Assembly (NCBI GenBank): GCA_965368975.1 | Contig: CBDUPA010000012.1 | Span: 183,049 to 247,048 of the forward strand | DNA from: an uncultured bacterium | Lineage (GTDB): Bacteria; Acidobacteriota; Thermoanaerobaculia; Multivoradales; JAHZIX01 | Length of the DNA stretch: 64,000 nucleotides | Direction of reading: 5' to 3' | Part shown: piece by piece, positions 1 through 64,000 of the stretch | Numbering within the stretch: the first letter of the stretch is position 1 | How the letters are laid out: each line of letters begins with the position of its first letter | The notes under the pieces: model-generated | Told to the model about the DNA's origin: nothing | The model's input: only the letters and a program-made list of their open reading frames with translations | The model's database searches: none | Position numbers and translations under genes: made by a program

Positions 1-1
1 G

Positions 2-1477
2 GGGATGGTGGTGTGCATGAGCCGTGCGATCTGCATGGATCTGTACGACGAGATCGTCGCCCTGCGTCCGGACTGGCACGGCGACGACGACGCGGACGGC
101 CGCGTCAAGGTGGTGATGGATCCGAACGTCCGGCGTCAGCGTGAGGGCGAGAGCGATCAGGACTACGACTGGCTGGCCGAGCGCATCCGCTCGCACGGGC
201 GCACCAAGGGCCGGCGGGCCACGATCGCCGACCGCTTCAAGAACCCGGACGACGATCTGCGCCTGGTGATCGTCTGCGACATGTGGCTCACCGGCTTCGA
301 CTGCCCACCGCTGCACACGCTCTACCTCGACAAACCGCTCGCTGGCCACAACCTCATGCAGGCGATCGCGCGCGTCAACCGGGTGTTCGGCGACAAGCCG
401 GGCGGCGTTGTGGTCGATTTCCTGGGCATCGCCGACCAGCTGCGCGACGCGGTCCACGTCTACACCCAGGCGGGCGGTGAGGGGCAGCCGGTGCAGGAGA
501 TCCAGGACCAGGCGGTACCCCTGATGCTGGAGAAGGTCGAAGCGCTGGACGACTTCTTCGCCGACTTCCCGAGCGTCGAGAGCTTCGTGCGGCTCGATGG
601 CGGCGCGCAGCAGGAGCGCTTGCAGGCCGGCATGGACTACGTGTTCGCGCAGAGCAACGGCAAGCAGCGGTTCCTGTCCATGGTCGCGGCGCTGTCCAAG
701 GCCTTCGCGCTGTCGGTGCCACGCGAGGAAACGCTGGAGGTGCGCGAGCGCCTGATCTTCTACCAGGCCGTGCGCGCCGCGATCCGCAAGAGCGGCCTGG
801 TCGACGCGCCCGCGCCGCCGCCCGACACCCGCGCCGCCGTGCGCCAGGTGCTCGCCGGAGCGATCGCCACCGACGGCGTGATCGACCTGTTCCAGGCCGC
901 CGGTATCGACCAGGCCAACGTCGGCATCCTGTCCGACGACTTCCTCGACCGCCTGGCCGCCATGCCGCACAAGAACCTGGCGCTCGAAACCCTGCGCAAG
1001 CTGCTCAACGACCAGATCCGCAGCCGCGAGCGCGTCAACCTGGTGCAGTCGCGCGGCTTCCGCGAGGCGCTCGAAGCCAGCCTGAGTCGCTACACCAACC
1101 GTGCCATCACCACCGCCCAAGTGATCGAGGAACTGCTCGGCCTGGCGCGTACCATTCGCGACCAGGTCGCCGCCGCCGAAGCGTCCGGCCTGAGTGACGA
1201 CGAACGAGCCTTCTACGACGCCCTGGCCGACAACGACAGCGCCCGTCACGTGATGCAGGACGACACGCTACGCCAGATCGCCTGCGAGCTCGCCGAGAGC
1301 TTGAAGAAAAAGGCCACTCTCGACTGGACCCAGCGCGAAACCGTCCGCGCCGACATGCGCCGCACCGTGCGGCGACTCCTGGCCAAGCACGGCTATCCGC
1401 CGGACCAGCAAGAGACCGCGACGCAGCTGGTGATTCGACAAGCCGAACTGACGGCGCGAGCGCTGGTGGAGGCGTGA
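2..1477 (+). CDS. hsdR: Type I restriction-modification endonuclease subunit R, C-terminal part (5'-truncated by window edge)
   Basis: Motifs [33 protein letters not shown] and [12 protein letters not shown] (HsdR helicase motifs). DUF3387-like tail with [20 protein letters not shown] and HGYPPD. Confidence 0.93.
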
Positions 1478-1481
1478 GGGG

Positions 1482-3719
1482 TTACCGCTCCACGCCCAGC
1501 GCTTCCAAGTTCAATCGCTCGCCATCGGTCAAAGACACGGTTTGGACGATCTCGCCGTCGACTTCGAGGTGATAGACGCCAGCGGCCAGAAAGGGCACTT
1601 CGAAAGCCCCGCTCGCATCGGTGACCGTCCAGGCGGTGCGACGAGCGTTGTGAGCCGACACCAAGCGGACTTCGTGCGCTGACCCTTCGAGCACGCCCTG
1701 AAGGCTGGCGGTCGGTAGTTCGAAGTCGAGACTCGCGTCTTGAAAGTCGGCTGGGATTCGGCCTAGGTAGATGGAAGTTCCGGGGCGGCTCAGGCGCAAG
1801 TCGACTTCCCGGCCTCGATGGTGCACGGTGAACGTGTTGTCGGCGTCGACCGGCGCGGCGAGAACGCTGGCGCCGTCTTGGGAGCTCAATTGCCAGCCTG
1901 CTGGTGGTGGCCAGATGCGCACGCGGATGTCGCGGGACGGGGAACCGAAGATGACCTGGGTGGTCTCGCCAGCTCGTACATCCGCGAGTTGCACGTCGCC
2001 GCCGGAGGTCACGGTTACTGTCGATCCTTCGCTCCGGACTTGTTCGAGAATCACGTGGTGCCGTCCCACCGTCAGCGGCCCGAAGCGGACCCGTCCGTCG
2101 AGATCGGTCGTGCCACTGCCGCGACCGAGCCCGCCGGGACCGCCCCCCGGCATGTCGTGGACGATCGGGCAGCCGGCGCAGGGGAGCCCCGACTCGTCGT
2201 CGAAGGCCAGAACGTCGATCCAGCCGCCGGCTTCCAGGTCGATGACGAAGGGCTGCTTGATGACGGTTGGATCAGGTGGTAGTTCGATACTCAGGGGAGG
2301 GTAGGCGCTGGCGAGTACGCGGACCCGAATCGGTTGCTCACTCTCGATCGCCGAGCGGAACTCGCCGGCCTCGTCCGTGACCGTCTGGACGGCGCCCGGC
2401 GGTCGCAACGAGGTCAGCTGCGCTCCGGCGACAGGTTCGCCGGATTCCGCGTCCTGTACCCGTCCCCACAACTCGGAAGCGGTCGACAACTCGATGGTGG
2501 CGAGGTCTTTCGTTTCACCGGCTGCCAGCGTGACGGTACGTTCTTCGACTCGAAAGCCCGGTGCAGCTACAACGAGCTGGTACGTCGATGGGTTCAGGTT
2601 CTCGGCCTCGAAGCGACCATCCGCGGAGACGGGGATCTCGACGATGTTCGGTGATGCCCCGGAGAAGCGAGACGGCAGTTCGAACGAGACTGCCGCATTG
2701 GCCACCGGTTCGCCGTCGTGCTGAACTCGCCCCCGGACCTTGGCGAGCGGGTCGAGGTAGCAGTGAACGTCGGTCGGTGGGGACTCGAACGCTTGCCGCT
2801 CGGCGACGTGGCCCTTTGCCCTACACAGCACGTGTAGCGGCTGGTCCGGACCGAAACCGGTCAGCCGAGCTTCGCCATCTGTGTTCGTCGCTCCCGAGAA
2901 CTCGACGCGCTGTCCCGCAACGGGTTGTGACGCGGCGACCTGGGCTCCTGCCAGAACTTCGCCGCCGGTGTTGCTAACGATGAAGTGCACGCCCAGTCCA
3001 CGCGCAAGATCGATCTCTCCGAGGTCCAACCGCGCTGTCCGTGAGGCAGGCTCTTCGACGGATCTCTCTTCAGCGCCTTGGTCCTCCACTTCGAAAGCGG
3101 TTCCGAGGAGTAACTCCGGCTCCGGCACTGTGAAGGCGTCCAACAAGTCGATGCGCCCACCAGGTGCTTGGATCTCGAGGCGATACGTACCGGGCCCCAG
3201 CTGCGGCAGTTCGAAGCGCCCCTCGGCGTCCGTCCGGACCTCGCGCCGGGGTTCGGCTGCATCCGGGGCGAAGGCGAGTGGCACGAGAAACGGCTTGCGC
3301 GCTTCCAGTTCGGCGAGCGTCAGTCGAACCCGTGCTCCGACTACCGGCTCATGCTCGGATACGAGCTTTCCGGTTACGACGACTCCTGGTGCCAAGACCG
3401 GGTGGAGCACGTCTCCAGGCCGTAGATACTGCGATCGGCAGTGCGTCGTGCCCGTCTCCATGCCGTTGCAGATCACAGCCTGGCCTTCGGTGCCCTTCCA
3501 GGTCCATACTTCCTCTGCGTCTTCCGCGCCGAAACGCCACCGCGCCACCTCAGCATCTGCCGCGAAGGGCACAACCTCGAACCAGACCGCCGGCCTGGTC
3601 GACGCGGTTTCGGAAGTCGACGCCGTGGCCTCTGAGATCGACGCCGTTATGCCAGCGCCAAGCAGTCCGAGCGTCAAAGTAAGGCCGGCGCGAGTCCAGA
3701 ATGCCTCGGTACCGATCAC
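1482..3719 (-). CDS. Exported protein with multiple carboxypeptidase-regulatory-like (transthyretin-like beta-sandwich) domains
   Basis: N-terminal hydrophobic segment. Repeated G-x-V...P-V-x-G-A-x-V...T-D-x-x-G-x-F...L-x-P-G-x-Y units. Last gene of the 5298->1482 operon, 5 nt after the upstream stop. Confidence 0.75.
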   Translation of the reverse strand: MIGTEAFWTRAGLTLTLGLLGAGITASISEATASTSETASTRPAVWFEVVPFAADAEVARWRFGAEDAEEVWTWKGTEGQAVICNGMETGTTHCRSQYLRPGDVLHPVLAPGVVVTGKLVSEHEPVVGARVRLTLAELEARKPFLVPLAFAPDAAEPRREVRTDAEGRFELPQLGPGTYRLEIQAPGGRIDLLDAFTVPEPELLLGTAFEVEDQGAEERSVEEPASRTARLDLGEIDLARGLGVHFIVSNTGGEVLAGAQVAASQPVAGQRVEFSGATNTDGEARLTGFGPDQPLHVLCRAKGHVAERQAFESPPTDVHCYLDPLAKVRGRVQHDGEPVANAAVSFELPSRFSGASPNIVEIPVSADGRFEAENLNPSTYQLVVAAPGFRVEERTVTLAAGETKDLATIELSTASELWGRVQDAESGEPVAGAQLTSLRPPGAVQTVTDEAGEFRSAIESEQPIRVRVLASAYPPLSIELPPDPTVIKQPFVIDLEAGGWIDVLAFDDESGLPCAGCPIVHDMPGGGPGGLGRGSGTTDLDGRVRFGPLTVGRHHVILEQVRSEGSTVTVTSGGDVQLADVRAGETTQVIFGSPSRDIRVRIWPPPAGWQLSSQDGASVLAAPVDADNTFTVHHRGREVDLRLSRPGTSIYLGRIPADFQDASLDFELPTASLQGVLEGSAHEVRLVSAHNARRTAWTVTDASGAFEVPFLAAGVYHLEVDGEIVQTVSLTDGERLNLEALGVER

Positions 3720-3724
3720 GGCGC

Positions 3725-3997
3725 TCAGCTACAGGTGTAATCGCAAGTTTGGGTACAGTCGCCGGTCGATGGGCAGGAACAGGAGGCCTTCAACGAACAT
3801 CCAAAGGGCGGGGCTGCACACCCGCACAAGGCCTGACCACAGTGGCAACCACTTCCAGAGCCGCTACCGGCGCCCCCTGGGTCTTGCTGGAAGGGTCCGC
3901 TACCCGCAGGCGAGGCATTGGCGGGCGGTAAGCTCGCCAGAGTTACGAGACCCACGATGGCGAGCAGCAGAGCCAGGGTTGTTGCTAGTTTTCTCAT
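3725..3997 (-). CDS. Small secreted cysteine-rich protein (10 Cys), paralog B
   Basis: Signal peptide ending ANA, a Gly/Ser spacer, then CHCGQALCGCAAPPFGCSLKASCSCPSTGDCTQTCDYTCS. GGAG RBS. Same Cys spacing as the neighbour. Confidence 0.85.
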   Translation of the reverse strand: MRKLATTLALLLAIVGLVTLASLPPANASPAGSGPFQQDPGGAGSGSGSGCHCGQALCGCAAPPFGCSLKASCSCPSTGDCTQTCDYTCS

Positions 3998-4018
3998 GAG
4001 AACTGTTGGCTCCCTGTT

Positions 4019-4291
4019 TCAAGCACAGTAATACGTACATTCCTGTGTGCAATTGCCCGTTGATGGGCAGGAGCAGCTAGCCGTAAGACTGCAGCCTGCC
4101 GGAGGCGCTGCACAGCCACACCGCTCTTCACCGCAGTGGCAGCCACTTCCCGAGCCGCTACCGTCGTCTCCTGGGTCCTGCTGGAAGGGTCCGCCTCCGG
4201 CAGGGTTTGCATCGGCGGATGGGAGCGCAATCAAGGTGAGCAAGGTGACAGCGGCGAGTACCAGTGCGCATAACAATACGACTTTCTTCAT
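4019..4291 (-). CDS. Small secreted cysteine-rich protein (10 Cys), paralog A
   Basis: Signal peptide ending ADA, GPFQQDPG...GSGSGSG spacer, then CHCGEERCGCAAPPAGCSLTASCSCPSTGNCTQECTYYCA. GAGGAG RBS. Confidence 0.85.
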   Translation of the reverse strand: MKKVVLLCALVLAAVTLLTLIALPSADANPAGGGPFQQDPGDDGSGSGSGCHCGEERCGCAAPPAGCSLTASCSCPSTGNCTQECTYYCA

Positions 4292-4317
4292 GAGCAGGCT
4301 CCTCCTCTGGGTCTATC

Positions 4318-5298
4318 CTAGGGAGATGGATTGTCGACCTCGAAGGTTTCAGGCTGTGTGCCACAGCGTGACAGAATACGTCCTGAAGCTTCGTGTTCCA
4401 TCGGGATGAAGAGCACATCTTCACCGATCAGGGCAGAGCGTAGCGAACAGTCGGGACTGTCGAGCTTCAGCGTCCGCGTGTTCAGGCTGCCGTCGAGAGC
4501 AACTCGGGTCAACAAGGCCGTCGTTCGGTTGTCCTCGCATTTGCTGACAATCCAAGCGCGCCCTCGATCGTCGACCGTCATGCGCAGCACTTCGAACAGA
4601 GGTGTTTGGATTTCGCCTTGCTGCTTCAGTTGTGCATCCAGCTCTCGACGCCAGCTCTCGATTTCGGGGTACCGGTGGGCCGGAACCTGCGCTGTTGCCA
4701 GAACTTCTCCTTCCAGCGAGAAGATGGTCAGCTCTCCCGTCAAGCTGTTCAGGGCGAAAAGGCGGTCCAGCGGCGCGTTGTAGGCCAGAGTCAGCGAGCG
4801 CAGAAACGTGGCTCCAGGCTCCGGCACGATCCGGGTCGCTTCGCCGAAAGCCCTCTCCCGTTCGCCCGTATCTAGATTCCAGATCTCAACGAGATGAGCC
4901 GCGCGGGTGGGTGCAACCGCCACTCGATGTTGATCGATCCAGATGACGTCGGCAGCCTCATGTGTCAGGTCGAGAGCGCGATCCTCGTCGGCTCCCGGTC
5001 TGCGCACGAAGAGACGGGTTCCGGCATTGTCCAGGCGAATCAGGCCCCAAGCTCGATCGAGATCCAAGCTGCGCGAGTTGGGCACACTGAACCCCGAAAT
5101 TCTAGAGGCGTCACCAGCCCACAGGTCGACGGTGTGTTCTCTGCGGTCCCAGGTCCAGAGGTTTCCTCGCCGGGCGTCTCCGATCTCGTCCACGCTGATG
5201 CCGGGGCTTGCCGAGCAAGTCAGTTTGGTTTCCGCAGCTGCGGCTGGGCTACTCGGTAAGATCAAGCTCAGCACGATGATTATTAGAGTCTTAGCCAT
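4318..5298 (-). CDS. Secreted hypothetical protein, probable beta-propeller (YncE/NHL-like)
   Basis: Signal peptide, then beta-rich repeats (GNLWTWD, VEIWNLDTGE, DRLFALNSLTGELTIFSLEG, MTVDDRGRAWI). Confidence 0.65.
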   Translation of the reverse strand: MAKTLIIIVLSLILPSSPAAAAETKLTCSASPGISVDEIGDARRGNLWTWDRREHTVDLWAGDASRISGFSVPNSRSLDLDRAWGLIRLDNAGTRLFVRRPGADEDRALDLTHEAADVIWIDQHRVAVAPTRAAHLVEIWNLDTGERERAFGEATRIVPEPGATFLRSLTLAYNAPLDRLFALNSLTGELTIFSLEGEVLATAQVPAHRYPEIESWRRELDAQLKQQGEIQTPLFEVLRMTVDDRGRAWIVSKCEDNRTTALLTRVALDGSLNTRTLKLDSPDCSLRSALIGEDVLFIPMEHEASGRILSRCGTQPETFEVDNPSP

Positions 5299-5330
5299 GG
5301 GTTTTCGTCTCTACGTGCAGGATGGCACAT

Positions 5331-5360
5331 ATTCTCATCTATGAGAATGCCCAGTGTCAA
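5331..5360 (-). promoter_or_regulatory. Putative sigma70 promoter with an overlapping palindromic operator for the Cys-rich peptide operon
   Basis: Minus strand TTGACA (5360-5355), 18 nt spacer, GAGAAT (5336-5331). Perfect inverted repeat ATTCTCAT-ct-ATGAGAAT at 5331-5348. Confidence 0.5.
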
Positions 5361-5477
5361 TGCCGTTCCGCTCCTCACCCTGACGCTCGCCCTCGCCGCC
5401 CTCTGGGTGCTGCGACGCTGACGTTCACCCTGCTTTGGGACTAGAGGTCAGTCCCATATCCGCCGACTTGCTGCCGT

Positions 5478-6356
5478 CTAGCCACCAGGCTCTGTAGCTG
5501 TGGGCTGCAAGGTCAGCGTGCCGGAGACGAGTTCGCCGGAGCTCTCGAGCCGTCCGTGCTCGCCCTGGAAGATCCCGTCTTTCGTCTCGCCTCGGAAGAA
5601 GAACGTGCGCGATCCAGGATCTTCCAGGACCTCTCCTGCCAGTGGCCCAGAGTCCAGGCTTCCGTTGGCGGTGCCTGCATAGACCAACTTGCGCTCACCC
5701 ATGGCGAAGTGGAACTCGACCTTCCAGGTCCCCTCTCCCGTCGGCTCGAAGTGGACGTCGAGATCACCGGACGAGGACGGCGTGATCTCGATCCAGGTGT
5801 AGCTTCCCTCGAAACTCTGCGGCGTTGCCGGCACCGTCACCTCGTCTTCCACGGGAACTGACAGGGCTTGTGCTTCGGACCCGGCGGAGGTACGGGGTCC
5901 GGGGTTTAGGACCAGGGTTCCTATCTCTTCTTCCTCGAAGTCTTCGATGCGATAGGTCGAGCCGCTGAACTGTCCCGATGCATCGATCAAACCGCGAAAG
6001 GCGTAGGTGCGGTCGTGGGCCGAGGTGTAGACGGTTCCCTGCAACGAGGGGGCCGAGTCGTCTGTTGGGCGTGCCGCGTCGGTGGATACTAGCTTTCCGA
6101 CCGCGTCGCCGGAGAAGGTCTGCGGATGGTCCTGGAAGGTGAAGTGGAAATCCACCGTCCAGGTGTCCTCACCGGTGGGCGTGAAGATGGCGTCGATGTC
6201 GTCGCCGACGCCTTGCTCGGTCCAGAAGTAGTAGCCGTGATAGGCGTGTGCGGCAGGAGGAGCGGCACCTAGCGGCGTGGTCGAACCACGTAGTGATGCC
6301 GCAGCGAGGAGGAGCCAGGTGCAGCAGAAGATAGCGTAGCGTCTTGATAGGGACAT
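5478..6356 (-). CDS. Secreted hypothetical protein with two tandem homologous beta-barrel-like domains
   Basis: Start chosen at MSLSRRY because a signal peptide follows. The halves align: GYYFW..DIDAIFTPTGEDTWTVDFHF..RTYAFRG..GTLVL versus GSYTW..DLDVHFEPTGEGTWKVEFHF..RTFFFRG..GTLTL. Confidence 0.7.
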   Translation of the reverse strand: MSLSRRYAIFCCTWLLLAAASLRGSTTPLGAAPPAAHAYHGYYFWTEQGVGDDIDAIFTPTGEDTWTVDFHFTFQDHPQTFSGDAVGKLVSTDAARPTDDSAPSLQGTVYTSAHDRTYAFRGLIDASGQFSGSTYRIEDFEEEEIGTLVLNPGPRTSAGSEAQALSVPVEDEVTVPATPQSFEGSYTWIEITPSSSGDLDVHFEPTGEGTWKVEFHFAMGERKLVYAGTANGSLDSGPLAGEVLEDPGSRTFFFRGETKDGIFQGEHGRLESSGELVSGTLTLQPTATEPGG

Positions 6357-6627
6357 GGAGCGAGTATAGACCCGGAGGCTCGGGTGAGGCCGCTTCACGC
6401 CCAAGAGCAGCGGTGCGCCGCCTCTGTGAGGTCGCAAGATCGACTCAGTGCTGGTCGCAGCAGGTCACGCCGATCGACGTCTCGCAGCGCGGCCCGGTGC
6501 AGCCGCCGTGCACGTCACCGCTCAGCCGCCTCGAATCCAGGTATAGAATCGAGCCACCTATCCCGCATCCTGTCGACACTCGCGAGGAGCATCTGCAATG
6601 CATAGATCGAAACACTGCACGAGCATC

Positions 6628-7170
6628 ATGACCTCCGGAAGCGCGCTCAGTTCTGCTCTGCGCCTCTTGGTCATCCTGATCGTCCTGGTCGTCGGCGGTC
6701 AATTCGCCTACGAGCAATACCAAGCCCGCAGTGGCGGCGGTGGAGAGTCGGACACGTGGCAGGTCGAGACGGATTTCCTCGACATCGAGTCCGGGGCGTG
6801 CGGCGATCAGGATCGCAGCATCGAGGCGGCTTGGGAGATCTCGGCAAATGGCCAGGATCTGTCGACCGCGGAGGATCTCTCGGCCAACCGGGGCCGGCGC
6901 TCGGGCCGCGTGACGCTGAGCGGCAAGTCCTATACCTGGAACTCTCTCACGGATCCCCGGCTACGGATTGCGGGCTGGGTGTGCGATCTGGACAGCGGCA
7001 GCTGCGGTTGGATGGGGCAGTTCAGCGCCGAGTTCCAGGTGCGGGGCGGCCGTGTCGAACCGAAGAGCGGTGACGTCGAGCGGCTGTCGGGCGGTCGCTT
7101 CGCCATTCCCGTGCCGTCCCTGGAAACGGCCTGCGAGATGTCGGTCGTGGTCCGGTTCCGCGCCAGGTGA
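6628..7170 (+). CDS. Hypothetical membrane-anchored protein
   Basis: Single N-terminal TM helix (LRLLVILIVLVVGG), then a beta-rich domain with 4 Cys. Start is uncertain (6598 or 6628). Confidence 0.6.
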   Translation: MTSGSALSSALRLLVILIVLVVGGQFAYEQYQARSGGGGESDTWQVETDFLDIESGACGDQDRSIEAAWEISANGQDLSTAEDLSANRGRRSGRVTLSGKSYTWNSLTDPRLRIAGWVCDLDSGSCGWMGQFSAEFQVRGGRVEPKSGDVERLSGGRFAIPVPSLETACEMSVVVRFRAR

Positions 7171-7298
7171 CGGTGGAGTTGGGGCAATACCAAGGCCCGG
7201 TGCCTAAACCAACTACCAGGCCGAAGCCCTACGCAGGCTGCGGGGAGTTACGCGGAGGTCACCGAGGGCCAGTGTGGGAAATCGCTAGCGACCCTCCT

Positions 7299-8402
7299 CT
7301 ACTCCCGCACCAACCGCAACCGCATCACCACCCCCGGTGACGTCTCTTCCGCATAGTCGAAGCGCAGCAGCACGATCTCTTCTTCCCCCTCGTCCCCCAC
7401 CACCGCGACGTCCCCGCGCAGCAGATCTCCTCCCGACTCTGACGCCACCGGCAGGTGCACCTCTTCCGGCCCCGTCTCGCTGTCGCCCAGCAGCACCAGT
7501 CGCCAGCGCACGCCGGCACCGCGGGCGCGGCGTACGACCAGAGCAGGACCGTTTCGGAAGGGCAGGATCTCGTCGACGACTTTGTGACCGTTACGCCACT
7601 GCGCGCGAGCTGCGAGGGACCACTGCATCATGTAGCTCTCACGCTCGCTGAGGTCGCAGTCGCCGAAGAGGCCGAGGGTTTCGCTGGTCCATTGACGCTG
7701 GAGCTGGCGGTCGGGGCCGTAGTGGTAGACGCCGTCTTCGACGCCTGGCACGATCACGAAGCCACCGTCGGGTAGGAAGCGGGCGGCGGAGATCTCGAGG
7801 GCGCCGCAGCCTTGGAAGCGCTTGGCGCCGGGACCGTCTTGGGAGGTGTAAGCGGGCTCTAGGTCGAGGCTCTCGCTGTCCAGGAGCCAGGCGAAGGCGC
7901 CGTCGGGGAGGACGGCACCGGTGCGGCCACGACGGCTGCCGAGGAGGAGGAGACGGCCATTGGCGTCGATGTCGAGGGCGGCGATCTGGTCGAGGCGGTG
8001 GTGGCTGGCGATGTTGAGCAGGGGGCCAGGTGGAGCGCTCAGGCGGCGCCAGCGCAGCGTGTTGAGTGGGGCGGCGGCGGCGAGGTAGGGAGTGCCGTCC
8101 TCAGTCTGGGCAGCGGCCAGGCGGTTGACGGCGGGGAGAGGGAGGTCGACTTCGGTGACGGTGCCGGTCTTCAGGTCGAGACGCACGACGCCGCGCCGGC
8201 CGGTAGCGAGGAAGACTACACTGGCGCTGGCGTCCGCCCAGGCGATGTCGGTGGTCGGGCCGAGGTTGCCGGGGAGGTCGTGTTCGCTGAGCAGGTCGAC
8301 GTGGTCGGCAGCTGGTGCCACGGACGCCAGCGAGGCTGCGAGCAGGGCGGGGGCGAGGAGGGTGCGGAGTCGCCGATGTCCGGGAGTGGGGCTGCGCGGC
8401 AT
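7299..8402 (-). CDS. Secreted hypothetical protein, probable beta-propeller
   Basis: Signal peptide LLAPALLAASLASVAPA and beta-strand repeats (TDIAWAD, VVRLDLKTG, ALDIDANGRLLLLG). Start 8402 avoids overlap with the upstream gene. Confidence 0.6.
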   Translation of the reverse strand: MPRSPTPGHRRLRTLLAPALLAASLASVAPAADHVDLLSEHDLPGNLGPTTDIAWADASASVVFLATGRRGVVRLDLKTGTVTEVDLPLPAVNRLAAAQTEDGTPYLAAAAPLNTLRWRRLSAPPGPLLNIASHHRLDQIAALDIDANGRLLLLGSRRGRTGAVLPDGAFAWLLDSESLDLEPAYTSQDGPGAKRFQGCGALEISAARFLPDGGFVIVPGVEDGVYHYGPDRQLQRQWTSETLGLFGDCDLSERESYMMQWSLAARAQWRNGHKVVDEILPFRNGPALVVRRARGAGVRWRLVLLGDSETGPEEVHLPVASESGGDLLRGDVAVVGDEGEEEIVLLRFDYAEETSPGVVMRLRLVRE

Positions 8403-8412
8403 GGTGCCGGGC

Positions 8413-8886
8413 TCAGGCGTCCGGCGCAACGACGTATTCGGAGATCACCCAACGCTCGCCGTCATGCCGGACCTGCCAGTGTTCCTTGTACACCGCTTCG
8501 AACGGCTGACCACTGGCGAACACCGCCTTCCAGCGCAGTCGGAAGTCGACGTTGAAGCTGCCACCTTCAGCTTCTGTGATCTCCAACTCCAGCGGCTCGT
8601 GCGTCGCGCTCTGGACGCTCTGTGCCGTACCCGCGTGCCACTGCTGGAAGCCTTCGCGGCCGGCGAACGGGTTCCCCAGGACGTTCATCTGAAAGCCTTC
8701 GGCGGCGACGTGCGGCAGCAGCTGCTCGAGCGGTGCGTCGGCGTCGAGGGCAGTGAACCAGTCGGTGAAGAAGGCTTCGAGCCCTTCCTGCGTCGCGGGG
8801 CGGGTGGGGAAGTGATCGTCGGCGTGCAGGGTGGTGGGGAGGAGGGTGAGGAGGAGGACGGTGAGGATGCAGAGCGCGCGGTGCAT
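8413..8886 (-). CDS. Secreted NTF2/SnoaL-like family protein
   Basis: Signal peptide. FFTDWFTALD, FAGREGFQQW and EHWQV...WVISEY match the NTF2-like fold pattern. Confidence 0.65.
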   Translation of the reverse strand: MHRALCILTVLLLTLLPTTLHADDHFPTRPATQEGLEAFFTDWFTALDADAPLEQLLPHVAAEGFQMNVLGNPFAGREGFQQWHAGTAQSVQSATHEPLELEITEAEGGSFNVDFRLRWKAVFASGQPFEAVYKEHWQVRHDGERWVISEYVVAPDA

Positions 8887-8976
8887 GGGGGCTTCTCCTT
8901 GTCAGATCTTCTTGTGTATCCGGGGTCTTGGCCAGGCTATCGATCCTACAATACGGGCTTGTTGCTCTCAGCGAAG

Positions 8977-9004
8977 AGGGCGCCCACATGGGGACGCCCC
9001 TACA
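8977..9004 (-). repeat. Intergenic GTAG-type REP palindrome (singlet)
   Basis: agggcgcccacatggggacgcccctaca, which on the minus strand is tGTAGGGGCGTCCCCATGTGGGCGCCCT. Same family as the copies inside the NRPS genes. Confidence 0.75.
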
Positions 9005-9028
9005 CAGAGCGGAACCGGAAACCTCGCC

Positions 9029-10810
9029 TCACCCCTCCAGCGTCACCCGGAAGGCCGCCATCTCTTCGCCGTTGCGCACGAGCAGCAGATCCCCGACGAG
9101 CACGGGGTGGTTCCAGGTCTTGCCTTCGATCGCTGGGACGCGCGCCAACTCTTCGAAACCGTCCGGCGTTGCGGACACCAGCGCCAGGTCGCCTTTCTCG
9201 GTCAGTACCAGCAACACGTCTTGATCCGCCAGCAGGACCAGCTGGCCGTGGCCGTAGCGGCCGCCCTTCCACGTTCGGGAGCCATCGCTGACGTCCATGG
9301 CGGCGAGGATGCCGCCGTCGAAGCCGTAGGCGTGGCCGTGGTGGAGGACCAGATCGTTGAAGTAGGGCTTGAGGCGGATGGAGTCCCACTCGGACTCGAC
9401 CTGCCATGCGCCGTCCAGGTGCTGCACGGCCAGGCTGCGCATACCGACGCCTTGGCCGGCACCGATGAGCACGCGGCCGTCGGACGGGAAGGCGGGTTGG
9501 GTCATGCTGAAGCCGTCCCACTCGTGCTGCCACAGTTCGCTGCCGTCCGGGGTGACGCTGACGATGCCGTTGTTGTTGAGCAGGAGGATCTGCTCGACGC
9601 CGTCGAGGGTGGCGAGGTGGGGAGAGCTGTAGCTGACGGGGACGCTGGTGCCCTTCCAGGCGATGTCGCCGGTGGTGGCGTCGTAGGCGATCAGGCCGCG
9701 GGCGTCGACCAGGACGAGGGTTCGGGGGGTGCCGTCGATGGTGGTTTCGAGGATCAGGGGCGAGCTGGAGAAGGCCCACTCCGGCACTTCGGCGCTCATG
9801 TCCTCGGCGGCGTTGCGGCTCCAGACGACGTTACCCGTCGCGGCATCAAGGGCGTTGAGGATGCCGGTGGCGCCGAAGGTGTAGACGCGGCCGGCGTGTA
9901 GGGTGGGGGTAGCGCGGGGACCGGCGCCGCCCTGGCTTTCCCAGAAACGGGCACGGTCGGCGTGTTGCCAGACGGGCTCGCCGGTGGTGGCGTCGTAGGC
10001 GCTGACGACTTCGTCGTCGCCGCGCTGTTCCTGGGTGTAGATCACGCTGCCTTGTACCGCGAAGGAGGACCAACCGGGGCCGATGGGGCGGCGCCACAGC
10101 TCTTGCGGCGGCTGGGACGTCCAGTCGGTGGCGATACGCACGCCGTGGACGATGCTGTCGCGCCGCGCGCCGCGGAAGCCGGGCCAAGCGGCCACGTGCG
10201 CCGGGTCCGCCGCGCTGGTTCCCATGGCGGAGCCGGCGAGGTCACTGGCCAGCTCTCCGGAGGTGGCGAGCAGGCGATCCTCTGCCGTTTCCGACCAGCG
10301 GAAGGCGAAGTTGGAGCGCGAGTCGCCCAGCACACCATCGGTGCGCAGGAAGAGCCACAGGCCGGAGCCGAAGAGGATGGCGGCGACCAGGGTCAGGCGG
10401 CGGGTACGGTCGGGCAGATGGCGGGTCGAGACGGCCCAGGCGACGAAGGCCAGGCACAGCGTCGGGATGGCGTAGATCGGGAAGAGGAAGCCCATCATGC
10501 CGGTCGAGATCGAGGTGTCGACGAACTGGAAGGTGATGAGGAGTGAGGCGATCATCAAGACGATGCCGCCCACCCGCTCGATCACCGCGGCGCGGCTGAA
10601 GAAGGCCCACCAGAGGAAGATGGCCAGGCCGCAGCCGAGGCCGCCCAGGACACCGAGGGCGATGTAGTCCGGGGCGACGCGAGGGATGCCGAAGCGCAGC
10701 GCCCACTGCAGGAGGACCAGGACCACGCCAGGCCAGAGGCGCAGTGTTGCTCGAGGACGGAGGGCTTGTCGAGGAAGCGGGTCTCGAGCTGGGGCGGAGG
10801 GGGGTGTCAT
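9029..10810 (-). CDS. PQQ-binding-like beta-propeller repeat protein (BamB-like) with N-terminal transmembrane helices
   Basis: About 4 TM segments, then WPGFRG, ELWRRPIGPGWSS, AYDATTGEPVW, GPRATP, ALDAATGNVVW and KTWNHPVL. Confidence 0.85.
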   Translation of the reverse strand: MTPPSAPARDPLPRQALRPRATLRLWPGVVLVLLQWALRFGIPRVAPDYIALGVLGGLGCGLAIFLWWAFFSRAAVIERVGGIVLMIASLLITFQFVDTSISTGMMGFLFPIYAIPTLCLAFVAWAVSTRHLPDRTRRLTLVAAILFGSGLWLFLRTDGVLGDSRSNFAFRWSETAEDRLLATSGELASDLAGSAMGTSAADPAHVAAWPGFRGARRDSIVHGVRIATDWTSQPPQELWRRPIGPGWSSFAVQGSVIYTQEQRGDDEVVSAYDATTGEPVWQHADRARFWESQGGAGPRATPTLHAGRVYTFGATGILNALDAATGNVVWSRNAAEDMSAEVPEWAFSSSPLILETTIDGTPRTLVLVDARGLIAYDATTGDIAWKGTSVPVSYSSPHLATLDGVEQILLLNNNGIVSVTPDGSELWQHEWDGFSMTQPAFPSDGRVLIGAGQGVGMRSLAVQHLDGAWQVESEWDSIRLKPYFNDLVLHHGHAYGFDGGILAAMDVSDGSRTWKGGRYGHGQLVLLADQDVLLVLTEKGDLALVSATPDGFEELARVPAIEGKTWNHPVLVGDLLLVRNGEEMAAFRVTLEG

Positions 10811-11009
10811 GGTGAGTCTCCCTGGTGTCTGTGAGCTTGGAAGTATTGTCAGCGGGACTGCCCTTGGTACGTCGGCAGGGCCAGGTTGTTACAGGGGGCG
10901 GCTCTGGCACCGCGACAGGGAGACGGCTAGACTAGCGAGTCTGGCAGATGGCGCGTCTGCTCCCTTTCCTTCCCAACGCTCCTTTTCGCCTTCAGGTTCC
11001 CGAGAAGCC

Positions 11010-37526
<26,517 letters not shown>

Positions 37527-37529
37527 GCC

Positions 37530-40049
37530 ATGGCGCGCGTTTTCCTCAGCTACAGCCGTGATTCCGACCTGCACGAAGAGCGCGTGGTGGAACTGGTCGA
37601 GCGCCTGCGGGACGAGGGCGTCGAGGTGGACTTTGATCGCGACACCAGGCCGACATCCGCGACCGGCCTGTCCGAGGATGTGCGCTCGGAAGATTGGCTG
37701 TCCTGGCTGCGCCAGCGTATCGAGGCGGCGGACATCGTTTTGGTGGTCTGTACGCCGCTCTACCGCCGCCTGTTCGAGGACGACGACGCGTTGGCCGAAG
37801 AAGGCTTCGTGCACGATGGTGTCGGTGTCCAGGGCGTGGTCCTGACGAGCGCCCACTTCCGCATTCAAGGCCCGCGTTTCCTGCCGGTCGTCTTCTCCTA
37901 CGAGGACGCACCCGGCATTCCGAGCGTACTGCAGAACAGCGCCTACTACGTGCTGTGGGAAGGCTTCCCCGCCCTCTCCCGCGCACTGACGGCGGATGCG
38001 CCCTCGGCCCCGTCCGAGACCGCGCCGCGGGTTGGCGTCGTGCGCCCCCGCACTGCACGCAAGGAAGCTACACGCAGCGGGGGCGCGCGCGGGAACACCT
38101 CCGCGTCCGCCAACGTCGTCCCCCTGCGCCCGTCGATCGAACCGTCGCCACCGAAGGCACGCTCCGGCGGCGGTGCGGACAAGCCCTGGCGTCCCCGCCG
38201 GGTCAGCAAGCAGACCGGTCAGCTAGCCGGGCAGCTGGAGCCGGGCATCGTGCTGGCGGGACGTTACGAGTTGGTGCAATTGGTTGGCCGCGGTGGCTTC
38301 GGCACCGTCTGGCAGGCGCGCGACCTGCGCCTCGAGCGCGACGTCGCGGTGAAGGTCTTCCAAGGTTCGCATGCCGACGACCACATCCGTGTCGAACGCT
38401 TCCACCGCGGCGCCCGTCGCATGGCCTCCTTGCAACACGAGGGTGTGGTGCGCGTGCTGGCCGAGGAAGGGGAAGACAGCGGCTTCCACTTCTTCGTCAT
38501 GGAGTATCTGCGGCGCGGCAACCTGCGACAAGTCGTGCTCGAAGGCGAGCTGTCCGGCGATGCCGCCCTCGACCTGATCGCCCAGGTCGGTGAAGCGCTC
38601 GCCTACGCTCACGAACGCGGCGTCGTGCACCGCGACGTCAAGCCGTCGAACATCCTGCTGGACGACGACGGCCGGCCGCAGCTCACCGACTTCGACCTCG
38701 TGCGCGCGCTCGACACCACCGGCGGCACGCGCACCGGCGCTCTGGGCACCTTCGTCTACGCGGCGCCCGAGCAACTCTCCAACGCCAAGAACGTCGGGCC
38801 GCAAGCGGACATCTACGCCCTCGGTATGACCGCCGTCTTCGCCCTGCACGGCGCCGACCTGCCCGCCACCGTGATCCGTCAGCTCGACCCGGTGCTCGAC
38901 GAGCTGGACTGCACGCCTTCGGTACGCGCGGTGCTGGAGAAGGCGCTAGCCTGGGAGCGCGGCGAGCGCTGGGAGACGGTCCGAGAGTTTCTGCAAGCCT
39001 TGAAGGCGGCACGCGAGCCGACCACCGGATCGACCTCCAGCGCCCCGCGTCGCCCTGCCTTGTGGTCACTGCTTACCGTATCCCTGGTCGCTGCAGCGTT
39101 GCTCGCCCTTGTGCTCTTCATCGTGGCCTGGAACCGAGGCTGGTTCGACGCGCGCCCCGCCCCATCGACCACCGCCGCGAACCTCGATATGCACTTCGTC
39201 GAAATCCCGGCCGGCACCTACAACGTCGGCAGCCCCGAGGCCGAGACCGGCCGCGGCGCCGCCGACTGGTTACCGCGCGACGTCACCCTACGCCGAGGCT
39301 TCGCCATCGCCGAGACCGAAGTCACGCAAGCGCAGTGGGCCGCCCTCATGCCCAACGCCCGCGTCGCACACTTCGACACCTGCGGTCCGTCGTGCCCGGT
39401 CGAGCAGGTGAGCTGGTTCGAGGCCGTCGCCTTCGCCAACCGCCTGTCCGCGTTCGAAGGCCGTCAGCTGTGCTACGACGGCTGCGTCGGCGATCCGCGC
39501 GGCGAGACCTACTTTTGCGACACCGTCCAGCGTCGCGCCAGCTGCGATGGGTACCGCCTGCCGAGCGAACTCGAATGGGAGATCGCCGCCCGTGCCGGAA
39601 CCCAGACCGCCACCTACGCCGGTGACCTGGTCCTGCGCGGCCGCCGCGACGTGCCCATCCTCGACGGTATCGCCTGGTACTCTGGCAACAGCGGTGTCGA
39701 CTATGCGGGTGGCATGGACTGCTCCGAATGGGGCGAGATGCAAGCTCCCGCGTCGTCGTGCGGCACCCATCCCGTGGCAGGCAAGGCACCCAACGCGTGG
39801 GGCTTGTCCGACATGCTGGGCAACGTCCGCGAGTGGACCGGCGATTGGTACACCCCCAGCGGCACAGATACGGATCCAGAAGGCTCCGTCAGCGGCTCCG
39901 AGCGCATCTTCCGCGGCGGCTCGTGGGCCAGCCTACCCGCCGAAACGCGCGCCAGCACCCGCGCCTGGAGCCCTCCCGGAACCCGGCTCGCGAACCTCGG
40001 TTTCCGTCTGGTCCGCAGCCTGGACCTGGCCGAGACTGCAGACCCCTGA
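37530..40049 (+). CDS. SEFIR/TIR - Ser/Thr kinase - TM - FGE-sulfatase (C-lectin fold) multidomain protein
   Basis: RVFLSYSRDS...ADIVLVVCT (SEFIR). GRGGFGTVW, VAVK, HRDVKPSN, DFD and YAAPE (Hanks kinase). A TM helix. TEVTQAQW, YRLPSELEWE, PNAWGLSDMLGNVREW and RGGSW...LGFRL (FGE). Starts 3 nt after the NRPS stop. Confidence 0.9.
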   Translation: MARVFLSYSRDSDLHEERVVELVERLRDEGVEVDFDRDTRPTSATGLSEDVRSEDWLSWLRQRIEAADIVLVVCTPLYRRLFEDDDALAEEGFVHDGVGVQGVVLTSAHFRIQGPRFLPVVFSYEDAPGIPSVLQNSAYYVLWEGFPALSRALTADAPSAPSETAPRVGVVRPRTARKEATRSGGARGNTSASANVVPLRPSIEPSPPKARSGGGADKPWRPRRVSKQTGQLAGQLEPGIVLAGRYELVQLVGRGGFGTVWQARDLRLERDVAVKVFQGSHADDHIRVERFHRGARRMASLQHEGVVRVLAEEGEDSGFHFFVMEYLRRGNLRQVVLEGELSGDAALDLIAQVGEALAYAHERGVVHRDVKPSNILLDDDGRPQLTDFDLVRALDTTGGTRTGALGTFVYAAPEQLSNAKNVGPQADIYALGMTAVFALHGADLPATVIRQLDPVLDELDCTPSVRAVLEKALAWERGERWETVREFLQALKAAREPTTGSTSSAPRRPALWSLLTVSLVAAALLALVLFIVAWNRGWFDARPAPSTTAANLDMHFVEIPAGTYNVGSPEAETGRGAADWLPRDVTLRRGFAIAETEVTQAQWAALMPNARVAHFDTCGPSCPVEQVSWFEAVAFANRLSAFEGRQLCYDGCVGDPRGETYFCDTVQRRASCDGYRLPSELEWEIAARAGTQTATYAGDLVLRGRRDVPILDGIAWYSGNSGVDYAGGMDCSEWGEMQAPASSCGTHPVAGKAPNAWGLSDMLGNVREWTGDWYTPSGTDTDPEGSVSGSERIFRGGSWASLPAETRASTRAWSPPGTRLANLGFRLVRSLDLAETADP

Positions 40050-40069
40050 AAAGGACGACCTGTCCCCGG

Positions 40070-40237
40070 CTAGTCCAAGCCGGCCCCGATGCAGATCAGG
40101 CACATTGCAGTCGACATCACGGAGACAGACGTACAGTACCCACCGCCGATCTGCTCAATGTCCAGGTCATGCAGTGTCGTCAGCGTCTCGCGGCTGAGTC
40201 GGAGTTTCTGCAGTCGATATTCGTGTGATTTCTTCAT
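40070..40237 (-). CDS. Lanthipeptide-like RiPP precursor (55 aa, not in ORF track)
   Basis: Hand translation MKKSHEYRLQKLRLSRETLTTLHDLDIEQIGG-GYCTSVSVMSTAMCLICIGAGLD. GGAGGAG RBS, KLxLxRETL leader, double Gly, Cys/Ser/Thr-rich core. Confidence 0.75.
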   Translation of the reverse strand: MKKSHEYRLQKLRLSRETLTTLHDLDIEQIGGGYCTSVSVMSTAMCLICIGAGLD

Positions 40238-40492
40238 GTTCTCCTCCAGTACATGGGATGTATTGCGCTAGCGAGACCGTTGTCGGCTAGCGGTGGCAAG
40301 TTTCTGCAGTGGACCGTAGATCAGATAGGAAAGTGCATGGCAGCCTATTCTCTATATTGACAAAGGTCAATGAGTTTTCAGCGATCTCTGAGGAACTGGA
40401 GGCCGCCCAACGACCTTTCGGTCTCGGGCGGTTTCGAGAGTTCGGACTACCCCGGGTCGGTGGCCGGGGCAGCCCATTTCTGAGGTGTGGTT

Positions 40493-40693
40493 CTAGGAGC
40501 GGGCGGGCAAGCCTATGGCAATACCGTTCGGGCAGAGTTCGTGCGGGCACAGGCTTTTGTAGGTGTACTCGCAGGTCGGATCGTTTCGACTGTCCACGTC
40601 TCCCTCGACCTGTGCCAAGCCGCCGGCATCCAGGCTTGCGATCGTCTCCCGACTCAAGTTGAACTTGCGGTGGGTGTGTTTCGCTTTCTTCAT
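40493..40693 (-). CDS. Lanthipeptide-like RiPP precursor (66 aa)
   Basis: MKKAKHTHRKFNLSRETIASLD...QVEG leader, core with 3 Cys and several Ser/Thr, AGGAGG RBS. Confidence 0.7.
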   Translation of the reverse strand: MKKAKHTHRKFNLSRETIASLDAGGLAQVEGDVDSRNDPTCEYTYKSLCPHELCPNGIAIGLPARS

Positions 40694-40838
40694 GCTTTCC
40701 TCCTGTCAGGGGTGGGTATCAGACGATTTCATGCTGAAATCCTTATTACTCTCCGTCTGCTGAATTGGGGTCGACAACCCGGCTCACAACAAGCGCGGCA
40801 GCCCCAGACCCACCGGCCACCAGGCTGTGTTCTCCCGC

Positions 40839-43451
40839 TCAGCCACCACCCAGCACCTGCATCTCCGGACCCCGCAGCCCCACCAGCACCGGCTCGCCGT
40901 CTTCGGACACGCGCAGCTCGGCGTACTTGGCGTTGGAGAAGAAGCCCGCTCGACCCTCTTCGAAGAAGAAGCTCTCGATACCCAGGCGCAACTCGTTGCC
41001 GCTGCCCCAACGTTGCAGGCGCTGGCGGTAGTCGAGCAGCTGCTGGTCGGCTTCCAGCGTTGCCGAACCGTCCCAGAAGCTCTCGAATTCGGCGACGCCT
41101 TGGGCGTCGAGTCGCACCACCAGGTGCCCGCGGCGTGGCTGTTCCTGCAGCACTTCCTGCTCGCTGGCGGCTTGGTGCAACTGGTAGTTCAGCACCATGT
41201 AATCGCCCTGCATCAGCGAGCGCGGATCGATGGGACGCAGTTCGAGCAACACTGTGCGGCCGGAGTCGACGATTTGCTGTTTCTGGTAGCTCTGCCAGCC
41301 GGGAATCGCCAGAGCGACGAGGACCAGGGCGGCCAGCGCGCCAAGCTGTGGTGCCGTCCGCGCAGGTCCTGCGTCGGGGTGGCCTTCTCCGGGTGTGCCG
41401 GTTTCGCGCTCGCGTGCCACCAAGCGACGCAACGCGATGGCGGACAGCAATAAGACGAAACCGCTGCCGGTGACCCACAGCGACTTCTCAAGCAGCGGTA
41501 CGTCGAGGCGGTAGTAGAAGTCGAAGAGGAATCCGCCGACGTAGAGCAGGCCGAAGGCCGACAACCAGCGCTCACGACGCCAGAAGCCGAGCACGAGCAG
41601 CAACAGACCGGCGCTGACGCCGGGCACGTCCATGGTCAGCAGGGCGACGACAAGCAGACCGGCGAAGGCGGCGAGGACCGGCGGACGGCTGACCGAGATG
41701 TCGACCTGCCGCAAGGCACGCTGCAGCACAACGAGGGTCAGTGCGGCGAAGGCGAGGGCGAGGATGGGGCGCGGCAGGAAGGTGTCGAGCTGTCCCAAGG
41801 GCCAGGCGTGCAGGGTCGCCAGCAGAGGAATCGCCATGCCGATCGCCAGGCCCAGGCCGAGCGGTCGCCACAGGCTGTGGGTCTCGCCAGCCGGCGCGTC
41901 GGCGAGAGACTTCCTCTGCCACCACAGCGCGATCACGATCGTGGCGACGCCCAGCGCCAGTAGCTGGACGAAGAACGGGTGCAGTTCCAGAGCACCGCAC
42001 AGCCACGTCAACCAGCCGACCAGGGCGAAAGCAGCCGCCAGACGCAGCAGGGGAAGCCGAACGAAGGCCAGTACCGGCAACTGCAACAAGGCCAGGAGCA
42101 AGGGGTGGCTGACATCGCTGCCGCCATCGAGCACCGCGACGAACAGGCACACCTGACCCGTCACTGCGAGAACCCAAGTGAGCTGGACGGCAAACACCGC
42201 CGTCGAGCCACGCATGCCGAGAACCAGGGCACCCAGGTAGAGCAGCGCCCCCAGGACTCCGGCGGCCACGGGGTTGTCCAGCAAGCCGGCGACGCCCAGG
42301 AAGATCGCGAGCACGATCGCGCCGATCCAGGTGCCGAGGCCGACGAAGAGGTGCACGAACCAGGGTGTGTCGCGCGCCACGTCGGAGGAGGTGTCGCTGC
42401 CGTCTAGCGCTTGGAGCTCCGGTTGCGCTGCAGCAGTCTCCTCGGCGTTGCCCTCCACGGGTCGGCTTTCCGTTGGGCTCTCCATTGGCCGAGCCGCGTG
42501 CCGGCGGCGCCAGTCGAGCAACCAGGTCGCCAACAGCCACACCTGGCCACAGATCGCCAGGCCGAGCAGCAGGAAGAAGGCGGTGTCGTCAATTTGAGCG
42601 TACCGCATCAGCTTGCTGATCAACGAGGTCAGCAACACGCACGCTCCCGCCGCCCCGGTGGCGAGCAGCAGCAGGTCCGGGATGCGCCTGCGGTAGGTGG
42701 CATAGATCGCTGCCAGCGCTGCCAGCGCCAGCAGCACGGCGGTGGCGCGCCACGGAAGGCCGCTGCTCGACGTGTCGGTGCCGAAGTTCGACCTGCTGAT
42801 CGCTGTCGCCGCACAACCGACCAGTGACCACAGCCCGAGGCCGGCGGCGGCGTAGATCAGCAGGCTTTGGCGCCCTCCGCGCGGAGCCACGCTGGCGCGC
42901 CGTTCCAGGCTGGCGATGATCAGCGCGTACACCGCCGCCAGTGCTGCCACCACCGGCAGCCCGGGGGCCGAAAACATGCCGGCCTGTGTCACGGACTGGA
43001 AGGTGAACACCCAGGCGGTGAAGTGCAGCAGCGCCAGCCACAGCACCCACCCTCCCTGCAGCCGCGCCAGGGCCGCGAAGCCGGCGAGCACCAGGGTCCA
43101 CAGGGCGTAGATCTCCCAGGCGTCGGCACCGGTTTGGTAGATCTGGCCGTAGAGCGCAATCAGCGGTCCAAAGAGCAGCCCGGCCAGCAAGACCGCCATG
43201 CGGCCGCTCAGCGTTCCGAGACCGAGCACTGCTCCGGTCAGCGCCGAGGCCACCAGCGCCCCGGCCACCAGGCCGAGTCGCTGATTGGGCGTCAGGTCGC
43301 TCCAGTTCGCCGCTACGAAGAACACCACGCCGATGGCCAGCAGCACTGAGCCGAGGCCGAGCAGGTGCAGGCGGGCGAAGCGGTACCAGGCTTCAGCGCC
43401 AGGTGGTGGTGGCAGCGGCGGCGGCGTCAGGGGATCCGGAGAGTCGGACAT
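40839..43451 (-). CDS. Integral membrane DUF2157 / DUF4401-like / GDYXXLXY fusion protein
   Basis: GVVFFVAANW and GQIYQTGAD (DUF2157), many TM helices, FYYRLDVPLLEKS, and LRPIDPRSLMQGDYMVLNY (GDYXXLXY). Confidence 0.88.
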   Translation of the reverse strand: MSDSPDPLTPPPLPPPPGAEAWYRFARLHLLGLGSVLLAIGVVFFVAANWSDLTPNQRLGLVAGALVASALTGAVLGLGTLSGRMAVLLAGLLFGPLIALYGQIYQTGADAWEIYALWTLVLAGFAALARLQGGWVLWLALLHFTAWVFTFQSVTQAGMFSAPGLPVVAALAAVYALIIASLERRASVAPRGGRQSLLIYAAAGLGLWSLVGCAATAISRSNFGTDTSSSGLPWRATAVLLALAALAAIYATYRRRIPDLLLLATGAAGACVLLTSLISKLMRYAQIDDTAFFLLLGLAICGQVWLLATWLLDWRRRHAARPMESPTESRPVEGNAEETAAAQPELQALDGSDTSSDVARDTPWFVHLFVGLGTWIGAIVLAIFLGVAGLLDNPVAAGVLGALLYLGALVLGMRGSTAVFAVQLTWVLAVTGQVCLFVAVLDGGSDVSHPLLLALLQLPVLAFVRLPLLRLAAAFALVGWLTWLCGALELHPFFVQLLALGVATIVIALWWQRKSLADAPAGETHSLWRPLGLGLAIGMAIPLLATLHAWPLGQLDTFLPRPILALAFAALTLVVLQRALRQVDISVSRPPVLAAFAGLLVVALLTMDVPGVSAGLLLLVLGFWRRERWLSAFGLLYVGGFLFDFYYRLDVPLLEKSLWVTGSGFVLLLSAIALRRLVARERETGTPGEGHPDAGPARTAPQLGALAALVLVALAIPGWQSYQKQQIVDSGRTVLLELRPIDPRSLMQGDYMVLNYQLHQAASEQEVLQEQPRRGHLVVRLDAQGVAEFESFWDGSATLEADQQLLDYRQRLQRWGSGNELRLGIESFFFEEGRAGFFSNAKYAELRVSEDGEPVLVGLRGPEMQVLGGG

Positions 43452-43570
43452 GAGGCACCTCTGGGGTAGGGTTGACTGCGGTCATCCTACCCCAGAGGCC
43501 ACTTTCACCTATCGTGGTCTCGATCGGATCGACTCAGGCCGAGTTGATCGAGAGGTTGAGAGCCGGTAGG

Positions 43571-43735
43571 TTACTGGCAGGTCTTGGAGTCGAGCGGCGG
43601 GTCGCAGTAACCGAAGCAAAGACTCGGGCAGGAAAACTCGGTGCGCAGTCCACCTTGCACGTCGGTCAGTCGGACGTCGCGCAGGTGGATCAGAGTTTCA
43701 CGTCGGAGTTGGAGCTTCTTGGTTCTCTTCTGCAT
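43571..43735 (-). CDS. Lanthipeptide-like RiPP precursor (54 aa)
   Basis: MQKRTKKLQLRRETLIHLRDVRLTDVQGG-LRTEFSCPSLCFGYCDPPLDSKTCQ. GAGGAG RBS before the ATG at 43735. Confidence 0.75.
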   Translation of the reverse strand: MQKRTKKLQLRRETLIHLRDVRLTDVQGGLRTEFSCPSLCFGYCDPPLDSKTCQ

Positions 43736-43926
43736 GTTTTCTCTCCTCATGTTGAGATCGAATGATGGGGAATCATATCTCATTCTGATTCGAGCATGCA
43801 TGCGATTCATCTCGGCGACCAGGAGCGGGTTTTCCCAGTGCTTCTTCTGAGCTGAGACCGCGTTCTGATAGAGCCAACCGTTGAGAGCATGCGGTCGAGC
43901 AGGTCAGCTGCTTTGGGTCGAGACTC

Positions 43927-43968
43927 GGCCAAGGCCAAGGCCAAGGCCAAGGCCGGGGGTGGGGGGGC
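43927..43968 (+). repeat. (GGCCAA)x4 tandem repeat fused to a G-tract motif shared with the FGE cassette tails
   Basis: ggccaa x4 then ggccgggggtgggggggc. The ccaaggccgggg(g)tgggggg(g)c motif recurs at 48132 and 51345. Confidence 0.7.
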
Positions 43969-44087
43969 ATCCTTCCTGAATCCACCTTTCCGCCCTTTCT
44001 CATTCCTTCATTCCGCTGCACTCTCTAGACAACGGCATCCCCTGGCCGCCTTCCGCGATCCAGCGGAGATGTCTGAGAGGAGACTCC

Positions 44088-44213
44088 ATGTCTAGCTTTC
44101 ACAGTGCAGTAGGAACCCTTCTGAGTCTGGTTCTCCAGCCCGAGTTGCAGAGAGGCCCAGGGATCGATCCCGATGGATTCGTTGTCCAGGGTGCGGGATT
44201 CGATCCGAACTGA
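44088..44213 (+). CDS. Small peptide (41 aa) with two GxG[IF]DP[DN] repeats (not in ORF track)
   Basis: GAGAGGAG RBS. Translation MSSFHSAVGTLLSLVLQPELQRGPGIDPDGFVVQGAGFDPN. A strong hairpin follows. Confidence 0.65.
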   Translation: MSSFHSAVGTLLSLVLQPELQRGPGIDPDGFVVQGAGFDPN

Positions 44214-44242
44214 GGGGGGACTGGGCTGAGAAGAGCCTTACC

Positions 44243-44273
44243 GGCGGCCAGGTTCGAACCTGGCCGCCTTCTT
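44243..44273 (+). terminator. Probable intrinsic terminator/attenuator hairpin
   Basis: ggcggccaggt-tcga-acctggccgcc perfect stem followed by ttctt. Confidence 0.55.
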
Positions 44274-44376
44274 GGTCGGTGCACTTTCTGCTGTTGAAAT
44301 GAGCTCTCTTGTCACGGTAAGCAACTTAGGATGCACGATGAAGTCAGCCGACGAACTACGGAGGAACCCGTTCAGG

Positions 44377-45663
44377 ATGCATATCAATCGTGACTTGCTG
44401 CTGGCCTTCTATCGAGGAGATATCCGGGCCGAGGAACTGCTCCGGCTGGCGCAGGAGCATTTGCTCTCAGTCTGTCGTCAGTGTCGCGACGAGTTCTCGG
44501 CCTTCTGTGAAGAGCTGAGCGATGAGCACGGCCCGCAGGCACAGCGAACGTCCGAGTCACCGTCGCAGGACGCAGTGCACCGGGCGCAGCAGTGGGAGCG
44601 GATGCTGGATCGGCTACCGCGGGACGTACAGCTCGACAAGGTGCACCGCGCCCGTTCCCGGTTTCGAGGTCCAGCCTTCACCTGCCTGATGTTGCAGCGC
44701 GCCCGAGCCGCGACTCCGGCAGATCCTGGAAGTGCTCTGCACTCTGCCCGTTTGGCGGAAGTCGCGATCTTCCTGGATGAACAGCACGTGCATCTACATG
44801 CTCTGGCGATCGCCTATCAAGCGAATGCACTGCGAGTCTTGGGGCGAGACGAGGAAGCCGCGCAGCTGTTTCTAGCCCTGCGCCTGTGCGCGAGCAGCGT
44901 CACCGACACGCGGACGCTCGCCGAGATCGCGAGTTTCGAAGGCTCGATGGCCATGGATCACCGCCACTTCACCGAAGCCGCGCAGCGCTTCTCGCGCGCC
45001 GTCAGTCTCTTCCACTTGCTCGGTGATGTGGAAGGTGAAGCTCGCAATCTGCTGAAACTGGGATACAACGCCTACTTCTCCGGCCGTCTTCATGCCGCTG
45101 TTCTCGCGACGCAGGAAGCCCTCGACTTGATCGTTGACGACGAGAGCTCCCTCTACTTGGCGGCGCGCCACAATCTGGGCCTGTTCTTGGTGGCTGACGG
45201 AGAAGGCGACGTTGTCGCTCAGATGCTCTGTGAGGACTTGCCGCTCTATCGGAAGTGGGCGAACGAGGCGGCGCATTGGCATACCGCCTTCTCTTGGTTG
45301 TCGGGCAAGGTGGCTTTTGTACGCGGGAACCTGGAACAAGCCGAAGCGCTGTTTCTACAGACGCGTGGTCGGTTCGATCAGGAAGGTAACGAGTACGACG
45401 AGGCTCTTGTGGGGCTGGATCTGCTGCGAGTGTACTTGGTGCAGGGTCGTTTCGAGGACGTGGGGGACTTGGCGGAGTCTCTGTTGGTCGTCTTCGCCCG
45501 CTACCGTTTGACGGCAGAGGCGCAAGAACCATTGGCGGTCTTCGAGGTCGCTAGCCGACAGCGGCGAGTCGGGATGCAGTTGGTGCTGAGACTGGCGTCA
45601 CACCTGGAACAGGGATGCAGAGCGAAGCAGGATGAGCCCTACCAGCCCGAGGTCTTCTGCTGA
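44377..45663 (+). CDS. Tetratricopeptide-repeat protein with an N-terminal HxxxxCxxC (zf-HC2-like) motif
   Basis: EHLLSVCRQC near the N terminus and helical repeats (AYQANALRVLG, AAQRFSRAVSLF, AARHNLGLFL, AEALFLQTR, ALVGLDL). GGAGG upstream of ATG 44377. Alternative start 44338. Confidence 0.75.
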   Translation: MHINRDLLLAFYRGDIRAEELLRLAQEHLLSVCRQCRDEFSAFCEELSDEHGPQAQRTSESPSQDAVHRAQQWERMLDRLPRDVQLDKVHRARSRFRGPAFTCLMLQRARAATPADPGSALHSARLAEVAIFLDEQHVHLHALAIAYQANALRVLGRDEEAAQLFLALRLCASSVTDTRTLAEIASFEGSMAMDHRHFTEAAQRFSRAVSLFHLLGDVEGEARNLLKLGYNAYFSGRLHAAVLATQEALDLIVDDESSLYLAARHNLGLFLVADGEGDVVAQMLCEDLPLYRKWANEAAHWHTAFSWLSGKVAFVRGNLEQAEALFLQTRGRFDQEGNEYDEALVGLDLLRVYLVQGRFEDVGDLAESLLVVFARYRLTAEAQEPLAVFEVASRQRRVGMQLVLRLASHLEQGCRAKQDEPYQPEVFC

Positions 45664-45730
45664 GAGTTGCCTTTCCCAATCCCCCGATTCCGTGATACAT
45701 CCTTCGGCAGACTCAGAAACCGGAGGAAAC

Positions 45731-46159
45731 ATGCCCCGCGACCGAGTGTTCTTGAGCTATAGCCGCGAAGATGAACAGTTCATGAAGGAAGCCCGCGTGC
45801 AATTGAAGGCGGCCGGGATCGACACGTTCATTGACCAGGAGATCCCGATCGGCGCCAAGTGGGAGGATCACATCCACACTGCCCTCACCGACGCCCGCGT
45901 CGCGTTCTTGCTGGTGAGTGCCCACTTCGTGACCTCGGATTTCATCCGTAAGGTCGAACTGCCCGCGATTCTGCCGGCGGCTGAGAGTCAGGACTTGACC
46001 ATCTTCTGGGTCCAGGTCAGCGCGACTCCGATTCCCAAAGACATCGACCGCTACCAAGCCGCGCACCGCAATCCGGCGCTCGATCAGCTGAGCAAGCCAG
46101 AGCGGAACCAGGTATGGGCGGACATCTGTAGGAAGCTCGCCCCGCTCTTCGGCCCTTAG
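45731..46159 (+). CDS. TIR domain protein (probably the frameshift-separated N terminus of the downstream kinase)
   Basis: GGAGG RBS. RVFLSYSRED, TFIDQEIPIGAKWEDHI and LLVSAHFVTSDFIRKVELP, with the catalytic Glu present. Confidence 0.85.
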   Translation: MPRDRVFLSYSREDEQFMKEARVQLKAAGIDTFIDQEIPIGAKWEDHIHTALTDARVAFLLVSAHFVTSDFIRKVELPAILPAAESQDLTIFWVQVSATPIPKDIDRYQAAHRNPALDQLSKPERNQVWADICRKLAPLFGP

Positions 46160-46344
46160 CCGCCCCGCCGTCGGACACACCCGAGACGACGGGGCCTTCT
46201 GGGTCTACCGCAGCAGAGAATCCGCCTTCCGAGCTGGAGCTGGCCTACGCGCGTCGTGAAGAGATCCTCGCCGACGGTGGCGATACGACGCAGGTCGACA
46301 CCGAGATCCTCGGCATCAAGCGAGACATCCGAGAGGGCGGCCGC

Positions 46345-48042
46345 GTGCATGCTGGCGACTTGCTGCAGGACGGGCGTTACAAGCTGTGGAACGTGATCGG
46401 CAGCGGTGGCTTTGCCACGGTGTGGCGAGCCTATGACCGGAAACGCCAGCAGCCCGTCGCGATCAAGCTTCTCCACGGCCAGTACGCCCAGGACCGTTCC
46501 CGCCGCGAGCGCTTCTTCCGCGGTGCCAAGCGGATGGCTTCGCTGCAGCATTCCGGGATCGTGAAGGTGTTGGATGAAGAACAGGTGGACGACGGCCACT
46601 ACTTCTTCGTCATGGAATACGTCGACGGGCAGGACTTGCATCGAGCCTTGCGCGATGGCCACGTCGGGCCGGAGCAAGGCCGTGAGCTGGTGCTGCAGGT
46701 GGGCGAGGCGCTGGCGTATGCGCACGAGCAGGGCATGATCCACCGCGACGTCAAGCCCGCGAACATTCTGCTGGATGCACAGGGGCGCCCGAAGCTGACG
46801 GATTTTGATCTCGTGCGAGCACAGGACACGACCGGCGGTACCCGCACGGGAGCGATCGGCACGTTCGTCTATGCCGCGCCGGAGCAGCTGGAGAACGCCA
46901 AGAACGTCGACGAGCGAGCAGATGTCTATGGGTTGGGCATGACGCTGGTGGCGTTGCTCCATGGGAAGCCGTTGCCAGCGACAGTGATGCGGAACCTCGG
47001 CAAGCTGATCGACGCGCTTGACTGCGCCAAGCATCTGCGCCGAGTGCTGCACCGGGCGGTGGACTGGGAACTGGATCAGCGCTACGAGAGCGTCGGGGAG
47101 TTCTTGCAAGCCCTGAAACCCGCACCACCCCGTCCCGACCCTCCACCGCCACCCATTCAGGTCGAGCCGGTGGCGGCAGAGCCCGAGGTCCCTCGAGGCT
47201 CGAGCATCGTGCGCCTTGCTGCCGACCAGCCGGCCGCAGGCACGCTGTGGGAGGGACCGCTCGGGATGCGTTTTCGCTACGTGCCGGCGGGGGTGTATGT
47301 CGTCGGGAGTCCGGAGGACGAGCCCGGGCGGTTCGGCTGGGAGTGGCTGCCGCACGAGGTCGAGCTGACGCGTGGCGTCTGGATGGCGGAAACACCGGTG
47401 ACGCAGGCGCAGTGGGGGCAGCTGGTGCCAGACAATCCGTCTCGTTTCTCCGACAACCGTTGGGAGCACCCGGTCGAGCGGGTGAACTGGTACGAGGCCG
47501 TGGCCTTTGCTAATCGGCTTTCCGTGGAGGCCGGACTTGAGCCCTGCTACTCGTTGAACGGGCAGAAAGGTGACCTGGGAAAGGACTTCAAGTGCGTGTC
47601 GGCCGAACTGCTGCTGCCGCTGCGCAGTGGCTTCCGGCTGCCGACGGAGGCGGAGTGGGAGATCGCTGCGCGCGCTGGGACGGCCGGGGCACGCTATGCG
47701 GAGAACCTGGACGATATCGCTTGGTACAGGGAGAACAGCGGCCAGCGGACGCATTCGGTAGGTCGCAGGCAACCCAATGCCTGGGGTCTGCACGACCTGT
47801 TGGGCAACGTCAGGGAGTGGGTGGGGGATAGATTCAGCGGCGACCAGCCAGCAACGCCGCGTGTGGATCCACAGGGTCCTGAGGACGGCCCGGCCCGCGT
47901 GTGTCGCGGTGGTTCGTGGGGCGCCCATGCGCGGTACGTCCGTGCGGCCTACCGCGACGGCGACCAGCCTGGCTACCGCTACGGCTCCCTGGGCTTCCGC
48001 CTGTCTCGAGGTCCCCAGCCAGGAGGGGCGGAGCCCCGGTAG
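46345..48042 (+). CDS. Ser/Thr kinase - FGE-sulfatase (C-lectin) protein; frame is open and homologous back to 46132
   Basis: GSGGFATVW, VAIK, HRDVKPAN, DFD and YAAPE, a Pro-rich linker, then FRLPTEAEWE, NAWGLHDLLGNVREW and RGGSW...LGFRL. Confidence 0.88.
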   Translation: MHAGDLLQDGRYKLWNVIGSGGFATVWRAYDRKRQQPVAIKLLHGQYAQDRSRRERFFRGAKRMASLQHSGIVKVLDEEQVDDGHYFFVMEYVDGQDLHRALRDGHVGPEQGRELVLQVGEALAYAHEQGMIHRDVKPANILLDAQGRPKLTDFDLVRAQDTTGGTRTGAIGTFVYAAPEQLENAKNVDERADVYGLGMTLVALLHGKPLPATVMRNLGKLIDALDCAKHLRRVLHRAVDWELDQRYESVGEFLQALKPAPPRPDPPPPPIQVEPVAAEPEVPRGSSIVRLAADQPAAGTLWEGPLGMRFRYVPAGVYVVGSPEDEPGRFGWEWLPHEVELTRGVWMAETPVTQAQWGQLVPDNPSRFSDNRWEHPVERVNWYEAVAFANRLSVEAGLEPCYSLNGQKGDLGKDFKCVSAELLLPLRSGFRLPTEAEWEIAARAGTAGARYAENLDDIAWYRENSGQRTHSVGRRQPNAWGLHDLLGNVREWVGDRFSGDQPATPRVDPQGPEDGPARVCRGGSWGAHARYVRAAYRDGDQPGYRYGSLGFRLSRGPQPGGAEPR

Positions 48043-48155
48043 AAGCGGAGCCCGGAGGGCGGAGCGCAGGGGAGGCCGGGGACGGGGACCGCAAGGAGCG
48101 GCGGCGGAGCCGCCAGCGAGTCGGAACCCGGCCAAGGCCGGGGGTGGGGGGGCGC
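47072..48155 (+). repeat. ~1.1 kb direct repeat, copy 1 (linker + FGE domain + 3' tail)
   Basis: Aligns to 50272-51366 at an offset of 3200. The first ~200 bp are identical by eye. Confidence 0.9.
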
Positions 48156-48202
48156 CGCCGAATGCTGGTACCGTGCGCTACACTTTCCACATTGTGTGCG
48201 CT

Positions 48203-48367
48203 ATGCAAGATGCTGACCGCGTCGAACCCAAGCCGCCTACCGAACTCGACGAGCACGACCGCGAACTGATCCGCTACATGCTCAGCTTGACGCCCGGCGA
48301 GCGGCTGCGCTACATCCAGAGCTTTGCCAACGGCGTCGAGAAGCTGAAGCATGCCCGTCGGGTCTGA
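48203..48367 (+). CDS. Small protein (54 aa), putative partner/antitoxin of the downstream nucleotidyltransferase
   Basis: MQDADRVEPKPPTELDEHDRELIRYMLSLTPGERLRYIQSF, carrying a D..LI...L.LTP.ERL motif. Overlaps the start of the next gene. Confidence 0.65.
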   Translation: MQDADRVEPKPPTELDEHDRELIRYMLSLTPGERLRYIQSFANGVEKLKHARRV

Positions 48368-48839
48368 CTTTCTCGACCTCCTCCGCGTGCTCGTCGACCA
48401 CGAGGTCGACTTCATTGTTGTCGGCGGGATTGCGGCTGTGTTGCACGGTTCTCCCGTCGTCACAGCGGATGTCGATGTGCTGTTCGACGCCGAGGCGGCC
48501 AACATCCGAAAGCTGAGTGCGGCACTCAGCCAGATTGACGCGCACTACTTCGATCCTGCCGGGCGGCGGATTGCGCCGGATGAGGGCAAGTTGCAGAGCT
48601 TCCGGTTGAACTTGCTACAGACCCGGCTGGGACGGCTCGACGTTTTGCGCACGATTGGACGAGAGCAGACGTATGCAGATCTCTTCGAGCGTACCGTGGA
48701 ATTTGAAGTGGACGACTTGCGCTTGCGAGTCCTCGATCTGGATGCGTTGATCGAGGTCAAGGAAGTCGCGGGGCGGGAGAAAGATCTTTACGGTTTGACT
48801 TTCTTGCGCAGCCTGCGAGACGAAGTCGACGGCGGTTAG
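48351..48839 (+). CDS. Nucleotidyltransferase (Pol-beta superfamily, DUF6036/AbiEii-like)
   Basis: FIVVGGIAAVLHGSPVVTADVDV (GG...T.D.D) and C-terminal LIEVKEVAGREKD. Confidence 0.8.
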   Translation: MPVGSDFLDLLRVLVDHEVDFIVVGGIAAVLHGSPVVTADVDVLFDAEAANIRKLSAALSQIDAHYFDPAGRRIAPDEGKLQSFRLNLLQTRLGRLDVLRTIGREQTYADLFERTVEFEVDDLRLRVLDLDALIEVKEVAGREKDLYGLTFLRSLRDEVDGG

Positions 48840-48869
48840 ATACCTCCATACCTTTTAGACGACAACACA

Positions 48870-51251
48870 ATGGCAACTACATCTTCACGGGGTGGAGCCC
48901 CGCCACGAGTCTTCATCTCGTATAGCCACGACTCCCAGGAGCATCGTGGCCGTGTGCTCGTGTTGTCGAATCGCCTGTGCGCGGACGGGGTCGACGTCCA
49001 CCTCGACCAATACGAGGTTTCGCCGCCGCAGGGTTGGCCGCAGTGGATGCTCGACCAGATCGAAGAATCTAACTTCGTCCTGGTGGTGTGTACCGAGGTG
49101 TATCACCAGCGCTTCCGAGGCAAGGGGGCGGGGCGGGGCGTCAAGTTTGAAGGCGCGGTGCTGACGCAGACGGTGTACGACGCGGATAGCCAGAATGACC
49201 GGTTTATCCCAGTTCTTTTCTCGTCGGAGGATGCGGATCACCGGCCGGTGGTGTTGCGTGGGGCGTCGTTCTACGTGCTGGACAAGGACTACGAGGCTTT
49301 GTATCGGCACTTGACCGGGCAATCGGCGACGCCGAAGCCGGAGCTGGGTACGGCGCGGGTGCTACCGCCGCGCGAGCCGCCCGAACACAGGGTGGTCGAG
49401 GATGTTGAGGAGGCAGGTGAGGAGCCACCCTCCGAGCTGGATGAGCTGAAAGCGATACGAGAAGCCTTGCGTGAGCGCGGGCGGGCTACGGCGCTGCTCG
49501 ATCACGAGATCCTGGAATGGAAGCGTGAAGAGCGGGACGGCAGTCAGCTTCATGAACGCGCCGAACTGCTCGGCCGCTACAAGCTGCGCTCGATCTTGGG
49601 GAGTGGTGGTTTTGCAACCGTATGGCGGGCTTGGGACAAAGTGGAAGGTTGCCTGGTTGCTGTCAAGGTCTTGCACGGCCAGCACCGCCAGGATAGAACC
49701 CGTCGAGACCGCTTTTTCCGTGGTGCCGCCAGGATGGCTTTGCTGGAGCATCCGGGGGTTACCAAGGTGCTGGAGCCGCAGCTAGAAGATCAAGGGCAGT
49801 GCTTCTTCGTCATGGAGTACCTGCCGGGCGGAGACCTGCGCCGAGCCGTCTTGAGCGGCGAGGTCGACGAGGCGCGTGCGGTGGAGGTGATTCGCGAAGT
49901 CGGAGAGGTCTTGGCCTATGCCCACGGTCAAGGGGTCATCCATCGGGACGTCAAACCGGCCAACATCCTGTTGACGGCGGACGGCCGGCCGAAGCTAACG
50001 GATTTCGATTTGGTGCATGCGGTCGATACGACCGGCGGTACCCGCACTGGAGCCCTTGGGACCTTTCTGTATGCTGCTCCCGAACAACTACACAGTGCCA
50101 AGGGAGCCGACGACCGGGCGGACGTCTACGGCTTGGCGATGACTCTGGCTTTCGCATTGCACGGAGATGAGCTGCCGCTGACCATTCTTCGTTCCCCCGA
50201 AATCCTTGTCCGGTCCTCGGGCTGTACTTCGATAGTGCGCGAAGCTGTGCTCAGGGGGATCGAGTGGGACTTGGATCAGCGCTACGAGAGCGTCGGGGAG
50301 TTCTTGCAAGCCCTGAAACCCGCACCACCCCGTCCCGACCCTCCACCGCCACCCATTCAGGTCGAGCCGGTGGCGGCAGAGCCCGAGGTCCCTCGAGGCT
50401 CGAGCATCGTGCGCCTTGCTGCCGACCAGCCGGCCGCAGGCACGCTGTGGGAGGGACCGCTCGGGATGCGCTTTCGCTACGTGCCGGCGGGAGTGTACGT
50501 CGTCGGGAGTCCGGAGGACGAGGCAGAGCGGTTTGACCGGGAGTGGTTGCCGCACGAGGTCGAGCTGACCCGTGGCCTCTGGATGGCGGAGACGCCAGTG
50601 ACGCAGGCACAGTGGAGCCAGTTGGTGCCCGAGAATCCGTCTCGTTTCTCCGACAATCGTTGGGAGCATCCAGTCGAGAACGTGAGCTGGTACGAAGCTG
50701 TGGCCTTTGCGAATCGGCTTTCCGAGGAGGCCGGACTCGAGCCCTGCTACTCGTTGAACGGGCAGACGGGTGAGCTGGGGAAGGACTTCGAGTGTGCGTC
50801 AGCCGAGTTGCTGCAGCCGCTGCGCAGTGGCTTCCGGTTGCCGACGGAGGCGGAGTGGGAGATCGCCGCGCGTGCTGGGACGGCTGGGGCGCGCTATGCG
50901 GAGAACTTGGATGAGATCGCTTGGTACCGAGAGAATAGCGGCAAGCGGACGCATTCGGTAGGTTGCAGGCAACCCAATGCTTGGGGTTTGCACGACATGT
51001 TGGGCAATGTCTGGGAGTGGGTGGGGGATAGATTCAGCAGCGACCAGCCAGCAACGCCGCGTGTGGATCCACAGGGTCCTGAGGACGGCCCGTCCCGCGT
51101 GTCCCGCGGTGGTTCGTGGTCCACGGACGCGCAGTACGTCCGCGCGGCGTACCGCGGCGGCGGCGAGCCTGGCTACCGCAGCGACTTCCTGGGCTTCCGC
51201 CTGTCTCGAGGTCCCCAGCCAGGCGGGGCGGAGCCCCGGAACGAGTCCTAG
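48870..51251 (+). CDS. SEFIR/TIR - Ser/Thr kinase - FGE-sulfatase (C-lectin) multidomain protein
   Basis: RVFISYSHDS, DVHLDQY, GWPQWM and GVKFEG (SEFIR). Kinase motifs GSGGFATVW, HRDVKPAN and DFD. C-terminal FGE domain. No TM. Confidence 0.92.
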   Translation: MATTSSRGGAPPRVFISYSHDSQEHRGRVLVLSNRLCADGVDVHLDQYEVSPPQGWPQWMLDQIEESNFVLVVCTEVYHQRFRGKGAGRGVKFEGAVLTQTVYDADSQNDRFIPVLFSSEDADHRPVVLRGASFYVLDKDYEALYRHLTGQSATPKPELGTARVLPPREPPEHRVVEDVEEAGEEPPSELDELKAIREALRERGRATALLDHEILEWKREERDGSQLHERAELLGRYKLRSILGSGGFATVWRAWDKVEGCLVAVKVLHGQHRQDRTRRDRFFRGAARMALLEHPGVTKVLEPQLEDQGQCFFVMEYLPGGDLRRAVLSGEVDEARAVEVIREVGEVLAYAHGQGVIHRDVKPANILLTADGRPKLTDFDLVHAVDTTGGTRTGALGTFLYAAPEQLHSAKGADDRADVYGLAMTLAFALHGDELPLTILRSPEILVRSSGCTSIVREAVLRGIEWDLDQRYESVGEFLQALKPAPPRPDPPPPPIQVEPVAAEPEVPRGSSIVRLAADQPAAGTLWEGPLGMRFRYVPAGVYVVGSPEDEAERFDREWLPHEVELTRGLWMAETPVTQAQWSQLVPENPSRFSDNRWEHPVENVSWYEAVAFANRLSEEAGLEPCYSLNGQTGELGKDFECASAELLQPLRSGFRLPTEAEWEIAARAGTAGARYAENLDEIAWYRENSGKRTHSVGCRQPNAWGLHDMLGNVWEWVGDRFSSDQPATPRVDPQGPEDGPSRVSRGGSWSTDAQYVRAAYRGGGEPGYRSDFLGFRLSRGPQPGGAEPRNES

Positions 51252-51366
51252 TGCGAAGCGGAGCCCGGAGGGCGGAGCGCAGGGGAGGCCGGGGACGGGG
51301 ACCGCAAGGAGCGGCGGCGGAGCCGCCAGCGAGTCGGGACCCATCCAAGGCCGGGGTGGGGGGCGC
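50272..51366 (+). repeat. ~1.1 kb direct repeat, copy 2
   Basis: Aligns to 47072-48155. Confidence 0.9.
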
Positions 51367-51476
51367 GCTGCAACTTCCCTCCCCCCGTCCCGTTCCTAAC
51401 CCCCAGCCGCACACCCCCCGCGATAGGCTCGCTCTCGACGGCATTCCACCGTCCTTGACGTATGAGGTACTTGGCG

Positions 51477-54400
51477 ATGGCTGGCAAATCCGCGACGGCG
51501 AAACCGTCTTTCTACCCACTCTCTCCGCTGCAACAGGGCATGCTCTTCCACTGCCTGGAGGCACCGGGGACAGGGCTCTACCACGAGCAGACGACTCTGC
51601 TCTTCGACGGGCAGCTCGACCTCGGCGCGTTCGAGCAGGCGTGGCGGCACGTCATCGAGCGGCACGAGGTGTTGCGCACGTCGTTCGCGTGGGAGGGGTT
51701 GAAGCAGCCGGTGCAGGTGGTGCGGACAGGGATGAAGGTGCCGTTGCACGTGGTGGATGCGCGACGCTGGGCTTTGACGGAGGAGAACGGGGCGGCGCAC
51801 CTGCTGCGGCGGGTGGCGCGGGCGGAGCGGGGGTTGGGGTTCGAGCTGACGCGGGCGCCGGTGTGGCGCTTGACGTTAGTGCGCCTGCCTGTGGAGAGGG
51901 CACCGGTTGCGAGGATACCGGCTGAGGAGGAGCGCCAGCGGTGGGGGCTGCTGTGGTCGTTCTCGCACCTGCTGCTCGACGGCTGGTCGGTGCCGCTGCT
52001 GTGGCACGAGGTGTTTTCCGTGTACCAGGCCCAGGTAGCAGGGACATCGGTGGTGGGAGCGCCTGTGCCCGGGTTGCCGGTGGTGCCGCCGTTCCGGCGC
52101 TACATCGCGTGGCTGTACCGGCAGGATACGTCGAAGGCGCAGAGTTGGTGGACGCGGAAGATGGCTGGACTGCGACGGCCGTTGCGCATGACGGAAGCCT
52201 GGGGTGAGCTGGACGCCGGGTCGGCGGCTGCAGCAGCAGGGGGCCTGGAACCGTCCCGGGCGCCGACGTTGCAGGCGCATCGGCTGGTGCCGGCGGCGGC
52301 GGTGTCTACGGTGCGGGCGTGGGGACGTGAGCAAGGGTTGACGCTCAACACACTGGTGCAGGGGGCGTGGGCGTTGCTGGCGTCGCGCTACGTGCAGCAC
52401 GACGACGTGGTGTTCGGCATCGTGGTGTCGGGCCGGCCGTCGCAGCTGCCGGGCGTCGAGCGCATGGTGGGGATGTTCATCAACACCGTGCCGCTGCGTG
52501 TGCAGGTGCCGACGGCGGGCAGCGGGCGTACGGTGGGCGCGTGGGTGAGCGAGCTGCAGCGGCAGGCAGGCGAGATGCAGCGCTTCGAGCACACGCCGCT
52601 GGCGCAGATCCAGAGCTGGAGTGAGTTGCCTGCGCGCGAGGCGTTGTTCGATTTCCTGCTCGTCTTCGAGAACCAACCCCGGGCGCAGCAGCCCCAGGAG
52701 AAGGATAGAGCTGGACTGCGGGCGGAGCTCTTGACCGGCGAGCCGGTGAGCAATTACCCGCTGACGCTGGCGGTGACGCCGCCGCTCGACGATACGCATG
52801 CGCTGCGTTTCCACCTGACAGCGCACCGTGGGCGGGTCGAAGAGAGCGCCATGGAGCGTCTGCTGGGGCACCTGGAGACGCTGCTGCTCGGCCTGGGTGA
52901 GGTGCCCGAGACGCCGCCGGCGTGGTTGCCGATGTTGACCAGCTCGGAGCGGAGGCAGTTGCTAGAGTTGGGGTCGGCGCCAGTCGGGCCTGCGGGCGAT
53001 CCAGTGCCAGCCGATCCAGTGCCAGCCGATTCAGTGCCAGCCGATTCAGTCACAGACATCGTCGAGCGCGTCTTGGCGGTGGCGGCTGAGCGGCCGGAGG
53101 CGGTCGCGCTGAGCTTTGCTGCCGTGGAGGGGCCGGACCAGGTTCTGACGTATGGCGCGCTCGATGCGGCGAGTGCGGCCCTGGCAGCGCGGTTGCGCGC
53201 GGCTGGGGTTGGTTCGGCGGAAGTGACGGTGGCGTTGCAGCTACCGCGCGGGGTGGAGCTGGCGGTGGCGGTGCTGGCGGTGCTGCGCGCGGGCGGGGCG
53301 TACGTGCCGCTGGACGTCGAGCAGCCGGCGTCGCGCTTGGCGTTTGTTCTTGAGGATTGTGGGGCGTCGGTGGTGGTGGGGGAGGGGGACCTGGCGGGTT
53401 TTGACGGACAGGTGGTGAAGGTGCATCCGAGGTTGTTCCGTTCTGGTGTAGGGGCACCCCCGTGTGGGTGCCCTCCCGGGATGGGGGACGGATCCGGATG
53501 CGGCTGTGCCGCAGGGCAGGCACATGGGCCTGCCCCTACCCAGAAAGATTGGCCCCCTGGCGCCCTCGCCTACCTCATCTATACCTCCGGTACCACCGGT
53601 ACACCCAAGGGGGTCGAGGTCCGTCGACGCAACCTCTCCGCCTTTCTCGACGCTGTCGTCCGCACCTTCGACCTCGGTGCTGATGAACGCTTACCCTGCC
53701 TGGCGCCGCATCCGTTCGACATCTTCGGTTTCGAGCTTTTGGCACCCTGGTGCAGCGGTGGCACGGCGGTGCTGGTGCCCTTGACGCCGATCCTCGATCT
53801 CGACGACCTGGTCCGCCGCTTGCCGGGGTTCTCGCGCGTTCACGCGGTGCCGGCATTGTGGGCCCAGCTGCTTGACCGGCTGGAAGCGTCCGGCGATCTC
53901 GACGGCTTGCAGCGCTTGCGCACGGTATTCGTGGGCGGAGACGTGGTGCCGCCGGCCCTGCTGCGACGGTTGCGGCAGCTCTTGCCGAGGGTCGAGACGC
54001 GGGTGCTGTACGGGCCGACGGAGGCGACGGTGCTCAGCAGCAGTCGAGCGCTGGTGCCGGGGGCCGAGGGCGATGCGCCGCTGGCGTCGACGCCGGCGGG
54101 AGGCAGCCTGGGACGGGCGCTGCCGGGGGTGCGACTTAGCGTGCGCGACCGGCTGGGTCGACGGCTACCGCTCGGCCTGGTGGGTGAGCTGGTGATCGAG
54201 GGCGCGGGCGTGACGCGCGGCTATCGCGGGCGCCCGGGGCAGACGGCGGAGGTGTTCGTGCCGGCGCCGCGGGTCGGGGGCGCATGGACCGAGGGCGTAC
54301 AAGTCGAGGGAACGCGCGCCTACCGCAGCGGCGACCGGGTGCGTTGGCGCGTCGGCGGTACGGCGGCGGAGCTGGAGTTTCTGGGGCGCGTGGATCAGCA

Positions 54401-57400
54401 GGTCAAGGTGCGCGGCTTCCGCATCGAGCCGCGCGGCATCGAGGCGGTGCTGGAGGCGCGGGCGGAGGTCGAGCAAGCGGTGGTGGCGGTGCGGTCGTCG
54501 CAGCCGGGGATGGGAGGCGATGCGGAGCTGGTGGCCTGGGTGGTGGGGGAGCAGGTGTCGGTCGATGTGCTGCGTGCCGACCTCGCCGAGCAACTCCCCA
54601 CCTACATGGTGCCGACGCGCATCGACGTCCTCGACGCCTTCCCCTTGACGGCGCACGGCAAGGTGGACCGCAAGGCGCTGCTGGCGCTTCCCGGTGCCGG
54701 GGGGCGTTCCTCGGCGAAGAAGAAGAGCAAATTGCGCCTGCGGGGCCGCACACGCGACGCGGAGACTGCGGCCGAAACGGATGTGCCGCCGCTGGCGCGC
54801 CAGCTGTGCGAGCTGTTCGCCGAGGTGCTGGACGTCGAGGTAGTGGGGCCGCACGACGACTTCTTCCAGCTCGGCGGGCACTCGGTGCTGGTGATGCGCC
54901 TGGCCGGGTTGCTGCGTGCACGCCTGCAGCGGGATCTGCCGCTGCGCGCGATCTTCGATGCGCCGACGGCGGTCGAGCTGGCGGCGGTGTTGGAGGCACC
55001 CGGTGCAGTGCCCGAGCCAGCGGCGGGATCAGCTGCGGGGCCAGCTCCAGGGCCAGTGATCGAGCGGCCAGAAACGCCTGCCGAGCCGGCCGTACGTCCG
55101 TCTTTGACGCCACGTCCGCCTTTGACAAGGCAGCCACGTCCGGAAGATGCAGCGCACGGCATCCCGCTGTCGTTTGCCCAGGAGCGGCTGTGGTTCTTGA
55201 CCCAGCTGGACCGCGACAGCCCGCTCTACAACGTACCGATGGCGCTGGAGCTGCGCGGCACGTTGGACGTCGGGGCGTTCGTGCGCGCGGTGCACGGCGT
55301 GGTGCGGCGACACGAGGTGCTGCGGACCAGCTACCCGACGGTGGCGGGGCGACCGCGTCAACGCATTGCCAGTGTTGCGGAAGGCGCTACCGGAGTCGCG
55401 CACTGGGCGGGCCTGGCGTATCTCGACCTGAGCGGCCTGGGTTTCGAGGCGGCACGGGACGAACGCGGACGCCTGGCGCGGGTCGAGGCGGTCCGGCCGT
55501 TCGATTTGCAGCGCGGGCCGGTGATGCGGGTGCTGTTGGTGCGTGGGACGGAAGTCCACACGCTGCTGTTGACCCTGCACCACATCGCCAGCGACGGTTG
55601 GTCGACCGGCGTCTTCGTGCGCGAGTTCGCGACGCTCTACAAGGGGGAAACGCTGCCGCCGCTGCCGGTGCAGTATGCCGACTACGCCCTGTGGCAGCGC
55701 GGCTGGCTGGACGAGCGCGCGCTGGCGGCCGAGGTCGAGCACTGGCGTGGGTTGTTGTCGGGTTCCTCAACGAGTGGTGGCGGACTGCCGGCACTCGACC
55801 TGCCGACCGACCGTCCGCGGCCGCCGCTGCAGACGCACCGTGGCGCCTTCGTGCCGCTGACCCTGCCGGCGCCGCTGGTCGCCAGCCTAGAGCAGCGGGC
55901 ACGGGAGTCCGGCTCGACGTTGTTCATGGTCCTGCTCACCGCCTTCCAGGCCTTGCTCGGCCGTAGCGCCGGCCAGCGGCGCCTGGCGGTCGGCACGCCG
56001 GTGGCGGGGCGTCACCACGAGCACCTCGACGGCCTGATCGGCTTCTTCGTCAACACGCTGGTGCTGGCGGCCGACCTGCGCGCAAAGGGAGCGGGAGGTG
56101 AGTCGACCCTCAGCGAGCCGACCTTCCGTGAACTCCTGCGCCGGTCGCGCGCTGCTGTGCTCGACGCCTACGACCACCAGGACGTGCCCTTCGAGCGCCT
56201 GGTGGCCGAGCTGGTGCCACAGCGAGACCTGGCGCGGCCGGCATTGTTCCAGGCCATGTTCGCGCTGCAGACGGCGCCGTCCGAGACGCTGCGTCTACCC
56301 GGTTTGACCCTGGCCCCCGTCGCTGGCGGTGCCGGCCATGCCAAGTTCGAACTGACCTTGACGCTGACGCCCATCCCCTCGGGGCCGGCTGCTGGCACCT
56401 CTGCAGGAATACTGGTGGGGAGCCTGGGTTTCAATACCGACCTCTTCGACGTCACCAGCATGGCGCGCCTGGGCGGCCGGCTGCGCGCTCTGCTCGCCGC
56501 CGTGGCCGCCGATGCGGACGCGCGTCCCGCCCTCGTGCCGCTGCTCGGCGCCGCCGAGACGCACCTGCTGCTGCACGAATGGCGCGCCGTCCGGCGAGCC
56601 TCGACGCAGGCTACCGACGATCTGGCGGCGCGCATCCGTGCCCATGGCCGGCGTCAGCCGGACGCGGTAGCGGTGCGCCAGGTGGGTGCCGGCGTCGAGG
56701 TGCCGGTAGAACTGAGCTGGCGGACCTTGCTGCACCGTGCGGAATCCCAAGCCGCGTCGCTGCAAGCTCTGCCCGACTGGGTCCCGGAGGCTCGCGTCGC
56801 CGTCTGCCGTCCGCGCTCGGTGCAGGTGGTGGTCGATTGGTTGTCGGTGCTGCTGGCCGGTGGCGCCTACGTGCCGCTGGATCCGGTGCATCCGGCGGAG
56901 CGGCTGCGCTTGCAGGTGGAGGATGCCGGAGCGGTTTTCGTTCTAGGGGAGAGGGCGCAGGTCAGGACTTCCTCGGTCGAGGATGTGCCGGTTCTCGCGC
57001 GTCACGTTGGTGGTAGATCGCAAGATGGGACAGCAGAGGACGTGGATGGTGCTTCGTATGCGCAACGAGCCGGGGGACGGGAGGGGTGTAGGGGCGCACG
57101 GATGTGCGCCCTCCCCGGTACCGCCCTCGCCTACGTCGTCTACACCTCCGGCTCCACCGGCAAGCCCAAGGGCGTGGCCGTGTCGCGCCGTGCCTTGGGC
57201 GCGATGGTCGACTGGAAACTGCGCATCGACGCGCTCGCTCCTGGCGACCGCGTCGCCTTCGCCTCGGGCCTGAGCTTCGACGCCGCCGCTACCGACGTGT
57301 GGCCGGCGCTAGTGGCCGGGGCGACGGTGTGCTTGCCCACCGCTACCGAAGAAGCCGAGCCGGCGCGCATGCTGGACTGGGTGCTGGCGGGGCGCTTGCA

Positions 57401-60400
57401 CGTGGTGCGCCTGGGGACGCCGATGGTCGAGGCGATGCTCGATCGGCCGCTGCCGGCGTCGGCGAAGCGGACCTTGCGCACCCTGGTGACCGGCGGCGAC
57501 CGGCTGCGCAAGGTGCCACAGGGCACCTGGCGTGGCGTGCTGTTCAACCGCTATGGACCCTCCGAAGCGACGGTGCAGGTGAGCCGCTACCGGGTGGCGG
57601 GCGGACGCGGGCAGAGCGGTTTGCCGACGCTCGGCCGGCCGGTGGACGGCACGGCGCTGTGGATCCTCGACGCGCGCCAGCGGCTGCAGCCGATCGGCGT
57701 GCCGGGCGAGCTGGTGATTGCGTCGATCAAGTTGGCCCGCGGCTACCTGGGCCGGCCCGCGCTGACCGCCGCGGCGTTCCGGCCGAATCCCTTCGCCCTG
57801 CCAGGCGCCGATCCGGAACTGGACTCCGGCTCGCGCATCTACCGCAGCGGCGACCTGGCGCGCACGCTGGAGGATGGCGAGCTGGAGTTCCTCGGCCGGA
57901 TCGATCACCAGGTGCAGCTGCGCGGCTACCGGGTGGAGTTGGGCGAGATCGAGACCGTGTTGACGGCGCATCCGTCGGTGGCGCAGGCGGTGGTGCTGCT
58001 GCGCGGTGGCCTGCCGGGAGGCGAGGGGCTGGTGGCGTATGTGGAGACGCCCCAGCAGGAGAAGAGGCAGGAATTGGAGGCAAAGCTGCGCGACTACCTG
58101 CGCGAGCGCCTGCCGGTTCACATGATCCCGGCGGCCTTCGTGCTGCTCGACGCCATGCCGGTGACGCCCAACGGCAAGTTCGACCGCACGGCGCTGCTGG
58201 CTCTTTCGCTGCCGGGCTCGCAAGAGCTGTCGCCACGAGATGCAGCCGCGCAAGAAGTACCTGGCACCTACTCCTCGCCCACCTCCGCGCCGGGCCTGGA
58301 ACGGCGCCTGATCGACATCTGGCGCCGCGTGCTCGGCGTGCCCCACGTGCGCCGGACCGACAACTTCTTCGACCTCGGCGGGCACTCGCTGCTGCTGATC
58401 GAGCTGCAGCATCACGTGCAGGCCGATCTCGGGGTCGAAGTGCCGGTGGTCGAGTTGTTCCAGTTCCCCACGGTCGCGACGCTGGCGGCGCACCTGGGGG
58501 GTGGGGAGACCATGAGGGTCGAGCGGGACCTCGAGCGCGTGACGCTGGTCGAGTCACCGGTGCCGACAGAAGTCGGAGGCGACGCGGTCGGCGGCGACGT
58601 GGCGATCATCGGCATGGCGGGACGCTTCCCCGGGGCCCCCGACCTCGACGCCTTCTGGCAGGTCCTGCGCGATGGTGTCGAGACGGTGTCGCGGTTCACG
58701 CGCGAAGAGTTGCTGGCCAACGGGGTCCGCGTGGAGGAACTGGAGGACCCCGACTACGTGCCGGCGCGCGGGCGGCTGTCCGAGCTCGAACTGTTCGATG
58801 CCAGCTTCTTCGACTACGCGCCGCGCGAGGCGCAGGTGCTGGACCCGCAGTTCCGGCTGTTCCTGGAACTGGCCTGGCACGCGCTCGAAGACGCTGGCTA
58901 CGACCCCGGACGCGCGCGCAAGCCGGGCGGGCCGGGACGCGTGGCGGTGTTCGGTGGTGGCGCGGCGGGGACCTATCGCTGGCACTTCGGGGCCCACCCG
59001 GAAGTGGTGGCGGCGGTCGGTTCGATGCAGGTCAACTACGCCACCAACCCGCAGTTTCTACCCACGCAAGTGGCCTACAAGTTGGGGCTCGAAGGCCCCG
59101 CCATCGATGTCCAGACCGCCTGCTCGACGGGCCTGGTGTCGCTCCACTTGGCTTGCCAGGCACTGGCCGACGGCAGCTGCGACATGGCGCTGGCCGGCGG
59201 CGTGGCGGCGGACACGCTGGGGGTGCGCGGCTACAGGTACCAGTACGGCGGCATCTCGGCCAAGGACGGGCATTGCCGTTCCTACGACGCCGAGGCCACC
59301 GGCTCGGTGATGAGCAATGGCGCCGGCATGGTGCTGCTCAAGCCGCTGGCCGCCGCGCGCCGCGATGGCGACCGCGTGCTGGCGGTGGTGCGCGGGTCGG
59401 CGCTCAACAACGATGGTCACCGCAAGGTTGGCTACACGGCGCCGAGTGTCGAGGGGCAGGCCGAGGCGATCCGCGCGGCGCATCGACGCGCGGGCGTGCC
59501 GGCGTCGACGATCCAGTTCGTCGAGGGGCACGGCAGCGCCACGCCGCTGGGCGATCCGGTGGAGGTGCAGGCGCTCAAGTTGGCTTTCGGAGACGCCGCG
59601 AACGGCAGGCCGATCGTGCTCAGCTCGGTCAAGAGTAACCAGGGCCACGCCGACACCGCCGCTGGCATCGCGGGCCTGCTCAAGACGGTGCTCGCCCTGC
59701 GTCACCGGCAGCTACCGCCGACCGTCCACTTCCAGCAGCCGAATCCACAGATGGGGCTCGACAGCAGCTGCTTCGAGGTGAGCGGCGAGCTGACGGAGTG
59801 GCCCGAGAACCGCGATGCCGACGGCACACCCCTGCCGCGGCGCGCCGGTGTCAGCTCATTCGGTATCGGCGGTACGAACGCGCACGTCGTCTTGGAGGAA
59901 GCATCGGTAGAAGCTGCACCGGTGGAAGCAGACCAGGTCCTCGATTCCTGGCGTCTGCTGGTGCTGTCGGCGCGCAGTGAGGCGTCGCTGGCGTCTTTGC
60001 AGGCGACGTGGGCGCAGGCCTTGGACGGCGTCGAGGAGGCAGCTCGGACCGGCCCTGCTTGGAATGACTGGTCCTACACCGCGCTGGTCGGCCGTGCTGG
60101 CTTCGAGCTGCGCCGGGCCTTCGTCGCGCGCGATGGTGCGGATGCCGCCGCGGTGCTGCGCGGTGACGCGCCAGGACGCCTGCTCGAAGGGACCGTCGAG
60201 CGTGGAGCCCGTCCGTCCGTCGCCTTCCTGCTGGCCGGTGTCGGCGATCAGTACCCGGGCATGGCCGCCGGCCTCTACCACCACGAGCCCGTCTTCCGTG
60301 CCGCCCTCGACCGCTGTGCCGACCTGCTGGCGTCGCGGCTCGACGTCGACTTGCGGCAGGTTCTCTTTCCAGAGGGCGTTGACGCCTATCTCACCGCCCC

Positions 60401-63400
60401 TGAGAGCGCCGACAGCAAGCCCGACCTGCGTGCTCTGCTCGGCCGCGCCCAGCGTGAGACGACGCTGCTCGACGAGACGCGCTACCTGCAACCCGCCGTG
60501 TTCGCCGTCGACTACGCGCTGGCGCAGCTGTGGCAGAGCTGGGGTGTCGAGCCAGTGGCACTGCTGGGCTACAGCCTGGGCGAGTACGTCGCCGCCTGCC
60601 TGGCCGGCGTGCTGACGCTCGAAGACGCCCTAACGCTAGTGGCCGAGCGCGCGCGCCTGCTCGAAGCGCTGCCGGCGGGCGCCATGCTGGCCGTCTCCCT
60701 GCCCGAGGCGCGGCTGCGCGAGCTGCTGGCGGAGCTGCCGGAGCGGGAAGAGCAGGTCGAGCTGGCGGCGATCAACGGCCCGGAGCTGTGCGTGGTCGCG
60801 GGTACGGTTGCGGCCGTCGAAGCCTTCGCGGCCCACCTCGCGGCCTTGGATCTCCGCGAGCCGGTCGTGGTGCGCCGACTGCCGACGTCGCACGCCTTCC
60901 ACACCTCGCATATGCAGCCGGCTGCCGCCGAGCTGCGGCAGCTGCTGGAGTCCTTGGACTTGCAGCCGCCGCGGCGCCCTTTGCTGTCCAACGTTACCGG
61001 CACCTGGGCGCGGCCCGAGGAGGTCACGACGCCCGACTACTGGCTGCGTCACCTCGTGCAGCCGGTACGCTTCGCCGACGCTCTCGCCGAGCTGTGGCAG
61101 GAGCCCGGAGTGTCGGAGAACGGCGTGCTGCTGGAAGTTGGTCCGGGCCACGGCCTGGGCAGTCTGGCGTTGCAGCAAGTGCCACCCGTTTCGTCGACTG
61201 ACGAGGGGAGCGACCACCTGGGCGCCGTCTTCGCCTCGCTGCGGCACAGCTCCGAGCCAGCCGCCGGCCTGACCGCGGATCGTGCCTTTGCGCTGACGAC
61301 GCTCGCCAAGCTCTGGCTGTGCGGCGTCGAGGTGGACGCGCAAGGGCTGTTCCACGCCTCGACCGCCGCCACTGGCCGTCAGCCTCGTCGCGCTCGTCTG
61401 CCGCTCTATCCCTTTGATCGCCAGCGCTATTGGTTGGAGGCGTCCGTCCCCGGTGCTGGTACCGGTGCGCGGCCGTCGATGCAAGTTCTGACCGGCGAGG
61501 CGGCGCCTCAGACGTCCGACCCTGCCACGGCTCCGGCGAGCCGATCGAGCGCACTGCCGCCAGTCAGCGCACCACCAGTCAGCGCACCACCAGCCGCGGA
61601 CAAGCAGCAGATCCGCCGCCGTCCCGGTCAAGCTGCTTTCGTTGCGCCGTCGACGCCGCTGCAGCAACGCTTGGCGTCCATCTGGGGTGACCTGCTCGGC
61701 GTCGAGGACGTCGGGCTGCACGACAGCTTCTTCGAACTCGGCGGCCACTCCCTGCTCGGCACCCGCTTGATGGCGCGCCTGCGCTCGGAGCTGGACGTCG
61801 AGCTGGACCTCTCCGGTCTGTTCGACAACCCGACGGTCGAGGGGCAGGCGGCGAGGATCGAGGAGCTATGGCCGGGAGCTGGGTCTGATCTGGGTAGGGG
61901 CGGCCCCATGTGGCCGCCCTCCGGGGTGGTGGGTGGGGCCCATCCGAAGTCCGGCCCCGCGCCGCTCTCCTACGCCCAGGAGCGCATGTGGTTCCTGCAC
62001 CGCCTCGATCCGGACAGCCCGGCCTACAACATTCCGGCTGTCTACCGCGTGCTCGGGTTGCTGCGGGCCGACCTGTGCGCGCGTGCCTTGGAGGTCGTGG
62101 TGGCGCGGCAGGCGGTCTTGCGTACGTGCTACGGCTTGGTCGATGGCGACCTGGTCCAGCGCACCGATCTACCGCTGGCAAACCCGCCCTTGGTCGACCT
62201 GCGCGAGCTGGCGGGCCGCGACCGGCGTGCAGTGGCCGAGTGCTTGGCGAGCCGCGAGGTGGTGCGTCCGTTCGATCTCGAACACGGTCCCGCCTTCCGC
62301 TTCACGCTGCTGCGTCACGGCCTCGACGAGCACGCCGTGCTGGTCACCGTGCACCACATCGGCGCCGATGGCTGGTCGCTGGGTGTTCTCATTCGCGAGT
62401 TCGCAACGGCGTATGGGTGTCTGGCCGAGTCGCGGGATCCGGCGGAAGTTCTGGCTCCGCTCCCGTGGCAGTACACCGACTTCGCCAGCTGGCAGCGCCA
62501 GTGGATGGCCGAACGCCTGGAGGAGCAGCTCGCCTTCTGGCGCACCCAGCTCGACGGCGTGCCGATCCTCGAACTGCCCACCGACCGTCCACGACCCGCG
62601 CGTCCGGAACCGCACGGGCGGCGGCGCGAGCGCCTGCTGCCGGCGTCGCTGCTGGCGGGCGTACGTGAGCTGGCTGCGCGCAGCATCGACGGCGGTGCCG
62701 GGGCTACCGACTTCGTCGTCCTGCTCGCCGCCTTCCAGGCCCTTCTGGCGCGCTGGCGTCTGCCGGGTACGGATGTCGATGGAGCCGTCGAGGACGGTAG
62801 GCGTGCTCTGCGTGCCGATCTCAGCGTCGGCACCCCGATCGCCGGTAGGCGTCAGCTGGAAACCGAGCCGCTGATCGGCTTCTTCGTCAACACCCTGGTG
62901 CTGCGCCGCCAGGTCGACCTGGGTGCGGGGCTGGCCGACCACGTTCGCGACGCCCGTCGCATTGCCCTCGGTGCCTTCGATCACCAAGACGTGCCCTTCG
63001 AGCGCCTGGTCGACGAGCTGCAGCCCGAGCGCAACCTGCGCACCACGCCGCTGTTCCAGGTGCTCTTCGCACTGCAGAACGCGCCTCCGCCCAGTGCCTC
63101 CAGCCCGGGCCTGCGTCTGGCGCCACAGCCCTACACCGTGACCACCGTGCGCTTCGATCTCGAAGTCAGTCTCTTTCCCGCGCGCCAGCTAGTGGACGGA
63201 GAGCTGGCCGAAACGCTGGTGCTCAGCGTCGGCTACCGTACCTCGCTGTTCGACACCACCACCATAGATCGCTTCGCGCGCGCCTTCGAGACGCTGCTGC
63301 GAGGGGCACTCGAGGATCCTGCGCGATCCCTGGCGAGTGTCCCGCTGCTCGCTGCGGCCGAGCGACATCAGGTGTTGGTCGAGGTCGAGGACACGCTGTT

Positions 63401-64000
63401 CAAGGTCTCGGCCACCGACTCTCCAGAGGATGAGACCCTGGATGTCCTCTTCCGCCGTGTCGCTCAGCGAGTGCCCGATTCCGTGGCTCTGCATTTCGGC
63501 CGCCGGCACCTGAGTTACCGCGAGTTCGACCGTCACAGCGATTTGCAAGCGGCTGCGCTGAGCCGCCGGCTGGCGGGGTCGAAGTCACTGGAGCCCATCG
63601 TCGCCCTGCGCCTGGAGCGCTCGCCCGAGCTGTTTGTGGCGCTGCTGGCCAGCGTCAAGGCGGGAGCGATGTACCTGCCGCTCGACCCGCAGTATCCAGA
63701 GGAGCGGGTGACGTACATGCTCGAGGATTCGGGGGCGTTGGTGGTGGGGGAGGGCATCCGTGCGCCCCTACACCCCACCCCTGCCCCCGACTCGCTTACG
63801 CTTGGCACTACCGTTTCGGTGGAAGCAGCACCTTCTGGAGCCCGGGACACCGGTGGTAGATCGCAAGAAGAGACACAAGACTCAGGAATAGGTCGTACGT
63901 ATGCGCAACGAGTCGGGGGGCGGGAGGGGTGTAGGGGCGCACGGGCGTGCGCCCTCCCCAGTGCCGGAACCGAGCCGTGCCCCGACTCACCCGCCTATCT
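51477..64000 (+). CDS. Second giant hybrid NRPS/PKS, 3'-truncated by window: C-A-T-C-A-T-KS-AT-ACP-C-A...
   Basis: ATG 51477 gives MAGKSATAKPSFYPLSPLQQGMLFH. The same frame holds at YLIYTSGTTG (53571), YTSGSTG (57141) and the final AYL (63993). No track ORF lies in this frame, consistent with one stop-free frame. KS TACSTG and EGHGSAT; AT GYSLG and HAFHT. Confidence 0.93.
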   Translation, partial: MAGKSATAKPSFYPLSPLQQGMLFHCLEAPGTGLYHEQTTLLFDGQLDLGAFEQAWRHVIERHEVLRTSFAWEGLKQPVQVVRTGMKVPLHVVDARRWALTEENGAAHLLRRVARAERGLGFELTRAPVWRLTLVRLPVERAPVARIPAEEERQRWGLLWSFSHLLLDGWSVPLLWHEVFSVYQAQVAGTSVVGAPVPGLPVVPPFRRYIAWLYRQDTSKAQSWWTRKMAGLRRPLRMTEAWGELDAGSAAAAAGGLEPSRAPTLQAHRLVPAAAVSTVRAWGREQGLTLNTLVQGAWALLASRYVQHDDVVFGIVVSGRPSQLPGVERMVGMFINTVPLRVQVPTAGSGRTVGAWVSELQRQAGEMQRFEHTPLAQIQSWSELPAREALFDFLLVFENQPRAQQPQEKDRAGLRAELLTGEPVSNYPLTLAVTPPLDDTHALRFHLTAHRGRVEESAMERLLGHLETLLLGLGEVPETPPAWLPMLTSSERRQLLELGSAPVGPAGDPVPADPVPADSVPADSVTDIVERVLAVAAERPEAVALSFAAVEGPDQVLTYGALDAASAALAARLRAAGVGSAEVTVALQLPRGVELAVAVLAVLRAGGAYVPLDVEQPASRLAFVLEDCGASVVVGEGDLAGFDGQVVKVHPRLFRSGVGAPPCGCPPGMGDGSGCGCAAGQAHGPAPTQKDWPPGALAYLIYTSGTTGTPKGVEVRRRNLSAFLDAVVRTFDLGADERLPCLAPHPFDIFGFELLAPWCSGGTAVLVPLTPILDLDDLVRRLPGFSRVHAVPALWAQLLDRLEASGDLDGLQRLRTVFVGGDVVPPALLRRLRQLLPRVETRVLYGPTEATVLSSSRALVPGAEGDAPLASTPAGGSLGRALPGVRLSVRDRLGRRLPLGLVGELVIEGAGVTRGYRGRPGQTAEVFVPAPRVGGAWTEGVQVEGTRAYRSGDRVRWRVGGTAAELEFLGRVDQQVKVRGFRIEPRGIEAVLEARAEVEQAVVAVRSSQPGMGGDAELVAWVVGEQVSVDVLRADLAEQLPTYMVPTRIDVLDAFPLTAHGKVDRKALLALPGAGGRSSAKKKSKLRLRGRTRDAETAAETDVPPLARQLCELFAEVLDVEVVGPHDDFFQLGGHSVLVMRLAGLLRARLQRDLPLRAIFDAPTAVELAAVLEAPGAVPEPAAGSAAGPAPGPVIERPETPAEPAVRPSLTPRPPLTRQPRPEDAAHGIPLSFAQERLWFLTQLDRDSPLYNVPMALELRGTLDVGAFVRAVHGVVRRHEVLRTSYPTVAGRPRQRIASVAEGATGVAHWAGLAYLDLSGLGFEAARDERGRLARVEAVRPFDLQRGPVMRVLLVRGTEVHTLLLTLHHIASDGWSTGVFVREFATLYKGETLPPLPVQYADYALWQRGWLDERALAAEVEHWRGLLSGSSTSGGGLPALDLPTDRPRPPLQTHRGAFVPLTLPAPLVASLEQRARESGSTLFMVLLTAFQALLGRSAGQRRLAVGTPVAGRHHEHLDGLIGFFVNTLVLAADLRAKGAGGESTLSEPTFRELLRRSRAAVLDAYDHQDVPFERLVAELVPQRDLARPALFQAMFALQTAPSETLRLPGLTLAPVAGGAGHAKFELTLTLTPIPSGPAAGTSAGILVGSLGFNTDLFDVTSMARLGGRLRALLAAVAADADARPALVPLLGAAETHLLLHEWRAVRRASTQATDDLAARIRAHGRRQPDAVAVRQVGAGVEVPVELSWRTLLHRAESQAASLQALPDWVPEARVAVCRPRSVQVVVDWLSVLLAGGAYVPLDPVHPAERLRLQVEDAGAVFVLGERAQVRTSSVEDVPVLARHVGGRSQDGTAEDVDGASYAQRAGGREGCRGARMCALPGTALAYVVYTSGSTGKPKGVAVSRRALGAMVDWKLRIDALAPGDRVAFASGLSFDAAATDVWPALVAGATVCLPTATEEAEPARMLDWVLAGRLHVVRLGTPMVEAMLDRPLPASAKRTLRTLVTGGDRLRKVPQGTWRGVLFNRYGPSEATVQVSRYRVAGGRGQSGLPTLGRPVDGTALWILDARQRLQPIGVPGELVIASIKLARGYLGRPALTAAAFRPNPFALPGADPELDSGSRIYRSGDLARTLEDGELEFLGRIDHQVQLRGYRVELGEIETVLTAHPSVAQAVVLLRGGLPGGEGLVAYVETPQQEKRQELEAKLRDYLRERLPVHMIPAAFVLLDAMPVTPNGKFDRTALLALSLPGSQELSPRDAAAQEVPGTYSSPTSAPGLERRLIDIWRRVLGVPHVRRTDNFFDLGGHSLLLIELQHHVQADLGVEVPVVELFQFPTVATLAAHLGGGETMRVERDLERVTLVESPVPTEVGGDAVGGDVAIIGMAGRFPGAPDLDAFWQVLRDGVETVSRFTREELLANGVRVEELEDPDYVPARGRLSELELFDASFFDYAPREAQVLDPQFRLFLELAWHALEDAGYDPGRARKPGGPGRVAVFGGGAAGTYRWHFGAHPEVVAAVGSMQVNYATNPQFLPTQVAYKLGLEGPAIDVQTACSTGLVSLHLACQALADGSCDMALAGGVAADTLGVRGYRYQYGGISAKDGHCRSYDAEATGSVMSNGAGMVLLKPLAAARRDGDRVLAVVRGSALNNDGHRKVGYTAPSVEGQAEAIRAAHRRAGVPASTIQFVEGHGSATPLGDPVEVQALKLAFGDAANGRPIVLSSVKSNQGHADTAAGIAGLLKTVLALRHRQLPPTVHFQQPNPQMGLDSSCFEVSGELTEWPENRDADGTPLPRRAGVSSFGIGGTNAHVVLEEASVEAAPVEADQVLDSWRLLVLSARSEASLASLQATWAQALDGVEEAARTGPAWNDWSYTALVGRAGFELRRAFVARDGADAAAVLRGDAPGRLLEGTVERGARPSVAFLLAGVGDQYPGMAAGLYHHEPVFRAALDRCADLLASRLDVDLRQVLFPEGVDAYLTAPESADSKPDLRALLGRAQRETTLLDETRYLQPAVFAVDYALAQLWQSWGVEPVALLGYSLGEYVAACLAGVLTLEDALTLVAERARLLEALPAGAMLAVSLPEARLRELLAELPEREEQVELAAINGPELCVVAGTVAAVEAFAAHLAALDLREPVVVRRLPTSHAFHTSHMQPAAAELRQLLESLDLQPPRRPLLSNVTGTWARPEEVTTPDYWLRHLVQPVRFADALAELWQEPGVSENGVLLEVGPGHGLGSLALQQVPPVSSTDEGSDHLGAVFASLRHSSEPAAGLTADRAFALTTLAKLWLCGVEVDAQGLFHASTAATGRQPRRARLPLYPFDRQRYWLEASVPGAGTGARPSMQVLTGEAAPQTSDPATAPASRSSALPPVSAPPVSAPPAADKQQIRRRPGQAAFVAPSTPLQQRLASIWGDLLGVEDVGLHDSFFELGGHSLLGTRLMARLRSELDVELDLSGLFDNPTVEGQAARIEELWPGAGSDLGRGGPMWPPSGVVGGAHPKSGPAPLSYAQERMWFLHRLDPDSPAYNIPAVYRVLGLLRADLCARALEVVVARQAVLRTCYGLVDGDLVQRTDLPLANPPLVDLRELAGRDRRAVAECLASREVVRPFDLEHGPAFRFTLLRHGLDEHAVLVTVHHIGADGWSLGVLIREFATAYGCLAESRDPAEVLAPLPWQYTDFASWQRQWMAERLEEQLAFWRTQLDGVPILELPTDRPRPARPEPHGRRRERLLPASLLAGVRELAARSIDGGAGATDFVVLLAAFQALLARWRLPGTDVDGAVEDGRRALRADLSVGTPIAGRRQLETEPLIGFFVNTLVLRRQVDLGAGLADHVRDARRIALGAFDHQDVPFERLVDELQPERNLRTTPLFQVLFALQNAPPPSASSPGLRLAPQPYTVTTVRFDLEVSLFPARQLVDGELAETLVLSVGYRTSLFDTTTIDRFARAFETLLRGALEDPARSLASVPLLAAAERHQVLVEVEDTLFKVSATDSPEDETLDVLFRRVAQRVPDSVALHFGRRHLSYREFDRHSDLQAAALSRRLAGSKSLEPIVALRLERSPELFVALLASVKAGAMYLPLDPQYPEERVTYMLEDSGALVVGEGIRAPLHPTPAPDSLTLGTTVSVEAAPSGARDTGGRSQEETQDSGIGRTYAQRVGGREGCRGARACALPSAGTEPCPDSPAY
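52998..53050 (+). repeat. 15-bp tandem repeat (gatccagtgccagcc, ~3.5 copies) in the C-A linker
   Basis: Encodes DPVPA DPVPA DSVPA DSV. Confidence 0.8.
53441..53545 (-). mobile_element. REPIN family 2, in frame in A domain 1 of NRPS 2, inverted relative to the 32389 copy
   Basis: gtaggggcacccccgtgtgggtgccct ... agggcaggcacatgggcctgcccctacccag. The spacer cggatccggatgcggctgtgccgcagggc is the near reverse complement of gccctgcggcgtagccgcatccggatccg at ~32417. Confidence 0.85.
56952..57112 (+). mobile_element. REP-doublet/MITE family 1, internally deleted, in frame in A domain 2 of NRPS 2
   Basis: Left remnant agggcgca, interior ggtggtagatcgcaaga...tcgtatgcgcaacgag, right end gtaggggcgcacggatgtgcgccct. 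Confidence 0.8.
61889..61921 (+). repeat. REP family 2 singlet, in frame in the ACP-C linker of NRPS 2
   Basis: tctgggtaggggcggccccatgtggccgccctc. The stem GGGCGGCC/GGCCGCCC shows compensatory changes relative to GGGCACCC/GGGTGCCC. Confidence 0.8.
63751..63955 (+). mobile_element. REP-doublet/MITE family 1, in frame in A domain 3 of NRPS 2
   Basis: agggcatccgtgcgcccctac ... gtaggggcgcacgggcgtgcgccct. Translation IRAPLHP...TGGRSQEE...YAQRVGGREGCRGARACA matches the 35823 copy. Confidence 0.85.

Follow-up and report, generated by a model that had tools for sequence, protein, structure and literature searches.

The window, by which we mean the whole 64-kb stretch of DNA analysed, contains a short gene for a peptide with two C-terminal DPxG-type repeats and, behind it on the same strand, a gene for a soluble protein that joins a zinc motif to a TPR superhelix. 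The two genes are best explained as one copy of a regulatory module that has expanded into many paralogues within a class of Acidobacteriota. In our judgement there is about an even chance that the pair is a Rap/Phr-like peptide-receptor module with an anti-sigma-like output, a reading supported by the pairing of the genes, the anatomy of the pre-peptides, the selection acting on them, the TPR fold, links to sigma factors and HTH domains, and a promoter motif. Its core idea, a putative DPxG pro-peptide that works together with a cytoplasmic TPR protein with an anti-sigma-like N-terminus, is strongly backed by comparative genomics.

The gene pair in the window

Table 1. Features of the peptide and TPR gene pair (positions in the window)
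Feature	Position	Strand	Basis
Ribosome-binding site GAGAGGAG of the peptide gene	44075..44082	+	read from sequence
Pre-peptide gene, 41 aa	44088..44213	+	ORF read from sequence and ORF list
Unit 1, GPGIDPDG, preceded by Arg	44154..44177	+	fits family motif G-x-x-hydrophobic-D-P-x-G
Unit 2, GAGFDPN, end of the protein, without final Gly	44190..44210	+	sequence, own-genome comparison
Terminator-like hairpin with T-rich tail, 3' of the peptide gene	44243..44278	+	hairpin scan
Promoter-like bipartite motif TGTCACG-N16-GCAC, 5' of the TPR gene	44310..44336	+	motif search, paralogue
Soluble zinc-motif/TPR protein, 428 aa	44377..45663	+	ORF, alignment, AF2 model, fold search
N-terminal zinc-motif domain, residues 1-50, H2/H28/C33/C36, anti-sigma-like	44377..44526	+	invariance, model
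TPR superhelix, residues ~60-413, presumed peptide-binding part	44554..45615	+	Pfam, AF2, VIA-align

The first-pass annotation had described a 41-residue ORF with a ribosome-binding site, a hydrophobic stretch and two repeats, and all of these are present where it placed them. The translation is MSSFHSAVGTLLSLVLQPELQRGPGIDPDGFVVQGAGFDPN, with GGAG 5 nt upstream of the ATG and the hydrophobic stretch AVGTLLSLVL on the N-terminal side of both units. Since the peptide has no basic n-region, with only a short hydrophobic N-terminus left, its export is doubtful; within the family of DPxG-repeat pre-peptides described below, it is a minimal member without a signal peptide. The missing final glycine of unit 2 also means that the window copy may be decaying, which counts against the Rap/Phr-like reading.

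No close orthologue of the window copy was found in protein word-index, genome-contig or metagenome-contig searches with the window protein. The word-index search gave 8 matches, the best foreign one being 55% identical, and the alignment of the window TPR family proved too variable to be used in searching for related loci. Conservation of the window copy therefore rests on a paralogue of 57% identity. Together with the absent signal peptide and the truncated second unit, this lack of an orthologue would suit a decayed, non-functional remnant within a family that is itself real. We consider this very unlikely, given that the paralogue retains the ribosome-binding site and ATG (in the block GAGGAGAC...ATGTC) as well as the DPN-coding block, the terminator and the promoter block, and that the partner gene is intact with all its invariant residues.

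The arrangement proposed earlier, a hairpin after the peptide ORF and then a co-oriented TPR gene, is also as claimed. The hairpin stem (44243-44268) has 11 bp, 9 of them G-C pairs, with the tail TTCTTGGT, and is the only terminator-like hairpin found in a scan of 43500-45800. Strong hairpins are common directly 3' of the peptide stop codon across 72 homologous loci, where the mean best dG is -24.1 kcal/mol and that of coding controls -21.1 kcal/mol; in 32 of the 72 the hairpin is followed by a T-rich tail. Rfam gave no match at E<=0.1 for 16 loci including that of the window.

The TPR ORF, which contains the sequence HLLSVCRQC and ends at 45663, most likely starts at the ATG at 44377 (MHINRDLL) rather than at 44338 or at the TTG at 44272. 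This is suggested by 18 aligned homologues that begin there, by the closest paralogue, which keeps AGGATGCATATCAA and has no counterpart of the upstream ATG, and by the promoter-like motif covering 44310-44336.

Pairing of peptide and TPR genes across genomes

In the genome from which the window comes, the TPR protein belongs to a set of about 15 paralogues. A forward-strand DPxG ORF lies upstream of 11 of 16 first-pass matches in this genome and of 22 of the 30 best-per-genome homologous loci. The scan of TPR-homologue flanks that had been proposed as a check gave the same picture on a larger scale: the strict motif G..[ILMVFWYAT][DN]P.G was sought upstream of 130 homologous TPR genes in 41 related genomes, and 77 of these loci have it on the strand of the TPR gene, compared to 7 on the reverse strand, while about 19 further loci have relaxed variants, judged by eye. 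The pairing of the two genes is not due to chance. One candidate on contig C28, where a DPNG ORF and a weak TPR match lie on different strands, was not counted as a module. Counting against the main reading, about a quarter of the homologous loci have no peptide ORF within the 1.3 kb examined. The sequence of the unit differs for each own-genome paralogue, and because both genes duplicate together, shared ancestry would confound a simple correlation between peptides and receptors.

At E<=1e-30, 5 of 7 further genomes from the class contain the TPR family, as do none of 111 genomes from other Acidobacteriota classes, and the family comprises at least 4,389 cluster representatives. Related loci come from Thermoanaerobaculia, Holophagales or Acidobacteriota records, and so from acidobacteria rather than from the Bacillota, phages or plasmids typical of RRNPP(A) systems.

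No third conserved gene was found around the 15 own-genome paralogues, and 72 neighbouring ORFs at 14 own-genome places have no enzyme family in common. The window module and two paralogues adjoin NRPS genes, with RiPP-like ORFs nearby. It is this neighbourhood, together with the multi-core, repeated form of the precursors and a weak match of the TPR part to the RiPP-cluster TPR protein HaaT in NCBIfam (E 1.5e-4, far below the cut-off), that could suggest that the small ORF encodes the precursor of a natural product made on the ribosome and then modified, with the TPR protein as its scaffold or recognition factor. We regard this as highly improbable: the 15 paralogues share no neighbouring gene for a modifying enzyme, a protease or a transporter, the conserved Gly, Asp, Pro and Asn would be unusual targets of modification, and the sigma and HTH links indicate regulation.

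Anatomy of the pre-peptides

In most pre-peptides of the family a Sec signal peptide is combined with a Trp-rich helix and with C-terminal DPxG units; a precursor holds 1-6 of these, which are near-identical to one another and often preceded by Arg or Lys. Among 98 candidate ORFs, a heuristic finds a signal-peptide-like N-terminus in 76, a loose pattern finds the Trp-rich amphipathic helix in 78, and the motif lies no more than 2 residues from the C-terminus in 54. The helix, conserved as it is, has no role in the main model and counts against it. Leaderless mini-forms, made up of a hydrophobic helix and a DPxG end, include the window peptide, several own-genome paralogues and loci L030, L031, L037, L073 and L090. 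Pfam and NCBIfam searches of 20 pre-peptides returned no family; a PD40 match of locus L023 was rejected as a propeller, as it has no passing stretch and arises from a repeated PFVDPDG.

The motif is under selection at the protein level. When the units within precursors are compared pairwise (84 pairs), their codons show 206 synonymous and 138 nonsynonymous differences, and for the first glycine of the unit, a position outside the search pattern, the numbers are 49 and 10.

That the window peptide and others are leaderless, and that the motif so often sits at the extreme C-terminus, where a free carboxylate would be available, could also point to a partner that never leaves the cell. A free carboxylate is a classic ligand of TPR clamps. 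The TPR protein would then bind an unexported or leaderless small protein at its C-terminus, and perhaps also at its Trp helix, with no re-import, either like a secretion chaperone that becomes free to regulate when its client leaves or as the target of an anti-anti-sigma small protein. Fusions to AraC-type HTH domains in relatives recall the pairs of TPR chaperone and AraC activator known from type III secretion. Such an intracellular or secretion-coupled switch seems to us quite unlikely, for Sec substrates are normally exported quickly, several identical units that each follow basic residues fit proteolytic release better, and the modules have no linked secretion apparatus.

The TPR protein

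The zinc motif HLLSVCRQC noted at first is present in the TPR protein, though its spacing differs from that of classical anti-sigma factors: the window protein and most of 19 aligned sequences have H...H-x4-C-x2-C, while the canonical H-x3-C-x2-C occurs in a few relatives (L024, L027 and P0090). H2, C33 and C36 are invariant in these 19 sequences and H28 nearly so. Pfam zf-HC2 (PF13490) has no hit for the window protein, which, like the spacing, counts against the main reading, and gives sub-threshold hits in 3 of 20 tested N-termini; the relative P0090 reaches 29.6 bits, above the cut-off of 22.2. When the N-terminal domain is compared by hhalign to a relative with an above-threshold zf-HC2 hit, the E-value is 0.001. 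Folded alone, the domain gives three helices with pLDDT above 90. Fold searches with it return weak, unspecific matches, the best at a VIA Z of 3.9, with RsiW at Z 3.2 (rank 15) and RseA at a Foldseek E of 9.2. No hydrophobic segment was seen at the N-terminus of the TPR protein.

For the remainder of the protein, Pfam and NCBIfam report generic TPR families only, below the Pfam threshold in the window protein itself (17 bits), and TPR_12 is found in all 19 aligned homologues (best E 1.1e-17). The AF2 model of the window protein (mean pLDDT 87) is all-helical with about 16 paired helices. Top matches of the model in Foldseek and VIA-align include complexes of Rap and NprR; VIA-align gives Z 23.4 for LGN, 22.6 for a phage Rap, 22.3 for NprR and 22.8 for RapJ-PhrC (4gyo; rmsd 3.6, 293 aligned). 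The predicted fold is that of a class of peptide-binding superhelices represented by LGN, Rap and NprR. The model resembles eukaryotic LGN at least as closely as it does Rap and NprR, which counts against a specific kinship with RRNPP receptors, and in a PDB profile search RapH (E 1.3e-5) appears among about 100 generic TPR matches. A co-fold of the TPR alignment with the 41-residue peptide, run without controls, scored 0.01, a value that we count neither for nor against binding.

Sigma-factor links and a promoter-like motif

In 21 of the 130 homologous loci the TPR gene is directly preceded by an ECF sigma gene, which mostly overlaps its start by a few bases. Abutting upstream ORFs were tested in 22 cases, and 21 of them proved to encode ECF sigma factors. 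A DPxG peptide gene stands in front of the sigma gene in 13 of the 21, and one own-genome paralogue is likewise built in the order peptide, sigma, TPR. Other relatives carry AraC or XRE HTH domains or zf-HC2 above threshold. Against the main reading, there is no sigma gene beside the window module, and only 1 of 15 own-genome paralogues has one. Five ECF sigma factors of the linked group are encoded in this genome (C2:253005-253616, C13:5717-6361, C13:6688-7302, C24:64180-64773 and C1:16850-17398), and a three-gene operon has its promoter at C2:252611.

The bipartite motif TGTCACG-N16-GCAC has a single match in the window, in front of the TPR gene, and this block is conserved in the closest paralogue. 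Motifs of the same class occur in 13 of 103 regions upstream of TPR genes, compared to none in reverse-complement controls and none of 309 coding controls. The 47 matches in the genome as a whole correspond to the chance level (about 61 expected), yet 6 of them fall within the 22.5 kb upstream of modules, before 6 of the 15. None of 48 upstream regions of tRNA genes carries the motif, so a reading of TGTC(A/C)C...GCAC as a housekeeping promoter was rejected. We read it as an alternative-sigma-type promoter motif preceding many TPR genes, including that of the window, but it could belong to a different alternative sigma factor, which counts against the main reading.

Elsewhere in the genome the motif also precedes lanthipeptide-leader-like ORFs, small secreted peptides and sRNA-like units. 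The divergent RiPP-like precursor gene and the TIR-kinase genes of the window had been suggested as possible targets of the module. This was not borne out, as the only linked promoter motif in the window stands before the TPR gene; control of RiPP-like genes by the module is nevertheless conceivable, because the motif precedes the lanthipeptide-leader-like ORFs.

These arrangements also bear on a simpler possibility, namely that a sigma-linked TPR protein regulates the small secreted protein encoded next to it and that the two proteins never touch. The small protein might then act through its Trp-rich helix, as a surface-active or antimicrobial peptide, through its repeats, in adhesion or metal binding, or as a signal for other cells. 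This would agree with the separate terminator of the peptide gene and separate promoter-like motif of the TPR gene, with the presence of the motif before other small secreted peptides and sRNA-like units, with the predicted export of most pre-peptides away from a cytoplasmic TPR protein, and with the conserved Trp-rich helix, which suggests an activity of its own. We nonetheless think it unlikely. A target gene need not stay with one regulator paralogue through dozens of duplications, with a different unit each time; the best-conserved part is a repeated 8-residue C-terminal unit, often after a basic residue, as is typical of released ligands; and the receptor fold is of a peptide-binding type.

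Proposed mechanism

Under the Rap/Phr-like reading, the functional part of the pro-peptide would be its C-terminal G-x-x-hydrophobic-D-P-x-G unit, present in one or several copies. In most relatives the pro-peptide would be exported through its Sec signal peptide and the unit released, often after Arg or Lys. The released unit would re-enter the cell; five oligopeptide-type binding proteins (SBP_bac_5 matches) are found in this genome, none of them adjoining a module. Inside, it would bind the concave face of the TPR superhelix of its cytoplasmic partner and so alter the action of the N-terminal zinc-motif domain on an ECF-type sigma factor, presumably by changing its sequestration, in whichever direction the effect may run. 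The sigma factor would be encoded next door in about one-sixth of modules and elsewhere for the remainder, including the window module. It would read TGTC(A/C)CG-N16-GCAC promoters, and with one of these before the window TPR gene, feedback would be expected.

The first-pass annotation had proposed a peptide-sensing module outside the Firmicutes. This stands as regards the recurrent pairing, the ECF sigma genes in 21 of 130 loci, the HTH-fused relatives and the predicted fold of Rap/NprR/LGN type; it falls short in that the window protein scores below the zf-HC2 threshold and has no adjacent sigma gene.

Relation to known systems

The closest parallel is found in the RRNPP(A) pairs (Rap-Phr, NprR-NprX, PlcR-PapR, Rgg-SHP and AimR-AimP). 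There too a small pro-peptide gene lies beside that of a cytoplasmic TPR receptor of about 400 residues, the active part is at the C-terminal end of the pro-peptide and sometimes in several copies, most pro-peptides have a Sec signal, and a genome may hold many paralogous pairs. As in Rap, a small N-terminal helical effector domain replaces the DNA-binding domain, and the predicted fold aligns with RapJ-PhrC, phage Rap and NprR. In contrast, the present module occurs in Acidobacteriota, a diderm phylum, instead of Bacillota and their phages, and its putative receptor shares sequence at the generic TPR level alone. Its N-terminal domain has an anti-sigma-like His/Cys zinc motif, its linked output is an ECF sigma factor instead of a response regulator or HTH domain, its unit has a fixed D-P-x-G frame and its pro-peptide a conserved Trp-rich helix. 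As to copy number, some Paenibacillus are reported to carry more than 25 pairs (PMC7425212).

With the ZAS factors (RsrA, ChrR, RslA and RsiW; zf-HC2) the window protein and its relatives share a helical N-terminal domain that has a His close to its start and, where helices 2 and 3 meet, a His...Cys-x2-Cys cluster, the position of the gene directly after an ECF sigma gene, mostly overlapping it, in 21 of 130 relatives, and, for P0090, a zf-HC2 score above threshold. They differ in the H-x4-C-x2-C spacing, with the window protein sub-threshold, in that most copies, the window's included, are without an adjacent sigma gene, and in their sensor part, a TPR superhelix that is soluble and cytoplasmic and has a peptide gene as its partner.

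A further comparison is offered by type III secretion, where TPR chaperones double as co-activators of AraC-type regulators, binding a secreted client and thereby controlling transcription. Some relatives of the window protein are similarly fused to an AraC HTH, but here no secretion system is linked, the clients would be Sec substrates or leaderless mini-peptides, and the TPR protein is about three times larger.

A similar combination of an anti-sigma factor, a TPR sensor domain and an ECF sigma factor is found in DdvA-DdvS of Myxococcus xanthus; according to the available parts of the two papers, DdvA is membrane-spanning, has no paired peptide gene described and is not paralogue-expanded (PMC11506125, PMC6061681). 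The accessible portion of the ECF re-classification places soluble anti-sigma factors in only 10 groups and mentions no TPR-peptide type (PMC7826278).

Significance

Acidobacteriota are among the most abundant soil bacteria and are difficult to culture. We know of no cell-cell signalling peptides described for them, and to our knowledge Bacillota and their mobile elements are the only known users of peptide signals that are read by TPR receptors in the cytoplasm. A literature search found no description of a DPxG-peptide/TPR module. The pair recurs many times per genome in one soil Acidobacteriota class and looks like an undescribed peptide-controlled gene switch; with 10-25 copies per genome, the module must play a major part in regulation in these organisms.

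As a tentative extension, and doubtful as a whole, one may picture a many-channel network in which each genome holds 10-25 orthogonal pairs of DPxG octapeptide and receptor. The peptides would be secreted, cut, re-imported and read by cytoplasmic TPR anti-sigma proteins, and the channels would converge on a few ECF sigma factors driving TGTC(A/C)CG-N16-GCAC promoters at the modules, tandem small RNAs, lanthipeptide-like precursors and natural-product clusters. Should this hold, no peptide quorum sensing that follows RRNPP logic would have been found before in a Gram-negative phylum, nor any with a sigma-factor output. The parts of the module (octapeptides, a 428-residue soluble protein and a defined promoter motif) are short and synthesisable, making it directly testable in vitro or in a heterologous host. 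Several module copies lie beside NRPS/PKS genes, and the peptides might thus induce silent natural-product clusters.

Recurrence of the peptide/TPR pair

The pairing of a DPxG-repeat pre-peptide gene with a gene for a zinc-motif/TPR protein is real and recurrent. In the window's own genome (7.1 Mb in 59 contigs) the window TPR protein has 16 matches (E<=0.001), and a profile search sets 15 strong copies (E<=2.5e-52) apart from generic TPR proteins. Upstream of 11 of the 16 lies a small same-strand ORF with the octapeptide unit G-x-x-hydrophobic-D-P-x-G, often repeated (for instance GAALDPNG three times or GSLIDPIG twice within one upstream ORF), and the unit sequence differs from paralogue to paralogue. 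A regulator adjoining its own target gene is a rival reading of such pairs. When the neighbourhoods of the 15 paralogues were compared, no third gene was conserved around them; the peptide gene and the TPR gene are the unit of inheritance.

Within the same order the TPR protein occurs in 30 of 41 genomes (E<=1e-10), many with 10-25 copies. Considering the best locus of each of these 30, an upstream ORF ends in DPxG in 22 and in N-P variants in two more. The first-pass annotation, which had proposed a peptide-receptor signalling system from sequence alone, called for DPxG ORFs in the flanks of TPR homologues, and these are indeed present: among 130 loci (the 30 best plus 100 further matches from the same-order search) the strict motif lies upstream on the same strand at 77, compared to 7 on the reverse strand, with relaxed variants, judged by eye, in about 19 of the remainder. 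One bacterial family includes three large genomes (7.5-10 Mb; G029, G010 and G038) in which the sole member of the TPR protein family is an AraC-HTH fused to a TPR domain (loci L032, L033 and L035), with no DPxG ORF seen upstream.

The module in the window and its setting

The elements first read from the window are all present: the 41-aa ORF with GGAG 5 nt before its ATG, the hairpin, which is the sole such site in a terminator scan of 43500-45800, and the co-oriented TPR gene. Alternative starts for the latter are TTG 44272 (from the ORF listing) and ATG 44338; we placed it at ATG 44377 because the alignment of 18 homologues begins there, because the closest paralogue keeps AGGATGCATATCAA without a counterpart of the window's upstream ATG, and because a promoter-like motif occupies the sequence just upstream.

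Features of the window, in order of position
Feature	Position	Strand	Remarks
Type I restriction enzyme R subunit, C-terminal part	5-1474	+	T1RH-like_C, E 1e-110
Giant NRPS/PKS gene	10686-37526	+	8,946 aa
TIR/SEFIR-kinase-FGE-sulfatase family	37530-40049	+	
Lanthipeptide-leader-like ORF	40070-40237	-	14.8 bits (NF038153)
Lanthipeptide-leader-like ORF	40493-40693	-	22.6 bits (NF038153)
DUF2157/DUF4401/GDYXXLXY membrane protein	40839-43451	-	
Lanthipeptide-leader-like ORF	43571-43735	-	17.7 bits (NF038153)
Hexanucleotide microsatellite	43927-43954		(GGCCAA)x4, then GGCC
Pre-peptide ORF	44088-44213	+	41 aa; product MSSFHSAVGTLLSLVLQPELQRGPGIDPDGFVVQGAGFDPN
Terminator-like hairpin	44243-44268	+	stem 11 bp, 9 G-C pairs; tail TTCTTGGT
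Promoter-like motif	44310-44336	+	kept in closest paralogue
Zinc-motif/TPR gene	44377-45663	+	begins MHINRDLL
TIR/SEFIR-kinase-FGE-sulfatase family	45731-46159	+	
TIR/SEFIR-kinase-FGE-sulfatase family	46345-48042	+	
DUF6036-type nucleotidyltransferase	48351-48839		
TIR/SEFIR-kinase-FGE-sulfatase family	48870-51251	+	
Giant NRPS/PKS gene	51462-63998, open end	+	at least 4,179 aa

The module lies on an island flanked by two giant hybrid NRPS/PKS genes, both with Condensation, AMP-binding, PP-binding, ketosynthase and acyltransferase domains, and is surrounded by TIR/SEFIR-kinase-FGE genes and lanthipeptide-leader-like small ORFs; NRPS genes also adjoin two further own-genome paralogues. Of the TIR/SEFIR family, two members are full-length, one lacks the TIR domain and one is a TIR domain alone. 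Long stretches in the C-terminal halves of the copies at 46345 and 48870, which have the nucleotidyltransferase gene between them, are identical, so this duplication is recent. The three leader-like ORFs carry class I lanthipeptide-type leaders (K-K-L-x-L-x-R-E-T-L ... G-G) and Cys-rich tails, and one exceeds the NF038153 cut-off of 22 bits; no LanB or LanC gene lies between them, and the membrane protein gene does. The microsatellite lies between the RiPP-like ORF and the divergently oriented peptide gene. That the small ORF of the module might itself be a RiPP precursor is another rival reading.

Pre-peptides

Most candidate ORFs encode a pre-peptide of 80-130 aa in four parts: a Sec-type signal peptide with an Ala-x-Ala-like site, an amphipathic helix rich in Trp and Phe, a low-complexity linker, and one to six units, mostly at the extreme C-terminus and often just preceded by Arg or Lys. 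By a simple heuristic, 76 of 98 candidate ORFs, a few of them spurious frames, have a signal-peptide-like N-terminus, and in 54 the motif lies at most two residues from the C-terminal end. The mini-forms, a minority 25-45 aa long, consist of a hydrophobic helix and unit only and have no signal peptide; these include the window peptide and several own-genome paralogues. Two rival readings bear on them, namely that a leaderless or unexported peptide is captured inside the cell, or that the window copy of the module has decayed.

Across 84 unit pairs within precursors, codon differences are 206 synonymous compared to 138 nonsynonymous, positions 5, 6 and 8 being fixed by the search pattern; at Gly1, which was not fixed, they are 49 and 10. 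Given this excess of synonymous differences, the pre-peptide ORFs are under selection at the protein level. No Pfam or NCBIfam family covers the 20 pre-peptides tested.

The 5' UTRs of peptide genes show a recurrent two-tier hairpin 25-50 nt before the start codon, immediately upstream of the Shine-Dalgarno sequence, with an apical stem GGC/GCC (often CCGGC/GCCGG) and a 5-nt loop starting AUG or CUG (for example at loci L012, L014, L059-L061, L067, L076, L092, L095, L117 and L146). Under a loose pattern it is matched by 39 of 95 peptide-gene upstream regions, the window gene having a weak version only, and the hairpin has no match in Rfam.

The TPR protein

Pfam finds only sub-threshold TPR matches in the window protein, and TPR_12 in 19 of 19 homologues (best E 1.1e-17). 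In the all-helical AlphaFold model (mean pLDDT 87) a disordered linker joins three short helices at the N-terminus to a TPR superhelix (residues about 60-413). Foldseek and VIA-align place this predicted fold among peptide-binding TPR superhelices, with tied Z values for LGN/Pins (23.4), RapJ with Phr peptide (22.8; rmsd 3.6, 293 aligned), phage Rap with pheromones (22.6) and NprR (22.3). Similarity at the sequence level is generic TPR, with RapH at E 1.3e-5 among about 100 matches. The six highest hydrophobic windows lie within the helical body and none is N-terminal, which suggests that the protein is probably soluble and cytoplasmic.

At the N-terminus H2, C33 and C36 are invariant and H28 nearly so, and the resulting His...His-x4-Cys-x2-Cys cluster sits where helices 2 and 3 meet; residues 1-50 folded alone form three helices (pLDDT >90). 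Classical zinc anti-sigma factors have the motif H-x3-C-x2-C, and the cluster noted at first has the spacing H-x4-C-x2-C. Pfam zf-HC2 does not match the window protein and matches 3 of 20 N-termini below threshold. One relative, P0090, has the canonical spacing with zf-HC2 above threshold (29.6 bits); hhalign aligns it to the family N-terminus (E 0.001, probability 21%), leaving a gap of one residue. Matches in fold searches with this small domain were weak and unspecific.

Sigma factors and a shared promoter-type motif

Upstream of TPR genes, 43 same-strand ORFs end near the TPR start. We ran 28 against Pfam, 22 abutting (176-307 aa) and six longer; the other 15 are mostly peptide frames themselves. 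ECF sigma factors account for 21 of the 22 (Sigma70_r2, mostly with r4_2), and the longer ORFs are unrelated enzymes. Most sigma genes overlap the TPR start or end a few bases from it, and a sigma gene abutting or overlapping the next gene is the usual sigma/anti-sigma arrangement. A DPxG peptide gene precedes the sigma gene in 13 of the 21 loci; one own-genome paralogue has this same build and runs from signal-peptide pre-peptide to sigma (contig C2:253005-253616) to TPR. Four more sigma genes of the linked group occur in this genome, none adjoining a TPR gene. In other relatives the TPR part is fused to an AraC-type HTH, or XRE-type HTH domains form part of longer fusions.

At 13 of 103 loci a bipartite motif, TGTC(A/C)C-N16-19-N-Y-A-C-(T/C), stands 53-80 nt ahead of the TPR start, and at 9 of 95 loci it stands 81-99 nt ahead of the peptide start, with no matches on the reverse complement or in 309 coding controls. 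A stricter form has 47 matches in the own genome, about the chance number, but six of these fall within 1.5 kb upstream of modules, at 6 of 15 modules, where about 0.07 would be expected. In the 64-kb window the motif stands only before the TPR gene. It is not the housekeeping promoter, since none of 48 tRNA genes has it upstream. Because it heads several peptide-sigma-TPR operons, and ECF sigma operons are usually autoregulated, we infer that the linked sigma group would use it as its promoter.

Elsewhere in this genome, C21:68838-69400 holds three tandem units, each with TGTCACG-N16-GCACT, a nearly identical stretch of about 45 nt, and then a strong terminator (GCGGCG...CGCCGCC and a T run), with a fourth motif copy just upstream; they look like tandem small-RNA genes under the same promoter type. 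The motif also precedes lanthipeptide-leader-like small ORFs (C11:197904, C11:198884 and C1:200175), an MbtH-like gene (C24:18959) and secreted proteins (C6:193434 and C8:209377), which may form a regulon.

Distribution and proposed mechanism

Related loci come from MAG records titled Acidobacteriota, Thermoanaerobaculia or Holophagales. With at most 14 candidates per genome scored, a profile search (E<=1e-30) of 121 genomes from across the phylum found the family in seven: the own genome, one of the order's two other genomes, and five of the seven that belong to other orders of the class. In the 111 genomes of other classes it found none. A library of 1.84 billion proteins holds at least 4,389 representatives at E<=1e-30. 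Our literature search found no description of a DPxG-peptide/TPR module; the available part of the ECF re-classification names TPR for ECF42 extensions and the FecR-like factor of ECF267 only (PMC7826278).

The reading with the most support is a peptide-receptor module that follows Rap/Phr logic and has an anti-sigma-like output. Beneath it, the analysis establishes the pairing, the unit motif and the selection on it, the fold class, the sigma adjacency among relatives and the promoter-type motif, whereas the steps from export to the sign of the response are inferred. The pre-peptide would be exported and then cleaved to release its C-terminal unit, which would be re-imported (the own genome encodes five oligopeptide-type binding proteins) and bind the TPR superhelix as its ligand. 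An ECF sigma factor would in turn be acted on, by sequestration, by the zinc-motif domain; the gene for this sigma partner would lie in cis in one module in six and in trans for the others.

Follow-up and report, generated by a model that had tools for sequence, protein, structure and literature searches.

In this report, we describe a set of variable protein ends encoded in the genome of an uncultured member of the Acidobacteriota. The window, a stretch of 64,000 nucleotides (GCA_965368975.1, contig CBDUPA010000012.1), contains two genes, denoted here as A and B, whose formylglycine-generating-enzyme (FGE) domains share a variable C-terminal cassette with a caspase-TM-FGE gene on contig C14 of the same assembly. 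The last ~32 codons of these three FGE domains are very likely the variable regions (VRs) of a diversity-generating retroelement (DGR), with retrohoming as proposed below. DGRs are a known means by which bacteria vary ligand-binding proteins. The assignment is made because the third codon positions are homogenized between gene A and the C14 copy, most of the variable sites match adenines of a template repeat (TR) in a genome of the same family (G005), and the FGE domain resembles that of TvpA. Three things are observed directly: the signature in the sequence, the domains of the encoded proteins and the complete homologous element in the relative.

Domain Organization of Genes A and B

Gene A was found in two pieces that lie in different reading frames. 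The first is a TIR-domain ORF of 175 residues (45632–46159, + strand; Pfam TIR_2, 2.3e-15; PADLOC SAVED_TIR, 9.4e-17, and ThsB, 6.5e-8) that closes at a frame-2 stop. The second encodes a Hanks-type kinase and an FGE/C-lectin domain in 565 residues (46345–48042, + strand; Pfam Pkinase, 1.2e-44; FGE-sulfatase, 1.9e-40). The kinase frame is open 5' of its first start codon, GTG at 46345, and the frame-1 translation of this linker remnant (46132–46344, + strand), '...ENPPSELELAYARREEIL...', parallels '...EEPPSELDELKAIREAL...' of the gene B linker. The TIR and kinase pieces are apparently separated here by a frameshift or a split.

Gene B (48870–51251, + strand) is an intact fusion of 793 residues that combines a bSEFIR/TIR domain with a Hanks kinase and an FGE/C-lectin domain (Pfam SEFIR, 3.8e-17; TIR_2, 1.1e-13; Pkinase, 3.5e-36; FGE-sulfatase, 1.4e-47). 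A preliminary description of this DNA had listed two TIR/SEFIR-kinase-FGE genes; this holds for gene B, residues 6–200 of which match the PADLOC bSEFIR model PDLC03957 (1.5e-50), whereas gene A is split across frames. The best match in the PDB to the FGE part of gene B is TvpA from Treponema denticola (2Y3C, E = 2.3e-40), and the alignment extends through the variable stretch. Neither the kinase-FGE piece of gene A nor gene B has a transmembrane segment (19-residue hydropathy maximum of 1.17 for A; maximum of 1.25 for B), and the FGE domain is therefore predicted to be cytosolic in both. The output would be that of an NADase, to judge from the family names alone.

An ORF that resembles the DUF6036/DUF2204 nucleotidyltransferases (48351–48839, + strand; Pfam DUF6036, 1.8e-4, under its cut-off) is located between genes A and B. 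It has no match in PADLOC and is outside the variable-region system. A third SEFIR-kinase-TM-FGE paralog (37530–40049, + strand; Pfam SEFIR, Pkinase and FGE) has a transmembrane segment with a hydropathy of 2.97, and no VR-level match was found between its C-terminus and the A, B or C14 copy. This paralog provides an internal contrast without the cassette, with a C-terminus that looks untargeted.

Comparison of the Variable Regions

The variable regions, from the first to the last variable base, extend from 47893 to 47987 in gene A (analyzed core, 47887–48003) and from 51093 to 51187 in gene B, both on the + strand. Codon-by-codon comparison of 47893–47988 with 51093–51188 reproduced the counts of the preliminary description exactly. 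The two segments differ in 14 of 32 codons, and 12 of the 14 changes are nonsynonymous. Seven are NNC/NNC pairs with changes at positions 1–2 alone, identical to the seven listed in that description, and five codons are also changed at position 3 (TGT/TCC, GCC/ACG, CAT/GAC, CGT/CGC and GCC/GCG). The peptides quoted earlier agree with the translations of 47893–48020 and 51093–51220, and the invariant segment that follows, CTGGGCTTCCGCCTGTCTCGAGG, is the same 23 bases in A and B.

Genes A and B are separated by 3.2 kb. Their shared tract of 1108 nt (47062–48155 versus 50262–51368) has an identity of 90.6% and includes a stretch with no differences in 32 codons. In the part of this tract 5' of the variable region, 57 of 256 aligned codons differ, 21 of them nonsynonymously. 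The fraction of differing codons is only mildly higher in the variable region (14/32; Fisher P = 0.0096), and the difference is larger for nonsynonymous codons (12/32 versus 21/256; P = 3.3e-5). For the A–B pair alone, the excess is mainly one of nonsynonymous change rather than of total change.

The pattern becomes compelling once A and B are compared together with the C14 paralog. The third copy of the 3' cassette is located at the 3' end of the caspase-TM-FGE gene (G000:C14:31548–33887). Between gene A and this gene, 102 of 205 third codon positions differ in the upstream FGE domain, and 1 of 36 differs in the variable region (Fisher P = 7.4e-9). Within the variable region, 18 of 72 first and second positions differ (P = 0.0024 against position 3). 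In the 3' flank, 1 of 17 third positions differs, and 15 of the 17 codons there are free of third-position differences. Synonymous sites are thus homogenized between paralogs that are otherwise diverged, and these low counts imply that the last homing or homogenization was very recent relative to the divergence of the paralogs.

When the three copies are compared, 27 positions of the 117-nt core vary and 90 do not, and 5 of the 27 are third codon positions. Between A and C14, the core has 17 differences, one of them at a third position. Double changes at positions 1 and 2 with C retained at position 3 are recurrent (GCC/TCC/ATC, GGC/TCC/TTC, TAC/CTC, TAC/AGC and TCC/TTC/AAC). Only 1 of the 90 invariant positions is an adenine. 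Nine FGE paralogs outside any variable-region family have 4–12 adenines at the same positions, with a mean of 7.1, and the paralog at 37530–40049 has 7. The depletion has a P of 8.6e-7 relative to bulk composition and is only modestly significant relative to the nine motif-matched paralogs (Poisson P = 0.0066).

Homologous Element in a Related Genome

Contig C102 of G005 (locus L027) carries, in order, a trypsin-like peptidase, a MoxR-type AAA protein, a tandem-FGE target, a reverse transcriptase (RT) with one in-frame TAG, a TR and a short FGE target. The TR–VR mismatches fall at TR adenines in 15/17, 15/17 and 15/18 cases. The variable regions of the window align with the VRs and TR of this element without gaps at 74–76% identity. 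In this ungapped alignment, the TR adenines coincide with 16 of 25 window-variable and 6 of 80 invariant positions (P = 2.6e-8), a coincidence that is not fully independent evidence because selection, too, would vary the ligand-contact codons at which templates have their adenines. The 5' edge of homogenization in the window is the 5' edge of TR–VR homology in G005, and the TR and VRs of G005 part just past ...CCGAG, the equivalent of the 3' flank in the window. The G005 template itself is ruled out as the window's own template, its sequence being too diverged.

Over the full 117-nt core, 18 of the 27 variable positions are at G005 TR adenines. Six of the other nine are private to gene B, and four of these six are third-position changes. 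Part of the divergence, mainly that of gene B, is therefore not due to adenine mutagenesis, or else gene B was copied from a different version of the template. Taken with the homogenized synonymous sites, the changes at positions 1–2, the single adenine and the TvpA-like fold, the G005 adenines bear out the earlier proposal of DGR-like variable regions.

The 3' Flank and Hairpins

An IMH-like 3' flank (47989–48024, + strand) is conserved in A, B and C14, identical save for 48023–48024; the part past about CTCGAGG is probably not templated. It is followed by a small hairpin, GGGGC-GGA-GCCCC, which overlaps the last codons of gene A (48025–48037, + strand) and comes after the variable region of gene B (51225–51237, + strand), where a C–G pair at 51224/51238 extends the stem to 6 bp. 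There are four exact copies of this 13-mer in the genome, all of which adjoin the three variable regions. A second hairpin, GGCGGC-GGA-GCCGCC, was read off the sequence in the duplicated 3' tail of gene A (48100–48114, + strand) and again after gene B (51313–51327, + strand). The stem of the first hairpin covaries among the variable regions of relatives, with a value of 0.24 versus 0.119 in shuffles (0 of 500 as high; slid controls ≤0.122), although the pairing counts are biased because the segments were chosen by best stem. This first hairpin, with a stem of 5–6 bp and a 3-nt loop, is shorter than those of phage elements, for which stems of 7–10 bp and GRNA tetraloops are described (PMC3240598).

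Search for the Template and Reverse Transcriptase

The assembly consists of 59 contigs and the genome is scored as 99.3% complete. A regular-expression search of both strands of the assembly with the 90 invariant core positions, allowing ≤15 substitutions, returned the three variable regions alone, as did a similar scan with 129 positions and ≤22 substitutions. Permissive blastn of the assembly likewise recovered these three regions and nothing else. Two public scans, covering GTDB species genomes and JGI metagenomes, yielded no template, and their only matches were two unrelated FGE genes.

Three DGR-type RTs were found in the assembly, on contigs C16, C9 and C15. At C16, the only Avd gene in the genome (82 bits, above cut-off) accompanies the RT, a TR and a VR, and 81% of the 27 mismatches of this VR are at TR adenines. 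In a second family, C15/C9, there are 11 and 9 mismatches, 91% and 100% of which are at TR adenines; no template was detected adjoining the C9 RT. The templates at C16:92586–92716 and C15:7183–7341 are unrelated to the cassette of A, B and C14 and pair with other variable regions. The three RTs are ~33% identical to the cognate-type RT of G005, and none is its ortholog. Two other pairs that resemble variable regions, C1/C13 and C7/C7, are likewise without a template in the assembly, and the loss of such cassettes may therefore be common in this genome. The preliminary description had proposed a search of the genome for a template next to an RT, and had named the lack of a TR or RT in the genome or close relatives as grounds for rejecting the proposal: DGR-type RTs are present, and the matching TR is not in the assembly.

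Proposed Mechanism and Alternatives

We propose that one shared TR overwrote all three copies through mutagenic retrohoming. The RT would copy the template RNA and misread its adenines, and the cDNA would replace the variable region, steered by the conserved 3' flank and the small GC hairpin. Some 14–16 codons would be randomized at positions 1–2, and these would form the ligand-binding face of the TvpA-like domain. In A and B, this domain would be cytosolic and wired to the Hanks kinase and to TIR or bSEFIR, a layout resembling that of putative antigen sensors in conflict systems. What we infer from the observations above is the retrohoming, the sensing of ligands and a kinase or NAD-related output.

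It is roughly an even question whether the cassette with the template lies outside the assembly or has been lost, leaving frozen variable regions. The latter is a sub-case of the DGR explanation that denies service in trans: the three ends would have been diversified in the past, the template and RT since lost, and the ends would now drift by ordinary mutation. We give this a somewhat less than even chance. The absence of a cognate template from a genome this complete and of a G005 RT ortholog favors loss, as do the other templateless pairs, the broken gene A and the six private off-adenine changes of gene B, which are as expected of drift after the last homing. Against it, the near identity of A and C14 at third positions, in the variable region and in the flank, indicates very recent homing or homogenization, and each of the three copies retains an intact recognition flank and hairpins. 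An assembly of 59 contigs can lack small or mobile contigs, and Doré et al. 2024 describe a locus at which an intact RT and TR are present only in structural variants detected with long reads (PMC10907252).

We regard as unlikely the earlier reading, in which one of the RTs on C16, C9 or C15 would be actively serving these regions in trans from a template in an unassembled or unbinned piece. Two of these RTs have TR/VR pairs that look functional, the recognition flank and hairpins are in place, metagenome contigs of related organisms break up around these variable regions, and remote targets diversified by the RT and TR of another locus are reported (PMC10907252). However, the templates next to these RTs pair with other variable regions, the RTs are only distantly related to the type that accompanies the homologous template, a template apart from every RT would be unusual, and nothing in the assembly matches. 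Service in trans is thus unproven, because the assembly has no matching template.

That the cassette was spread by duplication or gene conversion and then diversified by selection on ligand-contact codons through point mutation, with no retroelement involved, is improbable: conversion or recent duplication clearly acts on the A–B tract, total codon change in the variable region is only mildly raised for this pair, five third positions differ and no template was found, but ordinary mutation would not produce 18 first- or second-position changes for one at the third position between A and C14, the repeated double changes with C retained or the single adenine in 90 positions. In addition, the homologous stretch in G005 is demonstrably template-driven, and the paralog without the cassette has an untargeted C-terminus for contrast.

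Comparison with Known Systems

The FGE domain of gene B and TvpA belong to the formylglycine-generating-enzyme subtype of the C-type lectin fold. The variable region of TvpA is at its extreme C-terminus, and the gene B alignment spans RGGSW...LGFRL, the stretch that is variable here. TvpA is a lipoprotein with its own RT and TR adjoining its gene. It has no kinase or TIR/SEFIR domain, whereas the FGE domains of A and B are fused to cytosolic signaling domains and have no template in the assembly. The G005 element shares with the window the 5' boundary and a GFRL-(S/V)RG 3' flank followed by a GGA-loop hairpin; its targets are tandem-FGE and FGE-only proteins rather than kinase/TIR fusions.

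Doré et al. 2024 (PMC10907252) describe C-lectin variable regions on TIR, protein kinase and CHAT/caspase-like proteins from multicellular bacteria, Thiohalocapsa PB-PSB1 among them. Their variable positions are almost exclusively codon positions 1–2, and at one locus the variable regions match no TR of the reference genome. Templates were found for most of those loci and their diversification is seen in population reads, whereas no template was found in the present assembly. Unlike the main target classes given there, STAND NTPases and MoxR/VMAP ternary systems, A and B are SEFIR/TIR-kinase fusions without an NTPase.

An N-terminal Hanks-type kinase with a C-terminal C-lectin domain is given as the most common target architecture in PMC7517822 (2020). 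The paralogs there are dispersed in the genome and include orthocaspase and TIR-like variants, and the authors suggest that remote targets are activated by cis elements near the 3' end. The present host differs in being ~70% GC and not a cyanobacterium, and its proteins differ in the extra bSEFIR/TIR domain N-terminal to the kinase and in remote copies with no in-genome template.

Relative to the bSEFIR defense protein (PDLC03957), gene B matches only the SEFIR part of the 412-position model. bSEFIR reportedly works by NAD+ depletion, as Millman et al. are said to have found in 2022. Gene B also encodes a kinase and a variable lectin domain, which the matched SEFIR part does not include.

Results

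Domain Organization of Genes A and B

Gene B (48870–51251, plus strand) encodes an intact fusion of 793 amino acids in which Pfam places a SEFIR/TIR domain at residues 13–148, a Hanks-type kinase at residues 237–434, and an FGE-sulfatase domain at residues 538–778. Gene A is composed of a TIR open reading frame (ORF) at 45632–46159 and a kinase-FGE ORF that runs from a GTG codon at 46345 to 48042, the two lying in different frames. The kinase frame of gene A is open from approximately 46132 and encodes, without a start codon, a linker parallel to that of gene B, so that gene A looks like a fusion split by a one-base frameshift that is either real or an assembly error. The window occupies G000:C12:183049–247048, with a GC content of about 60–73%.

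The N-terminal domain of gene B is matched by the Pfam models SEFIR (63.4 bits) and TIR_2 (52.2 bits), and the TIR ORF of gene A by TIR_2 (57.6 bits). PADLOC assigns the N-terminus of gene B to bSEFIR (1.5e-50), while the TIR ORF of gene A matches the SAVED_TIR/ThsB models. Both kinases belong to the Hanks-type Ser/Thr class, with a Pkinase domain (Pfam, 1.2e-44 for gene A and 3.5e-36 for gene B) and catalytic motifs that can be read in the translations (VAIK/VAVK, HRDVKPANILL, a DFD variant replacing DFG, and APE). Their matches to kinase-based defense models in PADLOC, such as PD-T4-6, reflect generic kinase similarity. No membrane segment was found in the products of either gene (maximum 19-residue hydropathy of 1.17–1.25). 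SEFIR/TIR-kinase-FGE proteins are common in metagenomes, with 2197 at E ≤ 1e-20 among the 8000 candidates scored, many of which bear all three Pfam families. Among the matches listed, the closest full-length protein covers 98% of gene B at 49% identity.

The variable region (VR) is located at the 3′ end of the ORF, within a C-type-lectin/FGE-fold domain, and the Pfam FGE-sulfatase match extends to the C-terminus. The closest solved structure to the FGE domain of gene B is TvpA (2Y3C, E = 2.3e-40), the variable protein of a Treponema denticola retroelement, and the resemblance continues through the variable stretch.

Several other genes surround this pair. A third SEFIR-kinase-TM-FGE gene (37530–40049) lies 6 kb upstream of gene A, and its FGE end is unique and outside all of the VR families. 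An 869-residue membrane protein with DUF2157, DUF4401, and GDYXXLXY domains is encoded on the minus strand at 40839–43451, and a weakly TPR-like ORF of 463 residues (44272–45663) is found just upstream of the TIR ORF of gene A. Between genes A and B (48204–48839), a small ORF (MQDADRVEPKPP...) overlaps the start of a DUF6036/DUF2204-like nucleotidyltransferase ORF; the pair looks like a two-gene insert of the toxin-antitoxin style, and neither ORF is matched by the PADLOC models. A giant ORF of >4179 residues (51462–63998) starts 210 nt past gene B and runs off the window, and NRPS modules (Condensation, AMP-binding, and PP-binding) make up the first 1500 residues of its product.

Codon-Level Pattern of the Variable Regions

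The peptides, coordinates, and counts reported for the two gene ends in the preliminary description were reproduced exactly. The VRs differ at 14 of 32 codons, 12 of them non-synonymously, and are followed by an identical 23-mer; seven of the differences are NNC pairs altered at codon positions 1 and 2, and five codons are altered at position 3 as well. Genes A and B are 90.6% identical over a common tract of 1108 nt, whereas the kinase parts are merely 70% identical. Among the 256 tract codons upstream of the VR, 57 differ and 21 of these differences are non-synonymous. Relative to these codons, the 32 VR codons have an excess of non-synonymous differences (P = 3.3e-5) and a mild excess of total change (P = 0.0096).

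A permissive blastn search of the whole assembly (G000) with the gene ends located a third copy of the cassette on contig C14 (81% over 242 nt). It belongs to a paralog on the minus strand (G000:C14:31548–33887; L029:2549–4837) whose product of 762–779 amino acids has caspase (Peptidase_C14, 6.3e-11) and FGE domains as well as a membrane segment. A TPR/winged-helix regulator ORF is located upstream on the same strand. Between gene A and the C14 paralog, third codon positions differ at 102 of 205 sites in the FGE domain upstream of the VR, versus 1 of 36 within 47881–47988 (Fisher P = 7.4e-9) and 1 of 17 in the final 17 codons; positions 1 and 2 differ at 18 of 72 sites within 47881–47988. This contrast argues that the C-terminal cassette was homogenized very recently among old paralogs, and yet it is divergent at codon positions 1 and 2.

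Across the three copies, the 117-nt core (47887–48003 in gene A, 51087–51203 in gene B, and C14:31590–31706) contains 27 variable and 90 invariant positions. The variable positions fall at codon positions 1 and 2 in 22 cases and at third positions in five, four of which are private to gene B. Both of the first two positions are often altered within one codon (GCC/TCC/ATC, GGC/TCC/TTC, and TCC/TTC/AAC). With the five third-position differences as a caveat, this is the pattern of an orphan or remote target of a diversity-generating retroelement (DGR), in which non-adenine sites are identical and codon positions 1 and 2 vary.

A Homologous Complete Element in a Relative

A DNA search of 60 relatives from the same family or order, none of them from the same genus, gave matches in 15, the best non-self match being 74–76% identical. 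A relative of the same family carries a complete homologous DGR on one contig (G005:C102), with the order trypsin-like peptidase, MoxR-type AAA ATPase, target with two FGE domains, reverse transcriptase (RT), template repeat (TR, 8712–8830), and short FGE-only target. The three VRs of this element differ from the TR at 17, 17, and 18 positions, with 15 mismatches at TR adenines in each. The RT (L027, 7645–8463) has one in-frame TAG in an otherwise open frame of 371 residues, which points to recent inactivation or to an error in this 630-contig assembly.

Homogenization in the window begins at the point where TR-VR homology begins in G005. In an ungapped alignment, the TR adenines of G005 fall on 16 of 25 variable versus 6 of 80 invariant positions of the window (P = 2.6e-8), and over the full core on 18 of the 27 variable positions; this coincidence is not fully independent evidence, because DGR templates put adenines at ligand-contact codons, where selection would favor variation as well. 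Gene A and the C14 paralog differ at 17 positions, 14 of which are TR-adenine positions in G005. Gene B has six private differences at non-adenine positions of that TR, four of them at third positions, which suggests either that its template was not quite the same or that it has drifted.

Adenine is found at only 1 of the 90 invariant core positions. Against bulk composition this depletion gives P = 8.6e-7, a figure that we downgrade in favor of a fairer motif-matched control, in which nine FGE paralogs from outside the VR families carry 4–12 adenines at these 90 positions, with a mean of 7.1 (P ~0.007). The control uses 9 of 20 rows, the others being the three focal VRs, four rows of known elements (the C16 VR and TR, and two on C9), and four rows of orphan pairs (C1:69585, C13:178325, and two on C7).

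The 3′ Flank and Its Hairpins

The 3′ flank, a candidate recognition element (IMH), and a GGGGC-GGA-GCCCC hairpin are retained by all three copies. This 13-mer has four exact copies in the genome, all of them adjoining the VRs of A, B, and C14, and a second hairpin (GGCGGC-GGA-GCCGCC) lies downstream of A and B. Genome-wide, 410 hairpins with a GGA loop and a stem of ≥5 bp occur in 14.25 million positions, and 49 of these have a GCGGAGC core. In 21 VR-adjacent segments from 11 genomes, the third pair of the stem is GC in 10, CG in 4, AU in 1, and UA in 1. The stem covariation was determined to be 0.24, versus 0.119 in shuffles (0 of 500 as high) and ≤0.122 in slid controls; the segments were picked by best stem, which biases the pair counts toward pairing. 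Folded as a single piece, the 87 nt after each VR did not outperform shuffled sequence (z = −0.35 and +0.86), and small local hairpins are the only structures that stand out.

Phage elements have stems of 7–10 bp with GRNA tetraloops 4–34 bp past the VRs, according to the available text of Guo et al. (PMC3240598). Compared with that description, the hairpins of A, B, and C14 are shorter, with stems of 5–6 bp and a triloop of 3 nt.

Search for the Template

The preliminary description had proposed that a template for the VRs be sought in the genome, and none was found in the 59-contig assembly. Fuzzy regular expressions applied to both strands, allowing ≤15 substitutions at the 90 invariant positions, returned the three VRs only. 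The same result was obtained with ≤22 substitutions at 129 positions, and with permissive blastn and exact and one-mismatch motif searches. A scan of the assembly for AAC-rich 120-nt windows recovered a TR on contig C16 as the sole FGE-like sequence, the rest being noise.

No template was found among the GTDB species genomes, where the one match (L026) is an unrelated FGE gene. In the JGI metagenomes, a two-motif pattern gave 0 matches and a pattern for the 5′ half gave one, which is also an unrelated FGE gene (L028) and not a template. In both of these genes, which come from distant sources, a stem-GGA(T)-stem hairpin sits directly after the GFRL codons, and FGE ends of this class may share such a hairpin in general. 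None of the public sequencing runs listed contained this strain or as much as half of the sequence words (best share, 0.13), relatives being all that they contained, and no RNA run was listed among those with a match. Contigs from four runs at 80% likeness were fragments of related organisms only, 80–90% alike and broken around both VRs; the joints in these contigs link the two VRs, and the contigs are uninformative on hypervariability in this strain. A near-identical TR with adenine-focused mismatches, as in a complete DGR of RT, TR, and VR, was thus found neither in the assembly nor in the two public scans, and therefore the features in A and B are not classed as a complete DGR.

Reverse Transcriptases and Other Variable Ends in the Genome

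The assembly contains five RVT_1 matches. Group II intron maturases account for two of them (418.6 and 413.4 bits, above the cutoff), and the other three are short RTs. DGR-clade RTs are therefore present, and none of the three short RTs is linked to the VRs of A, B, or C14. Adenine-biased TR/VR pairs accompany two of the three, one of which has Avd in addition. No RT in the assembly is closer than ~33% identity to the G005-type RT.

The element with Avd (G000:C16:91583–97250, L003 and beyond) is complete, with an FGE target, Avd, TR (92586–92716), and RT; its VR (91951–92081) has 27 mismatches, 81% of them at TR adenines. A large P-loop (GHPGSGKS) ORF follows this element, and another FGE end is found at C16:97059, ~3.3 kb past the start of that ORF. 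This end does not match the C16 TR at non-adenine sites, and an AAC-rich stretch at C16:97461–97580 was rejected as a template for the FGE end near it.

The second element is present in two near-identical copies (G000:C15:4717–8325, L005, and G000:C9:138246–141854, L004), each with an RT of 47.9 bits and FGE targets flanking the element on both sides. No second Avd was found in the assembly. The TR (C15:7183–7341) was detected on C15 only, the template scan of the C9 locus giving none beside its RT. The VRs on C15 and C9 have 11 and 9 mismatches to this TR, 91% and 100% of them at adenines, and the match of the C15 TR to the VR on C9 is a possible in-genome example of service in trans. Neither the C16 TR nor the C15 TR matches the VRs of genes A and B.

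Two further pairs of FGE ends resemble VRs. The ends at G000:C1:69481–69760 and G000:C13:178198–178365 are 86% identical over 147 nt, with differences at NNC codons, identical flanks, and unrelated upstream sequence. The ends at C7:36793 and C7:38650, within G000:C7:36700–36960 and 38561–38806, are 1.86 kb apart on one strand and 79% identical, with an identical 3′ tail and codon-level differences of the kind found in A, B, and C14. No template for either pair was found in the assembly, bringing the VR-like ends without one to seven.

Discussion

The pattern of the VRs most likely reflects mutagenic retrohoming, with a single shared template copied onto three targets that differ in their effector domains. 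The preliminary description was right in kind when it read the ends of two TIR/SEFIR-kinase-FGE genes as VRs of the DGR type, and gene A differs from that account in being split between two frames. Its further statement that these genes are served in trans was overstated, as the assembly holds no matching TR and no RT linked to the VRs; such a label requires read-level proof.

The template may lie outside the 59 assembled contigs or may have been lost. It is rather unlikely that it resides on a non-chromosomal or partial-population element, such as a plasmid, prophage, or cassette, that rewrites the three sensor ends attached to TIR plus kinase, bSEFIR-kinase, and caspase effectors. If it did, then together with the C1/C13 and C7/C7 pairs this would mean that the target genes are core and the diversifying machinery is accessory, shared, or transient, with a division of labor at the population level for the diversification of immune sensors. 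Surveys that demand RT, TR, and VR together will miss targets such as the seven template-less VR-like ends of this assembly.

Retroelement-diversified C-lectin proteins fused to kinase, TIR, or caspase domains are proposed bacterial antigen sensors. The available text of PMC10907252 and PMC7517822 already describes such kinase-, TIR-, and caspase-fused targets, remote targets diversified in trans, and VRs for which the reference genome contains no template. To these, genes A and B add a compact, NTPase-less layout of bSEFIR or TIR, kinase, and variable lectin, and together with the C14 paralog they show the grafting of one variable cassette onto three effector types, in two cytosolic proteins and one that is membrane-anchored.
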